Of a stretch of DNA of 64,000 nucleotides, positions 1 to 64,000 are shown one piece after another. Origin of the DNA: a virus. How positions within the stretch are numbered: the first letter of the stretch is position 1; the number at the start of each line of letters is the position of its first letter. Under the pieces are notes generated by a model. The model worked only from the letters and a program-made list of their open reading frames with translations, was not told where the DNA came from and searched no databases. The stretch lies in the IMG/VR virus record IMGVR_UViG_3300002835_000024. One strand, given 5' to 3'. Made by a program: the position numbers and the translations under genes.

Positions 1-8
1 ATATCCCC

Positions 9-536
9 ATGCCAGAAAACATCATGGGCGTTACTGGAGTTATGCCCATCGGCTCAGCGTTCCAATCTTCTAATATCTTTAACATCCAGTATCAGATCGC
101 AATGAACGAAATCTGGACTCTTACTTCTCTGCAACTGGTTCCGTATTATATGGCAATGGAACATCTTGCTCTTATCCAAGAATTATTCGTGGGCCACCAA
201 AGAGTTAGATTTAGCAGACATTCTAATAGATTGCATATCGACACCGACTGGTCCAGAATTTCAGAAGGATCTTGGATCGTTGTTGAGTGTCATGGAGTCA
301 TTGATCCTTCCACATATTCTGATATTTGGGGAGATCGTTGGCTTCAAGAGTACACAACTGCCAAGATAAAGTATCAGTGGGGTAGCAATCTAAGCAAATT
401 TACAGGTATGACTCTTCCTGGTGGAGTTCAGTTCAACGGACAGCTTATCAAAGAAGAAGCCGAAAGAGAGATAAACGATCTAGAAAACAAAATGATTGAT
501 GCCTACAGCCTACCCCCAGACATGATGGTGGCGTAA
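9..536 (+). CDS. gp13: Neck protein gp13 (5'-truncated by window edge)
   Basis: C-terminal KYQWGSNLSKF-G-LPGGV-NG motif of T4-like gp13; frame is open to the window start; synteny with gp14/gp15. Confidence 0.9.
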   Translation: MPENIMGVTGVMPIGSAFQSSNIFNIQYQIAMNEIWTLTSLQLVPYYMAMEHLALIQELFVGHQRVRFSRHSNRLHIDTDWSRISEGSWIVVECHGVIDPSTYSDIWGDRWLQEYTTAKIKYQWGSNLSKFTGMTLPGGVQFNGQLIKEEAEREINDLENKMIDAYSLPPDMMVA

Positions 537-1172
537 ATGCCTAATCCATATTTCAACAATTTTACCAGCACCAACGAGCAGCTTCTCGTTGAAAATTTAG
601 TTGTTGAAAGTCTTCAAATGTACGCCCATGGAGTACATTATCTTCCAAAAACTTTGGTAAATTTTGATGAGATATATGGAGAAGATTCTATATCTCAATA
701 TAATACTAACTTCTTTATGGACATATACATAAGAACTTATAACAGTTATCAAGGCGATGGAGTATTCCTCTCTAAATTTAATCTAGAAATTAGAGACACA
801 TTAATTGTTTGTGTAGCAAAAAGATTGTTCGAACAAACTGTAACTGATTATGATAGTAATATAGTAAGACCAAGAGAAGGTGATTTGATTCACATGCCTC
901 TTGACAATCGTATCTATCAGATTACATATGTCAATAAAACTCCAGTATTTTATCAGTTAGGAGCAATTCAATTTTATGAATTAACTCTGGAAATGTTCGA
1001 ACATTCTGGTGAAGTATTTAATACTGGAATAACTGAGATAGACCAGATATACACAAATACTAACGAACCACAAGATCTTATCGATGATACTGATGAGATA
1101 CAACAAGAGGCTAATACAAGCAATATATTCGACTGGACAGAGGTCGACCCCTTTTCAGAGGGAAATATCTGA
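537..1172 (+). CDS. gp14: Neck protein gp14
   Basis: NPYF, EQLLVENLVVES, SKF-LE, RPREGDLI, FYQLG motifs; synteny. Confidence 0.92.
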   Translation: MPNPYFNNFTSTNEQLLVENLVVESLQMYAHGVHYLPKTLVNFDEIYGEDSISQYNTNFFMDIYIRTYNSYQGDGVFLSKFNLEIRDTLIVCVAKRLFEQTVTDYDSNIVRPREGDLIHMPLDNRIYQITYVNKTPVFYQLGAIQFYELTLEMFEHSGEVFNTGITEIDQIYTNTNEPQDLIDDTDEIQQEANTSNIFDWTEVDPFSEGNI

Positions 1173-1183
1173 CACAGCTGTTT

Positions 1184-1191
1184 TATAAATA
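1184..1191 (+). promoter_or_regulatory. T4-type late promoter TATAAATA
   Basis: Exact consensus upstream of gp15; gp55 is encoded in the window. Confidence 0.8.
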
Positions 1192-1266
1192 CAATGGTAC
1201 ATTAATAAAGACATCTTTATTATACCAGATTTATAAAAAGAAGTCAAACACTTTTAGGAAGATATA

Positions 1267-2076
1267 ATGTTTGGTCAAACTTGGTCACATGATCTTATAA
1301 GAAAATATGTTATCATATTTGGCACATTGTTTAATAACATATATCTTACGAGAAAGAATTCTAGCGGAACCGTTGTTCAGACCATTAAGGTTCCTCTGAC
1401 TTATGCACCAAAAGAAAAGATGCTGGCTAGATTGACTGGAGATCCAGAATTTACCAATCAAGTAGCATTAACTCTTCCAAGAATGTCTTTCGAAATCTTA
1501 GGTTATCAATATGATGGTCAAAGGAAACTTAATACCATTGAAAAGATAACAAAGAAAACCGATACAGACGCGGATTATGTTTATAATCCAGTTCCATATG
1601 ATTTCCAGTTTCTTTTACATATAATGGTAAAGAATGCTGCTGATGGAACAAAAATCGTTGAACAGATTCTTCCCTACTTTACCCCAGAGTTTACGGTAAC
1701 AGCAAATATTCTTCCACAAATAGCAAAAAGCTATGACATCCCAATAGTACTTTATGATACCATTGTTCAGGATCTGTATGATGGCAGCTTCCAACAAAGA
1801 AGAACTATTGTTTGGACTCTTTCATTCTCATTGAAAGGCTATTTGTTTGGTCCAATTAAAACAAAACAAATGATAAGATTTGCCAATGTTGGGTTGACAG
1901 CAGTTAGTAGTTTGTCTAATTTAAATAATGTTGATAGGAATGTAACAATTACAGTGCAACCTGGACAAACAGCCAATGGTCAAGCAACTCTCGATATTAA
2001 TGAAACAGTTCCTTATGACGAAGTTGATCCAAATGATCCTTATGCTTTTATACAACAATTTGATGAGAATATCTAA
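1267..2076 (+). CDS. gp15: Tail sheath stabilizer/terminator gp15
   Basis: FGTLFNNI, VPLTYAPKEK, LPRMSFE, EQILPYF motifs. Confidence 0.92.
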   Translation: MFGQTWSHDLIRKYVIIFGTLFNNIYLTRKNSSGTVVQTIKVPLTYAPKEKMLARLTGDPEFTNQVALTLPRMSFEILGYQYDGQRKLNTIEKITKKTDTDADYVYNPVPYDFQFLLHIMVKNAADGTKIVEQILPYFTPEFTVTANILPQIAKSYDIPIVLYDTIVQDLYDGSFQQRRTIVWTLSFSLKGYLFGPIKTKQMIRFANVGLTAVSSLSNLNNVDRNVTITVQPGQTANGQATLDINETVPYDEVDPNDPYAFIQQFDENI

Positions 2077-2477
2077 TGAAAAATCCTATTGATGATATCT
2101 TTGGAATTGAAAGAGAAGAAGAAATAGAACAAGAAAAACCTCCTATTGTTCTACAAAAAGTAGAAGAAACCGATGATCAGGCAATACAAGACTTTGAGAT
2201 GGCCAGACAGAATATTATCGATACCATTGAGGAATCCAAAGAAGTTGTGGCCGAGATGATTAACGTAGCCAAGCTTTCTCAGCATCCAAGAGCATATGAA
2301 GTTCTTGGAACTCTTCTAAAAATGCAAATTGATTCAAACAAAGATCTTCTTGAGTTAAGAAGAACTAGAAACGAACTAATGGGGAAACAAGAAGAGAAGC
2401 CCAGCACCATTAACAATAATCTTATAATGAGCAGTGCTGATGTCTTAAAGCTTATTTCCGAATCAAAAAAGAAATAG
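2076..2477 (+). CDS. gp16: Terminase small subunit gp16
   Basis: DFEMAR, HPRAYEV motifs; directly upstream of gp17. Confidence 0.9.
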   Translation: MKNPIDDIFGIEREEEIEQEKPPIVLQKVEETDDQAIQDFEMARQNIIDTIEESKEVVAEMINVAKLSQHPRAYEVLGTLLKMQIDSNKDLLELRRTRNELMGKQEEKPSTINNNLIMSSADVLKLISESKKK

Positions 2478-2478
2478 T

Positions 2479-3402
2479 ATGCAACCAGCAAAGAAAACTT
2501 CTTACCTCGGCAATAAAAAACTAAAGAAATCTAACATTGCCATAGAGTGGACGCCAGATCGTATTCGTGAAATGATCAGGTGTAAAGAAGATGCCATTTA
2601 CTTTATTGAAACTTACTGTAAAATTATCCACGTTGACCGTGGACTTGTAAACTTTAAACTGCATCCCTTCCAAAAAGAAATGATAAGTGCCTATTCAGAT
2701 AACCGATTCGTTATCTGTAAGATGCCTCGTCAGGTCGGAAAAACAACCACAACTGCTGGATTTATTCTTTGGCGAGTTCTTTTCAACGAGCATTATAGCG
2801 TGGCTATTCTGGCCAACAAAGACAAAAAAGCCCGAGAAATCCTGGATAGAATCCAAAAGATGTTCGAAAACCTCCCACAGTGGATGCAGCAAGGTGTTAC
2901 TGAATGGAACAAAGGTAACATTGAGCTAGAAAATGGCTCTAAGATTGTGGCTACTTCTACCTCATCCTCCGCTGCTCGTGGTGATACCTATTCATGCGTA
3001 TATTTGGACGAATTTGCCCACGTCGAGAGGAATATACAGGAAGAATTCTTCGCATCAGTTTATCCTACTATTTCTTCGGGTGAAACAACCCAGCTGGTAA
3101 TGACCTCTACGCCAAAAGGTATGGAACTGTTTTACAAGATCTGGGTTGAATCAGAAGAAGGCAGAAACAGCTATAAAAGAGTTGAGGTGCACTGGTCTCA
3201 GGTTCCTGGAAGAGACCAAAAGTGGAAAGAAGAAACCATTGCGAACACCTCTGAGGATCTATTCAGGCAGGAACACGAGTGTGTTGACGGAAAAACACAA
3301 ATAACAGTTAGAAACAAAAAAACAGGAAAAACCAAGAAATTAACAATCAATAAATTTATAAATATGATTGTTAATTCTTTGGAGAATAATAATGCATTAT
3401 AG
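2479..3402 (+). CDS. gp17: Terminase large subunit N-terminal (ATPase) fragment fused to 40-aa N-intein
   Basis: Walker A RQVGKTT and Walker B YLDEFAH; extein ends FRQEHE, then CVDGKTQITV (intein block A) from nt 3280. Confidence 0.92.
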   Translation: MQPAKKTSYLGNKKLKKSNIAIEWTPDRIREMIRCKEDAIYFIETYCKIIHVDRGLVNFKLHPFQKEMISAYSDNRFVICKMPRQVGKTTTTAGFILWRVLFNEHYSVAILANKDKKAREILDRIQKMFENLPQWMQQGVTEWNKGNIELENGSKIVATSTSSSAARGDTYSCVYLDEFAHVERNIQEEFFASVYPTISSGETTQLVMTSTPKGMELFYKIWVESEEGRNSYKRVEVHWSQVPGRDQKWKEETIANTSEDLFRQEHECVDGKTQITVRNKKTGKTKKLTINKFINMIVNSLENNNAL

Positions 3403-4277
3403 AAAAATATGGGAATCGCATTTTGGCGAAATACCAGTTGATGAATATGGATTTAGGTATGAAATTCATCATATAGATGGAAATAGAAAAAATAATTCTA
3501 TTGATAATTTAAAATGTATTTCTATTTTTGAGCATCTTGATATACACATTAAACAAGGTGATTGGGCGGCAGCCGCTTTGATAGGAAAAAGAATTGGTCT
3601 TGGGCCAAACTATATGTCAGAAATACAAAAAGGAAAAAAACGACCTGGTGTTGGTGGAGCCAAAAAAGGAACAATTCCTTGGAACAAAAACAAAAAAGGA
3701 TGTTTTTCTGAAGAAACAATTGAAAAGTTTAAAGTATCCAGAAAAGGTAGAAGATTTTCTCCATTAAAGATAACAGATGAACAATGTAAAGAAATAATAA
3801 CTCAATATAATAAAAAACAAAAAATAAAAGAGGCTGGCACAAAAAGCAAGAATGGAAAAATCATATCATATGAAACAGCTTTTAGTAAGACGTTTTCTGT
3901 TAAATATAATGTAACAGCCAAACAGATATACAACATAATAACAGGAAAACGCAATGTTCTATAAGAACCAAGATTTTGAAATTTTAACACCAAGCGGATT
4001 TAAAAATTTTGCTGGTGTGCAAAAGGTTGTGAAGTGTGGTAAAATGGAACTCGTTTTAAATAATGGTAATCGTTTGGTTTGTGCTCCTAAACATAACATA
4101 TTAACCGATTCTGGTTGGATTGAGTGTTCAAGATTAAAAACAGAAAACAAGGTTATCACAAAAAACGGTTTGGTTGGAATATACCACATTGAACTCATGG
4201 AAGGTGAGCACACTTATTATGATATTGTTGGCGTGCCAAATTTTGAATATTACACAAACGGGATTGTTTCTCATAAC
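3280..4277 (+). mobile_element. Split intein (IntN 3280-3399, IntC 3954-4277) with free-standing HNH endonuclease gene between the halves
   Basis: Cys1 start, C-terminal YYTNGIVSHN/C; joined exteins restore conserved FRQEHE-CEFLGS. Confidence 0.9.
3392..3964 (+). CDS. HNH homing endonuclease with NUMOD-like tail
   Basis: EIHHIDGNRKNNSIDNL...H motif; GGAG RBS at 3381 before ATG 3392; IPWNK basic tail. Confidence 0.85.
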   Translation: MHYRKIWESHFGEIPVDEYGFRYEIHHIDGNRKNNSIDNLKCISIFEHLDIHIKQGDWAAAALIGKRIGLGPNYMSEIQKGKKRPGVGGAKKGTIPWNKNKKGCFSEETIEKFKVSRKGRRFSPLKITDEQCKEIITQYNKKQKIKEAGTKSKNGKIISYETAFSKTFSVKYNVTAKQIYNIITGKRNVL

Positions 4278-5153
4278 TGTGAATTCCTAGGTTCGGCAAA
4301 TACTCTCATCCACCCCACAAAACTTCGAGCAATGGTCCACAAAACGCCAACAATCAACAATAAAATAGGATTGAAAGAATATTACCCGCCAGAAAAAAAT
4401 GTTATCTATGCCATCATTGTAGACACGGCCAGAGGAGTTGGAGAAGACTCTTCAGCGTTTATTGTTGTGAATGTCAACACTTTCCCATATAAAATATGCT
4501 GCACTTTTAAGAACAACCTGATCAGTCCTCTAGTATATCCTAATATCATATACGAAACTGCAAAAAGATATAATGACGCTTTGGTGTTGGTGGAGACTAA
4601 CGATATTGGCCAACAGGTTGCTGATATCCTGCATCATGATCTAGAATACGAAGGCGTTCTAGTTACTGCTAATTCTGGAAGAGCGGGCCAATCTCTTTCG
4701 GGTGGATTTGCCACCTCAACTCATAGGGGCATTCGGACAACAAAACAGGTTAAGAGAATCGGCTGTGCTACGCTCAAAACTCTTGTTGAGTCTGATAAGT
4801 TTATCATAGAAGACTATGAAACTATCTATGAGTTGTCAAGATTTTCTCAAAAAGGGAATTCTTACGAGGCTGAAAGCGGCAATGATGACTTAGCTATGTG
4901 CTGCGTTCTTTTCTCGTGGCTTTCCACACAACATTATTTTAAAGAAATTACTGATCTGGATATTAGGAAAAGAATATTTGAGCAAAACGAAAATATGTTA
5001 GAAGAAGAAATGCTTCCGTTTGGGATATATTCTTCTGGAAATGAAGAAGATGATATTATTATAAATGAAATGCCAACTATGTTAGACCAAAAACAAAGAG
5101 ACGAGTTCAGTTCCTTTTTCGGAGAAAGAGACTTGGAGAAGCAAAATTTATAA
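3954..5153 (+). CDS. gp17: 108-aa C-intein fused to terminase large subunit C-terminal nuclease fragment
   Basis: ILTPSGF, CAPKH (block B), SHN/CEFLGS; then VDTARG-G-D-SA, VETNDIG, DDLAM nuclease motifs. Confidence 0.92.
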   Translation: MFYKNQDFEILTPSGFKNFAGVQKVVKCGKMELVLNNGNRLVCAPKHNILTDSGWIECSRLKTENKVITKNGLVGIYHIELMEGEHTYYDIVGVPNFEYYTNGIVSHNCEFLGSANTLIHPTKLRAMVHKTPTINNKIGLKEYYPPEKNVIYAIIVDTARGVGEDSSAFIVVNVNTFPYKICCTFKNNLISPLVYPNIIYETAKRYNDALVLVETNDIGQQVADILHHDLEYEGVLVTANSGRAGQSLSGGFATSTHRGIRTTKQVKRIGCATLKTLVESDKFIIEDYETIYELSRFSQKGNSYEAESGNDDLAMCCVLFSWLSTQHYFKEITDLDIRKRIFEQNENMLEEEMLPFGIYSSGNEEDDIIINEMPTMLDQKQRDEFSSFFGERDLEKQNL

Positions 5154-5156
5154 ATA
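5149..5156 (+). promoter_or_regulatory. Late promoter TATAAATA
   Basis: Exact consensus upstream of gp18. Confidence 0.8.
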
Positions 5157-5204
5157 AGAACGAAGATTGATTTAATAATCTAACCGTATTAGGAGAATTC
5201 ATAA

Positions 5205-7796
5205 ATGGCATTTCAAGTAAGTCCTGGAGTTAACGTAACAGAAGTTTCACTGGTTACTTCTGTACCCCAAAACGCGACCTCCACTGGAGCTATCGCTGGC
5301 CAATTTTCCTGGGGACCAGTTGGAAAAATAACACTGGTTTCCAATGAAACACAGCTTGTTGAAAAGTATGGTCGCCCCACAGCTAATAACTACGAAACGT
5401 TCTTCTCTGCGGCAAACTTTCTAGCTTATGCAAATAGAATGTATGTCTCAAGAGCCGCCAAAACATCAGGTGTGTCAACTGACGTTGAAAGTGCGTTACT
5501 TGGCAACACAACAGTCATAGCATACTCTAATACGGCTAATATTGCTGTTGGTCAAGTTGTTTTTGGTATTGGTATTGCTGATGGAACTCTCGTCACCGCA
5601 GTAAACAATTCTACTATTTCTAACAATTTCTTAGCAAATTCTTCAGGAGTTGCTGCCAATGGAACAATTACTATTTCTGGGGGACATCCTTTTGCTGATG
5701 GTGAAAGAGTCAAATATCTGGTAGCAGCAGGCAATACCGCTATTTCTGGACTTTCTAACAACGGCACATATTTCGTAAGAAATTCTAATTCCACCACTCT
5801 TTCGCTATCATCTACGATTAATGGTGCTGTTATCACTCTTACCGCGGGAACAAATGAATCAGGCCACAGTTTAACAAGATCAACTGATACCAGAGTAACC
5901 ATTTCTTCTAGCGCAACATTAGGCACGTCATCTGTTCCATTTCTTGTTTCTACGACTTCTGTTACCGCCGCTTCTGAATTAAACTACAGCGATTCTGCTG
6001 TTTCATATAACGCTTTTGCTAACACAAGCCCCCAAACAAACAGAACACAGGCTGTTGTTAAAAACGCAGACCATTATGATACGCTTACTTTCCCATCAAA
6101 TATAAAATGGATTGCAAAATATCCCGGAGAACTTGGAAATTCTCTAAAAGTTTCGGTTGTAGACACAGCAGATCAATATAGCTCAGTTATCAATCCATAT
6201 GCTATTGTTGCAGATGGAGTAACGACCAACTCAACAGCAGGCGTTGTTCCAGGACCATCTGGAATTACAATAAATGTTGGCGCGTCAACAGCTAATGTTT
6301 TTGTGACCAACTCTGTTTCTGTACCAAACGCATCTAATGTGGCCGCTGCTATTAAAAATAAACTGGTTGTTGGTGATTACATCGAGGTCGGAAATACCTC
6401 AATCAACAAACAAAAACTGCAAATCAAATCCCTTGGTTCTGTTTCAACAACAGGTGGAGGAGTTTCCACCTTTACAATAACCTTTGAGTCTCCATATAAA
6501 CTATCAACATCATTTTCTGGCAACACAGTTTCTCGTTATTGGGAATACTCGAATGTTGTCGGCAAAGCCCCTGGAACATCTAAATCTGTTTCAGACGTTG
6601 GGTCTTCAGCGGTGGATCAGGTTTCTGTGGTAGTTGTTGATGAAGATGGCAAGATTTCTGGAACTCCAGGAACAGTTCTAGAGTCTTTCGTTAATCTTTC
6701 CAGAGCGACTGATGCAAAAAATCAGGATGGAACAGTAGCTTATTATAAAGACGCTATTAATTCTCTATCGAAATATGTTTGGTTTGCGGGTGATCGTACT
6801 GGCGCAGTTTCCAACACAGCGGTAAATGTAGCTTCTTCAACAGAAACAACACCATTTACTGCCTCAATGATTGGTGGTCGCGACGGTTCTTCCGAATCTA
6901 CTGCAGCTATGGCTGATCTAGCTACAGCTTGGGATCTATTTGCTGATACTTCTTCAGTTGACGTAGCCCTTTTGGTTGCTGGTCGTCCAACTGGAGTAAA
7001 CGGAGTTCAGGCGGCAAATTATATCATCGATAACGTTGCTGATGTCAGAAAAGATTGTGTTGTGTTCGTTTCTCCCGAAAAGAGTGACGTTGTGAACGCT
7101 CCAGGATCTGAAACTGACAATGTTGTTGCGTTTAGAAACGCTCTAACAAACTCTTCTTATGCTGTTCTTGACTCTGGATACAAGTATCAATATGACAAAT
7201 ACAATGATGTGTATCGTTGGGTTCCTCTCAACGGAGATATCGCTGGTCTAGCGGCAAGAACCGATCAGGTAAGAGATCCATGGTTCTCTCCTGCTGGATT
7301 TAATCGCGGAGCTATCAAGAACGTTGTCAAGCTTGCATGGAATCCAACTAAAGCCCAGCGTGACGTTCTCTACTCAGCTGACATTAACCCAGTTGTAACT
7401 TTCCCAGGTCAGGGTACAGTTCTTTTCGGAGATAAAACTCTTCTTTCACAGGGAAGTGCTTTCGATTATATTAACGTCAGAAGGCTCTTTATTATCCTCG
7501 AAAAGACAATCGCCACAGCAGCCAATCAGCTTCTGTTCGAATTCAATGATGACTTTACACGTCTGCAGTTTAAGAACATTGTAGAACCTTTCCTCCGGGA
7601 AGTTGCTGGAAGAAGAGGTATTACTGATTTCCTAGTTGTTTGCGACGAAACAAACAACCCTGCTGAAATTGTTGACGCTGCTAAATTTGTTGGAGACATT
7701 TATATTAAACCAGCAAGATCGATTAATTTCATCCAGTTGAATTTCGTTGGTGTTGGATCTTCGGTTGAGTTCTCTGAAATCGTTGGCCAATTCTAA
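5205..7796 (+). CDS. gp18: Tail sheath protein gp18 (with insertion domain)
   Basis: SPGVNVTE, F-WGP, PWFSPAG-NRG, INVRRLF, IKPARSINFI-LNF. Confidence 0.96.
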   Translation: MAFQVSPGVNVTEVSLVTSVPQNATSTGAIAGQFSWGPVGKITLVSNETQLVEKYGRPTANNYETFFSAANFLAYANRMYVSRAAKTSGVSTDVESALLGNTTVIAYSNTANIAVGQVVFGIGIADGTLVTAVNNSTISNNFLANSSGVAANGTITISGGHPFADGERVKYLVAAGNTAISGLSNNGTYFVRNSNSTTLSLSSTINGAVITLTAGTNESGHSLTRSTDTRVTISSSATLGTSSVPFLVSTTSVTAASELNYSDSAVSYNAFANTSPQTNRTQAVVKNADHYDTLTFPSNIKWIAKYPGELGNSLKVSVVDTADQYSSVINPYAIVADGVTTNSTAGVVPGPSGITINVGASTANVFVTNSVSVPNASNVAAAIKNKLVVGDYIEVGNTSINKQKLQIKSLGSVSTTGGGVSTFTITFESPYKLSTSFSGNTVSRYWEYSNVVGKAPGTSKSVSDVGSSAVDQVSVVVVDEDGKISGTPGTVLESFVNLSRATDAKNQDGTVAYYKDAINSLSKYVWFAGDRTGAVSNTAVNVASSTETTPFTASMIGGRDGSSESTAAMADLATAWDLFADTSSVDVALLVAGRPTGVNGVQAANYIIDNVADVRKDCVVFVSPEKSDVVNAPGSETDNVVAFRNALTNSSYAVLDSGYKYQYDKYNDVYRWVPLNGDIAGLAARTDQVRDPWFSPAGFNRGAIKNVVKLAWNPTKAQRDVLYSADINPVVTFPGQGTVLFGDKTLLSQGSAFDYINVRRLFIILEKTIATAANQLLFEFNDDFTRLQFKNIVEPFLREVAGRRGITDFLVVCDETNNPAEIVDAAKFVGDIYIKPARSINFIQLNFVGVGSSVEFSEIVGQF

Positions 7797-7823
7797 TAAA
7801 TAAGACAACAGGAGATTAAGCGC

Positions 7824-8399
7824 ATGACTTTTAATATCAACGATATGAAAAACGAGCTGAAGTTTGGTGGAGCAAGACCAAATCTTTTTAGCGTTCAAAT
7901 CGAATTTCCAAGAAATATTGGTATTCCTTCTGACGCAGAAAGAGACACCACATTTAAAGTGCAATCAGCACAAATTCCTCCAGCAACACTTGGAATAATC
8001 CAGGTACCTTATTTTGGACGTTTCATGAAACTTGCTGGAGACAGAACGTATCCAGGTTGGCAGGTTAACGTTATCAATGACGAAGACTTTAAAATTCGTC
8101 ATGCTATGGAACTATGGTCCAATGCAATAAACGAGCTTGCTGGTAATAAAAGAAAAACCCAGGTGTCACGAAACGACTATAAGAAAACAGCAACCGTAAC
8201 ACAATATGGAAAAACTGGTTCTCCAATTAGAACATATAAATTTGAGGGTATCTTCCCTGTACAGGTTGGTGATATTGCTCTAGACTGGGCCAACGTAGAC
8301 CAGATTGAAGTTTTCCCAGTTCTATTCGAGTATGACTTCTGGAAAGTTGAGAGCGGAACTCCTTATGGTGGAATAAACAGAGGAACAATCGGAGAGTAA
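7824..8399 (+). CDS. gp19: Tail tube protein gp19
   Basis: GGARPNLF, AGDRT, NDEDF, YDFW motifs. Confidence 0.95.
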   Translation: MTFNINDMKNELKFGGARPNLFSVQIEFPRNIGIPSDAERDTTFKVQSAQIPPATLGIIQVPYFGRFMKLAGDRTYPGWQVNVINDEDFKIRHAMELWSNAINELAGNKRKTQVSRNDYKKTATVTQYGKTGSPIRTYKFEGIFPVQVGDIALDWANVDQIEVFPVLFEYDFWKVESGTPYGGINRGTIGE

Positions 8400-8438
8400 C
8401 TTCTTTGACTGCATCAAATATATATTGGAGTTTTTGAC

Positions 8439-10004
8439 ATGGACCTGAACTTTTTTGGATTCCGCATAACTAGAGAAGAAAAGCCCGTCGTCTCTTTCGC
8501 GCCAGAGATTAGAGACGACGGAGCTATCATCACAACTGCAACAGGCGGTGCACAAGGTTTTTATATTGACCTTGATGGAAGCGTAAGAAACGAAGCCGAA
8601 GCTGTTGCCAAATATAGAGAAATGGCACTAAATCCAGAAATTGATATTGCTATTGATGATATAGTCAACGAAGCTATTTGTTTGGAAGACGGTCTAGACA
8701 CTGTTAAGTTAAATCTGGATAAACTAGAGCAGCCACCAAAAATCAAAGAACTTATACTGCAAGAATTTCAAACAGTAATGAAAGTCTTAGATTTTAAAAA
8801 TAAAGGCTATGATATTTTCCGCAACTGGTATGTTGATGGGCGTTTGTACTACCATGTTATTATTGACAACAAGAATCCAGCTTTAGGAATTCAGCAACTA
8901 CGTTATGTTGATCCAAGAAAGATTAGAAAAGTTAGACAAGTCAAAAATGACAGAATACAAACAATTCCTATAGCACAAACGGTTGACGAATACTACGTCT
9001 ACAATCCTAGAGGCTTTGGTAAAATTCCAGCTTCTCCAGCTACAGCACCTGTTGATCATGCAGTAACTGGTATTAAGATCACAAAAGATTCAATCGCCCA
9101 TATCACAAGCGGTCTGACTAATACGACTGGAGATCTTGTGATTGGTTATCTTCACAAAGCCATCAAACCATTAAACCAATTAAAGGCTATGGAAGACAGC
9201 CTTGTCATCTATCGTATCTCTCGCGCTCCCGAGCGCAGGATATTCTATATCGACGTTGGCAATCTTCCCAAGATGAAAGCCGAACAATATCTAAAAGATA
9301 TTATGACCAAGTTTAAGAACAAGGTCACATATGATGCCTCGACTGGCGAAGTTCGAGACGAAAGAAAATATATGACAATGCTTGAAGATTTCTGGCTTCC
9401 TAGAAGAGAGGGCGGAAGAGGAACAGAAATCACAACACTTCCAGGCGGTCAAAACCTCGGTCAAATCGAAGACATTCAATATTTCCAAAATAACCTATTC
9501 AAAGCTTTGAACGTTCCAGTTTCTAGACTTGATCCTTCTGCAGTGTATTCTCTGGGAAGGGCTACTGAAATCTCAAGAGATGAAATTAAGTTTACCAAAT
9601 TCATCAAAAGAATGAGAGCTAAATTCTCTGAATTATTCAACGTTCTTCTCGAAAAACAACTGATTCTTCGCGGTATTATGAATGACCAAGAATGGGAAAT
9701 TTTCAAACCATATTTCGAATACATTTTCTTGGACGACAGCCACATGGCAGAAATGAAAGACATTGAGGTTATGAACACCAGAATGAATCTGTTGATGGAC
9801 ATGGATCCATTTATCGGCAAATATTTCTCTCATGAATATGTGAGGAAGAATATCTTAAAACAAACTGAAGAAGAAATAGAACAAGAAAACGAATTGATTG
9901 CACAAGAGATGCAAAATCCTATTCTCAACCCACAATTGTTAGAACAAGAACCGCAGCAAGCACCACCAACAAAAACAAAAGTTCCGAGAAATAAAAAAGC
10001 TTGA
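8439..10004 (+). CDS. gp20: Portal protein gp20
   Basis: WYVDGR, YRISRAPERRIFYIDVGNLP, EDFWLPRREGGRGTEI. Confidence 0.97.
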   Translation: MDLNFFGFRITREEKPVVSFAPEIRDDGAIITTATGGAQGFYIDLDGSVRNEAEAVAKYREMALNPEIDIAIDDIVNEAICLEDGLDTVKLNLDKLEQPPKIKELILQEFQTVMKVLDFKNKGYDIFRNWYVDGRLYYHVIIDNKNPALGIQQLRYVDPRKIRKVRQVKNDRIQTIPIAQTVDEYYVYNPRGFGKIPASPATAPVDHAVTGIKITKDSIAHITSGLTNTTGDLVIGYLHKAIKPLNQLKAMEDSLVIYRISRAPERRIFYIDVGNLPKMKAEQYLKDIMTKFKNKVTYDASTGEVRDERKYMTMLEDFWLPRREGGRGTEITTLPGGQNLGQIEDIQYFQNNLFKALNVPVSRLDPSAVYSLGRATEISRDEIKFTKFIKRMRAKFSELFNVLLEKQLILRGIMNDQEWEIFKPYFEYIFLDDSHMAEMKDIEVMNTRMNLLMDMDPFIGKYFSHEYVRKNILKQTEEEIEQENELIAQEMQNPILNPQLLEQEPQQAPPTKTKVPRNKKA

Positions 10005-10007
10005 TTA

Positions 10008-10015
10008 TATAAATA
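10008..10015 (+). promoter_or_regulatory. Late promoter TATAAATA
   Basis: Exact consensus after gp20. Confidence 0.8.
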
Positions 10016-10038
10016 GAAAGAATTTTAGGAGATAACAA

Positions 10039-10731
10039 ATGTACGGTACACGTAAAAAAAGTAAAGGTAAATCTTCTTGTGCAGAAGATACAAGAGAACT
10101 TCTTAAACTTGCTCTTGAAGAAAAACCAAACGCTTTCCGAGAAGTATTTGACGAAATCATGCTCGCCAAGATCGTAGATATCTCTGACGAGATGAAAGAC
10201 GAGATCGCCCAGTCAATGTTCGGCGAAAGCCATGATCAGGATCGGACTGATGAAGCTTTAAACCACTGGGATGAACATGTTGCACCAAAACTGCATAAAG
10301 GCGGAAACATAAATCCACAATTTACAAAAGCAGTTGACAGACACGTAAAATTATATGGACCTCATCAAGTTTGGAACCACCACGGTCATGATGGCTGGGA
10401 AAATTCAGGATATCCCGATTGGTTTGACGCCGAAAAAAAAGAATGCAAACCATTAAAACGAGCTTGGGTGCCAATTGATGAACAATTAGAACTACGTTGG
10501 GTGCCAATTGATGAAGAACGCGAGCATACGCTTAAAAAAGAATCTTTCGAACCAGAAGAAGATGAAGTCGATGAAGACGAGGATTTCGATATCTCCGACG
10601 AAGATCTTGAAGATCTAGATCTCGACGATGAAGATTTTGAAGATGAAGAAATTTCAGAAATGAAAAAACACGAAAACGAAAAGGGCGACGAAAAGCACCC
10701 AAGAAAATATTCTAAAAAAGGCAAATCCTAA
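10039..10731 (+). CDS. Prohead core protein, gp67-like, acidic
   Basis: Position between gp20 and gp21; helical N-terminus and very acidic C-terminus. Confidence 0.55.
   Translation: MYGTRKKSKGKSSCAEDTRELLKLALEEKPNAFREVFDEIMLAKIVDISDEMKDEIAQSMFGESHDQDRTDEALNHWDEHVAPKLHKGGNINPQFTKAVDRHVKLYGPHQVWNHHGHDGWENSGYPDWFDAEKKECKPLKRAWVPIDEQLELRWVPIDEEREHTLKKESFEPEEDEVDEDEDFDISDEDLEDLDLDDEDFEDEEISEMKKHENEKGDEKHPRKYSKKGKS
10464..10515 (+). repeat. 19-nt direct repeat TTGGGTGCCAATTGATGAA (WVPIDE twice), 33-nt period
   Basis: Identical copies at 10464-10482 and 10497-10515. Confidence 0.9.
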
Positions 10732-11786
10732 TGTCTAAGAACCTCAGACAACTCAGAGAAAAAGCTTCGGCCAAAGGCGGAAAGGTCAAATTAGAGCCTC
10801 TTCAGCCACCAAAAGACAATACTGTCGCAACACAGCATTTCTACAAAAAACATGTTGCTGTTCATCATCCTGATCCAGCTGGTAATGGAGATGATGTTTA
10901 TAAAGCATCAAACATTACTCCAGTAAAACGTTCTCCTGAGCATGGTTATGATCCTGGAAAAGACGAGGAAATTTATGAAAGTGCGTATAAAAGAATACAT
11001 ACTAAAAGACAAGAACGTCAACGTTTAATCAAAGGAAGAAAAGAACGCGCACGTTTAACCAAAGCTGTTAGAATCAATAATATTCAAGATATAATTGACG
11101 GCTTAGAAGACGATCATAGATCTTCGCGCAAAGCCTTTGGAAAAACCATGAGAGATAAATACAACAAATATCTCACTCAGAGTTTTGAGTATGATTACGT
11201 AACAGAATCTGCCCCTCCCGGAAAAGACGCCGAAAATTGGATTAGATCCAACAAATCTCGTTTTATCAAAGAATATGGCGAAGAAAAGGGTTTGAGAGTT
11301 TTATATGCAAGAGCTTGGAAATTATTTGGTGAGTCCCTTGTTTCTGAAGCTAAAAGACCATTATTGGCTTCCACTCAAGAACAACGAGCTGCTAGAATGG
11401 CTGCCAGAGCTGCTAAAGAAGCAGAAAAAGCAAAAACAAGAGAAATCCTTGCACAAGAAACAGACGCGATGAAAGTTATGGCAAATAAAAGTTTTGAAAG
11501 AGGAAAAGTTGTTCCATCAGACCCCGTTTCAGTAATAAACAGAACAACTCAACCTGGAGCTCCAAACTTATCATCAAGCGATACACTAAAGCGTTGGATG
11601 GGTTATTGGAAAAACCATTTTGGAATGGAAAATCCAAGGGTTCATAAAAATCATTTTGAATACGCAATCACAAGCCTCTACAACACTCTAAACGAAGAGA
11701 ACAGAGAAGTTATGTTAAAACTGATGGAAAGCGAAGAAGGCGTTGTAAGTCTTGTTGAATTCGCAATTGAAAAGGGAATCGACTAA
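10731..11786 (+). CDS. Prohead core / internal head protein (gp68 position)
   Basis: Synteny; charged modular sequence with possible gp21 cleavage sites (IYE, VTE, VSE). Confidence 0.5.
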   Translation: MSKNLRQLREKASAKGGKVKLEPLQPPKDNTVATQHFYKKHVAVHHPDPAGNGDDVYKASNITPVKRSPEHGYDPGKDEEIYESAYKRIHTKRQERQRLIKGRKERARLTKAVRINNIQDIIDGLEDDHRSSRKAFGKTMRDKYNKYLTQSFEYDYVTESAPPGKDAENWIRSNKSRFIKEYGEEKGLRVLYARAWKLFGESLVSEAKRPLLASTQEQRAARMAARAAKEAEKAKTREILAQETDAMKVMANKSFERGKVVPSDPVSVINRTTQPGAPNLSSSDTLKRWMGYWKNHFGMENPRVHKNHFEYAITSLYNTLNEENREVMLKLMESEEGVVSLVEFAIEKGID

Positions 11787-12196
11787 TGCCATATAGGATT
11801 ATGAATAATAAGAAAAATGGTTCTGTGGCAATTCACATGAATGCAAATTCTGGCAATATTGTTATTGCTGGAAATAACTCTGTTTCAAACATCGCTCTTC
11901 CCGGAGAAAACATCGTAACAGCTGTCATCAACCAGCTTTGGGCTGGTTCGCCATCTGGAGCAAACTCATATTGGGAAATCAAGCGCGGAGCCAATGTGGT
12001 TCTTGTTGTTGATTCTTCTTGCTGGCTAGATTTTTCTGGTAATGGAAGACAGCTTACCCTAGATGGTTCTGCAGATCTAACTGCAAATCTCATTGGTTCT
12101 ACAGCAGGAACTCTAATATTAGATTTGCAAAAGCTAGGAACAGGTGGAGCTCCCCCACTTGGTGCTAATAGCGATTATGTAGTACCAGGACAATAA
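11786..12196 (+). CDS. Hypothetical virion-associated protein
   Basis: ORF translationally coupled within the head operon. Confidence 0.6.
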   Translation: MPYRIMNNKKNGSVAIHMNANSGNIVIAGNNSVSNIALPGENIVTAVINQLWAGSPSGANSYWEIKRGANVVLVVDSSCWLDFSGNGRQLTLDGSADLTANLIGSTAGTLILDLQKLGTGGAPPLGANSDYVVPGQ

Positions 12197-12207
12197 GGAG
12201 GATCTAA

Positions 12208-12867
12208 ATGAAACTTATTTCTGAGCAAATTGAAGACGTAAAGATTATCACAGAAGCTGCCGAAAACGGTAAAAAGAACTTCTATATCGAAGGTATCTTT
12301 ATGATGGGCGAGGTTCAAAATCGTAACGGAAGATTTTATCCCGCCGCAGTGTTAGAATCAGCTGTTGACAAATATACAAAATCTCACATTACAGAAAAGA
12401 GAGCATTCGGAGAACTCGGTCATCCAGATGGTCCATCAATCAATCTTGATAGAGTTTCTCATCTGATCGAAAAACTTGAAAGAGACGGAAACAATTATAT
12501 CGGAAGAGCAAAAATTCTCTCAACGCCTATGGGTAACATTGCTTGTGGTATCATGGAAGCTGGTGGTAAACTCGGCGTTTCGACTCGTGGTCTCGGCACA
12601 CTCGAAGAAACAAACAAAGGATACAAACTGGTCAAAGATGACTTTTTCCTTTCAACAGCTGCTGATATTGTAGCTGATCCTTCTGCTCCTGATGCCTTTG
12701 TTAACGGCATTATGGAAGGTGTAGATTGGCTTTGGGAAAATAATCTTCTTGTTGCGCGCAAAGCTGAGAGACAAATCGAACAAGCTGTAACATCAAGAGA
12801 ACTGGACGATGACAAAAAACTTGAGATTTTTGAAAGATTTCTTAATGGTGTTGCAAAAAGAATATAA
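12208..12867 (+). CDS. gp21: Prohead protease gp21
   Basis: NRNGRFYP, GELGHP, GVSTRGLG, DIVADPSAPDAFV. Confidence 0.96.
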   Translation: MKLISEQIEDVKIITEAAENGKKNFYIEGIFMMGEVQNRNGRFYPAAVLESAVDKYTKSHITEKRAFGELGHPDGPSINLDRVSHLIEKLERDGNNYIGRAKILSTPMGNIACGIMEAGGKLGVSTRGLGTLEETNKGYKLVKDDFFLSTAADIVADPSAPDAFVNGIMEGVDWLWENNLLVARKAERQIEQAVTSRELDDDKKLEIFERFLNGVAKRI

Positions 12868-12879
12868 AACACAAAAAAT

Positions 12880-12887
12880 TATAAATA
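12880..12887 (+). promoter_or_regulatory. Late promoter TATAAATA
   Basis: Exact consensus upstream of gp22. Confidence 0.8.
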
Positions 12888-12915
12888 CAATATAGCTCAA
12901 ACGGAGTTTAAAATA

Positions 12916-13884
12916 ATGACTAAGAAAAGGTTAAACGAAGAAGAATCAGTAGCAGCTGCTACTCTCAAACCCAATCCTTCTCGTCCAGAAATGCTCTCAA
13001 CTCTTACGCAGATGTTAGCACAACTCGGACAAGAAGATCTCTCTCATTTCTTCAATGATGCAATGGCACAAATTGGCCATGAAGCAGATAACATTCCTCC
13101 TGGTGCCGCAGCCAAAAATGCAGCATCTATCATGGCAAAAACTGGTGGGGCCATGGCCACAAAAGAAGATATCGCTCAGATCTTTGGCAATGACAAAACA
13201 TTAACCGAAGAATTCACTGAAAGAGCTACAGACGTTTTCAATGCTCTAGTGGAAGCCAAAACTATCACAATTCGTGCTGAGCTTGAAGAACAGTATGAAC
13301 AAAAACTAGCAGAAGAAGCAGAAGAAACTGTTTCTCAGATTACAGAAGTTCTAGACCAATATCTTAATTATGTTGCTTCTGAGTGGGTCAAAGAAAATAA
13401 ACTTGAACTAGAATCATCACTCAAGAATGAAATCGCAGAATCTCTGATGCAGGGAATTTATAATGTTTTCGTTGAAAACAACTTAAACGTTCCTGAATCG
13501 AAGGTTGATGTGGTTGAAGCTCTGGTGAACAGAGTTGAAACTCTAGAATCAACTCTTGAAGAAGAAACCAAAGCTAATATTGAACTTAACAATCAACTCC
13601 AGGAAAAAGTCAAAAATGAAATTTTTGCTGAAGTTGCTGAAGGAATGACATCAACGGCTGCTGAAAAACTCAAAATGGTTGCAGAAAGTGTTGATTTCGT
13701 AGATGAGAATACTTTCCGGAAAAAACTCAATATCCTGAAAGAGTCTAACTTTGAAAAAAAGACATCAACAAAACCACAAGCACTTGTTGAAGAACAACTA
13801 CTGAATGATGAAGAAGAACAAGTTGAAAATCCAATTATGAACCGCTATGTTCAAGCAATTAGCAAAACACTCGTAAAAGATTAA
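12916..13884 (+). CDS. gp22: Prohead scaffolding protein gp22
   Basis: Acidic coiled coil, YLNYV-EW-EN, C-terminal MNRY; between gp21 and gp23. Confidence 0.92.
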   Translation: MTKKRLNEEESVAAATLKPNPSRPEMLSTLTQMLAQLGQEDLSHFFNDAMAQIGHEADNIPPGAAAKNAASIMAKTGGAMATKEDIAQIFGNDKTLTEEFTERATDVFNALVEAKTITIRAELEEQYEQKLAEEAEETVSQITEVLDQYLNYVASEWVKENKLELESSLKNEIAESLMQGIYNVFVENNLNVPESKVDVVEALVNRVETLESTLEEETKANIELNNQLQEKVKNEIFAEVAEGMTSTAAEKLKMVAESVDFVDENTFRKKLNILKESNFEKKTSTKPQALVEEQLLNDEEEQVENPIMNRYVQAISKTLVKD

Positions 13885-13888
13885 GTTA

Positions 13889-13896
13889 TATAAATA
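13889..13896 (+). promoter_or_regulatory. Late promoter TATAAATA
   Basis: Exact consensus upstream of gp23. Confidence 0.85.
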
Positions 13897-13926
13897 ATCA
13901 AGATTCCACTAAGGAGTAAATGAAAA

Positions 13927-15273
13927 ATGTCTAAACAGGAACTATACAAGAAGTGGCAGGCGGTTCTAGAGCACAAGGAGCTCTCAGAGATCAGCGGCCA
14001 AAAGAAGTTCGTCACAGCCCACGCTCTCGAGAATACTGAAAGAGCTCTCAGAGAGTCGGGTCAATTTGGTGGCCAGCAACTCCTTGGAGAAGCCACCCCA
14101 ACAAACGCAACAGGCTCCAGCATCGACAACTTCGACCCAGTTCTAATCTCACTGGTTCGTCGTTCTATGCCAAACCTCATCGCTTATGACGTTTGCGGCG
14201 TTCAGCCAATGACAGGACCAACTGGTCTTATCTTTGCAATGCGCAGCCGTTATGCCAACCAGGAAGGCACAGAAGCTTTCTATAACGAACCAGATGCTTC
14301 GTTCGCCTCACGTGGTGGAGCCAACGCAGCAGTTGCCGCAGTTGGTGCTTCTGCCGCGACAGACTTCGGCGCTAACACTGTTGGCACTTTCCCTGGCGCT
14401 TCTAACAACGCAGGTAACTCTACCTACAACACAACAATGGGTCTGATCCTCGGCACAGCTGAAGGTCTCGGATCTAACTCAACTGCCGTCTTCCCAGAGA
14501 TGGCATTCAGCATCGAGAAAGTGACGGTCTCCGCTAAGACACGTGCTCTCAAAGCTGAATACTCGCTCGAACTCGCCCAGGACCTCAAGGCAATTCACGG
14601 TCTTGATGCCGAGCAGGAACTCTCAAACATCCTCTCTTCCGAGATTCTTGCCGAAATCAACCGCGAAGTTATTCGCTCCATTATCATCACTGCTAAGCAG
14701 GGTGCAACTGAAGGGACAACAACTTCTGGTATCTTCGACCTCGACACCGACTCTAATGGTCGCTGGATGGTTGAGAAGTTTAAGGGCCTTATGTTCCAAA
14801 TCGAACGTGAAGCTAACAAGATCGCCAAAGACACACGTAGGGGTAAAGGCAACATGGTGCTCTGCTCCTCTGATGTTGCTTCCGCTCTTGCCTCTGCTGG
14901 CATCCTAGACTACACACCTGCACTAGCTGGTAACAACCTCCAGGTTGATGACACTGGTTATACTTTCGCTGGTGTTCTCAATGGTCGCACAAAGGTCTTC
15001 ATTGATCCATATGCTGGTGCTAACTTCATGGTTGCTGGTTTCAAAGGTGCTAACGCCTTTGACGCTGGTCTCTTCTATTGCCCATACGTCCCACTCCAGA
15101 TGGTCCGTGCAAACGACCCAAGCACCTTCCAGCCCAAGATCGGCTTTAAGACACGCTACGGCATGGCACCAAACCCCTTCGCTAAGGGAACAACAGCTGC
15201 TAACGCAACTGCTGCGCTCGAGCAGGACTCTAACGTTTACTATCGTCGGGTCATCGTCAATAACCTGATGTAA
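13927..15273 (+). CDS. gp23: Major capsid protein gp23
   Basis: GVQPMTGPTGLIFAMR, ELAQDLKAIHGLDAE, FQPKIGFKTRYG. Confidence 0.98.
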   Translation: MSKQELYKKWQAVLEHKELSEISGQKKFVTAHALENTERALRESGQFGGQQLLGEATPTNATGSSIDNFDPVLISLVRRSMPNLIAYDVCGVQPMTGPTGLIFAMRSRYANQEGTEAFYNEPDASFASRGGANAAVAAVGASAATDFGANTVGTFPGASNNAGNSTYNTTMGLILGTAEGLGSNSTAVFPEMAFSIEKVTVSAKTRALKAEYSLELAQDLKAIHGLDAEQELSNILSSEILAEINREVIRSIIITAKQGATEGTTTSGIFDLDTDSNGRWMVEKFKGLMFQIEREANKIAKDTRRGKGNMVLCSSDVASALASAGILDYTPALAGNNLQVDDTGYTFAGVLNGRTKVFIDPYAGANFMVAGFKGANAFDAGLFYCPYVPLQMVRANDPSTFQPKIGFKTRYGMAPNPFAKGTTAANATAALEQDSNVYYRRVIVNNLM

Positions 15274-15297
15274 AATATATACTTTCTATTTGTATAA

Positions 15298-15327
15298 ATA
15301 ATGGCGAGGCTTCGGTCTCGCCATTAT
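15298..15327 (+). terminator. Stable cUUCGg hairpin after gp23
   Basis: ATAATGGCGAGGC-TTCG-GTCTCGCCATTAT. Confidence 0.75.
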
Positions 15328-15370
15328 CATTTTAGAGAATAAAAACGCCTAAATATTATTGACATTTCAC

Positions 15371-15398
15371 TTGACTAAATTTAACACGCTAGTATAAT
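15371..15398 (+). promoter_or_regulatory. Sigma70-like promoter TTGACT-N16-TATAAT
   Basis: Consensus match in intergenic space. Confidence 0.55.
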
Positions 15399-15431
15399 CA
15401 GTAATGTCTGTTTCTATAGATTGGATCAATT

Positions 15432-15932
15432 ATGGCTGATATTGCTAATCCAAATTTTCTTAGTCAATTTGGTTATAAGGCGATAATTTCTAGAATTCCT
15501 CATCTAGAATATTTTCAACAATCATTAGAAATTCCTGGTCTTAATCTTGGCACTGCTAGTATTCCAACCCCATTTACCAGAATTCCTTTTCCTGGAAATA
15601 TTACATACCAGCCTTTAACATTAAGATTTAAAGTTGATGAAAATTTAGAAAATTGGAAAGCTTTATTTGATTGGATGCTAGCTTTGGGTAACGCAAAAGA
15701 TTTCCAAGGCTATAGAAATCTTGCAAATGTTGAAAATGGTTCTAAATTTACCTTGACTTCTGATATTACTATTAGTATACTTAAAAGTAGTATGAACCCA
15801 AACAAGAAATTTGTCTTTAAAGACGCTTTTCCAGTCAATGTCGGCGATTTGTCTTTTAATACAATAGATACCGACATAAATTATATTGAGTCCTCAGTTA
15901 CTTTCCAATACACATATTATGAATTAGGATAA
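15432..15932 (+). CDS. gp3: Tail completion/tube terminator gp3
   Basis: NPNFLS, IPG-LG, F-VDENLENW, FKDAFP, F-YTYY. Confidence 0.88.
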   Translation: MADIANPNFLSQFGYKAIISRIPHLEYFQQSLEIPGLNLGTASIPTPFTRIPFPGNITYQPLTLRFKVDENLENWKALFDWMLALGNAKDFQGYRNLANVENGSKFTLTSDITISILKSSMNPNKKFVFKDAFPVNVGDLSFNTIDTDINYIESSVTFQYTYYELG

Positions 15933-15936
15933 TAAC

Positions 15937-16101
15937 ATGTCACTTAAATTGCTTTGGTTACTTTTGTTCCTGTTTTTTGCAGGAGTTTATATCATGCTCC
16001 CAGCACAGTTTTCTTTTGTATTGTTTATTTTTCTTGCTTTAATTTCTGCATTTGGTATAGTTTTGTTTTATGCGATATATAAAGCTCTTAGGAATTTATA
16101 A
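15937..16101 (+). CDS. Small two-TM membrane protein (54 aa; not in ORF track)
   Basis: AGGA RBS, MSLKLLWLLLFLFF...; stop overlaps the uvsY start. Confidence 0.55.
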   Translation: MSLKLLWLLLFLFFAGVYIMLPAQFSFVLFIFLALISAFGIVLFYAIYKALRNL

Positions 16102-16538
16102 TGAAACTTGAAGAAATTACTTCGTTATGGGAACAAGATAGCAAAATTGATAAAACTGAGTTGGCTGAGGAATCTTTGAAAATTCCTCAGCTTCATCACA
16201 AGTATTATAAAATCTATTCCAACGAAAAACTTATATTAAGAAAACTCAACACAGAATATAAACAGCTTCGACTTGAGAAATATGAGTTTTACACACAAGG
16301 ACCTAATGAAGAAACAGATAATAAGGGTTGGAAACTTCCTGCCAGCGGTAGAATTTTAAAGGCAGATGTTCTTCAATATATTGAAGCTGATACAGATCTT
16401 ATCAATCTTTCTCTTAAGATTGGTATACAAGAGGAAAAAATAGAATTCTTAGAATCAATAATCAAAACTCTAAACAACAGAGGGTACAATATACATACTG
16501 CTCTTGAGTTTATTAAATTTATGAATGGACTTTCATGA
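16101..16538 (+). CDS. uvsY: Recombination mediator UvsY
   Basis: W-DSKID, IPQLH-KY, RGYNI; upstream of UvsW. Confidence 0.9.
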   Translation: MKLEEITSLWEQDSKIDKTELAEESLKIPQLHHKYYKIYSNEKLILRKLNTEYKQLRLEKYEFYTQGPNEETDNKGWKLPASGRILKADVLQYIEADTDLINLSLKIGIQEEKIEFLESIIKTLNNRGYNIHTALEFIKFMNGLS

Positions 16539-18004
16539 GCTCAGAATCGGTGCATCTAGAATATGTGGATAACGTTTACTCTCGTTTAGTTTGCGAACCT
16601 GGAATTTTGAGAGAAGTTTCAGATCACTTTACGTATTTTGCGCCGAATTATAAGTTCCACCCAAAATTTCGTTCTAGAGTTTGGGATGGCAAAATAAGAC
16701 TGGTTAATCTACAATCTGGATTAGTATATGCTGGTCTAGCGAAAAGAATCAAGAAGTTTTGTGATTCTAGAAATTATCAATTCACTTTTGATCGCGAGTT
16801 GGTTTATGATAATGTCTCTGAGCACGAAATACTTTCTCACATAAACAAATTAAAAATACCAGAAAAGTTTGACAAGAGAGATTATCAGATTGAATCTGTT
16901 ATCAAATGTATAAGAACAGGCAGAAGAACTCTGCTTTCTCCGACATCATCAGGTAAATCTCTCATCATATATTTTATTGCAACTTGGTATAGCAAACACA
17001 AAAAACTTATTATCGTTCCCACCATCCAGCTTGTCAATCAAATGGAGGGTGATTTTAGAGATTATGGATTTAAAGGAAAAATACACAAATCAACTGATGG
17101 TCTGTCCAGAGAAAACAATATAGACGCTGATGTTGTGATAACTACGTGGCAATCTTTGAATAATGGGAAAACAAAGATGAAGCCACAGTGGTACAAACAA
17201 TTTGGTGTTGTGTTCGGGGACGAAGCTCACGGAGCCAAAGCTACTTCTATGATAGAAATTATGTGCAATTTAAAAGATTGCAAATATAGATTCGGAACAA
17301 CTGGAACTCTAGATGATCAGCCTCTTAATCAAGCGACCATTGAAGGATTGTTTGGACCACAATATAGTTCTATTTCAACTAAAGAAATGATAGAAAGAGG
17401 ATTTGCTTCAAAACTAAAAATCAAATGTATAGTTCTAAGATATCAAAAACACGAAACACAAATTGTTAAAGATATGGATTATAATTCAGAAGTGGATTTT
17501 CTTGTTAACCACAACAAAAGAAATGAATTCATAAAAAACTTGACTCTTTCATTGAAAGGTAATAGACTAGTATTCTTTAGGCTGAGAGATCACGGAGAAA
17601 GAATATATTCCGAGCTACAAGATTCTGAAGTTTCGAATGTTTTTCATATTGATGGAACAGTTGATGTAGAATCAAGAGAAGATATAAGAAAAACAATGGA
17701 AACAACCAATGATGCTATTCTTGTTGCTTCATTAGGAACTACTTCTACAGGAACAAATATCAAAAGACTTCATCATATGATTGCGGCAAGCCCAAGCAAA
17801 TCTAAAATTAAAGTGCTGCAGTCTATTGGACGTATGTTAAGATTGCATGAAGAAAAAGAACAGAAAGGTGCGATTCTTTATGATATTGTTGATGATCTAA
17901 GTCACGGAAAGAAACAAAATTTTACTCTTAAACATTTCATAGAAAGATGTAAAATATATGACCAAGAACAATTTGAATATAAAATTTACAATGTTGCATT
18001 ATAA
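16535..18004 (+). CDS. uvsW: RNA-DNA/DNA helicase UvsW
   Basis: WDGKIRL, SPTSSGKS, DEAH, LQSIGR-LR. Confidence 0.95.
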   Translation: MSSESVHLEYVDNVYSRLVCEPGILREVSDHFTYFAPNYKFHPKFRSRVWDGKIRLVNLQSGLVYAGLAKRIKKFCDSRNYQFTFDRELVYDNVSEHEILSHINKLKIPEKFDKRDYQIESVIKCIRTGRRTLLSPTSSGKSLIIYFIATWYSKHKKLIIVPTIQLVNQMEGDFRDYGFKGKIHKSTDGLSRENNIDADVVITTWQSLNNGKTKMKPQWYKQFGVVFGDEAHGAKATSMIEIMCNLKDCKYRFGTTGTLDDQPLNQATIEGLFGPQYSSISTKEMIERGFASKLKIKCIVLRYQKHETQIVKDMDYNSEVDFLVNHNKRNEFIKNLTLSLKGNRLVFFRLRDHGERIYSELQDSEVSNVFHIDGTVDVESREDIRKTMETTNDAILVASLGTTSTGTNIKRLHHMIAASPSKSKIKVLQSIGRMLRLHEEKEQKGAILYDIVDDLSHGKKQNFTLKHFIERCKIYDQEQFEYKIYNVAL

Positions 18005-18405
18005 TGATTGACGAATACAGAATATTTTTCGTTGATGGTATGAAGATAATGGGCCAAATATCAGAGGTCACAACTACTGTTGTTGTGGTGAAAAACCCAA
18101 TAGAAATACAGTATGAAGAAACAGAATACGGTCAAATTATCGTTGTTAGCGACCCTATCAAAGAATCCAAATCTGTTACTATTAACATACCAAAATCTAA
18201 TATATCTTTGACTTGTGATGTTTCAGAAGAAATGGTCATGTATTATCAAAATATAGTAAAGAAGTTTTTAGAACAAAGAAGCAAAACAAAAAGTTACTTA
18301 AATTCCCTGACCAATTTAATGGTCGAGCAGCATATATTAGACAATGTTATTGAGCAGCTTTCAATGGGAAAGGTAATACAGGTGACGCCCAATAATTTAA
18401 ATTAA
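18004..18405 (+). CDS. Hypothetical protein between uvsW and gp55
   Basis: Coupled ORF in a conserved T4-like position. Confidence 0.6.
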   Translation: MIDEYRIFFVDGMKIMGQISEVTTTVVVVKNPIEIQYEETEYGQIIVVSDPIKESKSVTINIPKSNISLTCDVSEEMVMYYQNIVKKFLEQRSKTKSYLNSLTNLMVEQHILDNVIEQLSMGKVIQVTPNNLN

Positions 18406-18414
18406 GAGAATACA

Positions 18415-18969
18415 ATGAAAAAGAAGTCAGGAATACATTACGTAGACAATAAAAAGTTATACGCTGAAATGGTAAAGTTTATCGCAGCATATAGAGAATC
18501 AGTAGCAAACGATACTCCAAAACCAAAGGTGCCAGAATACATTGGAGAAGCCATCATTAAGATAGCTACCAGATTAGCGAACAGACCTAATTTTATCGGA
18601 TACACTTACAAAGAAGAAATGATTGGCGATGGTATTGAAAATGTCCTCGCATACATTCACAATTTTAATCCGGATAAACACAACAATCCGTTTGCTTATT
18701 TTACTATGATCATAAGCAATGCTTTTCTTAGAAGATTGGAAAAGGAAAAGAAACAAACTTATATTAAGCACAAAATGCTGGAAAGAAACTATCTAAATAA
18801 TACGCTAACAGATAATTCAGAAGACGATCCGCACGTTTCGATTGACATCAACACAGATGGAAGACTTGATAATCTTATTAATAGATTTGAGAAGAAACCA
18901 AACAAAAAGAAAAAAGTAAAAGGCCTGGAAAAATTCTTAGACGAAGATGTGACGGATAAAGTCGTTTAA
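18415..18969 (+). CDS. gp55: Late transcription sigma factor gp55
   Basis: HYVDNK, PNF-YTYKEEMIGDG, NPFAYFT. Confidence 0.95.
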   Translation: MKKKSGIHYVDNKKLYAEMVKFIAAYRESVANDTPKPKVPEYIGEAIIKIATRLANRPNFIGYTYKEEMIGDGIENVLAYIHNFNPDKHNNPFAYFTMIISNAFLRRLEKEKKQTYIKHKMLERNYLNNTLTDNSEDDPHVSIDINTDGRLDNLINRFEKKPNKKKKVKGLEKFLDEDVTDKVV

Positions 18970-18986
18970 GCTGAGAGAGAAATAAT

Positions 18987-20045
18987 ATGACAAAAATCGC
19001 TTTAATTTGTGATACTCACTGGGGCGCGCGAGGCGACAGCCAGATATTCGCTGAGTTCTTCAATAAATTTTATTATGACTTTTTCTTTCCATATTTGGCC
19101 AAGAACAACATAAACAGGATTTTCCATCTTGGTGATATCGTTGATAGAAGAAAGTATATCAACTATATGACTGCCAGACATTTAAGAAAGTTCTTCGAGA
19201 AGTGCACAGAGAACAATATATTCGTTGATGCTATTGTCGGAAATCATGATACGACATTTAAGAACATCAATGAGGTTAACTCGATGCGAGAGCTTTTTTC
19301 AAACTCAAATCTCAATATAAGATTTTATGATGAGGCTACTGAAGTTGACGTGGATGGCGTGAGCATAGCCATGCTTCCTTGGATATGTTCCGGTAATTAT
19401 CATGACAGTATGCAATTCATTAAAAACACCAAAGCCCAGATACTTTTCGGACATTTAGAAATTGCTGGGTTCGAAATGTATAAAGGATCTTATACTGAAG
19501 AAGGTATGTCAGAAGAAACCTTCAATAAATTCGATGTTGTTTGTTCTGGTCACTTTCACCACAAATCAACCAGAGGCAATATCAACTATCTGGGAGCTCC
19601 ATATGAAATGACTTGGTCAGATTATGACGATGACAGGGGCTTTCACATATTTGATACTGAGACAAGAGAACTGACGTTTGTCAAAAATCCATTCACCATA
19701 TTTGAAAAGGTCTATTATAGAGATGATCAGTGGAAGATCGAAGATCTGAACAAGATTGATTATTCTAAATTTACTGGCAAATATGTAAAACTGATTATAG
19801 AAAACAAAACCAATCCGTATTTCTTTAATATGTTCATTGAACGTTTAGAAAAAGCTGGTCCAGCAAATCTTCAAATCATGGAAGATTATTTCTCTATAAG
19901 CCAAGAAGAAGAATCAGTGAACGAATCAGAAGACACTCTTTCTATATTAAGAAAAGTAACTGATCAACTGGACGTACAAGTAGATAAGAAAAAGCTTGAC
20001 AAATTTCTAGAAGAGTTGTATAATGAAGCCTTGTCGGTGGAGTAA
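18987..20045 (+). CDS. gp47: Recombination endonuclease subunit gp47 (Mre11-like)
   Basis: DTHWG, GD-DRRK, GNHD, SGHFH. Confidence 0.95.
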   Translation: MTKIALICDTHWGARGDSQIFAEFFNKFYYDFFFPYLAKNNINRIFHLGDIVDRRKYINYMTARHLRKFFEKCTENNIFVDAIVGNHDTTFKNINEVNSMRELFSNSNLNIRFYDEATEVDVDGVSIAMLPWICSGNYHDSMQFIKNTKAQILFGHLEIAGFEMYKGSYTEEGMSEETFNKFDVVCSGHFHHKSTRGNINYLGAPYEMTWSDYDDDRGFHIFDTETRELTFVKNPFTIFEKVYYRDDQWKIEDLNKIDYSKFTGKYVKLIIENKTNPYFFNMFIERLEKAGPANLQIMEDYFSISQEEESVNESEDTLSILRKVTDQLDVQVDKKKLDKFLEELYNEALSVE

Positions 20046-20053
20046 TTCTCAGA

Positions 20054-21778
20054 ATGCATATTCATTTCAAAAAAATTCGTTATATGAATTTTCTGTCGAG
20101 CGGCAATCAGTTCACCGAAATTATTCTTGATAAATCAAAATCTACTCTAATTATCGGCGAAAATGGCGCTGGCAAGTCCACGATTCTGGACGCTTTGTCG
20201 TTTGCTCTATATGGAAAAGCCTTTCGAAACATCAACAAACCGCAATTGGTCAATTCAATAACAGGAAAAAATTGTGTTGTTGAATGTGAATTTGATGTTG
20301 CAGGAAAACAATATCTGATCAGAAGAGGTATGAAGCCTTACTTCTTTGAGATCTTTCAAAACAAAAAACTGATCAATCAGGACTCAAAAGTAACAGAATA
20401 TCAGGAAGTGCTCGAGAAGCAGATTCTCAAGCTCACACACAAATCTTTCAGCCAGATTGTTGTTCTTGGCTCGGCAAACTTTGTTCCATTTATGCAGCTT
20501 CCTCCATATATTAGGAGGGAAGTTATTGAAGATTTGCTAGACATTCAAATCTTCTCTATTATGAATTCTCTTCTAAAATCTAAGATAGACGAGAACAAAT
20601 CAGACATATCAGCAGTAGAACAGTCTATTTTTGTTATTGAGAATCAAATTGATTTACAGAAACGGCATGTAAGCAGCATCAAACAAAACAATGATGAGAT
20701 TGTTTCGAAAAAGAGACAATCTATTGAAAAAATCAGTTCTCAAATTCAAGAAGCTAATGAAGAACTCTCAAACTTAAATGAGAGTTTACAGAAGCATATG
20801 GACTCTATTGAAGATAAAACTTCAATACAAAAGAAACTTCAGAAAACTCTAGACTTTGATAAACAAATTGATGATAAGCTTAAAAGTGTAAGAAAAGAAT
20901 TAAAATTCTATCAGGATAATGATAACTGTCCTACATGTCGTCAAACTCTAGAAGAATCTTTTAAATCTAAGAAAGTTGCAAAGAAAACAGAACAAGTTGA
21001 TAAACTTGTAGAAGGCTCTGTAAAACTCGAGCAAGATATAGAAGCTTTCAATAAAAGACTTGAGGAAATAAACAGAACACAAAAACACATTGACAGTATC
21101 AATAAACAGATTCAATTATTAAACAATAGAATATATTCTTGGAATGAGAACATAACTTTATTAAATGATGAGATCGAATCTATTCGAAAGAACACAAAGA
21201 TTATTGATGGAACTAAAGAAGAAATTAAGAAACTAAAGGATAAACTAAAATCAGAGTTACAACTCAAAGAACAATTGTATGAGAAAAGAAATCTCATAAA
21301 TGTATCAAGTTATCTATTGAAAGATAATGGAGTAAAGACTAAGATTATCAAACAGTATGTTCCTATTATGAACAAACTGATCAACAAATATCTTGCTGCA
21401 TTAGATTTCTTTATTCAGTTCGAACTCAATGAGAAATTTGAAGAGACCATTAAGAGTAGATTTAGAGATGAATTCTCTTACAATTCATTCTCTGAGGGCG
21501 AAAAAATGCGAGTAGATTTGGCGCTTCTTTTCACTTGGAGATCTATTGCTAAAATGAGAAATTCTGCTTCTACCAATCTATTGATTATGGACGAAGTATT
21601 TGATAGTTCTCTTGATAATAATGGAACAGAAGAATTTATGAAGATACTCGAGAACCTTACTTCAGATGTAAACGTTTTTGTTATATCACACAAAGCTGAC
21701 GGATTGTATGATAAATTCCACTCAGTAATTAAATTCAAGAAAGAAAAGAATTTTAGTAAAATGGAAGCAAGAGCATAA
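20054..21778 (+). CDS. gp46: Recombination ATPase subunit gp46 (Rad50-like)
   Basis: GENGAGKST, CPTC zinc hook, FSEGEK, DEVFDSSLD. Confidence 0.96.
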   Translation: MHIHFKKIRYMNFLSSGNQFTEIILDKSKSTLIIGENGAGKSTILDALSFALYGKAFRNINKPQLVNSITGKNCVVECEFDVAGKQYLIRRGMKPYFFEIFQNKKLINQDSKVTEYQEVLEKQILKLTHKSFSQIVVLGSANFVPFMQLPPYIRREVIEDLLDIQIFSIMNSLLKSKIDENKSDISAVEQSIFVIENQIDLQKRHVSSIKQNNDEIVSKKRQSIEKISSQIQEANEELSNLNESLQKHMDSIEDKTSIQKKLQKTLDFDKQIDDKLKSVRKELKFYQDNDNCPTCRQTLEESFKSKKVAKKTEQVDKLVEGSVKLEQDIEAFNKRLEEINRTQKHIDSINKQIQLLNNRIYSWNENITLLNDEIESIRKNTKIIDGTKEEIKKLKDKLKSELQLKEQLYEKRNLINVSSYLLKDNGVKTKIIKQYVPIMNKLINKYLAALDFFIQFELNEKFEETIKSRFRDEFSYNSFSEGEKMRVDLALLFTWRSIAKMRNSASTNLLIMDEVFDSSLDNNGTEEFMKILENLTSDVNVFVISHKADGLYDKFHSVIKFKKEKNFSKMEARA

Positions 21779-21800
21779 TTTCTTGTCTAAATATTATTAA

Positions 21801-22334
21801 ATGGAGGGTGTGATGGAAGAAATAGAAACGCTATCTTTGGTATCAGAAACAAATCCAATACTTCGTATGAACACAGAAGTGTTTGATTTTAAGAATCCTC
21901 CAACAAATCCTGTTATTTTGTATAGACAGATGGCAAATACAATGCTAAAGAATAATGGTATTGGATTGGCGGCACCACAAGTAGGTCTTCCATATAGAAT
22001 GTTTGTGATGAGAACTCATCCAGACGTTATTGGAGTATTCAATCCACTTTTGCTTGACACTTCCGAAGAAACCATTATACTAGAAGAAGGTTGTCTGAGT
22101 TTTGATATGCTTTTTATTAAAGTAAAAAGACCGAAACGTATTCGGGTTCGTTTTACAAATCCCGACGGGCAAACTGAAACTAGGGTGTTTGATGGTATGA
22201 CGGCTCGTTGTTTTCTTCACGAGTTGGACCATCTTAATGGAATTACCTATCTGCAAAAAGCAAATAAATTTCATATTGAGACCGCCAAGAAAAGACGCAA
22301 ACAAATTAAAGAAGAGAACCAAAGGATTGCATAA
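21801..22334 (+). CDS. def: Peptide deformylase
   Basis: GIGLAAPQVG, EGCLS, HELDHLNG. Confidence 0.93.
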   Translation: MEGVMEEIETLSLVSETNPILRMNTEVFDFKNPPTNPVILYRQMANTMLKNNGIGLAAPQVGLPYRMFVMRTHPDVIGVFNPLLLDTSEETIILEEGCLSFDMLFIKVKRPKRIRVRFTNPDGQTETRVFDGMTARCFLHELDHLNGITYLQKANKFHIETAKKRRKQIKEENQRIA

Positions 22335-23704
22335 TGGTTAAGGTGATTGTTGCAAAAGAGAAACATGACTGTGAACATTTGCTGGGGCAATATTTAGATG
22401 AGAGCCACTATGATATACTTGTACAAGAAGATACTGATTGCTTCATGCCTCCTGATTGTGACCTTGCTACTCAAATGCAATGTGATAAAAATTGCTCAGA
22501 CTGCCCCACAGGAAAGTCAGAAGCCAGAGTAGCATTTAAATTCCGCAAGAATTATTTCAATAAGAAAATGCAAAGAGACGCATACGAGGGTCTGCGCGAA
22601 GCTGCAACTGAATCACAGAATCGTGGTCTAGCTGCTGGCCCAAGAGGTCCGACTCTCAGTGTCGATGGTCGAGGCGGAAGAGATTGGGTCACTGATTATG
22701 AGCTTGAGATTCTAGACTTCTTTATGAATGAGCGCAGTTCTTTGTTTGACAAAGAAGATATTTCTTCAATCAAACAAAAATATGCAAAAAACAAAAGCAA
22801 ATCTGATGAGACACGCGGAACTGTTTGGCTGAGATCTCAGGTCACAAAACGATATCCTGAGTATCATGGCTGGTTTGATGTTTGGGTTGATGAGGTCCAA
22901 AAACTCCCCAGACAAAAACAAATTGCTGAAGCTACTGAGATTGCTACCAAATGGATATCTTTCACAAATTATGCAAAATCAGTATACTCTGGCGTTGCTG
23001 GCTGGTACGATAGATATCCTAGAATTCCTTTCGGAAGAGCGACATCATACACTCGTGATAATCCGGAAAAATTTGCCAAAGCTTTTCCGTTCCTACAAAA
23101 ACTCAATCAGGGTTATAAAGATTTGATGCCTTGGCGCTGGGGCAATCAAAAGGCTGCCTGTGATAAAATTGATAGCAGGTTTCTTGTACCAGAAACAGTA
23201 TTCACAACAATCACTGTGAACAAAAGCTTTAGGACTGCCGCGCATCGTGACGCTGGAGATTTTCAAGACGGTCTTTCAAATCTTCTTACTCTCGGAGACG
23301 GAGAATACACAGGCGGATATCTGATTTTCCCTGAATATCGAATCGCTGTTGATGTTCGCCCAGGAGATCTTCTTCTGGTAAACAATCATGAAATTATTCA
23401 TGGTAATACTGAGATCAAACTTAATTTCCCAGAAGCAGAAAGAGTTTCTATTGTTTGTTATTTCCGAGAAAAGATGTTGGAGCTTGGATCTTGGGAATAT
23501 GAGAGGACAAGAGAACAATATGTAGAGGATCGAAGAAAAAATAAAGATCATCCTCTGCAAAGACCATTGTGGAATGGAATCTCGCCTTCGATGTGGGATG
23601 AAAAAGAATGGTATGATTATTTGACTGACAAACTGGGCAAAAAAACGTTAGAGAAATATCACCCAGAAGCCTTTGTTTCTTCTCTTGATAGTTTCTTCAA
23701 CTAG
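22334..23704 (+). CDS. TET/JBP-family 2OG-Fe(II) dioxygenase (5-methylpyrimidine oxidase)
   Basis: HRD (HxD), GGYL-FPEY, HGNT, RVSIVCYFR signature; Cys-rich N-terminus. Confidence 0.8.
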   Translation: MVKVIVAKEKHDCEHLLGQYLDESHYDILVQEDTDCFMPPDCDLATQMQCDKNCSDCPTGKSEARVAFKFRKNYFNKKMQRDAYEGLREAATESQNRGLAAGPRGPTLSVDGRGGRDWVTDYELEILDFFMNERSSLFDKEDISSIKQKYAKNKSKSDETRGTVWLRSQVTKRYPEYHGWFDVWVDEVQKLPRQKQIAEATEIATKWISFTNYAKSVYSGVAGWYDRYPRIPFGRATSYTRDNPEKFAKAFPFLQKLNQGYKDLMPWRWGNQKAACDKIDSRFLVPETVFTTITVNKSFRTAAHRDAGDFQDGLSNLLTLGDGEYTGGYLIFPEYRIAVDVRPGDLLLVNNHEIIHGNTEIKLNFPEAERVSIVCYFREKMLELGSWEYERTREQYVEDRRKNKDHPLQRPLWNGISPSMWDEKEWYDYLTDKLGKKTLEKYHPEAFVSSLDSFFN

Positions 23705-23861
23705 GTTTTATAAATATGTCTACGATTAAACGTTGGGTGATTCTTGTTGTGTTTGTTTTACTCATATATCCTTTTTTAATCTTTTTTCATACAGGAATTT
23801 AAAAATAAACTTATAAATATTACTTAGCCGTTTTGTTTTTTATTTTTTCGGAGTATTTTCC

Positions 23862-24098
23862 ATGACAATTCTGAACAGGATTCTGGGCGCGTTTCAAAGA
23901 GCAAAAGATGATATTAAAAATCCATACACTCCGAGAAATGGCAGATTTTCAGCAGCTCAACAGATTGGGATGTTCTTAGATCCAGAAATGTTAAGGGGAA
24001 ACCGCCCAGTTCCAGGAACTTCTGAAGCCGAAAGAGATGCTAGAGAATTTCACAGATTGCAGAGAAATACAAACCGGAGGAGCAGACCACGAGGATAA
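23862..24098 (+). CDS. Small basic hypothetical protein preceded by late promoters (23709-23716, 23812-23819)
   Basis: GGAG RBS; two upstream TATAAATA. Confidence 0.55.
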   Translation: MTILNRILGAFQRAKDDIKNPYTPRNGRFSAAQQIGMFLDPEMLRGNRPVPGTSEAERDAREFHRLQRNTNRRSRPRG

Positions 24099-24117
24099 GA
24101 AATAAGGAATTTATATC

Positions 24118-24825
24118 ATGTGTTCTGTTATTGGGGCGTTTTTTGATCACCCATCAAAAAAACAATTGACTCTTCTGAAAAACGTTTTCATCGAATCTAA
24201 AATAAGAGGAATGCACGCAACAGGCATTTCTTATATTCAAAACAACGAAATTATAACAATAAAAAAACCAATTCCGTCTGACGAGTTCTTCAAAGATGTC
24301 GATTTTGAAGACCATTTTATCAATGAAGACGGCAATCTATACATGATTGGGCATTGTCGATATTCTACCTCAGACCTAGAATATAATCAGCCAATCTATA
24401 ATGATGACATTTCTATTGTTCACAATGGTGTGATCACACAGGAACTTCCAGAAAACTGGAAGTCCATTTACGACATTGTGTGTCAAACTAAAAACGATTC
24501 AGAATTTATTCTAAAGACTCTTGAGCAGAAAAAAGAACCTCTTTCTGCTTGGCCTGATACGTCTATGGCGGTTTGTGAATTATATTCTGACAAAAAGATT
24601 CGTTTTTATAGAAACGCTAAAAGACCGTTAACAATGGCTGTGTTTAATAATGGTGTTATTGTTTCTTCTACAAAAGATATTTTAAAAAGAGCGAATACAG
24701 TTGAAGAAGATTTTATAACGCTTGATTGTGACATGAATGTCATATATACTATAGATAGTCAAAGATTCCAAATTTCTAATGAGTTGATTTCTACGAACAG
24801 GAAAGATTTACAGTATGAATTATGA
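24118..24825 (+). CDS. Class II (Ntn) glutamine amidotransferase
   Basis: N-terminal MC, RG-HATG, GHCRYST, HNGVI, DSE. Confidence 0.85.
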   Translation: MCSVIGAFFDHPSKKQLTLLKNVFIESKIRGMHATGISYIQNNEIITIKKPIPSDEFFKDVDFEDHFINEDGNLYMIGHCRYSTSDLEYNQPIYNDDISIVHNGVITQELPENWKSIYDIVCQTKNDSEFILKTLEQKKEPLSAWPDTSMAVCELYSDKKIRFYRNAKRPLTMAVFNNGVIVSSTKDILKRANTVEEDFITLDCDMNVIYTIDSQRFQISNELISTNRKDLQYEL

Positions 24826-25690
24826 TCCTAAGAGTTTTACTTGGGGGTATGAAATAGAGTGGGGTGATATTGATCGTAGGCTGAATATTCCGGAACATCT
24901 CGGAAAATGGGAATATGCCGAAACAGATATTGTCAATATCAGAGAGCCATACAAATATATTGCTTGTGATCCATTGGGCCTTGATCCTCCTTTTGGTGGA
25001 GAAATCAACACAAAGCCCACTAAAACCTGGCAAGAGCAGGTTGATCGCATTATGGAAATTTATGAGCTCTTTGTTAAAAACGGCAACCAACCATCAGCAT
25101 CATGCGTCAACCACGGTCATCTTCACGTTTTTGTTCCTGGGCTGAAAAATGATATCGAAGGTCTAAAAAATCTAACCAAATATATTCGTCGAAATCAAAA
25201 AGAGACTATAGCTGCTTGTTATAGATTCTATGACGGATATAATATGAAAAAACTCAAAAACGCCACAACATATCTAAAGTTTGACGGTGGCCGAGAAATG
25301 CCAGATTATATGTGTAGCAACATTATAAATTTGGCGAAAGACTTCGACACTTTTATCAAATTGCAATGCGCAGGTAAAGATGGTATATCTATGGGTCGCC
25401 CACTTAGATACGCTATCAATACGTATTGTATGAAACATACAGGTACTATTGAGTTTAGATGTTTTCGTTCTACAACTAATAGATTGGAAATTGAATCTCA
25501 GTTTAAATTTGTAGAAAGATTTATTGACGCTGCTTTGAATAACGGACCAGATGTTTGGGAAATTTTAGCAGATGTTAGTTTAAAGTTCCCAGAATTCAAC
25601 TGGGATGATCTGGAATATGAAGGTTGGATTAAGACAAAATATGACAAATCACGCGGAGAGAAAAAACGCGAATTCCATGAAGTTGCGTAA
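24815..25690 (+). CDS. Amidoligase (COOH-NH2 ligase, Amidoligase_2-like)
   Basis: TWGYEIE, GEINTKP, HGHLHV, GTIEFR. Confidence 0.78.
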   Translation: MNYDPKSFTWGYEIEWGDIDRRLNIPEHLGKWEYAETDIVNIREPYKYIACDPLGLDPPFGGEINTKPTKTWQEQVDRIMEIYELFVKNGNQPSASCVNHGHLHVFVPGLKNDIEGLKNLTKYIRRNQKETIAACYRFYDGYNMKKLKNATTYLKFDGGREMPDYMCSNIINLAKDFDTFIKLQCAGKDGISMGRPLRYAINTYCMKHTGTIEFRCFRSTTNRLEIESQFKFVERFIDAALNNGPDVWEILADVSLKFPEFNWDDLEYEGWIKTKYDKSRGEKKREFHEVA

Positions 25691-26222
25691 GACTTCCAAA
25701 GAAGAATTCGTTCGCCATATTACCGACAAAAAAGAAGATAGATTCGCCAAGACTTTTGTGGCAAAGGCTAATATGCAGGATATCTGGGACAACTGTTATG
25801 GGTTGTGGCTAGAAGAAGATCTTTGTGGTGCTATAATCACAACAGTGTCCAAGAATTACCCCAAGATAATGAATCTTCAATTGCTGCACACATTTCATAA
25901 ACACAGAGGCTCAGGTGTTGGAAAGAAACTCTGTCAGTGGGCTTTGCAAAAAGCTGTTGATGATGGGGTGAATTACTTCAGAGTTTCAGCTGAGCCAGAT
26001 GCTGTTTTGTTTTATGAGAAATGTGGATTTGTATTTCAGGGTAGACAAAAATCAAATAGCCAACTTTCTATTTTTCGCATAATAGATAATAATTTTTCAA
26101 ACGGCGATTATTCTATCTCTGATCCTATCATAAACAAAGCAGTTTACAGAAAAGGCAAAGGTGGATGTGTAGAAGTGTTTGTTAAGTCTGAACAATCTGA
26201 TTTGGAAAAATTCTATGGATAG
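25677..26222 (+). CDS. GNAT acetyltransferase
   Basis: HRGSGVGKKL acetyl-CoA motif, AVLFYEKCGF; probable start ATG 25677. Confidence 0.85.
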   Translation: MKLRKTSKEEFVRHITDKKEDRFAKTFVAKANMQDIWDNCYGLWLEEDLCGAIITTVSKNYPKIMNLQLLHTFHKHRGSGVGKKLCQWALQKAVDDGVNYFRVSAEPDAVLFYEKCGFVFQGRQKSNSQLSIFRIIDNNFSNGDYSISDPIINKAVYRKGKGGCVEVFVKSEQSDLEKFYG

Positions 26223-27219
26223 CAGAGAGCTCTTTATTCGATGGTATGCATGGTCTCTGGAATATAAAGATTGTGATCCTTCTGTTTGGATGACAAATTA
26301 TCTTAATAAAAGATATCAGCATAATGACGAGGAAAGAATATGGCTTTGCTGGCTTTATGGTAACACATATTATCTTCCGACATCATGGGTGTTAAAGAAT
26401 GAGTTTCCCGATTATGAGTTGGCTACTGTAGATAGAATAACAAAATGGAACAACACCAACTATAAAAGACTTAGATATCAAACAGACACAAAATACAATA
26501 AAGGCCATTTGCCTTCTATGTTTGAGTCTTACCAAAAATATTTTGGAAACAAATTGCAAAGAGATGTATTAGAATCATTATACTCTGACAATGAAAAACA
26601 AAATTTCGATAATATATGGAATTCTGTAAATAAAAACTTCTATAAGTTTGGGAGATATACAACATGGTTTTATCTTCAACATCTTAAACATACCGCAGGA
26701 ATAAAAATAGAACCAACATCACTAATGCTGTCAGATTATTCTGGGAGTAAATCACACAGAAATGGTTTGTGTTATGCTCTAAGCAAACAAGATTGGATAA
26801 ATAATAAACTTACTGAGAAAGAATATCAGTGGCTGCAAGCAAAGAGCGACGATATTCTAATTGAAATGAGACAAAGATTTCCTCAGTTGTCCTCACAATT
26901 AGATTATTTTACTATGGAAACATGTCTCTGTAGTTTTAAGAAAATATTCAGAGAGAATTCTTCTAGATATTTGGGATATTATCTCGATAGACAAGCTGAA
27001 GAGATATCTACTGTTTCTTCTGATAGTTGGAACGGGATAGACTGGGACGTTTTGTGGCAAGCTCGAAAAGAAACTATTGATAAAAAGCTTGACAAACGCA
27101 CAGGAATAGACAAGAATAGGTTTGGCGAATACCTGAAGACTGGTTCCATTGATAGAGTAGAGTGGATGTTTAAAGATTCCGTTAAAAAAGATATTGGATT
27201 GGAGATGTTTTTCGCATGA
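26215..27219 (+). CDS. Alpha-glutamyl/putrescinyl-thymine pyrophosphorylase-like (aGPT-Pplase, amino acid:DNA transferase)
   Basis: DCDP, WL-WLYG-TY, FGRYTTWFYLQ (HhH-like), ETCLC-FKK, RYLGYY; adjacent kinase. Confidence 0.72.
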   Translation: MDSRELFIRWYAWSLEYKDCDPSVWMTNYLNKRYQHNDEERIWLCWLYGNTYYLPTSWVLKNEFPDYELATVDRITKWNNTNYKRLRYQTDTKYNKGHLPSMFESYQKYFGNKLQRDVLESLYSDNEKQNFDNIWNSVNKNFYKFGRYTTWFYLQHLKHTAGIKIEPTSLMLSDYSGSKSHRNGLCYALSKQDWINNKLTEKEYQWLQAKSDDILIEMRQRFPQLSSQLDYFTMETCLCSFKKIFRENSSRYLGYYLDRQAEEISTVSSDSWNGIDWDVLWQARKETIDKKLDKRTGIDKNRFGEYLKTGSIDRVEWMFKDSVKKDIGLEMFFA

Positions 27220-27752
27220 AAGTTATTGCTATATTTGGAGAGCCAGGCAGCGGTAAATCCACCCTGATGAATGAATTGATGGCGCGTATTGGGATCTCAA
27301 GAGAAGTCAAAACTGATTTCAAACTTGTGCCATATCATCAAAAAGAAAATATCTATATTCTCGGTAAATATGAAGTCGGAGAAGTTTTTGGTGGGACTGA
27401 TAAAATGTCTATGGCTGTTCAGCCAGAAGCCATAAAATTTCTTGCTAGTTTAGATGATAATTCAGTTGTTCTTTTCGAAGGCGATAGGCTATGCACTTCG
27501 TCTTTTCTTGATCACTGCAACGATAAATATAATCTGACGATGGTATATCTCTCCACGTCAAAATCAATCCGTACAGAAAGATTTAAAGAACGAAACAGCA
27601 ATCAAGATGAAACTTGGTTGAAAGGTCGTGAAAGCAAAATCAATAATATACTTTCTAATCTTAATCTTAAATTCATTACTGAAATCTTTGAGAACAATAA
27701 AAGAGAGGATTCAGAAAAAATTATAAACTTTATCATGGAAAAAATTAAATGA
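27216..27752 (+). CDS. P-loop nucleotide kinase (5-hmU DNA kinase-like)
   Basis: GEPGSGKST, LGKY, GGTD-SM, EGDRL. Confidence 0.75.
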   Translation: MKVIAIFGEPGSGKSTLMNELMARIGISREVKTDFKLVPYHQKENIYILGKYEVGEVFGGTDKMSMAVQPEAIKFLASLDDNSVVLFEGDRLCTSSFLDHCNDKYNLTMVYLSTSKSIRTERFKERNSNQDETWLKGRESKINNILSNLNLKFITEIFENNKREDSEKIINFIMEKIK

Positions 27753-28135
27753 CACCAGTTGAGAAATGGTACTTGAGAAAAAATTCTGACATAGAGAATG
27801 GCGGCGTCAAATACGATAAAGATAAGCCGCCGATGGATCTTATACCCACAGAAGCTTTGTTTGAAGTCGCTGAAATATTAAAATTCGGGGCTGAAAAATA
27901 TGAGCCATACAATTGGGCCAAAGGTATGGCGTATTCGAGACTCACTGCGGCGGCACTGAGACATATCTTCAAATTCAATTCTGGAGAGGATAATGATCCT
28001 GAAACTGGGAAATCTCACATTTCCCATGCCATTTGTTGTCTTCTCTTCTTAGCAGAATACGAAAAACGGAAAGAACATTATGAGTCTTTTGACGATAGAT
28101 TTGATTGGAATACAAAAAAGACTAAAAACGCTTGA
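27749..28135 (+). CDS. DUF5664 dATP/dGTP diphosphohydrolase-like protein
   Basis: GVKYD-DKP-DLIP, GAEKY-NW-KG, D-DPETG-SH-HA. Confidence 0.82.
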   Translation: MTPVEKWYLRKNSDIENGGVKYDKDKPPMDLIPTEALFEVAEILKFGAEKYEPYNWAKGMAYSRLTAAALRHIFKFNSGEDNDPETGKSHISHAICCLLFLAEYEKRKEHYESFDDRFDWNTKKTKNA

Positions 28136-28159
28136 CTTTATGACCAGTTGCAGTATAAT
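28132..28159 (+). promoter_or_regulatory. Sigma70-like promoter TTGACT-N16-TATAAT
   Basis: Shares AAAAACGCTTGACT...GCAGTATA with the promoter at 33772. Confidence 0.65.
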
Positions 28160-28182
28160 AAACAAATAATGAAGGAATCACC

Positions 28183-29073
28183 ATGGAATCCCAAACAAAA
28201 ATGAACCTAGAGGACGGATCTCTCAAGATCGAAGTCCCAACAGAAGTATTGAAAAATAGAAAACTATTTGTTGCCACTCCAATGTATGGCGGACAATGCG
28301 CGGGAATGTTTGCTCGATCGATCGCAGACCTTTCCGCTCTTTGTCAGAAATACGGAATTCAGCTGAGACTTTATTTCCTATTCAACGAGTCTCTGATTAC
28401 TCGAGGTAGGAACTACTGTGCTGACGAATTCATGAGGTCTGGTGACACCCACCTAATGTTCATCGACTCGGATATCGGCTTCAATGCCAACGATGTTATC
28501 GCTCTTCTTGCTCTGCAATCAGAGAATCCAGAGGAAGATGAATATGATATTCTCTGCGGCCCATATCCTAAGAAGTGTATCTCTTGGGAGAAAATTAAAC
28601 AAGCTGTTGATAAAGGATTCGCGGATCAAGATCCTAGCGTCCTAGATCGATTTGTTGGCGATTATGTCTTCAATCCTGCTAACGGTAAGACTGAAATTTC
28701 TCTTACCAAACCAGCGGAAATTCTTGAGGCTGGTACAGGCTTCATGATGATTCGACGCAATACTTTTGAGAAGTTTGCTGAGGCTTACCCACAGCAATCT
28801 TATAAACCAGATCACGTAAGAACTGAACACTTTGACGGTTCTCGTGAGATCATGGCGTTCTTCGACACGCCAATTGATCCTGAATCCAAACGCTATCTGT
28901 CAGAAGATTATATGTTCTGTCAGTGGTCTAGGAAAATTGGACTGAAGGTTTGGCTGTGCCCATGGATGCAGCTGAAGCATGTTGGTTCATATATATTTGG
29001 CGGTTCTCTTGTTGATCTTGCCCAAATCGGTGCTGCCGCAACGGCAGACGTAAGCAAACTAAAGAAAAAATAG
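28183..29073 (+). CDS. GT-A-fold glycosyltransferase-like protein
   Basis: VATPMYGG, SLITRGRN, FIDSDI (DxD), GTGFMMI, LSEDY. Confidence 0.6.
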   Translation: MESQTKMNLEDGSLKIEVPTEVLKNRKLFVATPMYGGQCAGMFARSIADLSALCQKYGIQLRLYFLFNESLITRGRNYCADEFMRSGDTHLMFIDSDIGFNANDVIALLALQSENPEEDEYDILCGPYPKKCISWEKIKQAVDKGFADQDPSVLDRFVGDYVFNPANGKTEISLTKPAEILEAGTGFMMIRRNTFEKFAEAYPQQSYKPDHVRTEHFDGSREIMAFFDTPIDPESKRYLSEDYMFCQWSRKIGLKVWLCPWMQLKHVGSYIFGGSLVDLAQIGAAATADVSKLKKK

Positions 29074-29086
29074 GAGTATTTTTATT

Positions 29087-29749
29087 ATGAAACTTTCCAA
29101 AGAAACCCTTGGAGTTCTTGAGAACTTCTCTTCTATCAACCCAGTTATCCTTGTTCGAAAGGGTAAACAACTCAGGACTATTTCTCCTTCAAAGGCTGTT
29201 TTTGCAGTTGCTAATGTTGAAGAAGAGTTCGATCGTCAGTTCGCGATCTTTGATCTTAAGAAGTTTATTGGTTGTCTTTCTCTGTTTGATTCTCCAGATC
29301 TAGAATTCAATGACAAGTTCGTGAATATTTCAGAGGATGATCAACAACTGTCTTATTATTTTGCTGATCCAGAACAAATCTCGTCAGCAGCACCAGAAAA
29401 AACAATCAATCTTCCTTCTGAAGATGTTGAATTCAAACTGCTGGCCAAAGATTTCCAGAAGATCGTGAAGGCTATGTCTGTTGCTGGTCTGTCCAACATC
29501 TCTGTTGTTGGTGATGGATCTAACCTTATGCTTAAAGCTCTCGATCCAGAAGGAAAAACTAATGATGCCTTCACGATCAATATCGGCAAAACTGATATGA
29601 AATTCAAGGCAGTTTTCCGAGCAGAGAATCTTAAGATGCTTTCTGATGACTACGATGTTGTTATCTGCTCTAGGGGTATCGCAAGTTTCACAGGGAGCAA
29701 AGTGAAATACTTCATTGCTACTGAGGAAAAGTACAGCAAGTTTCAATAA
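29087..29749 (+). CDS. gp45: Sliding clamp gp45
   Basis: MKLSKETL-NFSSIN, FAIFDL-F, YFIA-E. Confidence 0.92.
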   Translation: MKLSKETLGVLENFSSINPVILVRKGKQLRTISPSKAVFAVANVEEEFDRQFAIFDLKKFIGCLSLFDSPDLEFNDKFVNISEDDQQLSYYFADPEQISSAAPEKTINLPSEDVEFKLLAKDFQKIVKAMSVAGLSNISVVGDGSNLMLKALDPEGKTNDAFTINIGKTDMKFKAVFRAENLKMLSDDYDVVICSRGIASFTGSKVKYFIATEEKYSKFQ

Positions 29750-29789
29750 ATAATTTGTTGTGCTTTTGATTATTATATTATGAGGAGTT

Positions 29790-30731
29790 ATGATTATGTC
29801 TAGAGATATTCTTTTTGTAGAAAAATATCGCCCACGTCGAGTGCAAGATTGCATTCTTCCAGAAAAACTTAAAAGTGTATTCCAAAAATTCGTTGATGAT
29901 AAACAAGTTCCCAATCTTATTTTGGCGGGATCTTCCGGTACAGGTAAAACCACAATCGCAAGAGCCATGCTTGAAGAAATTGGTTGCGACTATATTATCA
30001 TCAACGGATCGCTCAATGGTGGCATTGATACCCTGAGAACTGATATCACCAACTTTGCTTCTTCTGTTTCTCTGACAGGTGGAAGGAAGTATGTGATTCT
30101 TGATGAGGCCGATTATCTGACAAACTCAACTCAGCCTGCTCTTCGAAACTTCATGGAAGAGTTCTCTAAGAACTGTGGGTTTATTCTGACCTGCAACTAC
30201 AAAGATAAGATCATAGCTCCTCTTCATTCTCGCTGTTCTGTTGTTGACTTTAAAATCAGCAAAGAAGAGAAAGATGTTCTGGCAAAACAGTTCTATAAGC
30301 GCGTAGTAGATATTCTCAAGAAAGAAAATATCGAAGCTGAAAAGGGCGCTGTTGCTGGGGTTATCGTTAAGTTTTTCCCTGATTGGAGGCGAGTTCTTAA
30401 CGAGATTCAACTTTATTCTGCTACTGGTAAAATCGACTCTGGCATCCTGGCCAATCTACAGGATGTCAGTCTTTCTCAACTTGTTGGGTTTATCAAAAAC
30501 AAAAACTTCAGCGCAATGAGGAAGTGGGTTACCGAATCAGATATTGATGGAATTGCTTTGTTCCGTTCTTTCTATGATAAGGCTGATGACTATCTCACTA
30601 AAGAATCTATCCCCGCTCTTGTTCTTTTGATTGGCAAATATCAATACCAACATTCTTTCGTGGCGAATCCTGATATCAACGTTGCTGCGTTCTTTACCGA
30701 GGTTATGGTTGAGTGCTCTTTCAAGGAGTAG
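29790..30731 (+). CDS. gp44: Clamp loader large subunit gp44
   Basis: VEKYRP, GTGKTT, ILDEAD, SRC, FPDWRR. Confidence 0.95.
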   Translation: MIMSRDILFVEKYRPRRVQDCILPEKLKSVFQKFVDDKQVPNLILAGSSGTGKTTIARAMLEEIGCDYIIINGSLNGGIDTLRTDITNFASSVSLTGGRKYVILDEADYLTNSTQPALRNFMEEFSKNCGFILTCNYKDKIIAPLHSRCSVVDFKISKEEKDVLAKQFYKRVVDILKKENIEAEKGAVAGVIVKFFPDWRRVLNEIQLYSATGKIDSGILANLQDVSLSQLVGFIKNKNFSAMRKWVTESDIDGIALFRSFYDKADDYLTKESIPALVLLIGKYQYQHSFVANPDINVAAFFTEVMVECSFKE

Positions 30732-30737
30732 ATAAAT

Positions 30738-30923
30738 ATGGATGTCCTTGCTTCGTTAAGAAGATGTAATATTTGCAAAGACAGAAGACCCAAAGATTCA
30801 GCCAAAATTATTCTTGAGGCTGTTGATGGGAAAAAGACTCTTAGAGTTTGCTCGAAATGCGAGAAGATTCTAGAGTTATCAAACAGAGCAGCATACGGTG
30901 ATCATGATGAGCGCGAGAATTAG
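30738..30923 (+). CDS. Small CxxC...CxxC hypothetical protein
   Basis: GGAG RBS; CNIC and CSKC. Confidence 0.5.
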   Translation: MDVLASLRRCNICKDRRPKDSAKIILEAVDGKKTLRVCSKCEKILELSNRAAYGDHDEREN

Positions 30924-31296
30924 TCCTTGGGATTTTACCAATAGTATCAATCTAAATAAAAACGACTTGATGGAAGAAGATCCTTCCCTCGAGAAAGATT
31001 ATCTGCCATTTATAGTTAACGCAAGTTTATCATATTTTCCGGATACGATTGAGTATGCGAATATGATGAACATGAACCACCATCTAGACAACAAACTTCA
31101 ATATTCTTTTTACCTAAATAGTGTCAGACCCAAGAAACGTTTCAGTAAATGGGCTAAGAAAATTGACGACGAGAATCTTGATGCTGTGGTAAAGTATTTC
31201 GGGTATAATCGAACTAAAGCTAAAGAAGTTATCAAGCTACTGTCGCCAGAACAAATAGAAGAGATAAAAATAAAAAATGAAGGCGGTGGAGTTTAA
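30898..31296 (+). CDS. gp62: Clamp loader small subunit gp62 (true start probably 30904/30907)
   Basis: Y-PFIVN-LS, QY-FYLNS-RPKKRFSKW. Confidence 0.92.
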   Translation: MIMMSARISPWDFTNSINLNKNDLMEEDPSLEKDYLPFIVNASLSYFPDTIEYANMMNMNHHLDNKLQYSFYLNSVRPKKRFSKWAKKIDDENLDAVVKYFGYNRTKAKEVIKLLSPEQIEEIKIKNEGGGV

Positions 31297-31299
31297 TAA

Positions 31300-31689
31300 A
31301 TGCTGGACGATTTACTTGAAATAACCCTTAAGGAACCAGATGATTTTTTAAAAGTCAAAGAAACTCTGACCAGAATTGGCGTGGCTTCTCAAAAGCTCAA
31401 CACCCTTTATCAGTCTTGCCATATTCTTCATAAAAGGGGCAAATATTATATTGTTCATTTCAAAGAACTTTTTCGTATGGACGGAAAAAAGACTGACATA
31501 GACGAAACAGATATAAGAAGAAGAAATGCCATCGCCCTTCTCCTCGAAAGTTGGGAATTGTTAAAAATTGTTAATAAACAGAAAGCGGAAGCTTTTTGTG
31601 TTTCTTTGAATCAAATCAAGGTCTTACCTCACAAAGAAAAAGAAAACTGGAAACTTTCCGCTAAATACAACATAGGCAAAAAAAGGTAA
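31300..31689 (+). CDS. regA: Translational repressor RegA
   Basis: DDFLKVKETLTRIG, LYQSCHILHKRGKYYIVHFKE. Confidence 0.97.
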   Translation: MLDDLLEITLKEPDDFLKVKETLTRIGVASQKLNTLYQSCHILHKRGKYYIVHFKELFRMDGKKTDIDETDIRRRNAIALLLESWELLKIVNKQKAEAFCVSLNQIKVLPHKEKENWKLSAKYNIGKKR

Positions 31690-31698
31690 ATTTTTTGC

Positions 31699-31727
31699 TT
31701 GACAATCCTGTCTGGGTCAGGTATGAT
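31699..31727 (+). promoter_or_regulatory. Sigma70-like promoter TTGACA-N17-TATGAT
   Basis: Consensus upstream of a small ORF and tRNAs. Confidence 0.7.
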
Positions 31728-31757
31728 GTGTTAAACTGAACGTTGTGAGGCGATAAA

Positions 31758-31934
31758 ATGAACGTGAGAATCTTCAATTTTCCTTGTCTTCAAGATGGCG
31801 AAACACAAATCGAAAAGGTAGCCATTGAGTTGGAGCTACGCGAACGACGTGGTCAAAATCTAGAGCCAGAAGAAAGAGATTGGCTTGATTGGGCGAATAG
31901 TGTGACTATTCAGTCAACTCAAACTACATTTTGA
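31758..31934 (+). CDS. Hypothetical protein (58 aa; not in ORF track)
   Basis: GAGG RBS, open frame MNVRIFNF...TTF. Confidence 0.5.
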   Translation: MNVRIFNFPCLQDGETQIEKVAIELELRERRGQNLEPEERDWLDWANSVTIQSTQTTF

Positions 31935-31942
31935 TAACATTA

Positions 31943-32020
31943 GACCGCGTAGCTCAGCAGGATTAGAGCAACAGCCTTCTAAGCTGTGGGTCGAAGGTTC
32001 GATTCCTTCCGTGGTCGCCA
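31943..32020 (+). tRNA. tRNA-Arg(TCT)
   Basis: Cloverleaf, anticodon loop CTTCTAA, GTTCGATTC, encoded CCA. Confidence 0.93.
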
Positions 32021-32026
32021 AATTAT

Positions 32027-32102
32027 TCCGCGGTAGCTCAGTTGGTAGAGCAGTCGACTGTTAATCGACTGGTCGTTGGTTCGAGTCCAACCCGCGGAGC
32101 CA
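32027..32102 (+). tRNA. tRNA-Asn(GTT)
   Basis: Cloverleaf, loop CTGTTAA, GTTCGAGTC, CCA. Confidence 0.95.
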
Positions 32103-32142
32103 AAAAAGAATATACGTGAAATAAACAGGAACTGGAATAAAA

Positions 32143-32706
32143 ATGCCTGCTGTATTTCTTTACGCTGACCCGCACTTCGGACACGAAGGCGTATGTAAGT
32201 TTCTGCGTCACGACGGAACTAAGCTGCGTCCTTTTGACAACGCAGAGCAGATGGACGTTGAGCTTATCAAGCGTTACAACGCTGTGGTGAAGCCAAATGA
32301 CAAGGTGTATTTTCTTGGCGACGTAGCAATGCGTACCAAAGAAATGCATCGCGTACTTTTTCAACTTAACGGTGACAAGGTGCTTATAAAAGGCAACCAC
32401 GACATCTTTAAGATGGACGAGTACGCTAAGCACTTCCGTGACATACGTGGCTACCATGTTATGAACGGTTGTCTACTGTCCCATATACCCGTGCATACAG
32501 AGAGTTTAGCACGCTTTGGATGTAACATACATGGGCATCTGCACTACAGGGAAGTTATGCACAATCAGCAGGTTGATCCCCGCTACATGTGTGTTTCAGT
32601 AGAGCATACTGACTATGCCCCTATACTGTTTGAAGACGCCCTAAAGCGCATAAAAGCGCGTGGTGGGCACGTTGGGTTTAAAGATAAAGGCGAGGTTGCA
32701 CTATGA
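32143..32706 (+). CDS. Calcineurin-like metallophosphoesterase
   Basis: D-HFGH, LGD, GNHD, HGHLH. Confidence 0.88.
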   Translation: MPAVFLYADPHFGHEGVCKFLRHDGTKLRPFDNAEQMDVELIKRYNAVVKPNDKVYFLGDVAMRTKEMHRVLFQLNGDKVLIKGNHDIFKMDEYAKHFRDIRGYHVMNGCLLSHIPVHTESLARFGCNIHGHLHYREVMHNQQVDPRYMCVSVEHTDYAPILFEDALKRIKARGGHVGFKDKGEVAL

Positions 32707-32900
32707 AAGACATTTTTACAGAATCTAGTGCGTACGTTATTAAATCGCCTCCTAGCTCAGGATGGATATGCCATCTGTTTGGAGAACATTCGCCTTTCTT
32801 AACATGGGAGCCCGCTGAAGGTCGCGTACCAAATTGGTGGGTTCGTTTCTGGATGCGAGTATTTTTTGGATCAGTGTGGAAACGTAAAGGCGCGTTATGA
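32703..32900 (+). CDS. Hypothetical protein
   Basis: Coupled ORF with GAGG RBS. Confidence 0.55.
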   Translation: MKDIFTESSAYVIKSPPSSGWICHLFGEHSPFLTWEPAEGRVPNWWVRFWMRVFFGSVWKRKGAL

Positions 32901-33064
32901 AAAACGTAGAAATTGTTTTGTGGCTTGCTATTTTTGCTATTTTTGTAGCATGGTATAGTTCTATTACTGTTTTAGAAAGAACGTTCCAATCTCAAGCCAT
33001 AGAAAATGGGGCTGCTCAATATAATCCGCAAACAGGCGAGTTTGAGTGGAAGGTAAACAAATGA
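32897..33064 (+). CDS. Small membrane protein (55 aa; not in ORF track)
   Basis: ATGA overlaps on both sides; N-terminal TM; AIENGAAQYNPQTGEFEW. Confidence 0.55.
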   Translation: MKNVEIVLWLAIFAIFVAWYSSITVLERTFQSQAIENGAAQYNPQTGEFEWKVNK

Positions 33065-33765
33065 AAGTACGTATTGGAAAACACCCAAGCTGGTTTGGCC
33101 CATATCAGTTAGCAGAAAAACTCTGCTTCTGGGCCAAACCAGTAACAAACGAATATGGGTTCAAAGATCCTCCAGATTGGGTGCATAACTTTGGTACCTG
33201 GTTGGCGCATGGGAAAACTCTACCCACTCCAAAAAAGCTGGGAGAAGATCATCCCAGAACTTTGCTGTATAAGTTTCTTGCTTGGGTTTACCGCAAAAGA
33301 CAGCAAAAAGTGTATGTTCGTATTGACCGCTGGGATACTTGGGGTATGGATCATACTCTAGCACACATAGTTCTTCCTATGTTGGTGCAACTTAAGGCAA
33401 CTAAACAGGGGGCGCCTTATGTCGATAACGAAGATGTTCCGGAAGAACTTCGTAGTACTAATGCTACAAATGAGGGAGAAGTTGACAATCTTCATTTCAA
33501 GCGCTGGGATTGGGTTCTTAATGAAATGATTTTTGCATTTCATAATAAACTTGACGATAACTGGGAAGCCAAGTTTGAAACCGGTATCCATGACTGGAGT
33601 TTTGAGCCAACCATCGGTGAAAACGGGAAGCCAAAATATTACGAGATGGTACACGGTCCTAACCATACTTATAAAGTGGATCAAGAAGCGCGTAATGCAT
33701 ACCAAAAACGTATCTCCAATGGATTTCTTCTTTTTGGAAAATATTACGAGTGTTTGTGGAATTAA
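33061..33765 (+). CDS. Hypothetical phage protein
   Basis: Long ORF; WDTW-MDHTLA, RWDWVLNEMIFAF. Confidence 0.7.
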   Translation: MKVRIGKHPSWFGPYQLAEKLCFWAKPVTNEYGFKDPPDWVHNFGTWLAHGKTLPTPKKLGEDHPRTLLYKFLAWVYRKRQQKVYVRIDRWDTWGMDHTLAHIVLPMLVQLKATKQGAPYVDNEDVPEELRSTNATNEGEVDNLHFKRWDWVLNEMIFAFHNKLDDNWEAKFETGIHDWSFEPTIGENGKPKYYEMVHGPNHTYKVDQEARNAYQKRISNGFLLFGKYYECLWN

Positions 33766-33771
33766 AAACGC

Positions 33772-33800
33772 TTGACTATTTGATTCCAATGCAGTATACT
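33772..33800 (+). promoter_or_regulatory. Sigma70-like promoter TTGACT-N17-TATACT
   Basis: Consensus; resembles the promoter at 28132. Confidence 0.65.
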
Positions 33801-33875
33801 GTCATAGTGGATTTTAATGGAGACTGTGATGTATAAGCCAATGCCAGAAGATACCAACTGATTCGGAACTTCAAT

Positions 33876-34190
33876 ATGATTGATATGGAAAATGATATCA
33901 AAGACTCTTTTATCTACAGAAAGGTAAGGGCTAGTAAAAATTATGCACAAAGTCTCTATGCGGCTATGTGTAATAATGTTTTTGTAAAAGAAGGCGTAGA
34001 GTGGAGTTGTAGCTGGAGGTCCTCTGGTGCTGTTGTTTCTTCTATGCGTACAAATGAAGATTATATAGATTATTACTGTTCTGGTATGGGAGTTTTTGAG
34101 GAAAGACCCGCTACCAAGGAAGGCGAGGTAACTGACGAGATCAGAGAAGATCTAGCAAGAATTGGGTGGAGTGTTAAAGATGGTGATTGA
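33876..34190 (+). CDS. Hypothetical phage protein
   Basis: YAAMCNN, WSCSWR, YCSG. Confidence 0.65.
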   Translation: MIDMENDIKDSFIYRKVRASKNYAQSLYAAMCNNVFVKEGVEWSCSWRSSGAVVSSMRTNEDYIDYYCSGMGVFEERPATKEGEVTDEIREDLARIGWSVKDGD

Positions 34191-34395
34191 AAACGTTTTT
34201 CCAAAACTGTATTGGGGTATTAAAGTTCCCATGGACGGTAGGGACGGTAGCTATTTGTGGGTTGTCAATGGATATCCGGATATAGAAATACTGAAATATG
34301 AATCCCAACAAGAAGCAGAAAAAGCTGCTAATGATATGGGATGGAAAATGTTTAAAATCGAGCCAATACAAGAAGGCATAAATTATGAGCCCTGA
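34162..34395 (+). CDS. Hypothetical protein (start probably ~34180)
   Basis: ORF in a coupled operon. Confidence 0.5.
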   Translation: MGGVLKMVIENVFPKLYWGIKVPMDGRDGSYLWVVNGYPDIEILKYESQQEAEKAANDMGWKMFKIEPIQEGINYEP

Positions 34396-34882
34396 ACTAG
34401 ACAAACAACTTTGTGAAAAATATCCGCTTATATTTGCGGACCGTCACGCAGATATGACCCAAACAGCAATGTGTTGGGGATTTGACTGTGGCGACGGCTG
34501 GTACAACATTATCGATATAATGTGTTTTGCTATTCAAAGTCACATTAATTACTCTGTAAAAGCAAGAGAGTATGACATTAAATTTAACAAAGATCTTGAA
34601 CAGGCTATTGCTTCAAACTTTCAAGACTGGCCAGCCTATTATAACAGAGAACCCAGAAAACTAACTGAAGTTATTCCTCAAGTAGTGGCAACACAAGTTA
34701 AAGAAAAGTTTGGTGGTCTTCGTTTTTATTACACAGGCGGGGACGATCACATTACGGGTATAGTTACCATGGCTGAACTTATGAGTGAGCGGACATGTGA
34801 GGAGTGTGGAGATCCTGGTCAACTGTATACTAATGGCTGGCATAAAACTCTATGCGTAAAACATGCTAAGGAAGCGGGCTGA
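34385..34882 (+). CDS. Hypothetical phage protein with CxxC
   Basis: GDGW, QVKEKFGGLRFY, TCEECG. Confidence 0.7.
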   Translation: MSPELDKQLCEKYPLIFADRHADMTQTAMCWGFDCGDGWYNIIDIMCFAIQSHINYSVKAREYDIKFNKDLEQAIASNFQDWPAYYNREPRKLTEVIPQVVATQVKEKFGGLRFYYTGGDDHITGIVTMAELMSERTCEECGDPGQLYTNGWHKTLCVKHAKEAG

Positions 34883-34909
34883 CCCGCTAGGCTACTGAGA
34901 GAAAAATAG

Positions 34910-35086
34910 ATGCAAGAGTCCGAACCCAAACATTCTGTAGAAAACATGACTGAGATACAACTGGAATTATCAGAAGAAGATTATGAGTATATAAAAACTG
35001 CTTCCGCTTTGAGAGGAATTTCTATTGACGAGTTTATACAACAGGCGTTGCAAAAAGTTATTGATAAATATGAGGGGAAGACCTAA
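34910..35086 (+). CDS. Small ribbon-helix-helix-like protein (58 aa; not in ORF track)
   Basis: IQLELSEEDYEYIKTASALRGISIDEFIQQAL pattern. Confidence 0.4.
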   Translation: MQESEPKHSVENMTEIQLELSEEDYEYIKTASALRGISIDEFIQQALQKVIDKYEGKT

Positions 35087-35088
35087 TT

Positions 35089-35292
35089 ATGAGAGATAAA
35101 ATCGTATATTCTTTGAAGAAATATTTCGAAGCAGAAATCGACAAACGTATAGTAAATATCGAAATCATGCTCGCGAACCCTATGGCAATTCACGAACATA
35201 CTGATTATACTGCTGCCATGGAACTTGAATTAGCAAAAATTAGTGAATATCAAGACAAGTTAGAAGTCCTAGAAAAATATTTTATCAATTGA
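35089..35292 (+). CDS. Hypothetical protein
   Basis: RBS and open frame. Confidence 0.6.
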   Translation: MRDKIVYSLKKYFEAEIDKRIVNIEIMLANPMAIHEHTDYTAAMELELAKISEYQDKLEVLEKYFIN

Positions 35293-35299
35293 TCAATAC

Positions 35300-35376
35300 G
35301 CCCACTTAGCTCAGTCGGTAGCAGCGTCTGCCTTGTAAGCAGAAGGTCATCCGTTCGATTCGGATAGTGGGCACCA
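35300..35376 (+). tRNA. tRNA-Thr(TGT)
   Basis: Cloverleaf, loop CTTGTAA, GTTCGATTC, CCA. Confidence 0.9.
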
Positions 35377-35379
35377 TAA

Positions 35380-35721
35380 ATGCGAAAGAAAGAAATGCTT
35401 AAACAAATATTGTTCTCCTTGCTAATGGCCACTCCTGCAATAGCACAACCAGTAGCATCAGATGGTTATGTTTTTAAAGGCAGCCCGCCTGCCGTAAGAA
35501 AAGACTTTCGAGTTATTATAGAAGAATATAATACTCGTAATGAACTTGTAAAAGGTATACAAAAATATGGCGTCGCTCATGGTGATGTTCATGCTTTTGC
35601 TGTAATTGATCCAAACAAAAATACCTGCACAATACATATAATTAGACCAGCAAAACGTTATATGCCAGAACATATGGGTCACGAACTGACTCATTGCATT
35701 TATGGAGGGTGGCACAAATGA
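35380..35721 (+). CDS. Secreted protein with HExxH motif
   Basis: Signal peptide (PAIA-Q), GHELTHC. Confidence 0.55.
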   Translation: MRKKEMLKQILFSLLMATPAIAQPVASDGYVFKGSPPAVRKDFRVIIEEYNTRNELVKGIQKYGVAHGDVHAFAVIDPNKNTCTIHIIRPAKRYMPEHMGHELTHCIYGGWHK

Positions 35722-35957
35722 GCGACAACATTAAAGAACGCATTTCTACTTTTTTCCAACTTTCTGGGCTTTTGCTTTTCTTTGGTCTGTTCATTTATTC
35801 TTTTGTTGTAAGAGATTTTACATATTTCGGGATCCTTCTTCTTGGCATATTGATTGTTGTTTTCTTGTCTCTTTTTCTCGTTGTAACTGCATCAATTTTG
35901 TATTATATGTACAAAGCTTCAATTTTTGTCATCACAGGCAAAGAATTTGATTTATAA
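35718..35957 (+). CDS. Two-TM membrane protein
   Basis: Hydrophobic ORF with ATGA overlap. Confidence 0.5.
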   Translation: MSDNIKERISTFFQLSGLLLFFGLFIYSFVVRDFTYFGILLLGILIVVFLSLFLVVTASILYYMYKASIFVITGKEFDL

Positions 35958-35964
35958 ATAGGGT

Positions 35965-36225
35965 GTGGCCGTTTTATGGGGATCCCCTATGACTTTATTA
36001 GAAAAAGTGAAACATATTCTAGACAAAAAGACTCTTTCTCCTGAAAGTATAGCAACAAAACATAAAGTTCCTCTAGATACTGTTTTTAGACAATTAGAAA
36101 TAGGTATTGATGTTGAGAAAGAGCACACCACTGATAAAAAAGTTGCACGAGAAATTGCTTTAGATCATTTGGGGGAAGATCCAAAATATTATACAAAACT
36201 GGTTAAAATTGAAACCACAAAATAA
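35965..36225 (+). CDS. DUF5661-like protein (start probably 35989), late promoter 35953-35960
   Basis: G-VEKEHT, A-EIALDHL-EDP-YY-KL. Confidence 0.7.
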   Translation: MAVLWGSPMTLLEKVKHILDKKTLSPESIATKHKVPLDTVFRQLEIGIDVEKEHTTDKKVAREIALDHLGEDPKYYTKLVKIETTK

Positions 36226-36277
36226 GACAAAGTTTAATATTATAAATAGAGGCATAGTAAATGTGGAAACGTATTAA

Positions 36278-37360
36278 ATGTCTCTGATGGAAGCTATAAT
36301 TGACGTTCTCAACGCAAAAACTCCCCCATCGGCGGAGCAAAAAGCCAAACTTGATGAAAACGAAAGTCCGTTTGGTCCCTCCAAGCTTGCGATTAAATCT
36401 ATTATAGATAATATACCAAAAGTTTCAAGATATACTGATGAAATAGAAAAAACATTTCAAGAAGAAATATCGAAAAAAGATAAAATTCCTTCAAAACTGA
36501 TAACTGTTTCTAATGGATCTGATCCATTATTAAGAGTTTTTGGACAGATGATCGCCAAAGACGGGCAAGGACAGCTTATTGTTCCAAATACTACCTACGA
36601 ATCAGTAGTCACAGAATCTAAAAAATATGGAGCTTTGATAACTGGCGTTGATATGAACAAAGATTTGTCTATAAATTTAACAGCCATAGAAAACAAAATA
36701 AATAAACAAACCACTGGAATATATATTTGTAATCCCAACAACCCAACAGGTAATAAAGTTAACATAGCACAATTGAGAGATTTTATAGCACGAGTATCAA
36801 AATATACTCCATGTTTAATCGACGAAGCCTATATACATATGGTAGATAACTGGGAGAAAAACACCGTAATAGATATGGTCGAGAAATTCGATAATGTTAT
36901 GGTAACTCGAACGTTTTCCAAAATTTATGGACTGGCTGGACAAAGAATTGGTTATGCTGCAGCTAGTCCCAATTTAATGTATAAATTGAATAAAATTCTT
37001 CCCGGACCAGGTTTTACCAACTCTTTGGGGTTGTATGCGGCTTTAGCGAGCATGGAAGATCAGAAATTTTTACCTGACGCAAAGAACAAATTTAAAAAAG
37101 CCAGAAATTCAATTTATGATATAGTTAAAAATTTGGGTTTAGAAATGGCGGCTGATCCCCAGGCATGTTTTGTTTATTTCAATACCAAAATGAATGCAGA
37201 AAATTTTCAAAAACAAATGGCTAAATTCGGCGTTCTTGTTGTTGGAAGAGTTTGGGCTAAATATCCAACTTGGTCTCGCGTGTCAGTGGGATTAGACTGG
37301 GAGATAGACAAATTTAAAAACTCTATCGAGAAAGTAATTAAAGCGGAGAAACAAAAATAA
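36278..37360 (+). CDS. hisC: Histidinol-phosphate aminotransferase-like PLP enzyme, late promoter 36241-36248
   Basis: NESPFGPS, NGSD, CNPNNPTG, DEAY, RTFSKIYGLAG-RIGY. Confidence 0.85.
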   Translation: MSLMEAIIDVLNAKTPPSAEQKAKLDENESPFGPSKLAIKSIIDNIPKVSRYTDEIEKTFQEEISKKDKIPSKLITVSNGSDPLLRVFGQMIAKDGQGQLIVPNTTYESVVTESKKYGALITGVDMNKDLSINLTAIENKINKQTTGIYICNPNNPTGNKVNIAQLRDFIARVSKYTPCLIDEAYIHMVDNWEKNTVIDMVEKFDNVMVTRTFSKIYGLAGQRIGYAAASPNLMYKLNKILPGPGFTNSLGLYAALASMEDQKFLPDAKNKFKKARNSIYDIVKNLGLEMAADPQACFVYFNTKMNAENFQKQMAKFGVLVVGRVWAKYPTWSRVSVGLDWEIDKFKNSIEKVIKAEKQK

Positions 37361-38067
37361 TGGCAAATACCAATCTCCACTATACCCGAATGCTCCAACA
37401 GATCAACGAAGTTTTTGATGAACTTGGTTGGAATGGAACAGATATTACAGTTACAGCAAACTCTTTAATTCTTTCTTCTAATACTGCAAAGGGAATGAAG
37501 GTTGATGTGTTTCAACCCTCTTATCCTTTCTTTGATCTTTTGGGGGAAATTCGTGTTGATGAAGCTGGTGGGGCAACAAAACCAGATTTTAACATCTACA
37601 AGGGCAACATTAAACAATATCAGTTTGCTGTAGACGATCATGTTTTTGGTGTTTATCATCTGCCGCATGACTATGTACCAAACTCCAATATCTTTATTCA
37701 TGTGCATTGGTCAACAAACGCCGCTTCATCAGCTGGATCTCCAACCTTTGAAATAGAAGCTTCTTACTCTAAGGGGTTTGGTCAAATGCAGTTTTCTAAC
37801 AACGTAACTGTTACTGTGTCAAATGCATATATCAATTCTTATACTCATATGGTTTCTGAAACACAACTTTCTTCTCCTAATGGAGTTTCACTCGGATCAG
37901 GCCAACTTCTGGTAACTCAAGATCTTGAGACAGATGGTATAATTATAATTAGAGCTAAACTTTTGACAAACACCATGAGTGTTTTGCCGTTCGTACACCA
38001 TATGGATATACATTATCAGTCTACTAATATTGGAACGAAAAACAGAAACCCAGCTTTCTACACATAA
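37360..38067 (+). CDS. Hypothetical beta-rich protein, possibly virion-associated
   Basis: Coupled to the hisC-like gene in a late unit; LPHDY, HVHWS. Confidence 0.55.
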   Translation: MANTNLHYTRMLQQINEVFDELGWNGTDITVTANSLILSSNTAKGMKVDVFQPSYPFFDLLGEIRVDEAGGATKPDFNIYKGNIKQYQFAVDDHVFGVYHLPHDYVPNSNIFIHVHWSTNAASSAGSPTFEIEASYSKGFGQMQFSNNVTVTVSNAYINSYTHMVSETQLSSPNGVSLGSGQLLVTQDLETDGIIIIRAKLLTNTMSVLPFVHHMDIHYQSTNIGTKNRNPAFYT

Positions 38068-38106
38068 TCGTTTTATAAATATACAGGTATAAGATAGGAG
38101 CAAAAT

Positions 38107-38472
38107 ATGTCATTCGACCTTTTAACTTTTCTAGAACCACTTTTCAATCTTCTTATGGCTGCAGCTTCAGCTGCTGTTCTCGCACTAGTTCCCCCACTTG
38201 TGAAAATGTTTCTACAAAAAATTAAACTTGATGGACTTGTTTCAGATGACATCGTCAGAGGCTACCTAGAAAAAGCCCTCGCAAACGGTATTCTTCTAGC
38301 CAAAACTAAAATTGCCGAGCAGAAAATCACTGTTGACGTTGACAATCAAATTGTTTCAACTGTTCTCGTTTATCTTCGTCAAAACGTCCCAGACGCCCTC
38401 AACCATTTCGGTTTGACGGAAGCAAAAGTAGCAGAGCTTGTTAAAGCTCGACTCTCTGCTGCTTATCTCTAA
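38107..38472 (+). CDS. Holin-like membrane protein, late promoter 38074-38081
   Basis: N-terminal TM; Y-VPDAL-FGL pattern; next to a cell-wall hydrolase. Confidence 0.5.
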   Translation: MSFDLLTFLEPLFNLLMAAASAAVLALVPPLVKMFLQKIKLDGLVSDDIVRGYLEKALANGILLAKTKIAEQKITVDVDNQIVSTVLVYLRQNVPDALNHFGLTEAKVAELVKARLSAAYL

Positions 38473-38495
38473 TAGTAAATAAAATGAAATAAAAC

Positions 38496-38519
38496 AGCGG
38501 CAGCTTAGGCTGCCGCTTT
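38496..38519 (+). terminator. Hairpin AGCGGCAGC-TTAG-GCTGCCGCT followed by a short T run
   Basis: 9-bp stem. Confidence 0.7.
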
Positions 38520-38559
38520 CATTTCCTCATAAATTATTGAAATTATTTGTATTTTTAGC

Positions 38560-38588
38560 TTTACTTTCTAAGAAAAGCGAGGTACAAT
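38560..38588 (+). promoter_or_regulatory. Sigma70-like promoter TTTACT-N17-TACAAT
   Basis: Consensus-like, upstream of the hydrolase. Confidence 0.5.
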
Positions 38589-38616
38589 CATATTAGCTAT
38601 AAAAAGGAAAAAGAAC

Positions 38617-39132
38617 ATGTTCAAAGTTCTTGTTATAATTTTAGGTGGAATATTCACCGTAGATCAACTAACTTTTGAAAAATATTCAGAACCTAATCCA
38701 GTTTTGGAAACTGTTATTTATACCTCTCAAAAAACTCTTGAAGAAGAAATACGAGAGGAAGAAATCGATTGTTTGACCAGAAACATTTATTTCGAGGCCA
38801 GAAATCAATCAACAGAGGGACAATATGCCGTGGCAGAAGTTGTTCTGAATAGAGCAGAGAATCCAGATTTTCCAGAAAATATTTGCGAGATTGTTCAACA
38901 AAAAAACGAAAGGGGATGTCAATTCTCTTGGTACTGTGATGGGAAATCGGACAAAATGAGAGACAAAAGAGCGATCATAAAGGCTAAACAGATCGCCATC
39001 AAATCCTTAGAACAAAAAACCAATTATACAAATGGAGCTCTTTTTTATCATGCAAATTATGTAACGCCAGATTGGCAAAATCTAAGAAAGACTGCGGAAA
39101 TTGAAGATCATATTTTCTACTCTTCAATTTAA
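38617..39132 (+). CDS. SleB-like cell wall hydrolase (Hydrolase_2)
   Basis: CL-NIYFEAR, AVAEVVLNR, CQFSW-CDG, FYHA-YV-P-W, HIFY. Confidence 0.9.
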   Translation: MFKVLVIILGGIFTVDQLTFEKYSEPNPVLETVIYTSQKTLEEEIREEEIDCLTRNIYFEARNQSTEGQYAVAEVVLNRAENPDFPENICEIVQQKNERGCQFSWYCDGKSDKMRDKRAIIKAKQIAIKSLEQKTNYTNGALFYHANYVTPDWQNLRKTAEIEDHIFYSSI

Positions 39133-39161
39133 CTAAGTATGTTATGGCGTAGGAGAATTGG

Positions 39162-39680
39162 ATGCTTATATACGTAAGAGGCGTAAAATCTAAACGTATT
39201 AGAGACAGAATAAGAAGTTGCGCTAAATTCTGTTTGTCCAAACTGCTCAACAAGACTAAACAAAAAAATCTGACTGTTTTCATAAATATCAAAAGCAAAG
39301 CGAAAGCTGAAACTTATGGATTCTGCAATCCTCTAGGAAAAAATATCAAAACTGGAAGAGATGAATATGAAATCACTTGTGTGCATCAACCAAAAATAGA
39401 TCCACTACAAGGAAACGTATACAGAACCCTAGCCCACGAGCTTGTCCACGTTAAGCAATTTGCTACTGGACAAATGAATAGGCATATCGTGACGAAAAAA
39501 ACTTCATCTGGAAAAAGGGTGACTGGTACTCTCTGGGAAGGCAAAATATACTCCAGCAGTAAGTATGAAGACAGCGAGGAAGGATATTACGACTCTCCAT
39601 GGGAAATCGAAGCTTATGGAAGAGAAGTTGGGCTGTATCGGCTCTGGAAACAATCAATGAACGAGGAGGAAGATCTTTGA
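39162..39680 (+). CDS. HExxH zinc-metallopeptidase-like protein
   Basis: LAHELVHVKQ, Y-PWEIEA. Confidence 0.7.
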   Translation: MLIYVRGVKSKRIRDRIRSCAKFCLSKLLNKTKQKNLTVFINIKSKAKAETYGFCNPLGKNIKTGRDEYEITCVHQPKIDPLQGNVYRTLAHELVHVKQFATGQMNRHIVTKKTSSGKRVTGTLWEGKIYSSSKYEDSEEGYYDSPWEIEAYGREVGLYRLWKQSMNEEEDL

Positions 39681-39785
39681 GTGAGTTTGATAAAGTAAAA
39701 TCATACATCCTAAGATGTTACGAACAAAACAAACAAATTTCCCAAGTTGATGTGTTAAAAGCTTTTGTTGTAATTATGGAAAAAA

Positions 39786-40106
39786 TTGATGAAATCGAAA
39801 AAACCAAAAAAGAAAGCTGTATCTGCCAAACCACAGAGGACGCTCCAGAAATCTCTGAAGAAAAAAGCGGCGACTCCTTATGTTTGCTACACGCTCAAAG
39901 AGATTTTTGATAAAAGAGTAGAAAATAACTACGGCATTGCTGCTGTTGATGCTTTGACTGACGCATTCAAAAACAAAAAACGATTAGCAATAGTAGATAG
40001 AAATATAGATCCCAAAAAAATTCCACAAGTTTGGTATAGTCTGTCTGATTATATTGAAATAGATGGTATTGTTTTAAAATCGACAGGATTATATAATGTT
40101 CAATAA
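39786..40106 (+). CDS. Hypothetical protein (overlaps alternative ORF 39677-39910)
   Basis: ORF track; overlap makes the call ambiguous. Confidence 0.4.
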   Translation: MMKSKKPKKKAVSAKPQRTLQKSLKKKAATPYVCYTLKEIFDKRVENNYGIAAVDALTDAFKNKKRLAIVDRNIDPKKIPQVWYSLSDYIEIDGIVLKSTGLYNVQ

Positions 40107-40551
40107 AAAATGGGTTGACAGATTTATGGATCTGTCCAGAACAATTTCTCATTGGTCAAAAGACCCAAGCACAAAAGTTGGTGCTGTGATCGTTGATGAT
40201 AAGAAAAGAATCATCGGTGTTGGATATAACGGATTTCCTAGAGGCGTTGATGATGATGAGGAAAGATATGCTGATAGGCAAACCAAATACAAAATGGTTT
40301 CTCATGCTGAAAGAAACGCCTTAGATAATTGCCCAATCTCAGCCGAAGGCACAACTATGTTTGTTACCTTGATGCCTTGTAGTGATTGTGCAAAATCCAT
40401 TATTCAAAGAGGAATAAAAAGAGTGATCGTCGCCCCAATGCTAATCCAAAATGACTTAGCGGAAAATTATAACTGGGACACGGATATCTATAATTGGAAA
40501 ATAACCCAACTGATGTTCAAAGAAGCTGGAGTTGAGTTGATTTTTTCTTGA
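40096..40551 (+). CDS. cd: dCMP deaminase
   Basis: SKDPSTKVGA, GYNGFPRG, HAE-NA, PC-DC. Confidence 0.92.
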   Translation: MFNKKWVDRFMDLSRTISHWSKDPSTKVGAVIVDDKKRIIGVGYNGFPRGVDDDEERYADRQTKYKMVSHAERNALDNCPISAEGTTMFVTLMPCSDCAKSIIQRGIKRVIVAPMLIQNDLAENYNWDTDIYNWKITQLMFKEAGVELIFS

Positions 40552-40557
40552 AAACGC

Positions 40558-40586
40558 TTTACAAATCATTGAATACGCGGTATAGT
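40558..40586 (+). promoter_or_regulatory. Sigma70-like promoter TTTACA-N17-TATAGT
   Basis: AAAACGC-prefixed like 28132/33772; upstream of gp43. Confidence 0.55.
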
Positions 40587-40611
40587 ATTTGTTGGTCGAT
40601 GGAGTATCAGC

Positions 40612-43095
40612 ATGGGAAGTTTTTACACAAACGTTTCTAGAAAGGGTAACGATCTTCTCGTGAGAGGATTCGACTCCAACGGAAATCGTTTCAACCGAAA
40701 GGTTAAATACCAGCCATATCTTTTCATACCCTCTCAAACAGAGGATAAATTCAAGACCATTGAAGGCAAATCTGTCTCCAAGATTGAATTTGATTCGATG
40801 TCTGAAGCCAGAGAATTCCTGAAGCAATATGAAGATGTTGCTGGTATGGAAATCTATGGCTTCACTGATTTTATCTACGCTTATATCAACGACAGATACA
40901 AGTCCCAGATATCCTATGATCCTTCTCTGATCAGAACAGTGTTTATCGACATCGAGGTTTCCTCTGCTGGAGGATTCCCAGACATTGCAACTGCAGACAA
41001 GCCGATTACAGCCATCACTATTTCTTGGCGTGGGCGCAAACATGTGTTTGGTCTGAGAGACTTCAAGCCCCACAAAGACAATGTGATATACTATCACTGC
41101 AAAGACGAAGAGACTCTGCTGGCGAAGTTCCTGACTTATTGGCAGGAAATATCGCCAGATTGTGTTACAGGCTGGAACGTAGAGTTCTTCGATATTCCGT
41201 ATATCATCAACAGAATCAAAGCGGTCTTTGATGACGCCCAAGCTGCCAGGCTTTCTCCCTGGTTTCTCTTGAGAGAATACGAAGTTGAGATCAGAGGTAA
41301 GATGAACAAGGCTTACACTCCTGTTGGCATCAACGTTCTCGATTACATTAACCTGTACAAGAAGTTTACCTACTCTCAGCAAGAGTCTTATACTCTCAAT
41401 CATATATCGTATGTCGAGCTTGGTGAGAAGAAGGTTGACTATTCTCAGTATGGTTCTCTTAATGATTTGTATGAGAAGAATCACCAGCTGTTCATTGAAT
41501 ATAACGTCAAAGACGTTGAGCTTGTTGAGCGCCTAGAAGACAAGATGAAACTGATTGAGCTTGTCTTTGCCATGGCTTATGATGCCAAGGTCAACTTCGA
41601 AGATACTCTTGGTTCAGTTAAGCAGTGGGATGTTATCATCCACAACTATCTGCTTTCTCAGAATATTGTTGTCCCACAATTCAAGAAAAAGCCAAACTCT
41701 GAAATCGTTGGTGGCTACGTCAAAGAGCCTGTCATCGGAATGAGCAAGTGGGTCGTCTCAATGGACTTCAAGAGTCTGTATCCCCACCTGATCATGACCT
41801 ATAACATCTCGCCAGAAACTCTAGCTGGCAAAGTTGACAGATTCTATTCTGTTGACGAACTCTTACAGAAGCAGTTCGAGCACGATGGCCAATACAGTTA
41901 CTGCGCCAACGGAACCTATTACTCTAAAGATAAGCAGGGGTTCCTTCCTTATCTTATGCAGAAGATGTATAATGATCGCGCTGAAGCCCAGAAGCAGCTT
42001 AAGCAAATCAAGAAGCAATATAACGATACAAAAGATGAGAGTTTGCTGAAGCAAATATCCGCTCTCAACAACAAGCAGATGGCCAAGAAGATTCAGCTGA
42101 ACTCAGCTTACGGTGCTCTTGCCAATATGTATTTCCGTTGGTTCAATGCTGATATTGCCGAGGCTATCACCCTTTCTGGTCAGCTTGCCATTCGTTGGGT
42201 TGAGACGAACGTCAACAGATATCTCAATGGTATGTTCAAGACCAAAAAAGATTATGTCATTGCGGTTGATACCGATTCAAACTATATCACCCTCGAGAAA
42301 TTGGTTGAGCAATATCAATCTTTCTCCAAAACCGATGATGTGAAAAAGATCGTTGATGTGATTGATAAATTCGTTGAGAGTAAGCTGAAGCCTTTCATTG
42401 ATTCAGCTTGCCAAGATCTCCACGAATATATGAATTCTTATGAGCAAAAGCTTGTTATGAACCGAGAGGCTATCGCAGATAAAGGTATCTGGAAAGCCAA
42501 GAAGATGTATATCCTGAACGTTCTTGATCAAGAAGGCGTTCGTTACGATTCCCCCAAGCTAAAGATGATGGGCATCGAGGCGATCAAATCCTCAACTCCA
42601 ACTTCCTGTAGACAGAATCTCAAGAAGGCATTTGAGATTGTCATGAATCAAACAGAGGGCCAACTCCAGCAATTCGTTGCTGACTTCAAGAGTCAGTTTT
42701 CTAGTTTGCCGTTTGAAGAGGTTGCGTTCCCTCGAGGTGTCAAGGATATCGAAAAGTGGGAAGGCAAGAACGGAAACTATCTTTCAGGAACACCAATCCA
42801 CGTCAAAGCCTCTATGGCGTTCAATGCTATTGTTGATGATCTTGGTCTTCAGAATAAATATGAGAAGATCGTCTCTGGTTCCAAGATCAAATTCTGTTAT
42901 ATGAGAACTCCCAATCGCTACAACATACAGGTATTGGGGTGTCCATCAACAATGCCAGACGAATTCAAGATGCAGAAACACATAAACTATGACATGCAAT
43001 TTGATAAGGGCTTCATTGAACCGCTACGCAGTATCACCGAAACCATTGGCTGGAATATCGAGAAGCTCTCAACCCTCGAAGATTTTTGGAATTAA
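40612..43095 (+). CDS. gp43: DNA polymerase gp43 (family B)
   Basis: DIEV exonuclease motif, DFKSLYP, K-LNSAYG, DTDS, KKMY. Confidence 0.98.
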   Translation: MGSFYTNVSRKGNDLLVRGFDSNGNRFNRKVKYQPYLFIPSQTEDKFKTIEGKSVSKIEFDSMSEAREFLKQYEDVAGMEIYGFTDFIYAYINDRYKSQISYDPSLIRTVFIDIEVSSAGGFPDIATADKPITAITISWRGRKHVFGLRDFKPHKDNVIYYHCKDEETLLAKFLTYWQEISPDCVTGWNVEFFDIPYIINRIKAVFDDAQAARLSPWFLLREYEVEIRGKMNKAYTPVGINVLDYINLYKKFTYSQQESYTLNHISYVELGEKKVDYSQYGSLNDLYEKNHQLFIEYNVKDVELVERLEDKMKLIELVFAMAYDAKVNFEDTLGSVKQWDVIIHNYLLSQNIVVPQFKKKPNSEIVGGYVKEPVIGMSKWVVSMDFKSLYPHLIMTYNISPETLAGKVDRFYSVDELLQKQFEHDGQYSYCANGTYYSKDKQGFLPYLMQKMYNDRAEAQKQLKQIKKQYNDTKDESLLKQISALNNKQMAKKIQLNSAYGALANMYFRWFNADIAEAITLSGQLAIRWVETNVNRYLNGMFKTKKDYVIAVDTDSNYITLEKLVEQYQSFSKTDDVKKIVDVIDKFVESKLKPFIDSACQDLHEYMNSYEQKLVMNREAIADKGIWKAKKMYILNVLDQEGVRYDSPKLKMMGIEAIKSSTPTSCRQNLKKAFEIVMNQTEGQLQQFVADFKSQFSSLPFEEVAFPRGVKDIEKWEGKNGNYLSGTPIHVKASMAFNAIVDDLGLQNKYEKIVSGSKIKFCYMRTPNRYNIQVLGCPSTMPDEFKMQKHINYDMQFDKGFIEPLRSITETIGWNIEKLSTLEDFWN

Positions 43096-43186
43096 AAATG
43101 AAAGATCCTATTGAAAGAGAACTGGGAGTTGTGGTTTTCATGACGGCCTTGATTTTGGTGGTAATAATAATTGCGGAGATTATTCT

Positions 43187-43510
43187 ATGAAAGAAAGAGA
43201 AGAAATATTTTTTGATTTTGGCTTTACTACACAAGACGAAAATGATATAATAGCCAATAGTGATCTACACTATGATGTGGAGACGACTCGAGACAGAGTT
43301 GTTCAACTAGAAACATTGTTGAAAACAATGAACAAAAAAGTCCATACCATTTATGATAGAATATCGCCTTTGTTGAATAATCTTTTAAAAGATGCAGATG
43401 AGAAACCAATTATCAATTGGCCAAACAGAAAAGAAAAGATTACAGAATTTCAAAAGATACTGAAGAAAATTGTCGATGAAGCTGACCAGATTATTAAAGG
43501 AGAGAGTTGA
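43187..43510 (+). CDS. Hypothetical protein
   Basis: FDFGFT, PLLNNL, I-WPNR; between gp43 and uvsX. Confidence 0.7.
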   Translation: MKEREEIFFDFGFTTQDENDIIANSDLHYDVETTRDRVVQLETLLKTMNKKVHTIYDRISPLLNNLLKDADEKPIINWPNRKEKITEFQKILKKIVDEADQIIKGES

Positions 43511-44580
43511 TGGCCAAGAAGAATGATTTTTTGAGGGACTTCATTTCCGAACTAGGAGATGAGAATACTTCTATTGCAGCCGATGGAGTTTCGGCGGGAG
43601 AGTTTGCTGGATTTGTTGATACGGGTTGTTATGCACTGAACGCTGTGCTTTCTGGTTCAATCTATGGTGGAATCGCTGATAATAAAGTGACAGGGTTCGC
43701 TGGCGAAAGCTCAACTGGCAAAACCTTTTTCGTTCTTGGCATTGTCAAGAATTTCCTTGATGCGAATGAAGATGGATTCGTTGTTTATTATGATACAGAA
43801 GCAGCTGTCACTAAGGATATGATGGAGAGCAGAGGTATTGACACTTCTCGTGTTGTTATCTCAGAACAAGAAACTATCCAGAAATTCAGGCATCATGCTA
43901 TCAAGATCATTGACAGTTATGTTGCCAAACCAGAAGCAAAACGCCCGAAGATGATGATGGTTCTTGATTCTCTTGGTATGCTTTCAACTACGAAAGAGTT
44001 GGAAGATTCTACTGAAGGAAAAGAAACTCGTGATATGACCAAAGCCCAAGTCATTAAAGCTGCATTCAGGGTTCTAACTTTGAAGCTGGCAAGAGCGAAG
44101 ATTCCTCTGATTATTACCAACCATGTTTATGCGGCTGTTGGTGCATATGTTCCAACAAATGAAATCTCTGGTGGGTCTGGTTTCAAGTTTGCTGCAACTA
44201 CCATTGCAATGCTTTCGAAGAAAAAAGAAAGAGAAGGTACTGATGTTGTTGGTAATATTGTTACCGTCAAGATGTATAAGTCTCGCCTGTCGAAAGAAAA
44301 TCAAATGGTCCACGTCAGGCTTTCTTATGCAACAGGACTTGATAGATATTATGGACTAGCAGAAATTGCCGAAGAAGCTGGTGTGTTTGAAAAGGTTGGC
44401 AACAAACTGAAGATGCCAGACGGCAAAACTATTTTTGAAAAAGCGCTTAATCGCGAGCCTGAAAAGTATTATACTCAAGAAGTGCTTGATGCCATCGAGA
44501 AGCAAGTGAAACAAAAATTTGCTTACGGAGTTAACAGCCTTGACGATGAGCTAGAGGAAGTTTATGAAGAGGAAGAATAG
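43507..44580 (+). CDS. uvsX: RecA-like recombinase UvsX
   Basis: GESSTGKT, YDTE, DSLGML, TNHVY, GGSG. Confidence 0.95.
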   Translation: MMAKKNDFLRDFISELGDENTSIAADGVSAGEFAGFVDTGCYALNAVLSGSIYGGIADNKVTGFAGESSTGKTFFVLGIVKNFLDANEDGFVVYYDTEAAVTKDMMESRGIDTSRVVISEQETIQKFRHHAIKIIDSYVAKPEAKRPKMMMVLDSLGMLSTTKELEDSTEGKETRDMTKAQVIKAAFRVLTLKLARAKIPLIITNHVYAAVGAYVPTNEISGGSGFKFAATTIAMLSKKKEREGTDVVGNIVTVKMYKSRLSKENQMVHVRLSYATGLDRYYGLAEIAEEAGVFEKVGNKLKMPDGKTIFEKALNREPEKYYTQEVLDAIEKQVKQKFAYGVNSLDDELEEVYEEEE

Positions 44581-44853
44581 GTGAGCAGTAATAATTGTGT
44601 TGTCTTTTATTGGTATGAGAAAGAAGGACAGCGTTTCTATCGGTGTAGGGGTTACGGAGCAAAATACGATAAGTTCTATAGGGAGTGGATCAACTCATCC
44701 TCGTACAGATGTACTTATGAGAATTTTCCGTGGGACTTTTTCGTTTTTGACAATCCTATAGACTGGGCACGATTGGAACGGGACTTTCCAGGTGACGTTT
44801 ATGAGGACAATAGAGAGGATGAGCTAGAGGAAGTTTATGAAGAGGAAGAATAG
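44545..44853 (+). repeat. 36-bp perfect direct repeat (44545-44580 and 44818-44853)
   Basis: GATGAGCTAGAGGAAGTTTATGAAGAGGAAGAATAG occurs twice. Confidence 0.95.
44581..44853 (+). CDS. Inserted hypothetical protein ending in the same DELEEVYEEEE as UvsX
   Basis: GTG start immediately after repeat copy 1. Confidence 0.55.
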   Translation: MSSNNCVVFYWYEKEGQRFYRCRGYGAKYDKFYREWINSSSYRCTYENFPWDFFVFDNPIDWARLERDFPGDVYEDNREDELEEVYEEEE

Positions 44854-46281
44854 ATGACATCAGAGAGAGTTGAAGACGCCATATTTTCGAATCTCTTGCA
44901 TAATGAGAATTATGCCAGAAAAGTTATTCCTTTTATCAAAGAAAGTTATTTCCAGGATGTAACAGACAGGACGCTCTTCAATCTTATCGACACCTTTGTT
45001 GCCAAGTATAATAAATTCCCAACCAAAGAATCTCTTCTAGTTGATCTACAGGCAATCAACAATCTTCAAGAATCCACATTCAAAGATCTCAAGAAATATA
45101 TCTCCGATATCTCTGAAAAGAAATTTGAGGACCAGTGGCTTGTTGATAAAACTGAAGAGTTCTGCAAAGACAAAGCGTTGTATAATGCTTTGATGGACGC
45201 CATCAAGATTGTCGATGATGGCAAAAACAAGGGCAATCTATCAGTAGGATCTATCCCTAAGATTCTATCTGATGCTCTTGGTGTTTCTTTTGACACGAGT
45301 ATCGGCCATGACTTTCTTGACAATGCCGATCAACGATATGACTTCTATCATTTGGTTGAGAACAAAGTCAAGTTCGATCTTGATTACTTCAACAAGATCA
45401 CAAAGGGTGGCATTGCCAACAAAACTCTGAACATCATCATGGCTTCCACTGGTGTTGGTAAAAGTTTGTTCATGTGTCACTGTGCGGCCAACAATCTCTC
45501 GGAGGGATTGAACGTTCTTTATATCACTCTGGAAATGGCCGAGGAAAGAATCGCCGAAAGGATAGACGCCAATCTTCTTGATATGACTATTGACGAGCTC
45601 AAACAACTTCCTAAAGATTCTTATCTGAAAAAGATCAATAGGGTGAAGAAAAAGACTGATGGTAAATTGATCATCAAAGAATATCCGACAGCTTCAGTCG
45701 GATCTGCCAACTTCAGGCATCTGTTGAATGAGCTAAGTCTGAAGAAAGACTTCAAACCTGATATCATATATATAGATTACCTAAACATATGTTGCAGTTC
45801 TCGTTTTAAAAATATGGCTGGCGTTAATTCTTACACTCTGGTCAAATCTATTGCTGAAGAATTGAGAGGACTGGCTATTGAGTTTGATGTGCCTATTATT
45901 TCGGCGACCCAAACGAATAGATCAGGTTATGATAACAGCGATGTGGATTTAAGTAACACTTCTGAATCGTTTGGTCTGCCAGCAACTTGTGACTTTATGT
46001 TTGCTCTGATATCTAATGAACAACTGGAATCTCTAAATCAAATTATGGTGAAACAACTTAAGAATCGCTATAATGATCTAAACTATTACAAGAAGTTTGT
46101 GATTGGTGTTGATAGGTCGAAGATGAGATTGTATGATGTCGAGGAAAGCGCCCAAAGCGATATAGTTGACAACAGTTCTAAGAAGGAGGAAGACAGGCCA
46201 GTTATGGATAATACCGTTTTCGGAAGTCGTATGAATGATGATGCAGATTATAGGAAGCAGAAGATGAGGGAATTCTTTTGA
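44854..46281 (+). CDS. gp41: Replicative helicase gp41
   Basis: GVGKS, TLEMAEE-IAER-DAN, IDYLNI, ATQTNR, SESFGLP, KQLKNR. Confidence 0.97.
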   Translation: MTSERVEDAIFSNLLHNENYARKVIPFIKESYFQDVTDRTLFNLIDTFVAKYNKFPTKESLLVDLQAINNLQESTFKDLKKYISDISEKKFEDQWLVDKTEEFCKDKALYNALMDAIKIVDDGKNKGNLSVGSIPKILSDALGVSFDTSIGHDFLDNADQRYDFYHLVENKVKFDLDYFNKITKGGIANKTLNIIMASTGVGKSLFMCHCAANNLSEGLNVLYITLEMAEERIAERIDANLLDMTIDELKQLPKDSYLKKINRVKKKTDGKLIIKEYPTASVGSANFRHLLNELSLKKDFKPDIIYIDYLNICCSSRFKNMAGVNSYTLVKSIAEELRGLAIEFDVPIISATQTNRSGYDNSDVDLSNTSESFGLPATCDFMFALISNEQLESLNQIMVKQLKNRYNDLNYYKKFVIGVDRSKMRLYDVEESAQSDIVDNSSKKEEDRPVMDNTVFGSRMNDDADYRKQKMREFF

Positions 46282-46493
46282 GAAAAGAGTTGATTGAAAA
46301 AATAAAGCGCATGACTGGTGCTCTTGACCCAGTGCCTGAAGAAGCAATTCAAATTGGCTTTGGCGATCACGTTCCTGATTTTATCTCAGAGTCATTAATG
46401 AGATTTAATGAATTCTCGCAGAAAATGAAGCCACAAAAGAATAAATAGTATCCGAGCACTTCGCTCAAATCACACACACAAAAGGAGACTAAC

Positions 46494-46826
46494 ATGAACA
46501 AAAGTGGATATATGCAAACTAATCTTCCCGAATTTAAGGTCAATGCCTCTAAAAACGGATATGAGATTCGTACTGAGATTCTCAATATGGCCCTCGGTTT
46601 CGTTCAAAACGAATTCAGTTCTAAATTCACTGGATGGGAACTGTCTTGCAAACGCGATGAAAAGACCAACCAACTTGTGACAACAGTTGGTATGCCAAGT
46701 TTTCCAGGATTAGATGTTGTGCTTGATACAGCCGAAAGGATGTACTCTTTCGTCAGCACTAATACTCCTCCCACACCAAAGGTGGAAAAAACTGAGAAGC
46801 GTTCTAGCAAACACTCTGACGAGTAA
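46494..46826 (+). CDS. Hypothetical protein
   Basis: AGGAG RBS; KNGYEIRTEIL, AERMYSFV. Confidence 0.7.
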   Translation: MNKSGYMQTNLPEFKVNASKNGYEIRTEILNMALGFVQNEFSSKFTGWELSCKRDEKTNQLVTTVGMPSFPGLDVVLDTAERMYSFVSTNTPPTPKVEKTEKRSSKHSDE

Positions 46827-46877
46827 ACATTAAAAAGATTTAATGTTGATAAGGCATAATCTATTATAAATAGAAGC

Positions 46878-47033
46878 TCTAAGAATGTGGAGAAACCAAG
46901 AGAGTTCTTCGGTTTCAGCATGGCAAGTGGTCTTTGTATAGAAGATGAACGGAACAGACGGGGCAAAAGGTGGGGTTCCTCCCGTTACACATTCTTCAAC
47001 TCGAACAAGTAAGGCGACCTTCGGGTCGCCTTA
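46878..47033 (+). ncRNA. Candidate structured ncRNA from late promoter 46865-46872
   Basis: Closing stem AAGAATGTG/CACATTCTT, internal hairpin, terminal cUUCGg hairpin; no ORF. Confidence 0.45.
47010..47033 (+). terminator. Hairpin TAAGGCGACC-TTCG-GGTCGCCTTA
   Basis: 10-bp stem with UUCG loop; lacks a U-tract. Confidence 0.6.
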
Positions 47034-47056
47034 TCCACAAGTAGAATCGCTGCGAA

Positions 47057-47103
47057 GACTTATATATAAGTCCTAACCTCTCGATAAGACTTATATATAA
47101 GTC
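47057..47103. repeat. Two copies of the 16-bp palindrome GACTTATATATAAGTC
   Basis: 47057-47072 and 47088-47103. Confidence 0.9.
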
Positions 47104-47136
47104 TACATTAAATTTTGTTAATGTTTATAGAAAGAG

Positions 47137-47165
47137 TTGACTTTGATGCTTTCTCATAATAGAAT
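47137..47165 (+). promoter_or_regulatory. Sigma70-like promoter TTGACT-N17-TAGAAT
   Basis: Consensus-like. Confidence 0.65.
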
Positions 47166-47188
47166 AAAGCGTTATAGGAGATATTGAA

Positions 47189-47380
47189 ATGAAATTTAAA
47201 GTTGGCGATAAAGTCTACAAATATACTGGAGACTATCAGCTTGCTGGAGAAATCCGAGCAGCGTTCACAACTTCTGCAGGCAAAGAACGATACGTAGTTG
47301 AACACTATGGTGGAATGTTACATATCTATAGCGAGAAAAACTTGATGTTTTTCACGGAAGAGTCGTCGTCTATCGGTTAG
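47189..47380 (+). CDS. Small SH3-like protein resembling type II (R67/DfrB) DHFR
   Basis: F-GD-V-K-G...Y-VE...G-LHIY...L aligns by eye with the R67 core. Confidence 0.45.
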   Translation: MKFKVGDKVYKYTGDYQLAGEIRAAFTTSAGKERYVVEHYGGMLHIYSEKNLMFFTEESSSIG

Positions 47381-47408
47381 AACGTTTCGATTCCTACAGG
47401 GGTTGCCA
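47366..47408 (+). pseudogene. tRNA relic (D-arm plus T-loop/acceptor 3' part, anticodon arm missing)
   Basis: TCGTCTATCGGTTAG identical to the tRNA-Glu D-arm; TTCGATTCC...GCCA end. Confidence 0.45.
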
Positions 47409-48238
47409 TGGAGAATATAATGAAAATCGCATATATGAGCGATCTGCATCTTGAGTTTGGAAACAACTTTCTTCCAAAAAACAAAGAGAAAGCAGACCTT
47501 CTTGTTCTTGCTGGAGACATCATCCTTGCTTATGATCTGGTTGACCAGAATCCTAAGAGAAAGAAGCTCTATGATAAATTCTTTGATCGTGTAAGCAAAG
47601 AATACCCCCATGTTCTTATAATTGGCGGGAATCACGAGCTCTATCGCTGGAGAGAAAAAGAACTTGTGAATCATGGAAGCTATATCGATGTGATCAAAGA
47701 CTATCTTTCCAAATATAACAATATTCGGTTTCTGGAAAACGAATATGTGGAGTTTGGCGACACTCGATTCTTCGGTGCCACTCTGTGGACTGATTTTGGT
47801 AACGCGAATCCCCTTGTGATGCAGCAAGCTAGAGGTCAAATGAACGACTATAGGTGGCTGTATTCTCCAGAGAACACCCTTGTGTGGCATCGCGAGAGCA
47901 TGCACACGCTCGAGAAAGCTCTGGACCACAAGAAGGTCGTTGTTATCAGTCATACAGCACCCAGTTATCTGAGCGTGCACGAAAGATTCAAAGGCGATCC
48001 CATGAATGCAGCTTACGCCACTGAATTGTTCGAATTCATCTCAGATAGACCCCAGATCAAACTGTGGTTTCATGGTCATATGCATCATAACAATGATTAT
48101 ATGATCGGCTCGACTCGCATTCTGTGCAATCCCTTTGGGTACCACGGACTCGAAAAGAATCGCGGCTTCAAACCAGAAGCTACGGTTGATCTTGATAGTG
48201 ATTGGTCTGCGTTTGTTCCGGAAGTCGTGGAGAACTGA
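47408..48238 (+). CDS. Metallophosphoesterase (start probably 47420)
   Basis: SDLHLE, LAGDI, GNHE, TLWTDF, HGHMH, NP-GY. Confidence 0.88.
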   Translation: MENIMKIAYMSDLHLEFGNNFLPKNKEKADLLVLAGDIILAYDLVDQNPKRKKLYDKFFDRVSKEYPHVLIIGGNHELYRWREKELVNHGSYIDVIKDYLSKYNNIRFLENEYVEFGDTRFFGATLWTDFGNANPLVMQQARGQMNDYRWLYSPENTLVWHRESMHTLEKALDHKKVVVISHTAPSYLSVHERFKGDPMNAAYATELFEFISDRPQIKLWFHGHMHHNNDYMIGSTRILCNPFGYHGLEKNRGFKPEATVDLDSDWSAFVPEVVEN

Positions 48239-48241
48239 GAT

Positions 48242-48496
48242 ATGGAAAATCTTCTGCTAAACATAAACGAGTACAACTACCCATATAAATTTTATCATCA
48301 ATCAGAAATGGTGGGTCCTGTTAATCCAGACTATATCCCCAAAGAAAGGATAAGCGTGGAACTGCCTTTCAATTTACAATACAACGATTACACAGAGATG
48401 AAAATGCAGACAAACATCATTGTTCAGTTTATCAACGATTTTCCTCTTGATATCAAAAAGGGTCTTATCGTCATTCGCCTGAAGTGGGATATTTGA
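48242..48496 (+). CDS. Hypothetical protein
   Basis: GGAG RBS, open frame. Confidence 0.5.
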   Translation: MENLLLNINEYNYPYKFYHQSEMVGPVNPDYIPKERISVELPFNLQYNDYTEMKMQTNIIVQFINDFPLDIKKGLIVIRLKWDI

Positions 48497-48557
48497 CGTT
48501 TTTAGGCGTGTTTTGGCATTTATTAATGAAAATTAACGAAAAAGTTTGGGGTTAACG

Positions 48558-48767
48558 GAAAAAACCTAATAAAATCAGTCAAACATTACCAATATTTAAT
48601 GTTGAGGGGGATTTACTTCCTCTTCCATTGGGGTAGAATGGTCCTGTTCTGGGAAGGCTCTGTGACTATCGAGGCCGATCCTACCTGACTATCGGTTTGA
48701 TCACTGTCCGCAGATACCGCTGTTTGACATCGTGGAAAGATTGACGGGCCACCGATCTAGGTGTCCC
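48558..48767 (+). promoter_or_regulatory. Early promoter/leader copy 1: palindrome, TTTACT-N16-TAGAAT, boxA-like GCTGTTTGACA
   Basis: Homologous to 51561-51750. Confidence 0.65.
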
Positions 48768-48875
48768 ATGGGGCTCGCTGGGCTTAAACCCAGCGATGCC
48801 ATGTTTGTTGCGAAAGTCAGCTTAGTGCGCTGACGCCCCAAAACACGACTTTGTTGCATTTTTAAGCGCCTGGTT

Positions 48876-48905
48876 GGGCTTGTAGCTCAATTGGTTAGAG
48901 CCGAC
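48876..48905 (+). pseudogene. 5' fragment of a disrupted tRNA
   Basis: GGGCTTGTAGCTCAATTGGTTAGAGCCGAC; acceptor strand pairs with the fragment at 49516-49538. Confidence 0.8.
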
Positions 48906-48953
48906 TGTAAATTTTGTTATTTTATAAATAAGTCATAGGTTTGGAGAAATTCT

Positions 48954-49457
48954 ATGTATACTGTTTATAAGATAACAAATTTGGTCAACCAAAAATATTA
49001 CATCGGCGTCCACAAAACAGATAACCCATATGATTCTTATATGGGGTCTGGATATGCAGTAAAATCCGCCATCAAAAAACACGGCAGAAAGAATTTTATA
49101 AAGGAAATTCTTTTTACCACAGTTGATAAAGAAGAAGCTTACGCTTTCGAGAAAAAATTAACTGAAGATTATATGACAAGAGATTCATATAATATGAAAA
49201 TTGGTGGCGTTGGAGGGTTTTCTAGAGAGAACGCTTTAAAGGGGCATGCCGCTTCTCTAAAGAAATTAACAAAACAACAACGTTCTGATAATGGAAAACT
49301 TGGTTACGCTGCAATGCTTCCCAAAATCAATCTAAATGAGATTGGCAGAAGGGGAGGTCAGGCTAACAGAGGCAAACCAAAATCCGAAGCGCATAAAGAA
49401 AAACTTCGGCAAGTTTGGAGAGACAAAAAAATAAGGGCGAGTCGCCAAGAGGTCTAA
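48954..49457 (+). CDS. GIY-YIG homing endonuclease (Seg-like) with late promoter 48923-48930
   Basis: VYKITN-KYYIGVH, YMGSG, YN-GG; NUMOD3-like KSEAHKEKL. Confidence 0.9.
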   Translation: MYTVYKITNLVNQKYYIGVHKTDNPYDSYMGSGYAVKSAIKKHGRKNFIKEILFTTVDKEEAYAFEKKLTEDYMTRDSYNMKIGGVGGFSRENALKGHAASLKKLTKQQRSDNGKLGYAAMLPKINLNEIGRRGGQANRGKPKSEAHKEKLRQVWRDKKIRASRQEV

Positions 49458-49511
49458 GGCCGCCACCTCATAAGTGGTTCATCGCAGGTTCAAATCCTGC
49501 CTCGCCTACCA
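49435..49511 (+). tRNA. tRNA-Met/Ile2(CAT)
   Basis: Cloverleaf GGGCGAG/CTCGCCT, loop CTCATAA, GTTCAAATC, CCA; overlaps the endonuclease 3' end. Confidence 0.85.
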
Positions 49512-49515
49512 TTTT

Positions 49516-49538
49516 TTCAAGTCCAGCCGAGCCTACCA
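49516..49538 (+). pseudogene. 3' fragment of the disrupted tRNA
   Basis: TTCAAGTCCAGC-CGAGCCT-ACCA. Confidence 0.75.
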
Positions 49539-49572
49539 GACGCTTAAATGTGCAACAACGAAAGGAAAGCTA

Positions 49573-49857
49573 ATGACCGTTGCCAACTTTGTCTCGAAAA
49601 AACCCTACTCGGGTCAAAACGTGGACATCCTTGAAGCTGCCGTGGAAGCTCGTGAGTTTAGCTCGAACTTCTTCCTGACTTATCGGCAAGCTCAAGAAAA
49701 CGGCTTCCAAGTCCGTAAGGGCGAATCGGGATTCATGATCACTCGTGTGGTTCTGGTTGAGGAAGCTGATAAGAAAACTGGTAAGAAGCGCATGATGAAA
49801 CGCCCAAAGCATTTCACAGTGTTTAACCTTGATCAGTGCGATAAAGTGGAAGCCTAA
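49573..49857 (+). CDS. ArdC-like N-terminal ssDNA-binding domain (DUF1738)
   Basis: PYSGQN, TYRQAQ-G-QVRKGE, FTVFNLDQ; AAGGA RBS. Confidence 0.8.
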   Translation: MTVANFVSKKPYSGQNVDILEAAVEAREFSSNFFLTYRQAQENGFQVRKGESGFMITRVVLVEEADKKTGKKRMMKRPKHFTVFNLDQCDKVEA

Positions 49858-49920
49858 GCTTCCATCTGACCCCAGTGGAAACCCACTGGGGTACAGGCGT
49901 AGTTGAAATGGAGAAAATGA

Positions 49921-50166
49921 ATGCAAACCGAAACGTCCAACGTAGAAGTCTTCGCTCTTATTGCAAGGCTTGAATGGAACGATTTCGAAGACTCTGACTA
50001 TCAGTCTTTCTCTGGCGTAATAAGCAAAACGCCTCTGATTGCTGAAGATGAAGAGCTTCAACTCATCTATGTCCTAGATGATCAGGTTCTGCAGGTGCTC
50101 GACTCCCGTGGTAATGTGAAGAAAATATACACTCTTCGCGCCACTGAAGCGATCAGAGCTCTGTAA
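49921..50166 (+). CDS. Hypothetical early protein
   Basis: GGAG RBS after hairpin 1. Confidence 0.65.
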   Translation: MQTETSNVEVFALIARLEWNDFEDSDYQSFSGVISKTPLIAEDEELQLIYVLDDQVLQVLDSRGNVKKIYTLRATEAIRAL

Positions 50167-50223
50167 TCTGCCTACCCCTACGCAAAAGCGTGGGGGTTTT
50201 GGCGTGTCTAATGGAGAAAAACT

Positions 50224-50448
50224 ATGTTTTCTAACTGGAAATACCGTGTATATGATACGGTAGAAAAGAAATATGCCATCAAGAAACGTTATGCTTCTGA
50301 TGCAGAAGCAATGGTCGCTGTAGAGCGTCTAAGACGTAGGCATAAAGACAGTCCCTTTGGCAGGTTCATGGTTCTTGTCGATCCTGGTATAAAGAAAAAA
50401 CGCCATAGTGACTATTATCAATCCCGAATCGTCTATGTCGGTGATTGA
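50224..50448 (+). CDS. Hypothetical early protein
   Basis: GGAG RBS after hairpin 2. Confidence 0.65.
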   Translation: MFSNWKYRVYDTVEKKYAIKKRYASDAEAMVAVERLRRRHKDSPFGRFMVLVDPGIKKKRHSDYYQSRIVYVGD

Positions 50449-50503
50449 TTCCTTACCCCAGCGAAAACTCGCTGGGGTCAAGGCGTAGTTAGGAGTGTGT
50501 AAC

Positions 50504-50605
50504 ATGAGAAATATAAACTGGGGTTTCATTTTCGGAATGCTATTCTGTGTGGCCTTTTGGCTATCAGTTATTGTTTCGATCAACATCTTGATTCAAGGAA
50601 ACTAA
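50504..50605 (+). CDS. 33-aa single-TM peptide (not in ORF track)
   Basis: AGGAG RBS after hairpin 3; MRNINWGFIFGMLF... Confidence 0.5.
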   Translation: MRNINWGFIFGMLFCVAFWLSVIVSINILIQGN

Positions 50606-50607
50606 TT

Positions 50608-50829
50608 ATGGAAACCTTTACCGTAGACAACGCTGCTATGGGTCGAGCCAAGGTCTGGGAATACAAACAGGAAGAAACTGTTCGTGAAATTCCCTGCCAG
50701 GGCTGTAAATTCATTGTTCGATGCACTGATTCGCTCACTGATTGCTTCGCCTTCAGGCGTTGGACTCATAGTGGTAACTACAGCGATCGCCAGATCAACC
50801 ATCTGGTTCGTCCTTTTGAAACGGAGTAA
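50608..50829 (+). CDS. Cys-rich hypothetical protein
   Basis: AAGGA RBS; PCQGC, C, C. Confidence 0.55.
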   Translation: METFTVDNAAMGRAKVWEYKQEETVREIPCQGCKFIVRCTDSLTDCFAFRRWTHSGNYSDRQINHLVRPFETE

Positions 50830-50832
50830 ATT

Positions 50833-51096
50833 ATGATCAATCGCAAACTCAAACTCATCGAAGAAAAAGGATCTATCAATACTCTTCGATTCGTCAACGA
50901 GATGACAAAACTTCCAGTTGGAATCATCTATAAGACGAGAGACGAAAAAGGAATACTCTGGCAAGTTGAAGCCTTTGATGACTTCAACGGCAAGACCAAG
51001 GGATTCCGAAGCTTGGAAGCGGCAAGATATTACTTGTGCGCTTTCGCCGTTGAGGCTTGGGAAGAAGAAGTCGCAGAGATGCGATTTGCGAGTTAA
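50833..51096 (+). CDS. Hypothetical protein
   Basis: GGAG RBS. Confidence 0.6.
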   Translation: MINRKLKLIEEKGSINTLRFVNEMTKLPVGIIYKTRDEKGILWQVEAFDDFNGKTKGFRSLEAARYYLCAFAVEAWEEEVAEMRFAS

Positions 51097-51161
51097 ACTC
51101 CTCACCCCACTGGAAACCCAGTGGGGTCGAGGCGTAGCTAAAGCATGTATGGAGAAAAATA

Positions 51162-51539
51162 ATGCTTCCTGCTGGTGAATACTATATCGGTGATCTTTGC
51201 TACGTCATTGATGACGAGAATTGGGATAACTTCTGTGCAATGACTTGTTTCGGGAACCATGTTCTCGATGGCGAGTTTAATTTCCAGGGTACTGCTATCG
51301 CTTGCTACGGAACTATGTACGGCGATGGTTGCTACAGAGATCAAACGGGCCACGAATATCCTGTGGATGCTGGTTTGATTGGTTGTATCCTTCTGAGCGA
51401 AATCACCAAACCAGAAGGTGTCGAACATGGAAGGGTTGTCACTTTTGAGAGATCTTTCAGAACGTTCAGTTATAGAGGCGTCATCGGGTTCGATAACGTC
51501 CAAATCGACACCAGCGATAACGAAAAAGACGAATATTAA
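51162..51539 (+). CDS. Hypothetical phage protein
   Basis: YYIGDLCYV, GDG-Y, VDAGLIG; after hairpin 4. Confidence 0.7.
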   Translation: MLPAGEYYIGDLCYVIDDENWDNFCAMTCFGNHVLDGEFNFQGTAIACYGTMYGDGCYRDQTGHEYPVDAGLIGCILLSEITKPEGVEHGRVVTFERSFRTFSYRGVIGFDNVQIDTSDNEKDEY

Positions 51540-51560
51540 CGAAAAATATTCGTCCCTGCA

Positions 51561-51750
51561 GAAAAAACCTAATAAAATCAGTCCAACATTACGAAGATTT
51601 AATGTTGGAGGGGTTTACTTCCTCGTTCGATAGGGTAGAATGGTTGTGTTCTGGAAGGGTTCAGTGACTATCGAGACCTGCCTTCGGGCACTCCCAGTTC
51701 CACTGTTTGACATTGTAGAGAGACTGACGCGACCTCCGCCTAGGAGGCGC
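51561..51750 (+). promoter_or_regulatory. Early promoter/leader copy 2: palindrome, TTTACT-N16-TAGAAT, UUCG hairpin, boxA-like ACTGTTTGACA
   Basis: Homologous to 48558-48767. Confidence 0.65.
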
Positions 51751-51830
51751 AATTGCCGACCTCACCCCAGTGGAAACCCACTGGGGTAGAGGCGTAGCTA
51801 GCAATCAGGCTAGAATGAGGAAACTTGATT

Positions 51831-51992
51831 ATGAAAAATGCGAAAAAAGCTGCTGCTCCGTTTGTTATCAAGCACAAGAATGCCAGGACTGGCCAGACTT
51901 TTGTGCTGACGTATACTGATGGTGAAGTTGCGCGTCGCGCTTCTGCTTACTTCACCGAACTCGGTATCGAACATAAGCTGATCGCTGCTTAA
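51831..51992 (+). CDS. 53-aa basic protein (not in ORF track)
   Basis: GAGG RBS after hairpin 5. Confidence 0.6.
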   Translation: MKNAKKAAAPFVIKHKNARTGQTFVLTYTDGEVARRASAYFTELGIEHKLIAA

Positions 51993-52041
51993 TTACCCGC
52001 CCACCCCACTGGAAACCCAGTGGGGTCGAGGCGTAGTTAGA

Positions 52042-52230
52042 ATGGAGAAACTTATGTCTAAGATGGCTATCTTCTTTCAAGAAACTGGTGAAGAAGGAAT
52101 CATCCACTATAATGATGGGGAAACCCTAGAACAGCTTCTAGAGCGTTCTCCCCCTGAGTGGCGATATCGCTACACAGAAACTCCTCGTCGTTATCAGTAC
52201 GATCCTGATCGTGATGATTACGATTACTGA
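52042..52230 (+). CDS. Hypothetical protein (start probably 52054)
   Basis: After hairpin 6. Confidence 0.55.
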   Translation: MEKLMSKMAIFFQETGEEGIIHYNDGETLEQLLERSPPEWRYRYTETPRRYQYDPDRDDYDY

Positions 52231-52301
52231 TCGACCTCACCCCAGTGGAAACCCACTGGGGTAGAGGCGTAGCTGAATTAGCAGCAAATGGAGAATATTG
52301 A

Positions 52302-52532
52302 ATGGCTAAGTCCCGTGTCCAACGCATCCGCAGCCTTGCTAACGCTTTCGAGCGTATCACTCGCGGTGTGATCGTTACGGATAATCTCCTCAATACCTAC
52401 TTCGATAAGAAAGCTGATGAGATAGAGGCGTTCAACGCCGAGCTCACTGATGTTCTTACTACGAAAGAGGAGCTCGTCGAGCCTACCGAAACGGTAGTTC
52501 GCGCAGCGAAACGACGTAAGAAAAGGTCGTAA
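52302..52532 (+). CDS. Hypothetical protein
   Basis: GGAG RBS after hairpin 7. Confidence 0.65.
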   Translation: MAKSRVQRIRSLANAFERITRGVIVTDNLLNTYFDKKADEIEAFNAELTDVLTTKEELVEPTETVVRAAKRRKKRS

Positions 52533-52593
52533 CGCCCAACACCCCAGCAGAAACCTGCTGGGGTAGAGGCGTAGTTGAAAGAAGGAAATCGAT

Positions 52594-52812
52594 ATGACCT
52601 GTCTTAAAACTATCTGCGAACTCGCCGCCAAAGTTGGTGTCGATTTAACTGGTAAGCTGACTCGTTCAGAAATGAGACGAGTGATATGGGATCATTATGA
52701 CGAGAAGCATCGCGAAGCTTATGCTGCTGGTCTGCGTGATCTAATATGGATAACTCAAGCTGATATTGATCTGCTTGATTCTTTAGAAATTAGCAGCTTC
52801 AGAAAGCCTTAA
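52594..52812 (+). CDS. Hypothetical protein
   Basis: AAGGA RBS after hairpin 8. Confidence 0.6.
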   Translation: MTCLKTICELAAKVGVDLTGKLTRSEMRRVIWDHYDEKHREAYAAGLRDLIWITQADIDLLDSLEISSFRKP

Positions 52813-52821
52813 TTTCCTTGA

Positions 52822-52909
52822 GCGGGCGTGGCGAAATTGGTAGACGCACCAGACTTAAAATCTGTTAGGCCGTAGGCCTGTGTCGGTTCGAGTCCGATCG
52901 CCCGCACCA
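52822..52909 (+). tRNA. tRNA-Leu(TAA)
   Basis: Long variable arm, loop CTTAAAA, GTTCGAGTC, CCA. Confidence 0.93.
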
Positions 52910-52914
52910 ATTAA

Positions 52915-52989
52915 GGTCCCTTCGTCTATCGGTTAGGACGCTAGGTTTTCAACCTAGAAAGACGGGTTCGACTCCCGTAGGGACTACCA
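52915..52989 (+). tRNA. tRNA-Glu(TTC)
   Basis: Loop TTTTCAA, GTTCGACTC, CCA. Confidence 0.93.
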
Positions 52990-53056
52990 ATCACATAACC
53001 TTCGCCCCAGCGAAAACTCGCTGGGGTAGAGGCGTAGCTAGAATGGAGAAAAACAT

Positions 53057-53917
53057 ATGCTACTTCGAATATTCGGAGTTGTTCTGATCGTTGCTGGTTT
53101 CGGTCTGGCAGCGATATCTGGCTATCTGGCGTATTTCGGTTTTGAGCACACCATCAAGCTGCCATTTATCGGTATGATTGGTCCCTTCGTGGCCCTTTCG
53201 CTGGCTTCTCTCGGCGTTGCCGTCGAGGTTGCCTTTCGTCGCCGTAAGTGGTTGGCCTTCGTGCCCCTGTTCGCTCTGATGGTTGTTGCTGGTTTGATCG
53301 ATAAGAATGGTGGCGAGATCGCCCTCAAGAATATCGTCAACGACGCGACCCAAGGTGACTCTGACCGTAATACTGCCTATAGTACAGCTCTTTCTACCAA
53401 AGCCGATCTTGAGAAACAGATCGCAGACCTTGAGGCTGAATACAAGGTTATGACTGGTAGCGATATCGCTGCCGCCCAGGAAGTCCTGTTGGCGCGTGGT
53501 CTGTATGTTGATGCGGCTGGAAATCCGATGCCCATCGACGGAAAGCGTGGCCCCTTTACGTTGAAAGCTATGGCTGATCGTGGAAAGGCTATCACTGCGG
53601 AACTGGGTAATGTCCGTAGTGATCTTAAGAGTGCGACGGCAACGGTCGCCTCTGGTGCTGCAGTTACTGAAGCACCCTTTACCCTCCACCAAGCAGAGCT
53701 CTATGCTCTGATGATCACAGTCATGTCTGTGCTCTTTGCGATGGCTGGTTCTTTCGTTTACGGCGGTTTCGGCGACGATGAGCCGAATATCGATGAAGAA
53801 ATCGAGCAGGTCGAAGAAATTGCTTCCAAGATGGAAAACAATATCGTTCGCCTTGCAGAGCACTTCGGTGCCTTCGAATTCGACGATGAGCCTGCAGCCA
53901 AGCGCAAGCGTGGATAA
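53057..53917 (+). CDS. Multi-TM membrane protein with coiled coil and peptidoglycan-binding-like motif
   Basis: Three N-terminal TMs, AQEVL-RGLY...IDGKRGPFT, C-terminal TM; after hairpin 9. Confidence 0.65.
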   Translation: MLLRIFGVVLIVAGFGLAAISGYLAYFGFEHTIKLPFIGMIGPFVALSLASLGVAVEVAFRRRKWLAFVPLFALMVVAGLIDKNGGEIALKNIVNDATQGDSDRNTAYSTALSTKADLEKQIADLEAEYKVMTGSDIAAAQEVLLARGLYVDAAGNPMPIDGKRGPFTLKAMADRGKAITAELGNVRSDLKSATATVASGAAVTEAPFTLHQAELYALMITVMSVLFAMAGSFVYGGFGDDEPNIDEEIEQVEEIASKMENNIVRLAEHFGAFEFDDEPAAKRKRG

Positions 53918-53983
53918 TCGACCCGTAAGGGTGGCACTACCTCTACCCCTGCTCAAACGAGTGGGGGTAGAGTCGTAGTTAGA

Positions 53984-54313
53984 ATGGAGAAACAAATGGC
54001 TGATATTGAAATTGTTGCATCTGATGGACATGGAATCTACCTTCCTCAGCATGTCGCCGGATCTTGCGGCGCTGAGTTGTTTCCGATAAGGAACAACCCA
54101 AAGAATGCAAACCAGCTTAAAGAATGCATCAACATTCTTATGAGTGGTCCTACAAACAACGACTATTGGGAAGCTTGGCACTGGGTGTTGGATAATGCCT
54201 GCATAAAAGTCAATCGTTCGCGTTGGTCTCTTTACCAAGACGGAGATTGTTGGGCTATTCCAATGAACAAAAAAGGTCGTCAAGAGGCCGCAAAATTGTT
54301 TGGCTGGGAATAA
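53984..54313 (+). CDS. Hypothetical phage protein (start probably 53996)
   Basis: GIYLPQ, GP-YWEAW, LYQDGD; after hairpin 10. Confidence 0.65.
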   Translation: MEKQMADIEIVASDGHGIYLPQHVAGSCGAELFPIRNNPKNANQLKECINILMSGPTNNDYWEAWHWVLDNACIKVNRSRWSLYQDGDCWAIPMNKKGRQEAAKLFGWE

Positions 54314-54510
54314 TGGAGAAATATATGATAACGCAGACACGTTATGAGATATTTGGTGAGCTCAAAAACGGAGAGGTTGTTCACTGTTTCGTTTGGCGAG
54401 GAACTCCTGAAGATGGTATTCGCCGAGCCGAGAGAGACGCAAGACTTTTCGGTAAATCTTTTAAAAGGTTTTGGAGCCAACCTATTCAGGTTCAACAAAC
54501 ATTCGTCTAA
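54223..54510 (+). CDS. Hypothetical protein (start probably ~54325)
   Basis: ATGGAGAAAT RBS before MITQTRY. Confidence 0.5.
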   Translation: MVSLPRRRLLGYSNEQKRSSRGRKIVWLGIMEKYMITQTRYEIFGELKNGEVVHCFVWRGTPEDGIRRAERDARLFGKSFKRFWSQPIQVQQTFV

Positions 54511-54513
54511 ATT

Positions 54514-54542
54514 AAAACCCAGCCCAGCGCTGGGTTTTTTTT
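54514..54542 (+). terminator. Rho-independent terminator ending the hairpin-array operon
   Basis: AAAACCCAGC-CCAGC-GCTGGGTTTT followed by T-tract. Confidence 0.8.
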
Positions 54543-54551
54543 CATTTTTGT

Positions 54552-54580
54552 TTGACTTCTCGGAATCAATAAGGTATAAT
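54552..54580 (+). promoter_or_regulatory. Sigma70-like promoter TTGACT-N17-TATAAT
   Basis: Near-consensus. Confidence 0.75.
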
Positions 54581-54612
54581 TAATATGTTGTTTCGCTGAA
54601 TAGGATTATATT

Positions 54613-54927
54613 ATGTCTGACGACGTTTTCTATATTCGTACTGGTGATAAGATCGGTAAGCCTTTTCGGTTTGGGTTCTTTTCTAGATTGGCATTTCTGA
54701 GTTTCGTCATATACACTTCATATATCACATATGAATATTTTCGCGTTGATGCCATGAAAGCTGAGATAGCTAAACTGCGAAACTTTACCCAAGCTAAATA
54801 TAACTTGATAGAAAAATATGATGAAGCTATCGGTCAAATAAACTCAGCCAATATTGATTACGTCAACTTCATGCGTATGATAGAAAACGTCCAACAAACA
54901 GAGGATAAAGATGCAAAATCTCGTTAA
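54613..54927 (+). CDS. Single-TM hypothetical protein
   Basis: AGGA RBS, TM followed by coiled coil. Confidence 0.6.
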   Translation: MSDDVFYIRTGDKIGKPFRFGFFSRLAFLSFVIYTSYITYEYFRVDAMKAEIAKLRNFTQAKYNLIEKYDEAIGQINSANIDYVNFMRMIENVQQTEDKDAKSR

Positions 54928-55306
54928 TGAAAACTTAAAAAAAGCTCTAGAGCTCACACGTCTAGAAGAAACCATCAATAGAGATCTGAGCAGACTACGC
55001 GAAGAAATTAGTTTTATCGGAAAAACTGTTAACAGCAAAGTGCAGCAGCTGGAAAAAGTTAAAGCTGATATCATTGAGATTCAAAAAGAAACCAGCGCTT
55101 ATATTATGACAGGCAAGTGGCTTATGAAAGAAGAACCAGCTAAGGCTGATGTCTTATCTGGCATACCAGCTACTTCAGCCGCTGTGATACTTCCCGCTCT
55201 TCATAGGAATAGTCTTTGGAACTCTTTGAAAAATACGCTCAAAAATATATGGAATTTCTTCTCGAAGAAGCGAAAGGTCAAGAACCAGTCAAATCCAGTA
55301 GAATAA
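54911..55306 (+). CDS. Coiled-coil hypothetical protein
   Basis: GAGG RBS. Confidence 0.55.
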   Translation: MQNLVNENLKKALELTRLEETINRDLSRLREEISFIGKTVNSKVQQLEKVKADIIEIQKETSAYIMTGKWLMKEEPAKADVLSGIPATSAAVILPALHRNSLWNSLKNTLKNIWNFFSKKRKVKNQSNPVE

Positions 55307-55629
55307 GAGCAGGTCTGGTTTATAAAAATCAACTTCTTTGTGTTGGTCAGAATAAACTAAAAAGCCATCCGTTTCAGAAAAGATTTGGTAAAAACGAATC
55401 GGCTATCTATCTTCATGCTGAAGTTGATTGTATTGTAAACGCTATCCGCAGTAATATCCCTCTTTCTGATATCTCAAAAAGCAGTTTGATCGTGGTTCGA
55501 ATTAAGAAAAATGTCAACGAGTGGATAGTAGCTACAGCAAAACCTTGTTCTGGTTGCCAGAGAGCTATAGCTCATTTCGATATAAACAAAGTTTTGTATA
55601 CAACAGACAACGGAACTGATTATTTATGA
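55216..55629 (+). CDS. Cytidine/deoxycytidylate deaminase-family protein (start probably 55249)
   Basis: HP-Q, LHAE, KPC-GC. Confidence 0.75.
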   Translation: MELFEKYAQKYMEFLLEEAKGQEPVKSSRIRAGLVYKNQLLCVGQNKLKSHPFQKRFGKNESAIYLHAEVDCIVNAIRSNIPLSDISKSSLIVVRIKKNVNEWIVATAKPCSGCQRAIAHFDINKVLYTTDNGTDYL

Positions 55630-55719
55630 ATAAGAACCAACTGGTAGTTTATTCTCAGAAAATTAGATTGACTTTTTTGCAAAAAATAAGGTATTATATG
55701 TGGTTGCTGTTCGATAAGG

Positions 55720-56016
55720 TTGATGATGAGTCTCGATAAGTTTTTCGATATAGATGTTGCTGAAAAACAAAGACGTATATGTGTAGCTCTGTGGGCTTGG
55801 GCTTATGAGCAGCATTCAGATTCAATTGTCTCAGACGCTAAGTTTGACGACACCTGCAAAAGAATAGACACAAGTATTGAAACTGGCAACATTCTTTTGG
55901 ATAATTTTTTCAAAAGAGAATTTAGCCCCCATACTGGACAATGGGTACATAAGCATCCTGAGAAACACAAACTAGAAGCTTTATATCAAAGATTGAGAAA
56001 GACGAAAAATGGTTGA
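55720..56016 (+). CDS. Stand-alone protein resembling the N-terminal (Ia) domain of NAD-dependent DNA ligase
   Basis: AYE...IVSDAKFD pattern, F-P-TG-W. Confidence 0.5.
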   Translation: MMMSLDKFFDIDVAEKQRRICVALWAWAYEQHSDSIVSDAKFDDTCKRIDTSIETGNILLDNFFKREFSPHTGQWVHKHPEKHKLEALYQRLRKTKNG

Positions 56017-56227
56017 TGAGTTTATTGTTGGACACAAATATCGATTCGTTGGAAACAGATTACACCCAAGAAACTATTATGGTGCAACCAGCAACACGTT
56101 GTTTACTTGTGTTGCTTCTGGCGAAAGGTATGTCGTTTTGTATTGGGATGCCAGAGTTTGCGGTAAAAAAGAAACCACTATAGTTGCAGAACACGGAACG
56201 AATAACTGGACTTTGGTTGATCGCTAA
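56009..56227 (+). CDS. Hypothetical protein
   Basis: Coupled ORF. Confidence 0.45.
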   Translation: MVDEFIVGHKYRFVGNRLHPRNYYGATSNTLFTCVASGERYVVLYWDARVCGKKETTIVAEHGTNNWTLVDR

Positions 56228-56248
56228 ATAATAAAAGGAATTCGCTTC

Positions 56249-56554
56249 ATGAGGAACAACTCTATGGAAAAGAAAAGCCAAAGAAAAACAAAACGCAGAA
56301 CAGCTGCTTATAACGGAAAACCTTTGACTCTTCGATATAGAAAGCAGTTTCTTGAGCAGATGATGTGTGGCGAAACAAATTTGCCAGATCCATTTAATCA
56401 TCCAGTAGGAAACATACCAGACTACTTTATAGAGATTTTGCAGTCTACCTTTGATTATATGAAGCTTAAGAAAAATCAGGCCAAAGTTTATTATGATGAA
56501 GATGACGACAACGTTTACTTTAAGATTGTTCCCAATCTAGAGAAAACTCCTTAA
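56249..56554 (+). CDS. Hypothetical protein
   Basis: AAGGA RBS. Confidence 0.5.
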   Translation: MRNNSMEKKSQRKTKRRTAAYNGKPLTLRYRKQFLEQMMCGETNLPDPFNHPVGNIPDYFIEILQSTFDYMKLKKNQAKVYYDEDDDNVYFKIVPNLEKTP

Positions 56555-56558
56555 CAAT

Positions 56559-56633
56559 GCGGACGTGGTCTAGATATATGGGCCTTGGTCTTCCAAACCA
56601 AAGAGGCAGGCGAGATACCTGTCGTCCGCTCCA
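56559..56633 (+). tRNA. tRNA-Gly(TCC), atypical D- and T-loops
   Basis: GCGGACG/CGTCCGC acceptor, U73, CCA, loop CTTCCAA; T-loop CGAGATA. Confidence 0.75.
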
Positions 56634-57346
56634 ATCCCCCCTAACTTTGAAAAGGATTAAATATGATAGGACAGTACGATGAAAATTGAGCTAGGCACCG
56701 ATTCCGGTGATTATGAATTGCTGCGCGAGGCGGTGCAGTTGGCGCCGAACGGCTACTACCTTGCCACCGAGATCGGCGTGCGAGAAGGCGGCTCCACCCA
56801 AATGATTATGGAAGAGCTTGCCGCGAAGAAGTTTCGCGGGATGCTGACCCTGATCGACCACTACGGTGGGATGCCGCAATGGCACTCGGATACAGAGTGT
56901 GTCGTGCTCGACTACACGAACGAAATGCGTAACCGAGCGATGTCGTCGATCTACCAGTTGGCCAACCACCACAAGATCAACTTCCAGTTTTTCAATCTGG
57001 CCGACGACGACTTCTTCGCCTTCTTTCCAGACGGCGTACCGATCTATAGCGGCGGTGTGCGGATGTTGGTGAACGAATACTGTTTCGCTCACTTGGACGG
57101 CCCGCACCGCGTAGAACTGGTGGAGAAGGAAGCCGCGTTTTTCGCACCACGCATGGTGAGGGGTGGTGTGATCGTCACTGACGACATCCAACTCTTCAAC
57201 TTCAAACAGTTCACCAAGTTCGCCAAGACTATTGGCCTAGAGCTTGTGAAGAAGGGCGGCCTCAAAGCGGTGTTCCAGAAGCAATGACGTTGTCGCCTCG
57301 AAGCTAAAACCAAAGAGGCAGGCGAGATACCTGTCGTCCGCTCCAA
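56595..57346 (+). mobile_element. Islet flanked by 40-bp direct repeats of the tRNA-Gly 3' half (56595-56634; 57307-57346)
   Basis: Identical AAACCAAAGAGGCAGGCGAGATACCTGTCGTCCGCTCCAA; cargo visibly more GC-rich. Confidence 0.8.
56679..57287 (+). CDS. Class I SAM-dependent methyltransferase (Methyltransf_24-like)
   Basis: EIGVREGGS, HLDGPH, GGVIVTDD. Confidence 0.8.
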   Translation: MKIELGTDSGDYELLREAVQLAPNGYYLATEIGVREGGSTQMIMEELAAKKFRGMLTLIDHYGGMPQWHSDTECVVLDYTNEMRNRAMSSIYQLANHHKINFQFFNLADDDFFAFFPDGVPIYSGGVRMLVNEYCFAHLDGPHRVELVEKEAAFFAPRMVRGGVIVTDDIQLFNFKQFTKFAKTIGLELVKKGGLKAVFQKQ

Positions 57347-57357
57347 AGGACAATATC

Positions 57358-57708
57358 TTGATGAAGTTTTCCTTTATAAAAGAAACCAGAAAATGGGTTG
57401 TCGATACATTCGGCAAAGAATCAATCTTAAACAAAAAGATTCGTAATGAGAGATTTCTGGAAGAGTGTCTAGAATTGGTGCAATCTTGCAACATGACTAA
57501 AGAGGATGCTTCCAAGATTCTTGATTATGTTTATTCCAGACCGAAAGGAAAAATGGAACAAGAAGTTGGCGGTGTAATGGTTACTTTCGCCGCCCATGCT
57601 AGCTGTTATAATTATGATCCAGATTTTTGCGGCAAGTTAGAAATAGCTAGATGCTGGAAAAAGCAAGAAGAAATTAGACAGAAAAATTCTGAAAAGCCAA
57701 ACCTATAA
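57358..57708 (+). CDS. MazG-like NTP pyrophosphohydrolase-fold protein
   Basis: RFLEE-LEL, QEVGGV. Confidence 0.5.
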   Translation: MMKFSFIKETRKWVVDTFGKESILNKKIRNERFLEECLELVQSCNMTKEDASKILDYVYSRPKGKMEQEVGGVMVTFAAHASCYNYDPDFCGKLEIARCWKKQEEIRQKNSEKPNL

Positions 57709-57721
57709 TAAAGGAATTGTT

Positions 57722-58765
57722 ATGAGAGAATACCTTGATTTTCAAGACGTACTGCTGCTGCCTGAAATGTTCTCTAGACTGAATTCAAGATCTCAACCAC
57801 AACTACACACATCTGAAAACTCTGTGCCTCTATCGATAGCCAATATGGAAAATATTGGAACTCTTAAAGTGGCAAAGATTGCATCGGCTCGTGGTTGGAA
57901 AACATACATCGACAAACACGTTTCCATCATTGATTGGAGAACGTTTATCAAAGAATCAGATTGGTCTTTGGTCAAAAATGTTATTCCAACCTTTGGGTTT
58001 ACAGATCAAGACTTTGCAAAGATGAAAGAGATTTGGTATCTTCTGAGCGAGAAGTTTGTTCTTTGTGATAAGACTGTTTGTTTTGATTTGGCCAATGGAC
58101 ATTCGGATAACTTTTGGACCTCCACAATCAGATTTTTGAGAGAAGCGCCATTCAAAAATGTTATTTTTGGAAATCTGGGTAACGCGGAGACAATTCATTA
58201 TTTGATTGCATATCTCCGAGCTCGAGAATCTTTTCCAAATATCAAATCAATAGGACTGAAGTTTGGTATTGGTTCTGGCTCAGTTTGCACAACAAGATTG
58301 ATGACTGGAGTCGGCGCTCCTCAATATAGTCTTATTTGTGATGCGAGAAAACAACTAGAAGCTTGCAAAAAAGAAAACGAAAAGCTTTTCGAAAACGTTT
58401 ATATCATTTCCGATGGTGGCATTCGCAATCCCGGAGATGTAACAAAAGCTTTTGTGGCGGGTGCCCATGAGGTTATGATGGGCGGAATGTTTGCTGGTTT
58501 GACTGAAACTGGAAATAAGTTTTATGGTTCTTCTAGTGAAGAGTCTAAATCTTATAAACCAGAGAATAAATATTCTTCACCAGAAGGTAAATCTGTTTTG
58601 ATTTCCAGAAACATGAGCGTTGAGGAAAGAATCACTGAGATTGAAAACGGACTTCGTTCTGCCATGACATATTTAAATATTGCCTGTGTTGACGATCTCA
58701 TCAAAGACTATTATTATCTTCAAAATAATGTTGTGAAAGTTAGGAGACAAACGGATAATTACTAG
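57722..58765 (+). CDS. guaC: GMP reductase / IMPDH-family enzyme lacking CBS domains
   Basis: LDF-DVLLLP, SRS, ANM, D-ANGH, GIGSGSVCTTR, SDGG, GLRSAMTY. Confidence 0.85.
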   Translation: MREYLDFQDVLLLPEMFSRLNSRSQPQLHTSENSVPLSIANMENIGTLKVAKIASARGWKTYIDKHVSIIDWRTFIKESDWSLVKNVIPTFGFTDQDFAKMKEIWYLLSEKFVLCDKTVCFDLANGHSDNFWTSTIRFLREAPFKNVIFGNLGNAETIHYLIAYLRARESFPNIKSIGLKFGIGSGSVCTTRLMTGVGAPQYSLICDARKQLEACKKENEKLFENVYIISDGGIRNPGDVTKAFVAGAHEVMMGGMFAGLTETGNKFYGSSSEESKSYKPENKYSSPEGKSVLISRNMSVEERITEIENGLRSAMTYLNIACVDDLIKDYYYLQNNVVKVRRQTDNY

Positions 58766-58781
58766 TAAACAAAGAATCCTT

Positions 58782-59027
58782 TTGGGAATAAAACGGGGAA
58801 AGAAAAAAATGACCGAACAACCCTCGCTGAGACATCCAGAACTCTCAATCAGAATTTCACCTGATGATCATTCTTTCACAATCATCAGCAAAGTAACTCG
58901 AGTTTTGCGAAACAACAGCAAACATGATTCCATTGAGGATTTTATGAAACAGGTTTTGGTAGCAGAAACTGATGAAGAGTTTATGGCTATAGTCAATAGT
59001 TTTTTGAGGGTGGTTGATGACAATTGA
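58782..59027 (+). CDS. Hypothetical protein (start probably 58809)
   Basis: ORF track. Confidence 0.5.
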   Translation: MGIKRGKKKMTEQPSLRHPELSIRISPDDHSFTIISKVTRVLRNNSKHDSIEDFMKQVLVAETDEEFMAIVNSFLRVVDDN

Positions 59028-59631
59028 AATTGATTATGACTGCACTATCTCTGATATGGATATAATGGATCCATATCGCACAAGAGATATGATGTATGAG
59101 ATTAGAGAAGCGAGAAACTATTTCGGTCTTCATGGTTATATTCACTGGGTCGAGAAAGCTGTCATTCCTCAACAAAAAGCCCATGGTGTTTTTCCTAGAG
59201 AGCTCTTAGGAAACATGCCATTTCTTTCTAGACTCTTTTATAAAAAGTTACCACAACAGGGCAAATATATGTTTGTCGAAAACGACAAGATTCATCTTGT
59301 TGTTGTGTGTGACAAGAGCGATATGAAAAAATTCAGAGGCAACACCCAATCAGTTGTTTCTCTATTCGTGGCATTCCTAGGTGTTTATAACGAGAAAACA
59401 GGAGTGGCCCATGCAGTCGTCAACGAGAACAACACTTTGCTGGGTCAATCTGTTATAGCCAAATGTTCAACTAAAGTTATTGGTGGGCAGGCTGTTATCG
59501 TGAACACCTTTTATCCAATAACTCAAAAACTTCTAGAAGATAATAATCTACAGTTTCCAGTTGAAGAACAATTAGAGACTATCGGCATGGACGATATCTC
59601 GGAAGATTTTTCTTTTATTCATAAAAATTAA
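59014..59631 (+). CDS. Hypothetical protein
   Basis: GAGG RBS, 205 aa. Confidence 0.6.
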   Translation: MMTIEIDYDCTISDMDIMDPYRTRDMMYEIREARNYFGLHGYIHWVEKAVIPQQKAHGVFPRELLGNMPFLSRLFYKKLPQQGKYMFVENDKIHLVVVCDKSDMKKFRGNTQSVVSLFVAFLGVYNEKTGVAHAVVNENNTLLGQSVIAKCSTKVIGGQAVIVNTFYPITQKLLEDNNLQFPVEEQLETIGMDDISEDFSFIHKN

Positions 59632-59642
59632 TAAAAAAAGAC

Positions 59643-59671
59643 TTGACAATTACCAAAATTTATAGTAGACT
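59643..59671 (+). promoter_or_regulatory. Sigma70-like promoter TTGACA-N17-TAGACT
   Basis: Consensus-like. Confidence 0.65.
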
Positions 59672-59702
59672 TATAAGTTGTAATAATTGAAAGGATTTTG
59701 TT

Positions 59703-60002
59703 ATGGCAGTCTTAGGATCGCTAAGGAAAAAGCCTCGCACGCGAAGAAAGCCTCTGCGTGGTCGTAGCTGGAACGCTCCTGACTTTTCTTGGATGAGGGA
59801 AACTCCCGATCTTCCAGAGTGTTCCAACAATATGGTGTATACTCCTGCTAGAAATTTCTTCGATCAAACTCGTAATGAGTCGAAACAAGTTAAAGCAGAA
59901 ATGACTTTGAATATGACAAGCGTTGCCCCTATTTGCAACAAAGGCGCGTATCAATTCGTGACCAAAAAAGATGATGCTAACGCACTAGGAAGAAAGAAGT
60001 AA
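59703..60002 (+). CDS. Hypothetical T4-like protein
   Basis: C-terminal AP-NKGAYQ motif. Confidence 0.65.
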   Translation: MAVLGSLRKKPRTRRKPLRGRSWNAPDFSWMRETPDLPECSNNMVYTPARNFFDQTRNESKQVKAEMTLNMTSVAPICNKGAYQFVTKKDDANALGRKK

Positions 60003-60535
60003 TGAATATATTTTATTTGTCTGAGAATCCTGTTCAGTGTGCGCGTTGGATGGTTGACAAACATGTCGTAAAAATGATCCTCGAAACAGCACAGCTGCTA
60101 TCAACTGCCCATCGCGTTCTTGATGGGACGATGAGAGTGGATGTTGTTAATGGCAGGAAGAAAAAGGTTTATGCTCTTCCCGATTCGCGAAACGAAACTA
60201 TCTATTCGGCGACTCACATAAACCATCCATCGGCTATTTGGGCCAGAGAAACCTCTGGTAATTACAACTGGCTCTATCGCCACCTTCTTGCTTTGCTGGA
60301 GGAATACACCTATCGATATGGAAAGAAACACAAGGTAGAAACAACGGGAATGATTTTCGTTCTTGGAACTCTTCCCGGAAGAATTAAAATAGACGACTGC
60401 ACTGTGATGCCTTCTTGTATGGACGAAAAATATAAAGTGTCGGTAGACCCAATTTTGAATTATCGCAATTACTATCGACAAGGTAAAACGCATCTTCACA
60501 GTTGGAAGAAACGAGTCGCCCCTTCTTGGATTTAA
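60002..60535 (+). CDS. Pyrimidine-dimer DNA glycosylase-like (DenV family) protein
   Basis: MNIFYL, DKHVVKMILETAQLLSTAH, THINHP-W-R, YRNYY. Confidence 0.8.
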   Translation: MNIFYLSENPVQCARWMVDKHVVKMILETAQLLSTAHRVLDGTMRVDVVNGRKKKVYALPDSRNETIYSATHINHPSAIWARETSGNYNWLYRHLLALLEEYTYRYGKKHKVETTGMIFVLGTLPGRIKIDDCTVMPSCMDEKYKVSVDPILNYRNYYRQGKTHLHSWKKRVAPSWI

Positions 60536-60581
60536 ATTATAGTTTTTATAAATAGATAGAAACAAAATCCAGGGAGCCAAA

Positions 60582-61250
60582 ATGTCTAATATTGATCGTT
60601 ACGCCAAGTTTATATCAGAGCAAGCTCGTATTGCTAGACTGGATGGACCAAAACAATTGAGCGAAGAATGGACAGCGCATGAAGTGAACGCCGAACCCCT
60701 ACACCCAGATAATGATGGGAGGGGATATGGTGGTCACGATCCAGACGTACCCTTAGTAAGCGGCAAACTTCATCACACAGATGGCCATACAGCTGAATTT
60801 GTTAGATCACCTAATGGCGTATTAAGTGTTGATGTTCATCATGCAAAAACAATAGAAATTGCTGGTGGGTATGCCGAATTACAAAGATCTGCAGAAAAAG
60901 CAGCACAGGAAATATGCGATAAACACGATGGATTAAATGAATCAAAACAGCTGAGCGAAGAATGGACAGTGCATAAAGTGGAAGGCGGTGAAGTCACTCT
61001 ACATCATCAAGAAGATGGTCATAAAGCTGTTGTTAAGAATGGTAAAGTTACTTTGACAGTTGATAAAGAAAAATTGCTGGACAGGGCTTTTATTCCACCT
61101 CCGAGCTTGAAGGATTTCTTCGCCGCCCATCCGGAAGGCGATATGGGACAATTTTCTACATATATAGAAACCACTCGTGAAGCTCCAGAAATGAAACGTT
61201 TAGAAAAAACTGCTCGTGAAGCAGCAACTGCTGCATTGGAAAAAAAATAG
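60582..61250 (+). CDS. Late protein with two tandem homologous domains, probable internal head protein; late promoter 60547-60554
   Basis: KQLSEEWT-H-V repeated; N-terminal FISE. Confidence 0.6.
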   Translation: MSNIDRYAKFISEQARIARLDGPKQLSEEWTAHEVNAEPLHPDNDGRGYGGHDPDVPLVSGKLHHTDGHTAEFVRSPNGVLSVDVHHAKTIEIAGGYAELQRSAEKAAQEICDKHDGLNESKQLSEEWTVHKVEGGEVTLHHQEDGHKAVVKNGKVTLTVDKEKLLDRAFIPPPSLKDFFAAHPEGDMGQFSTYIETTREAPEMKRLEKTAREAATAALEKK

Positions 61251-61292
61251 AAGCCTGAACATTAGAATATTAACCTGTCTGTATCTAAACAG

Positions 61293-61319
61293 ATCCCCGC
61301 TTCGGCGGGGATTTTTTTT
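61293..61319 (+). terminator. Rho-independent terminator
   Basis: ATCCCCGC-TTCG-GCGGGGAT followed by T-tract. Confidence 0.9.
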
Positions 61320-61331
61320 ATTATAAATAAT

Positions 61332-62789
61332 ATGACTTCTATAATCGTTTCAGGAGAGCCTCCTTTGCACAGTTTTAAATATTTTGTGGAAAATTTTTTA
61401 ACAGAAGCACAGTTAAGTAAAGGCGAACTTACTGATGCAAATGGAAGAATTTCCGAACACGCTTTTCATCATGCAATAAACTCCTATTACAATAAAAGAG
61501 TTTCTGGAATGAGCCATGAACAAGCTTTGGATGAACTGCATCATCAATCCTCTCAAGCTAGTTTTAAAAAAGATGGCGGCGAATCAGATGAAATGAAACC
61601 GTTTAAAAAAAAATTAAAACACGGTAGATTTGATAAACTGTATTCTGATACAGTAAAATCTGCGGCTCATTTTATTCATCATCTTCATACTGAGGGGTTC
61701 TCCGTAGCTGGGCCTCCGCATGCCACTGGAGCTGGTCAAGAAAGGGGTGTTGAAGAAAAATATGGAGTTTCCTCTAATGCTGATGTGGTTGTCCCGATAG
61801 TAAAACATAGCACAGAAACTTCGGAACATTCTGAAGATCCTCTTTCTTCGTTAAAACATGGAGAAGGATTGTTAGCTGGTGTCTCTCTCAAAGTTTCTGG
61901 ATATGGAGAAAGCGGCAAAAAAAGTGCATCAGACAAACTAAGAGGGCCAGGATTTGCAGTTTTACACCATCACATTAGTAATTTGGTTGGTGCTGTTTTG
62001 GGGCCGACAGCCAAAAAAAATCTGGATTCTCTACACAAAAAAGCAAAAAGTTCGTTGGATTTTGATGAAGATCATCCTTTGATGCAAAAAACGCCTGATG
62101 GTAAACAAACAAAATTACTTGCTGTCAAAGGTGTGATTAATTCTAATCCCCAATTATTTAAAAAAACAGATAAATCTGGTAAAGAATTGCTTGCTAAAAT
62201 AACCAGAAGAATCCCAAAGGGATCAGAACAAGCAAAACAATATGATGAGATAGCAAAAGAAAAAAAATTACCAACATCTGATGAGCTACATAAACATCAT
62301 GAAGAATCTTCTGATAAAAACTCTATACCAAATTATTATTCTGCTGCTGCACGCGCTCTTAATAGAGTCTATAGCAAAGTTAGAACGCACCCAGATGAAC
62401 ATGGTCGTTTGTTGAAAAATTTTCATTCTGAAATATCTGGAATACCAGACAGACAATCAAAAGAGAGAAAAGTCATTAGAATTTTTCACGTAAGCGTAGC
62501 TAATGATGGAGAAGAACCAAAAACTAAAGTGGCCAATCTTCCGCGTTTGTTAAGAAACGCTCACGATTTTGATATCAAAAATGCATCTGATCCAAACAGA
62601 CAGTTTTCAGTTTCTTATACTCCCGGATCTCAGTCTTTCACTATAAAAAGATCGACAGGTAGTACGTTATTTTCTGTTAGCCATGATAGAAGATTTACAA
62701 ACATTAAATCGGGGTCTGGTTTGATGCCAAATAAACCCATAGGAAAATCTTTGGCATTTTACAAAGACAGATCTTGGTCAGGAAGATAA
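61332..62789 (+). CDS. His-rich late protein, possible PD-(D/E)xK-like fold; late promoter 61322-61329
   Basis: E, ADVVV, GVSLK pattern; N-terminal FLTE. Confidence 0.5.
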   Translation: MTSIIVSGEPPLHSFKYFVENFLTEAQLSKGELTDANGRISEHAFHHAINSYYNKRVSGMSHEQALDELHHQSSQASFKKDGGESDEMKPFKKKLKHGRFDKLYSDTVKSAAHFIHHLHTEGFSVAGPPHATGAGQERGVEEKYGVSSNADVVVPIVKHSTETSEHSEDPLSSLKHGEGLLAGVSLKVSGYGESGKKSASDKLRGPGFAVLHHHISNLVGAVLGPTAKKNLDSLHKKAKSSLDFDEDHPLMQKTPDGKQTKLLAVKGVINSNPQLFKKTDKSGKELLAKITRRIPKGSEQAKQYDEIAKEKKLPTSDELHKHHEESSDKNSIPNYYSAAARALNRVYSKVRTHPDEHGRLLKNFHSEISGIPDRQSKERKVIRIFHVSVANDGEEPKTKVANLPRLLRNAHDFDIKNASDPNRQFSVSYTPGSQSFTIKRSTGSTLFSVSHDRRFTNIKSGSGLMPNKPIGKSLAFYKDRSWSGR

Positions 62790-62792
62790 AAA

Positions 62793-63989
62793 ATGCTCAC
62801 TTATAAACAGTTTATCACAGAAGCTGAATCAAAAGGCGGTCACGGCCACCTTGGACACGCAGCTGAAGCAGCTATTCGTCTTGATGGAACTAAACCCATG
62901 ATTGGGTTGCTTCGTGATGTTGTTTCTAGAAAGGCAGAAATCACAAGAAAAATTGATGGAGCCATTTCTTTAGCTCGTAAAGATAAAGCAATAAGTTATA
63001 AATCAGACGCCGCAAAATGGCTTGGGTCTCCGGAAGAAGTTGGAGCATTGCACGGACCACAAGGTTCTGTTCCAAAACCGCATCTTCATGATATATTACG
63101 TCCATTGGCACAGCATCTACATGCAACTTTAAAAGAACCTGGATCCCACCAATTTGATGTTCTTTCAAAAAACCCAGAAGGGGGATTTGGCGGAAATATA
63201 GTAACATATCACCCAACGACTGGCGGGACTGAAAACGCATCACATCTTGTCGCTTTCCACACTGAAATGGATCCGAAAAAAGGTCCAACCCCTATTAAAC
63301 CTTCATTTGCTGGAACCACAACTCAACATCCACAGGGCAAAATTGCACATATGGATGTTAGTATGCATCCAGATGAGTTGGATATTTCCCCAAAACGTAA
63401 AGCAGAAGCTTTAAAACATCTAACAGCTGCCGAAGAAGAACACTCTCATCCTAATTACACAGAATCTCACTTGTTTGAAAATGGTCACGTTCATCCTCTG
63501 TTACGCAAAGGAAATCCAACAGCCAAGACCAAACCATTGAATTATGTTGAGATGTATCTCAATAGCACTCTTAACAGCAACAAACAGTCAAACGTGAAAG
63601 ATTTAAAGAAATTTGTTCGCGCAAGATATCAAAAAGATGGAAAAGATTCGACTGCTGCTTTACAACACATCGATGAAAACCAAGAACATTTTAATAGAAC
63701 ATTCAGAATACACAACCATTTACAACGAGCAGTTAATGCCATCACTAAAGGTATTGGTGAGAAATCAGAAAAAGTTGGAAGATTTCCATTCAGAATGACA
63801 GCCAGAATGCCTGGCGGTCGTCAAGGCAATACAAATGTTGGCGAAGGATTTTATGCTAAAAATGGAGAAACCCACGCCAAATTAGTTATGAGCTCTATAG
63901 CTTTGCCCAAAAAAGATCATCCAGCTGAACCAGACAATTTTGCCAGAAACAATCGTCTTAATGATAAATTTTCTAGACAGCCCGTTTAA
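62793..63989 (+). CDS. DUF6267-like (ligase/nucleotidyltransferase-like) protein with capsid-targeting-like N-terminus
   Basis: MLTYKQFITE; HL-H-E, KIDGA, EGF, KLV, F-N. Confidence 0.55.
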   Translation: MLTYKQFITEAESKGGHGHLGHAAEAAIRLDGTKPMIGLLRDVVSRKAEITRKIDGAISLARKDKAISYKSDAAKWLGSPEEVGALHGPQGSVPKPHLHDILRPLAQHLHATLKEPGSHQFDVLSKNPEGGFGGNIVTYHPTTGGTENASHLVAFHTEMDPKKGPTPIKPSFAGTTTQHPQGKIAHMDVSMHPDELDISPKRKAEALKHLTAAEEEHSHPNYTESHLFENGHVHPLLRKGNPTAKTKPLNYVEMYLNSTLNSNKQSNVKDLKKFVRARYQKDGKDSTAALQHIDENQEHFNRTFRIHNHLQRAVNAITKGIGEKSEKVGRFPFRMTARMPGGRQGNTNVGEGFYAKNGETHAKLVMSSIALPKKDHPAEPDNFARNNRLNDKFSRQPV

Positions 63990-64000
63990 TATTTGGGAAC

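Follow-up and report, generated by a model that had tools for sequence, protein, structure and literature searches.

Gene organization of the locus

The window (the whole 64-kb stretch of viral DNA analysed here) carries seven + strand genes at 22334–28135. A preliminary description had placed them between gp46 and gp45, and both their presence and their position are borne out by open reading frames, Pfam and flanking-gene assignments. They encode a 456-aa TET/JBP-family Fe(II)/2OG dioxygenase (5mYOX; 22334..23704; Pfam Tet_JBP, 3.6e-26), a stand-alone class II (Ntn) glutamine amidotransferase (GATase; 24118..24825; GATase_6, 3.8e-9), an Amidoligase_2 (glutamine-synthetase-like carboxylate-amine ligase) family protein (24815..25690; PF12224 matches of family members), a GNAT acyltransferase (25605..26222; Acetyltransf_10, 1.2e-11), an amino-acid:DNA transferase (AADT, aGPT-Pplase clade 2; 26215..27219; PF18724, 4.2e-19), a 5-hmdU-DNA-kinase-like P-loop kinase (27216..27752; Ploopntkinase3, 3.9e-13) and a DUF5664/dGTP_diPhyd_N domain protein (27749..28135; Pfam, 1e-34). 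The upstream flank comprises the recombination nuclease genes gp47 and gp46 and a peptide deformylase (21801..22334, +; Pep_deformylase, 1.8e-38), and the downstream flank the gp45 sliding clamp (29087..29749, +; phrog_223, 1.8e-69), gp44 and gp62. The deformylase stop overlaps the TET start, and this gene is the upstream neighbour of TET in most related loci, including those that lack a cassette; we regard it as a flanking gene.

Starts and stops overlap as ATGA at 22334, 27216 and 27749, with further overlaps at 24815 and 26215, which fits translational coupling. The cluster had been described as largely coupled; a 413-bp gap (23705–24117) separates the TET and GATase genes. The gap contains a basic 78-aa ORF (23862..24098, +), poorly conserved, lacking matches in Pfam or PHROG and recurring in only one other locus (L084), which makes it a doubtful cassette member. 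It also contains, upstream of the cassette, two + strand TATAAATA motifs (23709–23716 and 23812–23819) resembling T4-type late promoters. TATAAATA occurs 17 times in the window against 3.7 expected. The + strand carries 16 of these copies, and many directly precede virion genes.

The dioxygenase and the source of the hydroxymethyl group

The dioxygenase scores 91.8 bits against Tet_JBP (cut-off 34.9), and its HRD (H304/D306), H356 and RVSIVCY (R370...Y376) motifs are invariant in 24 homologues. Every one of the top 26 Foldseek matches to its AF2 model (pLDDT 79) is a TET-type dioxygenase of nucleic-acid bases (CcTet, NgTET1, TET2, CMD1), and DNA-bound TET structures are the best among them. 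Alignment with TET2 (VIA Z = 19.0, rmsd 3.4) covers 253 residues spanning 1–395, and the Cys-rich N-terminal region falls within the TET fold in the model. Motif, profile and structure thus agree with the earlier assignment as a TET/JBP enzyme with HxD...H...RxSxVxY, and the protein is predicted to oxidize thymine to 5hmU on DNA.

As the preliminary description had noted, the window holds no hydroxymethylase or C5-methyltransferase: no thymidylate-synthase-family, ThyX or C5-methyltransferase signal was found within the 64 kb, where Pfam covered part of the ORFs. Among five related genomes (96–100% complete, with only 55–67% TET identity to the window phage), none encodes a thymidylate-synthase-family hydroxymethylase (PF00303) or a C5-methyltransferase (PF00145) and all encode ThyX, which would leave thymine as the sole available 5-methylpyrimidine. 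The earlier proposal that TET/JBP makes the hydroxymethyl group on the DNA gains support from these relatives, from the structural matches and from the gene linkage described below. A true TET acting on 5-methylcytosine, with the cluster hypermodifying cytosine, would agree with the best structural matches, which are 5mC-oxidizing TETs, and with the 5mC oxidation carried out by clade A and clade B phage TETs (PMC8256090). We consider this reading highly improbable: the five near-complete relatives have neither PF00145 nor a thymidylate-synthase-family dCMP methylase or hydroxymethylase, none was detected in the 64-kb window, the characterized relatives of the AADT and the kinase (5-HMUDK) act on 5-hmdU, and only 6% of 5mYOX pathways include a C5-methyltransferase (O'Toole et al., PMC13229309).

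The kinase and the amino-acid:DNA transferase

The AADT reading frame, open from a TTG at 26179, scores 69.6 against PF18724 (ADDT; 26179/26215–27219; cut-off 26.2). Its family aligns with the serine:DNA transferase ViI gp247 (hhalign 99.9%, E = 8.8e-36, 323 columns), which upholds its earlier description as aGPT-Pplase-like. The kinase scores 49.8 against Ploopntkinase3 (cut-off 27), and its family aligns with the 5-hmdU DNA kinase M6 gp54 (hhalign 96.6%, E = 6.3e-10). Both are homologous to these characterized enzymes, with 24% identity between the window AADT and ViI gp247, and retain the catalytic residues: the AADT Glu/Cys dyad (E247, C251) and the kinase Walker A (G8...G13-K14) are invariant. 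Pyrophosphorylation, previously attributed to such kinases, must be revised to a single phosphate, as the characterized 5-HMUDKs yield 5-PmdU (PMC8989533). In characterized AADTs, Cys/Glu mutants are dead, and a proposed exocyclic methylene would be open to amine or hydroxyl nucleophiles (PMC8989533).

Linkage and cassette variation

Among metagenomic loci seeded with AADT, 37 extend 4.2 kb or more upstream of it; TET and GATase lie upstream in all 37, and the order TET-GATase-...-AADT-kinase is strict throughout these unbiased loci. GATase accompanies all 66 AADTs that are at least 50% identical to the window AADT; of 17 more distant AADTs, 15 occur without it. The cassettes are nested, from GATase-AADT-kinase, through the same set with GNAT, to the set with both amidoligase and GNAT; the form with GATase, AADT and kinase but no amidoligase is common and includes one 96%-complete genome. 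Alternative cassettes on the same TET carry a TET-associated glycosyltransferase (TAGT), a GT1, an N6/N4 methyltransferase with AADT and kinase, or AADT with inositol-1-P synthase and kinase, and in DLP6 and C48C1 TET stands without any cassette. Judged by gene content, TET is the fixed anchor of a hot-spot at which cassettes of many architectures are swapped, a pattern expected of a DNA-base 'primer' enzyme.

The same observations bear on whether the genes are mere neighbours, with TET a conserved core gene serving a separate function (regulation, or plain 5hmU marks), while GATase, amidoligase and GNAT make a small molecule or modify a protein. The cassette-free TETs, the generic nature of the Amidoligase_2 and GATase families and the absence of a clamp-type tail (see below) from GATase and amidoligase would suit such separate roles. 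The strict order and linkage in 37/37 loci, the translational coupling and a GNAT tail that matches those of TET and AADT argue against them, and we regard this explanation as very improbable.

Proposed pathway

Very probably, the cluster serves to hypermodify thymidine after replication in a T4-like environmental phage; this confidence applies to the pathway class and its first four steps, separately from the order of the accessory genes and from clamp tethering. The DNA would be replicated with ordinary T, with dTMP made by ThyX in the relatives. The TET/JBP enzyme would then hydroxylate thymine in DNA to 5-hmdU, the P-loop kinase would convert this to 5-phosphomethyl-dU, and the AADT Cys/Glu dyad would exchange the phosphate for a nitrogen nucleophile. 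The oxidized thymine most likely goes on to carry a larger group. We infer all chemical steps, their order and the product from domains, catalytic residues, homology, linkage and the lack of another 5-hm source in the relatives.

The accessory genes may supply and elaborate this nitrogen. The GATase scores 37.1 against GATase_6 (cut-off 27); its M1-C2, R81-Y-S-T84, H102-N-G104 and N126-D-S-E129 do not vary among 16 homologues, and it retains the residues that hold free glutamine by its alpha-carboxylate and its alpha-amine. The protein is predicted to be a glutaminase supplying ammonia. On its own, the window Amidoligase_2 candidate scores 15.3, short of the Pfam cut-off of 22. Seven of 16 aligned family members match PF12224 (best E = 3e-8), the Atlas feature score to Amidoligase clusters is 0.98, and ExE, GGExN, HxH and ExR motifs are conserved in the family. 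GNAT scores 45.1 (cut-off 23.6), probably starts at an internal Met near 25641–25677, and was linked by BLAST to no protein of a cultured phage, PaMx11-type phages included.

The preliminary description had GATase, amidoligase and GNAT building or extending the adduct. Linkage fits this, but the nested cassettes suggest that GATase acts with AADT itself and does more than extend an adduct with an amino acid, and its tie to AADTs at least 50% identical to that of the window points to a PurF-like amination giving 5-aminomethyl-dU. In the reading that we tentatively prefer, the GATase would split free glutamine and pass ammonia to AADT, as PurF domains do, to give 5-aminomethyl-dU; the amidoligase, with ATP, would couple a carboxylate, possibly the glutamate just released, to its amine, and GNAT would acylate the remaining amine. 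This order is purely an argument from parsimony. By analogy with PurF, ammonia from an Ntn class II GATase would displace a phosphate-type leaving group from carbon; PurF, in contrast, is a single polypeptide with a small-molecule substrate, whereas here two separate proteins would act on DNA, and AADT lacks homology to the PurF PRTase domain.

Within the same pathway class, AADT could instead attach a free amino acid by way of the latter's alpha-amine or hydroxyl group, with GATase and amidoligase then amidating the carboxylate, as in asparagine synthetase, and GNAT acetylating an amine. M6 gp51 and ViI gp247 install amino acids, amino acids or putrescine are the substrates of every characterized clade-2 AADT (PMC8989533), alignment of the window AADT family with ViI gp247 extends along its length, and the GATase and amidoligase genes adjoin and overlap. 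The common cassettes without amidoligase would, however, leave GATase without an ATP-dependent partner, and the presence of GATase follows the AADT subclade instead of amidoligase. We consider this order rather unlikely.

Candidate clamp-binding tails

The TET protein ends in SSLDSFFN (23678..23701, +), GNAT in SDLEKFYG, AADT in GLEMFFA and the window polymerase in STLEDFWN (43069..43092, +). The polymerase, identified as gp43 by tblastn to annotated T4-like polymerases, serves as an internal reference for the clamp-binding motif. These four are the only ones of 400 window ORFs to show the tail pattern. By family, it occurs in TET (124/129), TAGT (11/11), GT1 (4/4), AADT (23/40) and GNAT (6/19), so that only some AADT and GNAT homologues match the strict form and the glycosyltransferases of alternative cassettes carry T4 gp43-like tails as well. 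It was found in no GATase, amidoligase, kinase (0/42) or other family.

In the T4 gp45 clients (gp43, gp55, gp33), a variable linker likewise leads to a short C-terminal motif of hydrophobic and acidic residues (PMC2988020, PMC7892883), and these tails are interchangeable gp45 ligands (PMC2988020). We consider it reasonably likely that TET, AADT and GNAT ride on gp45 left on replicated DNA. The known clients are a polymerase and transcription factors, whereas the candidates here are base-modifying enzymes, of which our literature search found no report as gp45 clients. Complex prediction for gp45 with TET residues 396–456 gave 0.43 (runs 0.37, 0.48 and 0.43; best control 0.00), in a range (0.60 or under) that holds only 7 of 80 solved complexes and both passing mismatched pairs. 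At least 60% of the contacts are common to the runs, and the partner has a pLDDT of at least 41. Of the 80 solved complexes 58 reach the mark applied, as do 2 of the 110 mismatched pairs, and a pass may only reflect likeness to the solved RB69 clamp-polymerase peptide complex. The prediction thus lends weak support to gp45 as the proposed docking platform.

The shared tails might instead serve enzyme-enzyme assembly or act as a lineage-specific stability or export signal. The weakness of the prediction, the degenerate Cr30 TET tail and the tail-less kinase, which is expected to act on DNA, favour this. The tails nevertheless share the form of the phage's own polymerase terminus and of SLDFLFG, the terminus of a T4-type gp43 polymerase (SLDSFFN in TET), follow a linker of variable length as in gp55 (PMC2988020), and are absent from the phage M6 homologues (including M6 gp51), a mycobacteriophage homologue and ViI gp247. 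A function away from the clamp is accordingly the less probable of the two, if by no means negligible.

Relation to known systems

The kind of pathway is not new. As had been anticipated, similar neighbourhoods were predicted earlier (PMC8989533, PMC13229309), and parts have been demonstrated. Lee et al. 2021 (PMC8989533) described contigs with TET, kinase and AADT alongside amidoligase and glutaminotransferase genes, and noted TET_JBP contigs without a dUMP hydroxymethylase. Their Fig. 2 sequences 22–25 share the gene families and the in-situ hydroxyl-acceptor inference, but the paper proposes no GATase or amidoligase mechanism. O'Toole et al. 2026 (PMC13229309) demonstrated phage thymine dioxygenases and linked clade C1 with GATase, kinase and AADT. 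The window resembles clade C1, likened by description, in a TET/JBP without neighbouring C5-methyltransferase, linkage to GATase, P-loop kinase and AADT, a proposed first step in which T is oxidized after replication, and an enzyme C-terminus extending past the last conserved Cys. It differs in its 456-aa enzyme with a Cys-rich N-terminal region, in a TET placed within a T4-like replication module and bearing a gp43-like tail, and in having no ParB-like activator gene within the 64-kb window; in E. coli, no activity was seen for some of the clade C1 5mYOXs that lack ParB (PMC13229309, PMC8256090). What is new here is the TET-anchored exchange of cassettes, the GATase-AADT subclade tie and the gp43-like tails on TET, AADT and GNAT.

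The PaMx11 5-acetylaminomethyl-dU pathway (gp46 AADT, gp47 FAD lyase, gp48 acetyltransferase, gp49 kinase) would share the succession of kinase, AADT, amine and GNAT acetylation, with 5-NmdU the likely common intermediate. PaMx11 obtains 5-hmdU from a dUMP hydroxymethylase and 5-NmdU via glycine and the FAD-dependent lyase, whereas the window has TET and GATase instead, with an amidoligase in addition and no FAD enzyme. ViI and M6 incorporate 5-hmdU pre-replicatively, unlike the post-replicative route proposed here.

Two further proteins adjoin the cassette. The DUF5664 protein (dGTP_diPhyd_N, 118.9 against a cut-off of 27) also follows a glycosyltransferase-only cassette, and a DUF3310 protein takes the same position in 31 cassettes; this distribution ties it to the locus and not to the AADT cassette. 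A GT-A-fold glycosyltransferase-like protein (phrog_1574; 28183..29073, +), so assigned from its AF2 model (pLDDT 77; Foldseek best STIV A197, 1.1e-7, then COLGALT1, LH3 and ppGalNAcT), is a possible pathway member. It is kept between the cassette and gp45, with D95 and D97 invariant.

Genomic context and relation to known pathways

The window is a portion of a T4-like phage genome. Its upstream part carries neck, tail-sheath, terminase, portal, prohead-protease and scaffold genes, and these virion genes are followed by UvsW, gp55, gp47, gp46 and a peptide deformylase. Downstream of the cluster lie gp45, gp44, gp62 and RegA, with UvsX further on, and the DNA polymerase of the window is closest to its counterparts in cyanophage-type T4 relatives. 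The large terminase is divided between one ORF with Terminase_6N (2479-3402) and another with Terminase_6C (3954-5153), and a further ORF (3368-3964) overlaps both edges of the gap between them.

The cluster occupies 22334-28135 on the + strand, between the peptide deformylase and gp45, and domain profiles place all the genes listed in the preliminary description there. A TET/JBP dioxygenase (TET; 22334-23704; Pfam PF12851, 91.8 bits against a gathering score of 34.9) is followed by an Ntn-type glutamine amidotransferase (GATase; 24118-24825; GATase_6, 37.1 against 27), an Amidoligase_2-family protein (24815-25690) and a GNAT (25605-26222; Acetyltransf_10, 45.1 against 23.6, with further matches to Acetyltransf_7 and Acetyltransf_1). 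An amino-acid:DNA transferase (AADT, formerly aGPT-Pplase2; 26215-27219), a P-loop kinase whose gene overlaps the AADT stop (27216-27752) and DUF5664 (27749-28135) complete the set. The cluster has no megablast match among 50,697 phage records, and sequence searches of the PDB with the AADT, kinase, amidoligase and phrog_1574 profiles returned no useful match.

Lee et al. (2021) described viral contigs without a dUMP hydroxymethylase in which TET_JBP lies beside a 5-hmdU DNA kinase and aGPT-Pplase2, with co-associated amidoligase and glutaminotransferase genes whose function was unknown there (PMC8989533), and phage thymine dioxygenases have been demonstrated by O'Toole et al. (2026) (PMC13229309). 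Given these reports, the pathway first proposed for the cluster, which is supported here, falls into a class already described; the accompanying caveat that similar neighbourhoods may already have been predicted computationally was right. Since TET-primed thymidine hypermodification is a known class, the cluster taken alone is chiefly one more example of it. Different or new relative to the literature are its ParB-less cassette, the wide range of cassette types at a T4-like hot-spot, the co-variation of GATase with AADT, and clamp-type tails.

A TET-type dioxygenase with thymine as the probable substrate

The iron triad of the dioxygenase (H304, D306 and H356, as HxD...H) and its 2-oxoglutarate-binding arginine (R370) are invariant among 24 homologues. 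Matches of the TET profile to PDB sequences are only marginal, so a fold search was needed. With the AlphaFold model (pLDDT 79), the top 26 Foldseek matches are all CcTet, NgTET1, human TET2 or CMD1, which are DNA-base dioxygenases, and VIA-align superposes the model on TET2 across residues 1-395 (Z 19.0, rmsd 3.4, 253 aligned). By profile, iron and 2-oxoglutarate residues and fold, the enzyme is thus of TET/JBP (5mYOX) type and is predicted to oxidize T or 5mC in DNA.

Gene content in related genomes bears on which base is used. In five related IMG/VR genomes (96-100% estimated completeness; TET identity to the window protein 55-67%), TET, GATase, AADT and kinase are present in all five, and amidoligase and GNAT as well in three. 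PF00303, the thymidylate synthase/hydroxymethylase family, and PF00145, the C5-methyltransferase family, occur in none of the five, and ThyX occurs in every one. The window itself gave no tblastn match to ThyX or to the M6 hydroxymethylase homologue, and scanning it for C5-methyltransferase motifs found none. With both families missing from the relatives and none found in the window, thymine should be the sole 5-methylpyrimidine in the phage DNA. This supports the earlier proposal that the hydroxymethyl group is made on the DNA, independently of a hydroxymethylase or C5-methyltransferase. Elsewhere, the window encodes a 202-aa class I SAM methyltransferase (56679-57287; Methyltransf_24, 2.3e-8), which is not of a C5 DNA methyltransferase family.

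The ParB-dependent subclass of clade C1 dioxygenases is consistently tied to GATases, P-loop kinases and AADTs (PMC13229309). The window enzyme shares with these T-dioxygenases a C-terminal extension, here 81 residues after C375, the last conserved cysteine, but the window is without a ParB-like activator. ParB_N gives no signal within the window, and in the five relatives only a weak 14-bit match inside a protein of one cassette type. A ParB fused within the N-terminal 228 residues of TET, a region with a variable Cys-rich insert and no Pfam match, was rejected: the alignment to TET2 covers it, so the model assigns these residues to the TET fold.

The protein with the weak match, c12 (430-490 aa), lies between GNAT and AADT at L102:13485-14777, L029:7705-9051 and four other loci, and is absent from the window. 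It combines a GIY-YIG-like N-terminus with a weak ParB_N-like DGNH segment (14 bits), and could be either a homing endonuclease or a ParB-type activator like that known for dioxygenases of clade C1.

Kinase and transferase

Assignment of 26215-27219 as an aGPT-Pplase, proposed on first reading, is borne out by PF18724 (69.6 bits against 26.2) and by the alignment of its family profile to ViI gp247 (hhalign 99.9%, E 8.8e-36, 323 columns), a characterized serine:DNA transferase (PMC8989533). No variation occurs at E247 or C251 (METCLC) among 21 sequences, and the two residues line up with the ET..C of gp247 and of M6 gp51, where mutation of this Glu/Cys pair inactivates both enzymes (PMC8989533). 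Against gp51 alone the profile match is weak (hhalign probability 2%), with the ET.LC motif nonetheless aligned.

The kinase family is homologous to M6 gp54, a proven 5-hmdU DNA kinase (hhalign 96.6%, E 6.3e-10), and has an invariant Walker A motif; its match to ViI gp243 is weak (33%). Characterized 5-hmdU kinases add one phosphate, giving 5-phosphomethyl-dU (5-PmdU) (PMC8989533), and the preliminary description, which had 5-hmU pyrophosphorylated, is corrected accordingly on this point.

A conserved dioxygenase followed by interchangeable cassettes

Two IMG/VR scans yielded 159 loci. Among AADT-seeded loci, which are unbiased for TET, TET and GATase lie upstream in 37/37 of those with at least 4.2 kb of upstream sequence. 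Of the TET-seeded loci, 44 extend at least 6 kb downstream, and 29 of these carry the kinase, 22 an AADT and 14 the GATase. At 59 loci, the genes between TET and the conserved phrog_1574/gp45 pair were clustered, giving about 28 distinct gene orders.

Assigned by Pfam, the cassettes include the window's own type, GATase-amidoligase-GNAT-AADT-kinase, and the same type with c12 added, together with the shorter GATase-GNAT-AADT-kinase and GATase-AADT-kinase. Others consist of N6/N4-methyltransferase-AADT-kinase, AADT-inositol-1-phosphate-synthase-c10-kinase (c10 being another protein cluster of this interval), a TET-associated glycosyltransferase alone (TAGT, PF20691), a GT1 glycosyltransferase, or the kinase alone. 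This arrangement, a constant dioxygenase with varying DNA-modification cassettes behind it, is expected if TET supplies a common 5-hydroxymethyl handle on DNA. One dioxygenase with many exchangeable partners amounts to a natural combinatorial library of DNA-modifying enzymes, and the hot-spot is a clear case of arms-race diversification within the replication module.

The TET/AADT/kinase trio recurs in unrelated phages. The first four genes of mycobacteriophage Prince (1-3465) encode a ParB-like protein, a 'thymidine hydroxylase', an AADT-like protein annotated as a DNA glycosylase and a kinase annotated as an adenylate kinase. Across mycobacteriophage records, 374 match the window kinase and 27 its AADT, and Melnitz phages have TET and kinase matches.

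The inositol-1-phosphate-synthase cassette type, known from metagenomic loci L096-L099, is also found in the cultured Caulobacter phage Cr30 (KF301602, 8001-16894), with a TET annotated as 'SNF2 DNA repair protein', an AADT-like gene, the synthase and a kinase. Cr30 makes the identification of one of these bases tractable.

The phrog_1574 protein (28183-29073) lies directly upstream of gp45 in 59/59 loci analysed. It keeps this place in Cr30 and in Stenotrophomonas phage DLP6, whose gene set is limited to TET and this protein. The protein has no Pfam match; its model is a GT-A glycosyltransferase with an invariant DxD (D95, D97), and the best Foldseek match, STIV A197 (1.1e-7), is followed by COLGALT1, LH3 and ppGalNAcT. 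A possible activity is base-J-type glycosylation of 5hmU.

Proposed chemistry of the accessory enzymes

The chemistry of the cluster is predicted from its genes, and the GATase, amidoligase and GNAT steps form the uncharacterized part of such pathways. From the nested cassette series come predicted intermediates and a sequence of steps that can be tested. Invariant in 16 GATases are C2 (the Ntn cysteine, MC...), RYST (R81-T84), the oxyanion N103-G104 and DSE (D127-E129). In PurF/GlmS-type enzymes, the equivalent motifs hold free glutamine by its alpha-carboxylate and alpha-amine, which argues against hydrolysis of a residue tethered to DNA. By this analogy, the cluster GATase is most likely an ammonia-producing glutaminase. 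It accompanies 66/66 AADTs at least 50% identical to that of the window, is missing with 15/17 distant AADTs, and also occurs in cassettes that have no amidoligase.

The amidoligase is the weakest of the gene assignments and holds at family level: the window protein alone scores 15.3 against 22 on PF12224, while 7/16 aligned homologues match (best E 3e-8). Atlas placement is in Amidoligase clusters (0.98), and ExE, GGExN, HxH and ExR motifs are conserved in the alignment. The GNAT has no BLAST match in cultured phages, including those of PaMx11 type.

The simplest scheme covering the nested cassettes makes ammonia the nucleophile of AADT. Ammonia from the GATase would yield 5-aminomethyl-dU, a step proposed purely from gene co-variation. 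In PurF, ammonia from an Ntn-GATase displaces pyrophosphate from PRPP, and the GATase/AADT pair may be analogous. GNAT would then convert 5-aminomethyl-dU to 5-acetylaminomethyl-dU, which PaMx11 produces by another route, and in window-type cassettes the amidoligase would acylate the amine before GNAT acts. Predicted nucleoside masses along this route are 258 u for 5-hmdU, 257 u for 5-aminomethyl-dU and 299 u after acetylation by GNAT without the amidoligase, a value reported for 5-acetylaminomethyl-dU (PMC8989533); by calculation, a glutamyl adduct would weigh 386 u and its acetylated form 428 u. We regard this ammonia-first order as a serious possibility that falls somewhat short of an even chance. 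In the alternative, AADT would install a free amino acid on which GATase and amidoligase then act; this order appears unlikely.

A class I/II PLP aminotransferase (36278-37360) was considered as an obligatory PLP enzyme of the pathway and rejected: 10 related genomes lack it, and one of these carries the full cassette. In stand-alone GATases, an invariant D-L-Q lies a few residues from the C-terminus behind a linker of variable length (24790-24822 in the window; alignment A6); it resembles a short motif for docking and differs from the clamp-type tail.

Clamp-type tails

The C-terminal pattern [STGAND]L[EDTQ]x[FLWY][FLWYM] is found in four of the 400 window ORFs of at least 40 aa, those of the polymerase (STLEDFWN), TET (SLDSFFN), GNAT (DLEKFYG) and AADT (GLEMFFA). 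The window gp55 has GLEKFL close to its end, and a T4-type polymerase terminates in SLDFLFG. By family, the tail occurs in 124/129 TETs, 11/11 TAGTs, 4/4 GT1 enzymes, 3/3 proteins of cluster c15, 23/40 AADTs and 6/19 GNATs, and in none of the GATases, amidoligases, kinases, inositol-phosphate synthases, methyltransferases, DUF3310 or cluster c5 proteins. TETs of the T4-like phages DLP6 and C48C1 carry it; it is missing in the homologues of mycobacteriophage Prince and phage M6, and in ViI gp247. The linker before the TET tail varies in length and sequence, an arrangement shared with gp55 (PMC2988020), and the tails of gp43, gp55 and gp33 are known interchangeable gp45 ligands (PMC2988020; PMC7892883).

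Complex prediction with gp45 and TET residues 396-456 gives weak support, at 0.43 (runs 0.37, 0.48 and 0.43; best of three controls 0.00), with at least 60% of contacts agreeing between runs and a partner pLDDT of at least 41. In calibration, the mark was reached by 58/80 solved complexes and 2/110 mismatches; scores of 0.60 or lower included only 7/80 solved complexes and both passing mismatches. The pass may also reflect likeness only, because a like complex has already been solved.

Binding of the tails to the gp45 clamp is somewhat more probable than not. Such binding would explain how a post-replicative pathway could modify the whole genome in time for packaging. In E. coli, no activity was seen for certain ParB-less clade C1 enzymes (PMC13229309), and clamp binding may explain why some enzymes of this clade fail when expressed alone. 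Our literature search found no paper linking gp45 to base-modifying enzymes. We know of no earlier case of phage base-modifying enzymes using a sliding clamp, and these tails, if they do bind gp45, would be the first.

A broader and more doubtful picture has three parts. TET, AADT, GNAT and the sister-cassette glycosyltransferases would ride as a toolbelt on gp45 left on new DNA; a split PurF-like GATase/AADT would aminate 5-phosphomethyl-dU; and amidoligase with GNAT would produce an acyl-aminomethyl-dU unseen in any DNA, for example N-acetyl-gamma-glutamyl-aminomethyl-dU. If true, base hypermodification would be coupled to replication.

Late-promoter motifs

The window contains 17 copies of the T4 late-promoter core, TATAAATA, where 3.7 would be expected; 16/17 are on the + strand, and many immediately precede virion genes. 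Two of the copies fall within the 413-bp gap between TET and GATase, and the cassette may thus gain additional late transcription activated by the clamp. In most relatives the gap is not conserved. The motif also precedes the aminotransferase gene (motif and gene, 36241-37360; Pfam 6.9e-42). Downstream of the two copies in the TET-GATase gap, a basic 78-aa ORF (23862-24098) is without a family match and is found at one other locus only, L084; it may be a recent insertion.

Follow-up and report, generated by a model that had tools for sequence, protein, structure and literature searches.

In a viral DNA stretch of 64,000 nucleotides (IMG/VR record IMGVR_UViG_3300002835_000024; here called the window) from an uncultured T4-like phage, three unrelated enzymes of a DNA modification gene cluster share a short C-terminal peptide with gp43, the DNA polymerase of that phage. 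The enzymes, all encoded on the + strand, are a TET/JBP-type 5-methylpyrimidine dioxygenase (5mYOX; 456 amino acids [aa]; 22334..23704), a GNAT acyltransferase (25605..26222), and ADDT, an amino-acid:DNA transferase formerly called aGPT-Pplase (26179..27219). The dioxygenase ends VSSLDSFFN (tail SSLDSFFN at 23678-23701), the GNAT ends QSDLEKFYG (SDLEKFYG at 26196-26219), and ADDT ends DIGLEMFFA (IGLEMFFA at 27193-27216). The reference is the end of gp43 (40612..43095, + strand), which reads LSTLEDFWN (STLEDFWN at 43069-43092). All four C termini had been quoted in a first-pass annotation of the sequence, and all were found where it had placed them. They share one register, with L at -6, D or E at -5, F at -3, and an aromatic residue at -2. 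Judging from these sequences, we consider it likely that the 7-residue peptide [ST/G]-L-[DE]-x-F-[FWY]-x on the dioxygenase, ADDT, and this phage's GNAT is a copy of the clamp-binding epitope of gp43 that tethers the modification enzymes to the sliding clamp gp45. We found no published report of polymerase-type clamp tails on these modification enzymes.

Among the open reading frames (ORFs) of at least 50 aa on both strands of the window (n = 279), the terminal pattern L[DE]xF[FWYL]x$ matched 4, and these were the dioxygenase, the GNAT, ADDT, and gp43. Composition shuffles gave a mean of 0.012 matches and a maximum of 1; the expectation from the motif frequency in the window's proteins is 0.044, and the probability of four or more is ~1.5e-7. 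The tail-coding DNA is just 7 to 12/21 identical between pairs, and the Leu and Phe codons differ between tails, which rules out a DNA repeat as their origin. By this sequence evidence, selection on the tails is at the peptide level. A functionless resemblance, produced by chance or as a DNA-level by-product of duplicated gene ends or cassette junctions, would have one precedent in this genome, a gene end duplicated between uvsX and the tail of an inserted ORF (DELEEVYEEEE). However, such an origin has to accommodate four tails against ~0.04 expected, the divergent tail DNA, different motifs in independent lineages, and conservation of the tail across homologs of 54 to 98% identity while the linkers diverge. 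We give it a very small probability and regard it as effectively refuted.

The motif has further occurrences in the window. The first-pass annotation had also matched the tails to gp55, the late sigma factor (18415..18969, + strand). The motif is indeed present there as KGLEKFLDE (GLEKFLD at 18922-18942), and most of 34 gp55 homologs retain G[VIL]EKF; it is followed by an acidic tail and lies nine residues before the end, so the match is not a terminal one. The C terminus of gp47 (..LDKFLEEL) was considered as a sixth motif and rejected, since in its homologs this stretch is a conserved helix (LESKIIELY, etc.) that has no such motif. An internal MLEDFW in the ORF at 8439-10004 is nonterminal and was taken as chance. 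A 98-aa ORF (55720-56016) holds two motif cores, neither of them terminal.

Profile and structure comparisons identified the tailed enzymes. The dioxygenase matched Pfam PF12851 (E = 3.6e-26), and its 2OG/Fe(II) HxD...H residues (H304/D306/H356) are invariant in 62 homologs; the top Foldseek matches of its AF2 model (pLDDT 83.9) were CcTet, TET2, and NgTET1 (E ~1e-9). Its substrate is more likely T than 5mC, since kinase and ADDT genes are linked to it and no C5-methyltransferase was noticed among the cluster genes. ADDT matched PF18724 (E = 4.2e-19; 69.6 bits versus a curated cutoff of 26.2) and probably starts at the ATG at 26215. The GNAT matched PF13673 (E = 1.2e-11), its true start probably lying at 25641-25677, and was modeled with an alpha/beta core (pLDDT 90.6 for the fold), the last nine residues scoring below 50. 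The tail of the dioxygenase scored ~50, and both modeled tails lie outside the well-folded domains. Among homologs, the motif is always 0 to 1 residues from the C terminus, and its columns carry 3.2 to 4.1 bits, versus 1.1 to 2.4 bits in the preceding variable linker (up to 2.7 just before the motif). By the structure models, the tail is a disordered terminal extension.

The surrounding genes, all on the + strand, include the other members of the modification cluster and the proposed docking partner. The GATase (24118-24825), the amidoligase (24815-25690), and P-loop nucleotide kinase 3 (27216..27752; PF18751, E = 3.9e-13), whose gene context points to a probable role as DNA 5-hmU kinase in the pathway, have no tail. 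Two T4-type late-promoter boxes, TATAAATA, lie at 23709 and 23812 (span 23709..23819, + strand), between the dioxygenase gene and the tailoring genes; the box occurs 17 times in the window, versus 3.7 expected, with 16 of the 17 copies on the + strand. The gene for gp45 (29087..29749) was assigned by PF09116 (gp45-slide_C) and PHROG 223 (E = 1.8e-69), and its product aligns over its full length to the RB69 and T4 gp45 structures (RB69 clamp 1b77/1b8h, E = 9e-21). ORFs for the clamp loader proteins gp44 (29790-30731) and gp62 (30898-31296) follow in the same order as the annotated loader genes of DLP_6 and Cr30. A search of cultured phages for near-identical DNA to the modification cluster gave no match.

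We surveyed about 150 related metagenomic loci, 80 anchored on TET genes and a second set of 78, for conservation of the tail. It is kept in 57/61 and 28/32 unique TET sequences, and a G[LI]ExF-type tail is present in 30/33 and 41/49 unique ADDT sequences by a loose pattern, the strict one giving 33/49 for the latter. The tail is missing from the ADDT of Cr30 and from a few other ADDT homologs. For the GNAT, a locus search gave 4 loci with a single-sequence query and succeeded with an alignment as query. Of the GNAT homologs, 5/52 had the tail by the strict pattern and 16/52 by the loose one, and in about half the sequence stops directly behind the final strand of the fold. Conservation among homologs, to which the first-pass annotation had looked for a decision, thus held for nearly all TET and most ADDT proteins and for only a minority of GNATs. 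With at best about one-third of its homologs tailed, the GNAT family can dispense with the peptide, which therefore says little about substrate; the prediction that the GNAT acts on DNA is accordingly weaker than the tethering itself.

The strict motif in the 80 TET-anchored loci was found in 7/7 gp43 and 58/78 TET genes, in ADDT and GNAT genes, and in 25/832 others. Ten sampled from those 25 were DNA glycosyltransferases (TAGT [PF20691] and GT1), GNAT-like proteins, and one unassigned ORF. It was absent from more than 400 GATase, amidoligase, kinase, gp45, gp46, gp47, uvsW, and pdf genes of these loci and from all 1,955 other ORFs of the second set. By these counts, the tail is restricted to gp43 and modification enzymes. 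The GATase, amidoligase, and kinase had been said to lack the motif, and they lack it in the window and in all homologs examined (0/27 and 0/61 for the GATase, 0/15 and 0/77 for the amidoligase, and 0/43 and 0/63 for the P-loop kinase of this clade).

The tails of the modification enzymes vary together with that of the local polymerase. Relatives have gp43 tails of the form [ST]LEDFF(x); in two loci (L156 and L161), gp43 ends ..LEDLFT, TET ..LEDLF, and ADDT ..LEDLFG. Caulobacter phage Cr30 has an LSxLF type on gp43 (..DLSSLFD) and a TAGT-like protein (..DLSKLF), and in DLP_6 the motif occurs in 3/1,053 ORFs, namely, gp43, TET, and TAGT. Vibrio phage D506 has a [KR][KR]LW end on its polymerase, HMUD2 kinase, ADDT, and HMUDK_hel protein (5/214 genes), and in VPALA, of the Vibrio phage ..KRLW type, STAKRLW ends ADDT, the HMUDK_hel protein, and a DNA methyltransferase. 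In SKML-39 (Ackermannviridae), an LLxxMxKKG-type tail is on the polymerase, a 5-hmdU DNA kinase, and ADDT (3/869 ORFs). Polymerase and modification enzymes of one phage thus share LEDFF, LEDLF, LSxLF, KRLW, or LLxxMxKKG. Covariation position by position holds in the LEDLF clade and Cr30 and fails in two loci, L067 (gp43 ..LEDFFG versus TET ..LEDLFE) and L078 (gp43 ..IDDFFG versus TET ..LDSLWD). Hence, we limit the claim to covariation of motif class.

The 5-hmdU DNA kinases of D506 and SKML-39 belong to another family (PF18747) and carry the local polymerase tail, whereas the kinase of the window's clade is tailless and yet likely to act on DNA. It is therefore unsafe to conclude, as had been suggested, that the GATase and amidoligase make a soluble donor because they have no tail.

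Gp45-like ORFs are present in SKML-39, VPALA, and D506. No gp45 match was found in Bane1 or Montesquieu, whose enzyme homologs have no such tail, and the homologs in the small phages HTVC112P and P12024L likewise have none. This distribution bears on whether the tail might bind a partner other than the clamp (a replisome or nucleoid protein, or a chaperone) or be a general C-terminal signal, such as a protease degron or a capsid-targeting signal, that gp43 merely shares. Hydrophobic C-terminal tails can be degrons, and the tail is linked to the clamp by sequence identity alone. We nevertheless think such a partner or signal improbable. In T4 and RB69, the polymerase binds the clamp through its C-terminal tail (PMC2988020; for RB69, the clamp was crystallized with the polymerase peptide, 1b8h). 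The window's gp45 matches the RB69 clamp along its whole length; gp55, an established clamp client, also has the motif; and the tails were confined to phages with a gp45-type clamp of their own.

Clamp tethering, as put forward in the first-pass annotation, is well supported comparatively rather than biochemically: conservation, restriction, covariation, absence in clamp-less phages, and disorder all argue for it. In the mechanism that we propose, gp44/62 would load gp45 trimers onto replicating phage DNA, and the clamps would remain on the duplex with three peptide-binding sites each. Modification enzymes would hook on through the flexible linker and be carried along new, unmodified phage DNA; tethering would raise their local concentration, allow one-dimensional scanning, and restrict them to replicated phage DNA. 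The dioxygenase would oxidize thymine (possibly 5mC) in DNA to a hydroxymethyl base, the P-loop kinase would phosphorylate it, ADDT would swap the phosphate for an amino acid or amine, and the GNAT, GATase, and amidoligase would tailor the product or supply a donor. The enzymes probably modify bases while held on the clamp, with newly copied DNA as their substrate. Observations that count against the tether include the kinase of this clade, which is tailless though probably DNA acting, the absence of the tail from most GNAT homologs and from some ADDTs, and the imperfect covariation in L067 and L078.

Binding to gp45 could also serve mainly a regulatory competition, in which tails filling the clamp sites would set when replication (gp43), late transcription (gp55 and gp33), and modification hand over to one another, or the clamp could be an allosteric activator that turns the enzymes on solely on loaded DNA. 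The three sites of the gp45 trimer are shared by gp43, gp55, gp33, and the loader (PMC2988020), the late-promoter boxes lie inside the modification cluster, and some ParB-less clade C1 phage TETs had no activity when expressed alone in Escherichia coli (PMC13229309, PMC8256090). The present data do not separate these possibilities from simple tethering, but delivery accounts better than a dedicated allosteric switch for a tail carried by four or five unrelated folds, and we consider competition or allostery as the main role unlikely.

If tethering is correct, hypermodification gains a spatial logic: clamp-riding enzymes would be confined to phage DNA that has just been replicated, sparing host DNA and free nucleotides. 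"Same tail as the polymerase" would then be a simple sequence rule for spotting DNA-acting modification enzymes in metagenomic phage contigs. Heterologous reconstitutions of such pathways lacked the cognate clamp and its loader, and a C-terminal His tag was present on some of the enzymes purified (PMC8256090); several TETs were inactive in heterologous tests (PMC8256090, PMC13229309). More tentatively, and with some doubt, we suggest that the sliding clamp may be a general, for some enzymes obligatory, platform of phage hypermodification. Oxidases, kinases, transferases, glycosyltransferases, and methyltransferases would have taken the local polymerase tail in every clamp-encoding lineage examined (four motif classes), forming a tool-belt assembly line on gp45, and T4-like gp45 would activate the T-dioxygenase as ParB does in clamp-less phages. 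Such activation would explain why some ParB-less clade C1 phage TETs had no activity alone in E. coli.

The closest known parallel is in T4, where the tails of gp43, gp55, and gp33 bind gp45 and are interchangeable, the epitope of gp55 being its C-terminal segment (PMC2988020). T4 tails read ..SLDFLFG (gp43) and ..SLDFLYEAND; that of gp43 has L at -6, an acidic residue at -5, a hydrophobic one at -3, and an aromatic one at -2, the same register as the tails of the window. As in the T4 and RB69 proteins, a short hydrophobic-acidic peptide sits at or near the C terminus, joined by a variable unstructured linker; a gene for the cognate gp45 lies nearby, and gp43 and gp55 carry the motif. In contrast, the carriers here are base-modifying enzymes (TET/5mYOX, ADDT, and GNAT, with TAGT and GT1 in relatives), whose binding we infer. 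In eukaryotes, the maintenance methyltransferase DNMT1 is recruited to PCNA by a PIP box, again a case of a short peptide that binds the clamp and links a DNA-modifying enzyme to replication; that motif (Qxx[LIM]xx[FY][FY]) is internal or N-terminal, the clamp is of another family, and the modification is methylation. The eukaryotic/archaeal PIP box pattern Qxx[LIVM]xx[FY][FY] requires a Q that is absent from all four tails. By analogy, the tails may function as a PIP box does, though outside that motif class.

Another parallel is the T4 alpha-glucosyltransferase, a postreplicative DNA-modifying enzyme reported to contact and copurify with gp45 (Sommer et al. 2004, as cited in PMC13216743, where the pull-down was repeated), with its gene in the same 55-47-46/45-44-62 module. 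Unlike the tailed enzymes, it ends ..EQFDIITK, and the canonical tail was found on neither the alpha- nor the beta-glucosyltransferase of T4; in the window phage, the motif is explicit, terminal, and common to several enzymes of one pathway. The T4 contact has been judged minor, promoter-swap experiments suggesting that it adds little to the modification level (PMC13216743), so a tether may be helpful rather than essential. The ParB-dependent phage T-dioxygenases (PMC13229309) resemble the present system in that a TET/JBP dioxygenase is linked to GATase, P-loop kinase, and ADDT genes. An accessory ParB is needed or used there, ParB relatives form DNA-sliding clamps, and in the clamp-less phages HTVC112P and Bane1, ParB adjoins the dioxygenase. 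ParB was not found by BLAST in the window, and five near-complete T4-like genomes with tailed TETs gave no ParB_N match over the family cutoff. In the window phage, the replicative clamp is instead the proposed accessory, and a terminal peptide would give the enzymes access to it. In this view, ParB and gp45 would be two different platforms that slide on DNA and serve one enzyme family.

Three modification enzymes encoded in the window share a C-terminal motif with the DNA polymerase gp43. The window belongs to an uncultured T4-like phage; a search of cultured phages for near-identical DNA found no relative. Its gene order on the + strand is uvsW, gp55 (18415-18969), gp47, gp46 and peptide deformylase, then a modification cluster, then gp45, gp44, gp62 and regA, with gp43 (40612-43095) further on. 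The cluster encodes, all on the + strand, a TET/JBP dioxygenase (22334-23704; Tet_JBP, PF12851, E 3.6e-26), a class II glutamine amidotransferase (GATase; 24118-24825), an amidoligase (24815-25690; weak match to PHROG 2443), a GNAT (25605-26222), an amino-acid:DNA transferase (ADDT/aGPT-Pplase, PF18724; 26179-27219) and P-loop nucleotide kinase 3 (27216-27752). The GNAT and ADDT genes may each begin a few codons away from the start given, with no effect on their tails. A dATP/dGTP diphosphohydrolase N-domain (27749-28135) lies in the same region. The product of gp45 (29087-29749, + strand) aligns over its full length with the sliding clamps of RB69 (1b77/1b8h, E 9e-21) and T4 (1czd). Modeled with AlphaFold from an alignment of 62 sequences (pLDDT 83.9), the dioxygenase best matched the structures of CcTet, human TET2 and Naegleria Tet, and H304, D306 and H356 were invariant in that alignment. 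Directly upstream of gp45 is a 296-amino-acid PHROG 1574 protein (28183-29073), which adjoins gp45 also in most related loci and in phages DLP_6 and Cr30; many of its close relatives, including those in DLP_6 and Cr30, have a basic ending, ..ATAD...KKK, and more distant ones end in ..VANYVGSL.

The endings reported in the first-pass annotation were all found: ..VSSLDSFFN (dioxygenase), ..QSDLEKFYG (GNAT), ..DIGLEMFFA (ADDT) and ..LSTLEDFWN (gp43). The gp55 motif quoted alongside them is present too (..KGLEKFLDEDVTDKVV), close to the C-terminus rather than at it. As had been stated, the GATase, amidoligase and kinase C-termini have no such ending. The four terminal motifs share an exact register, with L at -6, D/E at -5, F at -3 and an aromatic residue at -2, and the pattern L[DE]xF[FWYL]x$ matches only these 4 of the 279 window ORFs of at least 50 amino acids. 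With 9 occurrences of the motif core across the 20,062 residues that the gene set comprises, chance would place it in terminal register in 0.044 genes, and the probability of at least four is ~1.5e-7; composition shuffles gave a mean of 0.012 matches. A repeated DNA element as the source of the tails is ruled out, since the 21 nt encoding them are identical between genes at only 7 to 12 positions and the Leu and Phe codons differ; selection thus acts at the peptide level. A 98-amino-acid ORF with no family match (55720-56016) has two internal motif cores, one at residue 5 (SLDKFFD) and one at residue 60 (LLDNFFK); its small product may bind the clamp, or the cores may be there by chance.

We determined the conservation of the tails in two sets of metagenomic loci, which are interrelated, so that the counts do not represent independent events; what is independent are the different variants of the motif and the various lineages. 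In the first set, 80 IMG/VR loci with TET homologs (54-98% identity), the TET protein ended in L[DE]x[FLMYW][FWYL], 0 to 2 residues from the end, in 57 of 61 unique sequences, and a looser version was present in all 61. The motif columns carry 4.1, 3.2, 1.9, 3.4 and 3.7 bits of information, as against 0.9-2.7 bits for the 25 preceding linker columns, and the linkers alternate between unrelated types (KYHPDAF.., DPYGKDE.., EDGVVGV..). By a loose pattern, G[LI]ExF.., 30 of 33 ADDT homologs (identity down to ~25%) carried the ending. The strictest pattern was found in gp43 (7/7), TET (58/78), ADDT (8/44), GNAT (1/13) and gp44 (1/41), and in none of the homologs of GATase (27), amidoligase (15), kinase (43), the PHROG 1574 protein (54), gp45, gp46, gp47, uvsW, pdf, gp62 or regA in this set. 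It also matched 25 of 832 other genes, most of them directly 3′ of the TET gene; a sample of ten gave six TET-associated glycosyltransferases (TAGTs; PF20691), two group 1 glycosyltransferases, two members of a second GNAT-like family and one protein without a match.

The second set consisted of 78 GNAT-anchored loci with the whole GATase-amidoligase-GNAT-ADDT-kinase cassette. Here the strict pattern was present in 28 of 32 TET and 33 of 49 ADDT homologs (loose, 41/49), and in none of the kinases (37), amidoligases (42) or GATases (36). The strictest pattern matched none of 1955 other six-frame ORFs. The tails persist in nearly all TET and in most ADDT homologs. Among GNAT homologs they occur in a minority (5/52 strict, 16/52 loose); about half of the GNAT homologs stop just past a conserved ..KGKGGCVEVF, the last beta-strand of the fold in the model. 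Many GATase homologs have a conserved ending of their own, of the (E)DLQ type and unrelated to the clamp motif.

The enzyme tails vary together with that of the polymerase. In most contigs of the clade, gp43 ends in ..[ST]LEDFF(x) and the enzymes end in ..L[DE]xFF; in loci L156/L161, gp43 has ..[ST]LEDLFT, TET has ..SSLEDLF or ..SSLADLF, and ADDT has ..GLEDLFG. Among named phages, the respective endings of polymerase and TET are ..ADLSSLFD and ..GATLF in Caulobacter phage Cr30 (TAGT-like protein, ..SDLSKLF), ..TLEDFFG and ..SLEEFFV in phage C48C1, and ..TLEDFFG and ..NLNDFLGE in Methylophilales phage Melnitz. The motif is present in 3 of 1053 ORFs of Stenotrophomonas phage DLP_6, namely, gp43 (..ATLDSFFA), TET (..ATLGDFFV) and TAGT (..SDLSSFFN). 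There are exceptions: ..LEDFFG (gp43) versus ..LEDLFE (TET) at L067, and ..IDDFFG versus ..LDSLWD at L078. On the contig that carries L067 (TET) and L092 (gp43), the eight residues ahead of the aromatic pair are identical (..EKISTLEDFFG in gp43, ..EKISTLEDLFE in TET), a hint that the tail may have moved from one gene to the other. In two related contigs, G025 (L095/L097) and G015 (L096/L098/L099), gp43 is in two or three pieces with intervening stops; either the polymerase gene is split there or some element interrupts it.

Beyond the clade, we traced ADDT homologs in cultured phages. Exactly 5 of the 214 genes of Vibrio phage D506 end in [KR][KR]LW: those for DNA polymerase, 5-hmdU DNA kinase (PF18747), ADDT, an HMUDK_hel protein (PF18723) and a 99-amino-acid protein. 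The last of these (L110:15591-15890; PHROG 4789), the sole nonenzyme there with the polymerase tail (..KRLW), is perhaps a small clamp client analogous to gp33. In Vibrio phage VPALA, STAKRLW ends the ADDT, the HMUDK_hel protein and a DNA methyltransferase (PHROG 757). The last DNA polymerase ORF of VPALA (L103, 85757-86785, minus strand) ends in ..ETNAKR followed by TAA, TGG and TAA, reading AKR-stop-W-stop versus AKRLW on the three neighboring enzymes, as if a stop had replaced the tail Leu codon through sequencing error or recent mutation, or were read through. In the Ackermannviridae phage SKML-39, an LLxxMxKKG-type tail is found in 3 of 869 ORFs, encoding DNA polymerase (..NLLAMMQKKKG), 5-hmdU DNA kinase (..SLLDLMKKG) and ADDT (..NLMALLKR). 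All three genomes have a gp45-like ORF. None was found in Mycobacterium phage Bane1 or Glutamicibacter phage Montesquieu, whose ADDTs have unrelated endings, and the TET homologs of HTVC112P and P12024L, both small phages, are tailless. A ParB gene adjoins the dioxygenase gene in HTVC112P and Bane1; in five T4-like genomes that are nearly complete and encode tailed TETs, no ParB_N match exceeded the family cutoff.

In the models, confidence in the TET structure is good overall but falls to its lowest in the block that holds the tail (last block, pLDDT 50), and the last nine residues of the GNAT have a pLDDT below 50 after a fold above 90; as modeled, both behave as terminal linear motifs outside the folds. 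In T4, gp43, gp55 and gp33 bind gp45 through C-terminal hydrophobic-acidic peptides that are carried on divergent unstructured linkers and are mutually exchangeable, and an RB69 clamp crystal structure includes the 11 C-terminal residues of the polymerase (PMC2988020). The T4 sequences end in ..KASLDFLFG (gp43) and ..SLDFLYEAND (gp55). From this knowledge, we infer that the dioxygenase, ADDT and GNAT tails would dock on gp45 loaded onto replicating DNA by gp44/62, and that the docked enzymes would act on the nascent phage duplex. Judged by the families, the chemistry would run from T to 5hmU, a phosphate ester, an amino acid adduct and tailoring. On these sequence comparisons, clamp tethering is the best explanation for the tails and probably the correct one. 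Two T4-type late-promoter boxes, TATAAATA, at 23709-23716 and 23812-23819, lie in the 157-nt gap that separates the TET gene from a small basic ORF (23862-24098), the first of the tailoring genes; the window has 17 boxes of this type versus 3.7 expected. As consensus matches only, the two boxes would fit with the tailoring genes being expressed in late transcription that is coupled to replication.

The first-pass annotation had also predicted that the GNAT acts on DNA. This may be so, but the tail is weak evidence for it because it is facultative in the family. That the GATase and amidoligase may make a soluble donor, as was further suggested, cannot be deduced from their missing tails, since the P-loop kinase of this clade is never tailed whereas the DNA kinases of D506 and SKML-39 are. 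The presence of a tail is informative; its absence is not.

T-dioxygenases are associated with GATases, P-loop kinases and ADDTs (PMC13229309). Clamp-binding tails go unmentioned in PMC8256090, bioRxiv 10.1101/2023.12.21.572611, PMC8989533 and PMC13229309, main papers on phage TETs and glycosyltransferases, on the hypermodification of thymidine and on T-dioxygenases; two of these papers only note gp45 or clamp-loader genes as neighbors. The tailed enzymes would add new clients to a docking mechanism already known, and this seems to hold in general for phages that encode a clamp and have hypermodified DNA. In T4, alpha-glucosyltransferase binds gp45 (Sommer 2004, as cited in PMC13216743), as confirmed by pull-down, and promoter swaps indicate that the balance of alpha- and beta-glucosylation is determined mainly by something other than this contact (PMC13216743). 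Unlike the tailed enzymes of the window, however, T4 alpha-glucosyltransferase has no polymerase-type terminal motif.

Follow-up and report, generated by a model that had tools for sequence, protein, structure and literature searches.

Homing endonucleases usually spare their host, either by hiding in introns or inteins that splice themselves out or by occupying the space between genes. Among phage nucleases, the system most similar to the one described here is SegB of T4 and T6, a free-standing GIY-YIG enzyme that is encoded among tRNA genes and controlled by a late promoter and a regulatory hairpin; it cuts tRNA genes by way of the T-loop motif GGTTCRANTCC and drives the inheritance of the T4 tRNA region (PMC2330249), and its homologs are statistically enriched near tRNAs (PMC13096335). 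In T4, tRNA-Ile(CAT) precedes segB by 41 nt and tRNA-Arg follows it after 5 nt; segB sits between intact tRNA genes, and the available text of the SegB reports describes neither a split resident tRNA nor a dedicated replacement with the same anticodon. A late promoter placed within a hairpin that blocks early translation is common to segB and to I-TevI, which, like the other intron-borne T4 endonucleases, has the GIY-YIG fold and a recognition site that is split by the insertion (PMC2988022). A substitute travelling with the nuclease is known from the mobile endonuclease ORFs (mORFs) of fungal mitochondria (Allomyces atp6; Glomus atp6, atp9, cox2 and nad3), in which an inserted endonuclease ORF carries a foreign gene end that acts as a diverged substitute, and the native piece is left behind as an unexpressed remnant (PMC3630166).

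The cassette that we describe is a variant of the kinds known from T4 SegB and the fungal mORFs. It was found in a stretch of viral DNA of 64,000 nt (hereafter, the window) that originates from a T4-like myovirus, with homologs of the gp43 DNA polymerase (40612-43095), UvsX (43507-44580) and the gp41 helicase (44854-46281). In cultured phages, no DNA closely related to the window was found; the matches there are confined to short stretches of the nuclease gene, 72-80% identical, in cyanomyoviruses such as P-RSM4 and S-TIM4. Between 48876 and 49538, a resident tRNA gene is split into a 5' and a 3' piece, and between the two come a late promoter of the T4 type, a GIY-YIG gene resembling the Seg genes and, lastly, an intact tRNA(CAT) (Table 1). 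Unlike in segB, the nuclease ORF physically overlaps the tRNA. The fungal mORFs differ from the cassette in that they target protein genes and replace only the C-terminal end, whereas the cassette supplies a whole RNA gene; furthermore, their nucleases are mostly of the LAGLIDADG type and their host is a eukaryotic organelle. A search of the open-access literature found no published phage nuclease cassette that splits a tRNA and supplies a replacement with the same anticodon.

Table 1. Coordinates of the cassette, the split resident tRNA and the surrounding hairpin in the window
Feature	Position	Strand	Remarks
Leader hairpin, 5' arm	48851..48875	+	Inverted repeat I2; the resident tRNA sits on top of the hairpin
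Resident tRNA, 5' fragment	48876..48907	+	Acceptor 5' strand, D arm, nt 26 and anticodon-stem 5' strand (GACTG)
Hairpin holding the late promoter and pairing the start codon	48910..48982	+	Inverted repeat I3
T4-type late promoter TATAAATA	48923..48930	+	GGAG at 48943-48946
Seg-like GIY-YIG homing endonuclease gene	48954..49457	+	167 aa; Pfam, phrog and fold search
Intact cassette-borne tRNA(CAT)	49435..49511	+	ARAGORN; Rfam
T-rich spacer, right-hand junction	49512..49515	+	Similar T runs after the cassette tRNA in L038, L044 and L046
Resident tRNA, 3' fragment	49516..49538	+	T loop, T-stem 3' strand, acceptor 3' strand and ACCA
Leader hairpin, 3' arm	49535..49558	+	Shares ACCA with the 3' fragment and borders on the ribosome-binding site of the following gene

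A first-pass annotation of the window had noticed two tRNA fragments with complementary acceptor strands, and both of them are there. The 5' fragment reads GGGCTTG-TA-GCTC-AATTGGTTA-GAGC-C-GACTG and the 3' fragment, which extends to 49538, reads TTCAAGT-CCAGC-CGAGCCT-ACCA; the acceptor strands GGGCTTG and CGAGCCT form 7/7 pairs, two G.U pairs among them, with a chance probability of about 0.001. The annotation had the start of the 5' fragment right (48876) but its end too early (48905), as the fragment runs on for the remainder of the 5' strand of the anticodon stem. Similarly, its statement that the ancestral anticodon arm is gone holds only in part: positions 32-53, that is, 22 nt including the anticodon, are indeed absent and are all that the resident tRNA lacks, but the 5' strand of the anticodon stem survives and the left junction is at the anticodon loop. 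The 19-nt D-arm motif of the 5' fragment has a single copy in the window against 0.01 expected by chance, and the first 26 nt of the fragment are identical in the intact tRNA genes of L001-L004, all with the anticodon CAT; the L180 sequence with which the fragment can be compared is GAGCCGACTA-CTCATAA. Between the 3' fragment and the corresponding end of the intact tRNA, identity is 83% (direct repeat D1). The 5' fragment, by manual count, is about 53% identical to the 5' half of the neighbouring intact tRNA, which makes it a different allele and not a duplicate.

Several other identities for the split gene were considered and rejected. With the 22 nt that include the anticodon missing, the pieces cannot be functional split tRNA halves, and splicing cannot restore the interrupted tRNA because nt 32-53 are gone. 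A group I intron in the anticodon loop, which would have made the nuclease intron-borne like I-TevI, is contradicted by the same gap, and Rfam gave no intron family at E 10 or better; its search of the insert found no known RNA family other than tRNA. An integrase-made partial tRNA duplicate does not fit either: the 700-bp insert contains no integrase-like ORF, the 5' fragment is present and the copies differ.

Inside the insert, the late promoter, the GIY-YIG ORF, the intact tRNA(CAT) and an overlap of 23 nt between the last two were all recovered at the positions given by the first-pass annotation. The ORF matches the Pfam GIY-YIG family (PF01541) with 24.9 bits, the cut-off being 22.6, and phrog_314, 'homing endonuclease', with an E value of 1.7e-35; among cultured phages, no match exceeds 42% identity. 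The BLASTP alignment to T4 SegB is 51% identical and covers the catalytic domain, residues 1-95, only; the DNA-binding C-terminal halves are unrelated and do not align, and the nuclease is thus no full-length ortholog of SegB. Residues Y5, Y16, G18, E66 and N80 are invariant in 15 homologs, and a structure predicted from these homologs has a pLDDT near 90 in the N-terminal domain. The top PDB matches of the model are the I-TevI catalytic domain structures 1mk0 and 1ln0 (probability 1.0, TM-score 0.55-0.60 on the target), a likeness seen by fold search only, as a PDB sequence search with the profile of the nuclease family returned no match. The C-terminal part has a conserved NUMOD3-like motif (GKPKSE.HK), the reading frame is kept open in 14/15 aligned ORFs and, judged from the alignment and the model, the nuclease domain looks intact. 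On the other hand, a C-terminal helix-turn-helix-like extension is kept only by L038; the other aligned homologs, that of the window included, end inside the tRNA, and the family members without the extension may be weakened or inactive. No further Seg copies were found within the window.

The expression signals resemble those of T4 in both type and arrangement. A late promoter is found 10-30 nt upstream of the ATG in 16/17 family members, while L038 has CATAAATA there. In the window, the promoter is held by the 5' arm of a hairpin in which the AUG is paired, with a folding energy of -24.5 kcal/mol and a z-score of -4.95; counterpart hairpins fold in L005 and L038 (z -3.2 and -3.4) and a weak one in L116 (z -0.95). 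With TATAAATA inside a predicted fold that sequesters the AUG, the layout corresponds to T4-type hairpin control, with late expression as its predicted timing, and the hairpin likely serves in the translational control of the nuclease. The carried tRNA was called as a tRNA(CAT) by ARAGORN, one of the checks that had been proposed, and was recognised as a cloverleaf by Rfam (RF00005; 55.6 bits, E 1e-10). Its first 23 nt double as the C-terminus of the nuclease and its stop codon.

The resident tRNA does not stand alone but is embedded in a larger hairpin. The outer flanks form inverted repeat I2 (48851-48877 and 49532-49558; 27 nt, 85% complementary), with a duplex energy of about -45 kcal/mol. 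Their complementarity had been pointed out before and stands, but the accompanying reading as a precursor processing stem does not: homologous hairpins are found in L025, L029 and L030 without a tRNA, showing five compensatory pair changes (TTGTTGCA/TGCAACAA vs. CTTGCTCA/TGAGCAAG) and a variable tip. As the relatives L025-L030 share the outer stem and have no tRNA, we regard the structure as a conserved leader hairpin and not as a tRNA-specific processing stem. An Rfam search of L025, L029 and L030 gave no family above chance, and the tips of their hairpins are therefore no recognisable tRNAs. The tip consists of a three-way junction of about 75 nt in L025-L027 (L025 5419-5535), of an extension of about 55 nt in L029 (5261-5361), of a plain hairpin in L030 and of the tRNA in the window, and it seems to be a hot spot for insertions.

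Other structured elements were observed in the neighbourhood. A GC-rich leader at 48528-48850, with a second copy 3 kb downstream (51531-51751), contains a promoter-like GATTTACT..TAGAAT and has a core in common with L025, L029 and L030; compensatory changes affect 7 of its 31 predicted pairs, it has no match in Rfam, and it has been read as an rRNA-operon-like leader with a boxA-like motif, CGCTGTTTGACAT. Between the small genes at 49869-52050, there are five copies of a 48-nt unit made of a hairpin, ACCCCAGTGG-AAAC-CCACTGGGGT, and then ..GGCGTAGTTAGAAT..; the units are reminiscent of the promoter-early stem-loop cassettes known from T4-type phages.

Searching IMG/VR and the JGI metagenomes with the protein as guide yielded 17 distinct homologs that are at least 50% identical over the full length, 15 of which could be evaluated for linkage with a script based on tblastn and ARAGORN. 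In 14 of the 15, a tRNA starts close to the end of the stop codon, at most 36 nt ahead of it or 6 nt beyond it; the anticodon is CAT in 13 and TAT in one, L045. The exceptions to the linkage are L043, in which the tRNA is chimeric, and L048, in which the contig ends. Homologs that share only the catalytic domain mostly have no tRNA nearby; a few precede other tRNAs, namely tRNA-Ala (L103), tRNA-Leu (L122) and tRNA-Lys (L099), and the one in L063 precedes a tRNA with CAT. One type of cassette tRNA is found in five contexts (L005, L006, L087, L092 and L046) and is 91-96% identical among them; identity falls to 55-66% for the nucleases linked to it, and most of the flanks show no relationship. 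The linkage of ORF and tRNA, and the sharing of one tRNA type across contexts, indicate that the unit moves or persists as a whole, and the similarity of the tRNAs beside such diverged nucleases indicates strong constraint on the tRNA. Recurring in about 15 other uncultured phages, the nuclease-plus-tRNA unit looks like a mobile element.

Some loci appear to hold partial versions of the unit. A type-A tRNA occurs without a nuclease in one context; upstream of it, in L202 (2740-2920), the 3' end of the preceding ORF is duplicated and diverged (..CADRLKEILYNQQK.. vs. ..AADRMKEILYNQQKK..), which recalls the gene-end duplications left by the fungal mORFs. The nuclease of L007 has an in-frame stop, and the same locus contains a second unit (1720-1887) in which the 5' fragment of a tRNA is followed by a hairpin, AGGAGG and an ORF of only 3 codons (ATG-AAA-ACT-TGA); this ORF runs into another tRNA(CAT), whose variable region is long. 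The second unit, which has no nuclease, looks like a decayed cassette.

Splitting of the resident tRNA is a feature that recurs independently. Every family member has, ahead of the late promoter, no less than the 3' part of the D arm (GGTTARAGCC), and many have the full 5' fragment. On the downstream side, the window, L116, L044 and L043 (7/7 pairs in each) and L047 (6/7) have a 3' fragment whose acceptor strand is complementary to that of the 5' fragment; most cassettes have no 3' fragment, and the right-hand repair route probably varies between loci. A split-and-replace layout was also found at a tRNA-Leu(TAA) (L122, 2460-3110), next to a nuclease that shares the catalytic domain only. In L063 (750-1380), the 5' fragment exactly repeats the cassette tRNA over its first 32 nt and reaches tRNA position 33, the break coming right before CAT. 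The situation is more complex in L043, with debris at 2984-3130, after the nuclease ORF: the 5' part of a Gln-like tRNA joins the resident 3' end at the T loop; the acceptor strand of the latter matches the upstream 5' fragment, and a further orphan tRNA 3' end follows.

The junctions themselves can be read by comparison with intact targets. These have ..AGCC-GRCCG-CT continued by CATAA-CGGTC.., and in several cassettes the same ..AGCC-GRCCG-CT is continued by (G)TATAAATA; nt 33 is thus the last before the break and nt 34 the first after it, which places the break immediately 5' of the anticodon; it is also the point where the late promoter begins. The constant left junction may have been inherited with the cassette from one ancestral insertion and hence, by itself, maps no cut site. 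The right-hand join of the window, ACCA-TTTT-TTCAAGT, looks non-homologous, which suggests the first invasion of a diverged allele. Targets and cassettes also differ in their tRNA types: a D stem of the form GCT[CT]/[AG]AGC is found in 15/19 targets and is absent in 14/15 cassette tRNAs, and the latter differ from the targets in the anticodon stem as well. Finally, L175 (3151-3226) and L177 (2810-2885) have identical flanks and acceptor stems and no nuclease, but the interior of the tRNA(CAT) is of the 'cassette' type in one and of the 'resident' type in the other; such a difference is the footprint that would be expected of an allele replacement followed by loss of the nuclease.

If the cassette interrupts a tRNA gene, relatives with the uninterrupted gene should exist, and the first-pass annotation had proposed to look for them. 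The outcome is divided. None was found in the window's own lineage: its nearest syntenic relatives, L025-L030, with 61-67% amino acid identity in the neighbouring upstream metallophosphoesterase gene, have neither nuclease nor tRNA at this site, and with no tRNA in their hairpin, we infer the intact ancestor of the window locus from the fragments only. Relatives reached through the ArdC-like downstream gene were discarded, being only 34-41% identical and having no tRNA. In a sister lineage (L005, L006 and L047), however, 41 syntenic loci could be compared: the cassette occupies 3 of them, 27 have an intact tRNA(CAT) and no nuclease at that spot, and in 5 more an intact tRNA(CAT) lies up to about 1.4 kb upstream; a single locus is there polymorphic for the presence of the cassette among related genomes. 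L147 has an intact tRNA that the fragments of L047 match, and the downstream flank of L047 recurs in L181. As for the anticodon of the lost tRNA, the exact 26-nt 5' half of the window's fragment is found in four viral tRNAs, each of them with CAT, and in 17 genomes of bacteria, with CAT in 10 and the rest including Lys, Val and Ala; the 5' half alone is not diagnostic of CAT. Intact tRNAs that combine this 5' half with a 3' strand of the CGAGCC type have CAT in 5/5 cases (L002, L191-L193 and L199). Overall, the conserved unit, the recurrent split flanks and the intact sites of the sister lineage support, at the level of sequence comparison, the central claim of the annotation that a GIY-YIG cassette was inserted in a tRNA(CAT)-type gene and brought a substitute tRNA(CAT) with it.

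A CAT anticodon may belong to tRNA-Met or to tRNA-Ile2, and there are weak hints of Ile2 rather than Met. The homolog in L045 has the anticodon TAT, and the T4 tRNA-Ile has CAT and a similar 5' half. The minus strand gives a weak Rfam match to Plastid-ycf2, which presumably is antisense to the plastid trnI-CAU. Neither the annotated tRNAs of phages nor those of E. coli separated the two identities: compared with the tRNAs of E. coli, the resident type matches both Met and Ile, and the cassette type matches nothing.

We consider it probable that the locus contains a free-standing, SegB-like GIY-YIG homing cassette specialised for the tRNA(CAT) genes of T4-like phages. The unit consists of a short 5' remnant of the target, covering the D arm and the 5' strand of the anticodon stem, of a late promoter set in a hairpin, of the nuclease ORF and of a complete tRNA(CAT); the last represents a different sequence type, and its start falls within the nuclease ORF, near the 3' end, or directly behind it. 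The resident 5' piece remains upstream of the cassette and, in some loci, a 3' piece remains on the other side. During mixed infection, the nuclease would cut the resident-type tRNA(CAT) gene of a cassette-free phage, and the repair would copy the cassette, the conserved tRNA sequence acting as at least the left homology arm. The donor would be immune because its resident site is split, and the carried tRNA, differing in the D stem and the anticodon stem, would escape the cutting too; as the carried tRNA would restore decoding, the insertion would cost little.

An alternative history is that the nuclease merely landed beside a tRNA, in the manner of free-standing Seg genes, and that the pieces are debris of repeated SegB-like T-loop cuts and of the illegitimate repair or segmental duplication that came after them, with no replacement design. 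SegB recognises the motif GGTTCRANTCC and cuts many tRNA genes, and it drives segmental amplification via microhomology between segB and tRNAs; moreover, two right junctions, those of the window and L044, are in the T loop, and so is the joint of the chimeric tRNA of L043 with its extra orphan 3' end. We nevertheless find this explanation quite unlikely: the 5' fragment of the window, with its identity of about 53% to the neighbouring 5' half, comes from a different allele, the left junction is constant across the family, ORF and tRNA are linked in 14/15 homologs, and in the relatives that lack the nuclease, the site holds one intact tRNA(CAT) and no more. The scarcity of the cassette among the syntenic relatives (3/41) suggests a fairly recent gain and speaks against another explanation, according to which the cassette is the fossil of an old invasion, the nuclease being truncated at the tRNA and inactive in homing, and the tRNA being kept for the needs of the phage. 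Open frames in 14/15 aligned ORFs, the conservation of the catalytic residues and the NUMOD3-like motif at 50-75% overall identity in many contexts, and the conserved late promoter and hairpin point in the same direction. A fossil would be in line with the helix-turn-helix-like extension being confined to L038 and the other ORFs ending inside the tRNA, with a tRNA that is far better conserved than the nuclease, with the in-frame stop of L007 and with the non-toxicity of C-terminally truncated SegB; on balance, we see it as unlikely.

The role of the tRNA could also be of another kind. Phage tRNAs can neutralise tRNA-targeting defences, with SegB helping to spread or amplify them, and the cassette tRNAs differ systematically from the resident ones in the D stem and the anticodon stem; on these grounds, the tRNA could be seen as a cargo that is selected for other reasons, either escape from a host tRNA-cleaving defence or shaping of the 3' end of the nuclease mRNA, with the nuclease as its driver. 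The same anticodon is restored nearly every time, however, and compensation alone accounts for that; selection of the tRNA as such a cargo appears very improbable. Beyond the homing cassette that we favour, one may speculate, at long odds, about a gene drive for tRNA alleles, in which the universal shape of tRNA genes would provide the landing site: the drive would jump between unrelated T4-like phages and spread tRNA(CAT) variants that, by their altered D and anticodon stems, would escape host tRNA-cleaving defences as well, doubling as an anti-defence vehicle.

As a homing cassette for tRNA(CAT) genes, the nuclease-tRNA family would represent a third route besides the introns or inteins and the spaces between genes, and one taken on an RNA gene: the target is destroyed, and a working, presumably immune copy is delivered in the same segment. 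If true, this would account for the frequent occurrence of Seg-type nucleases next to phage tRNAs, for swaps of tRNA alleles between phage lineages, such as that seen between L175 and L177, and for the orphan tRNA pieces in tRNA clusters. The cassette would then be a natural and compact 'cleave and rescue' drive, in which both the target and the rescue sequences are short.
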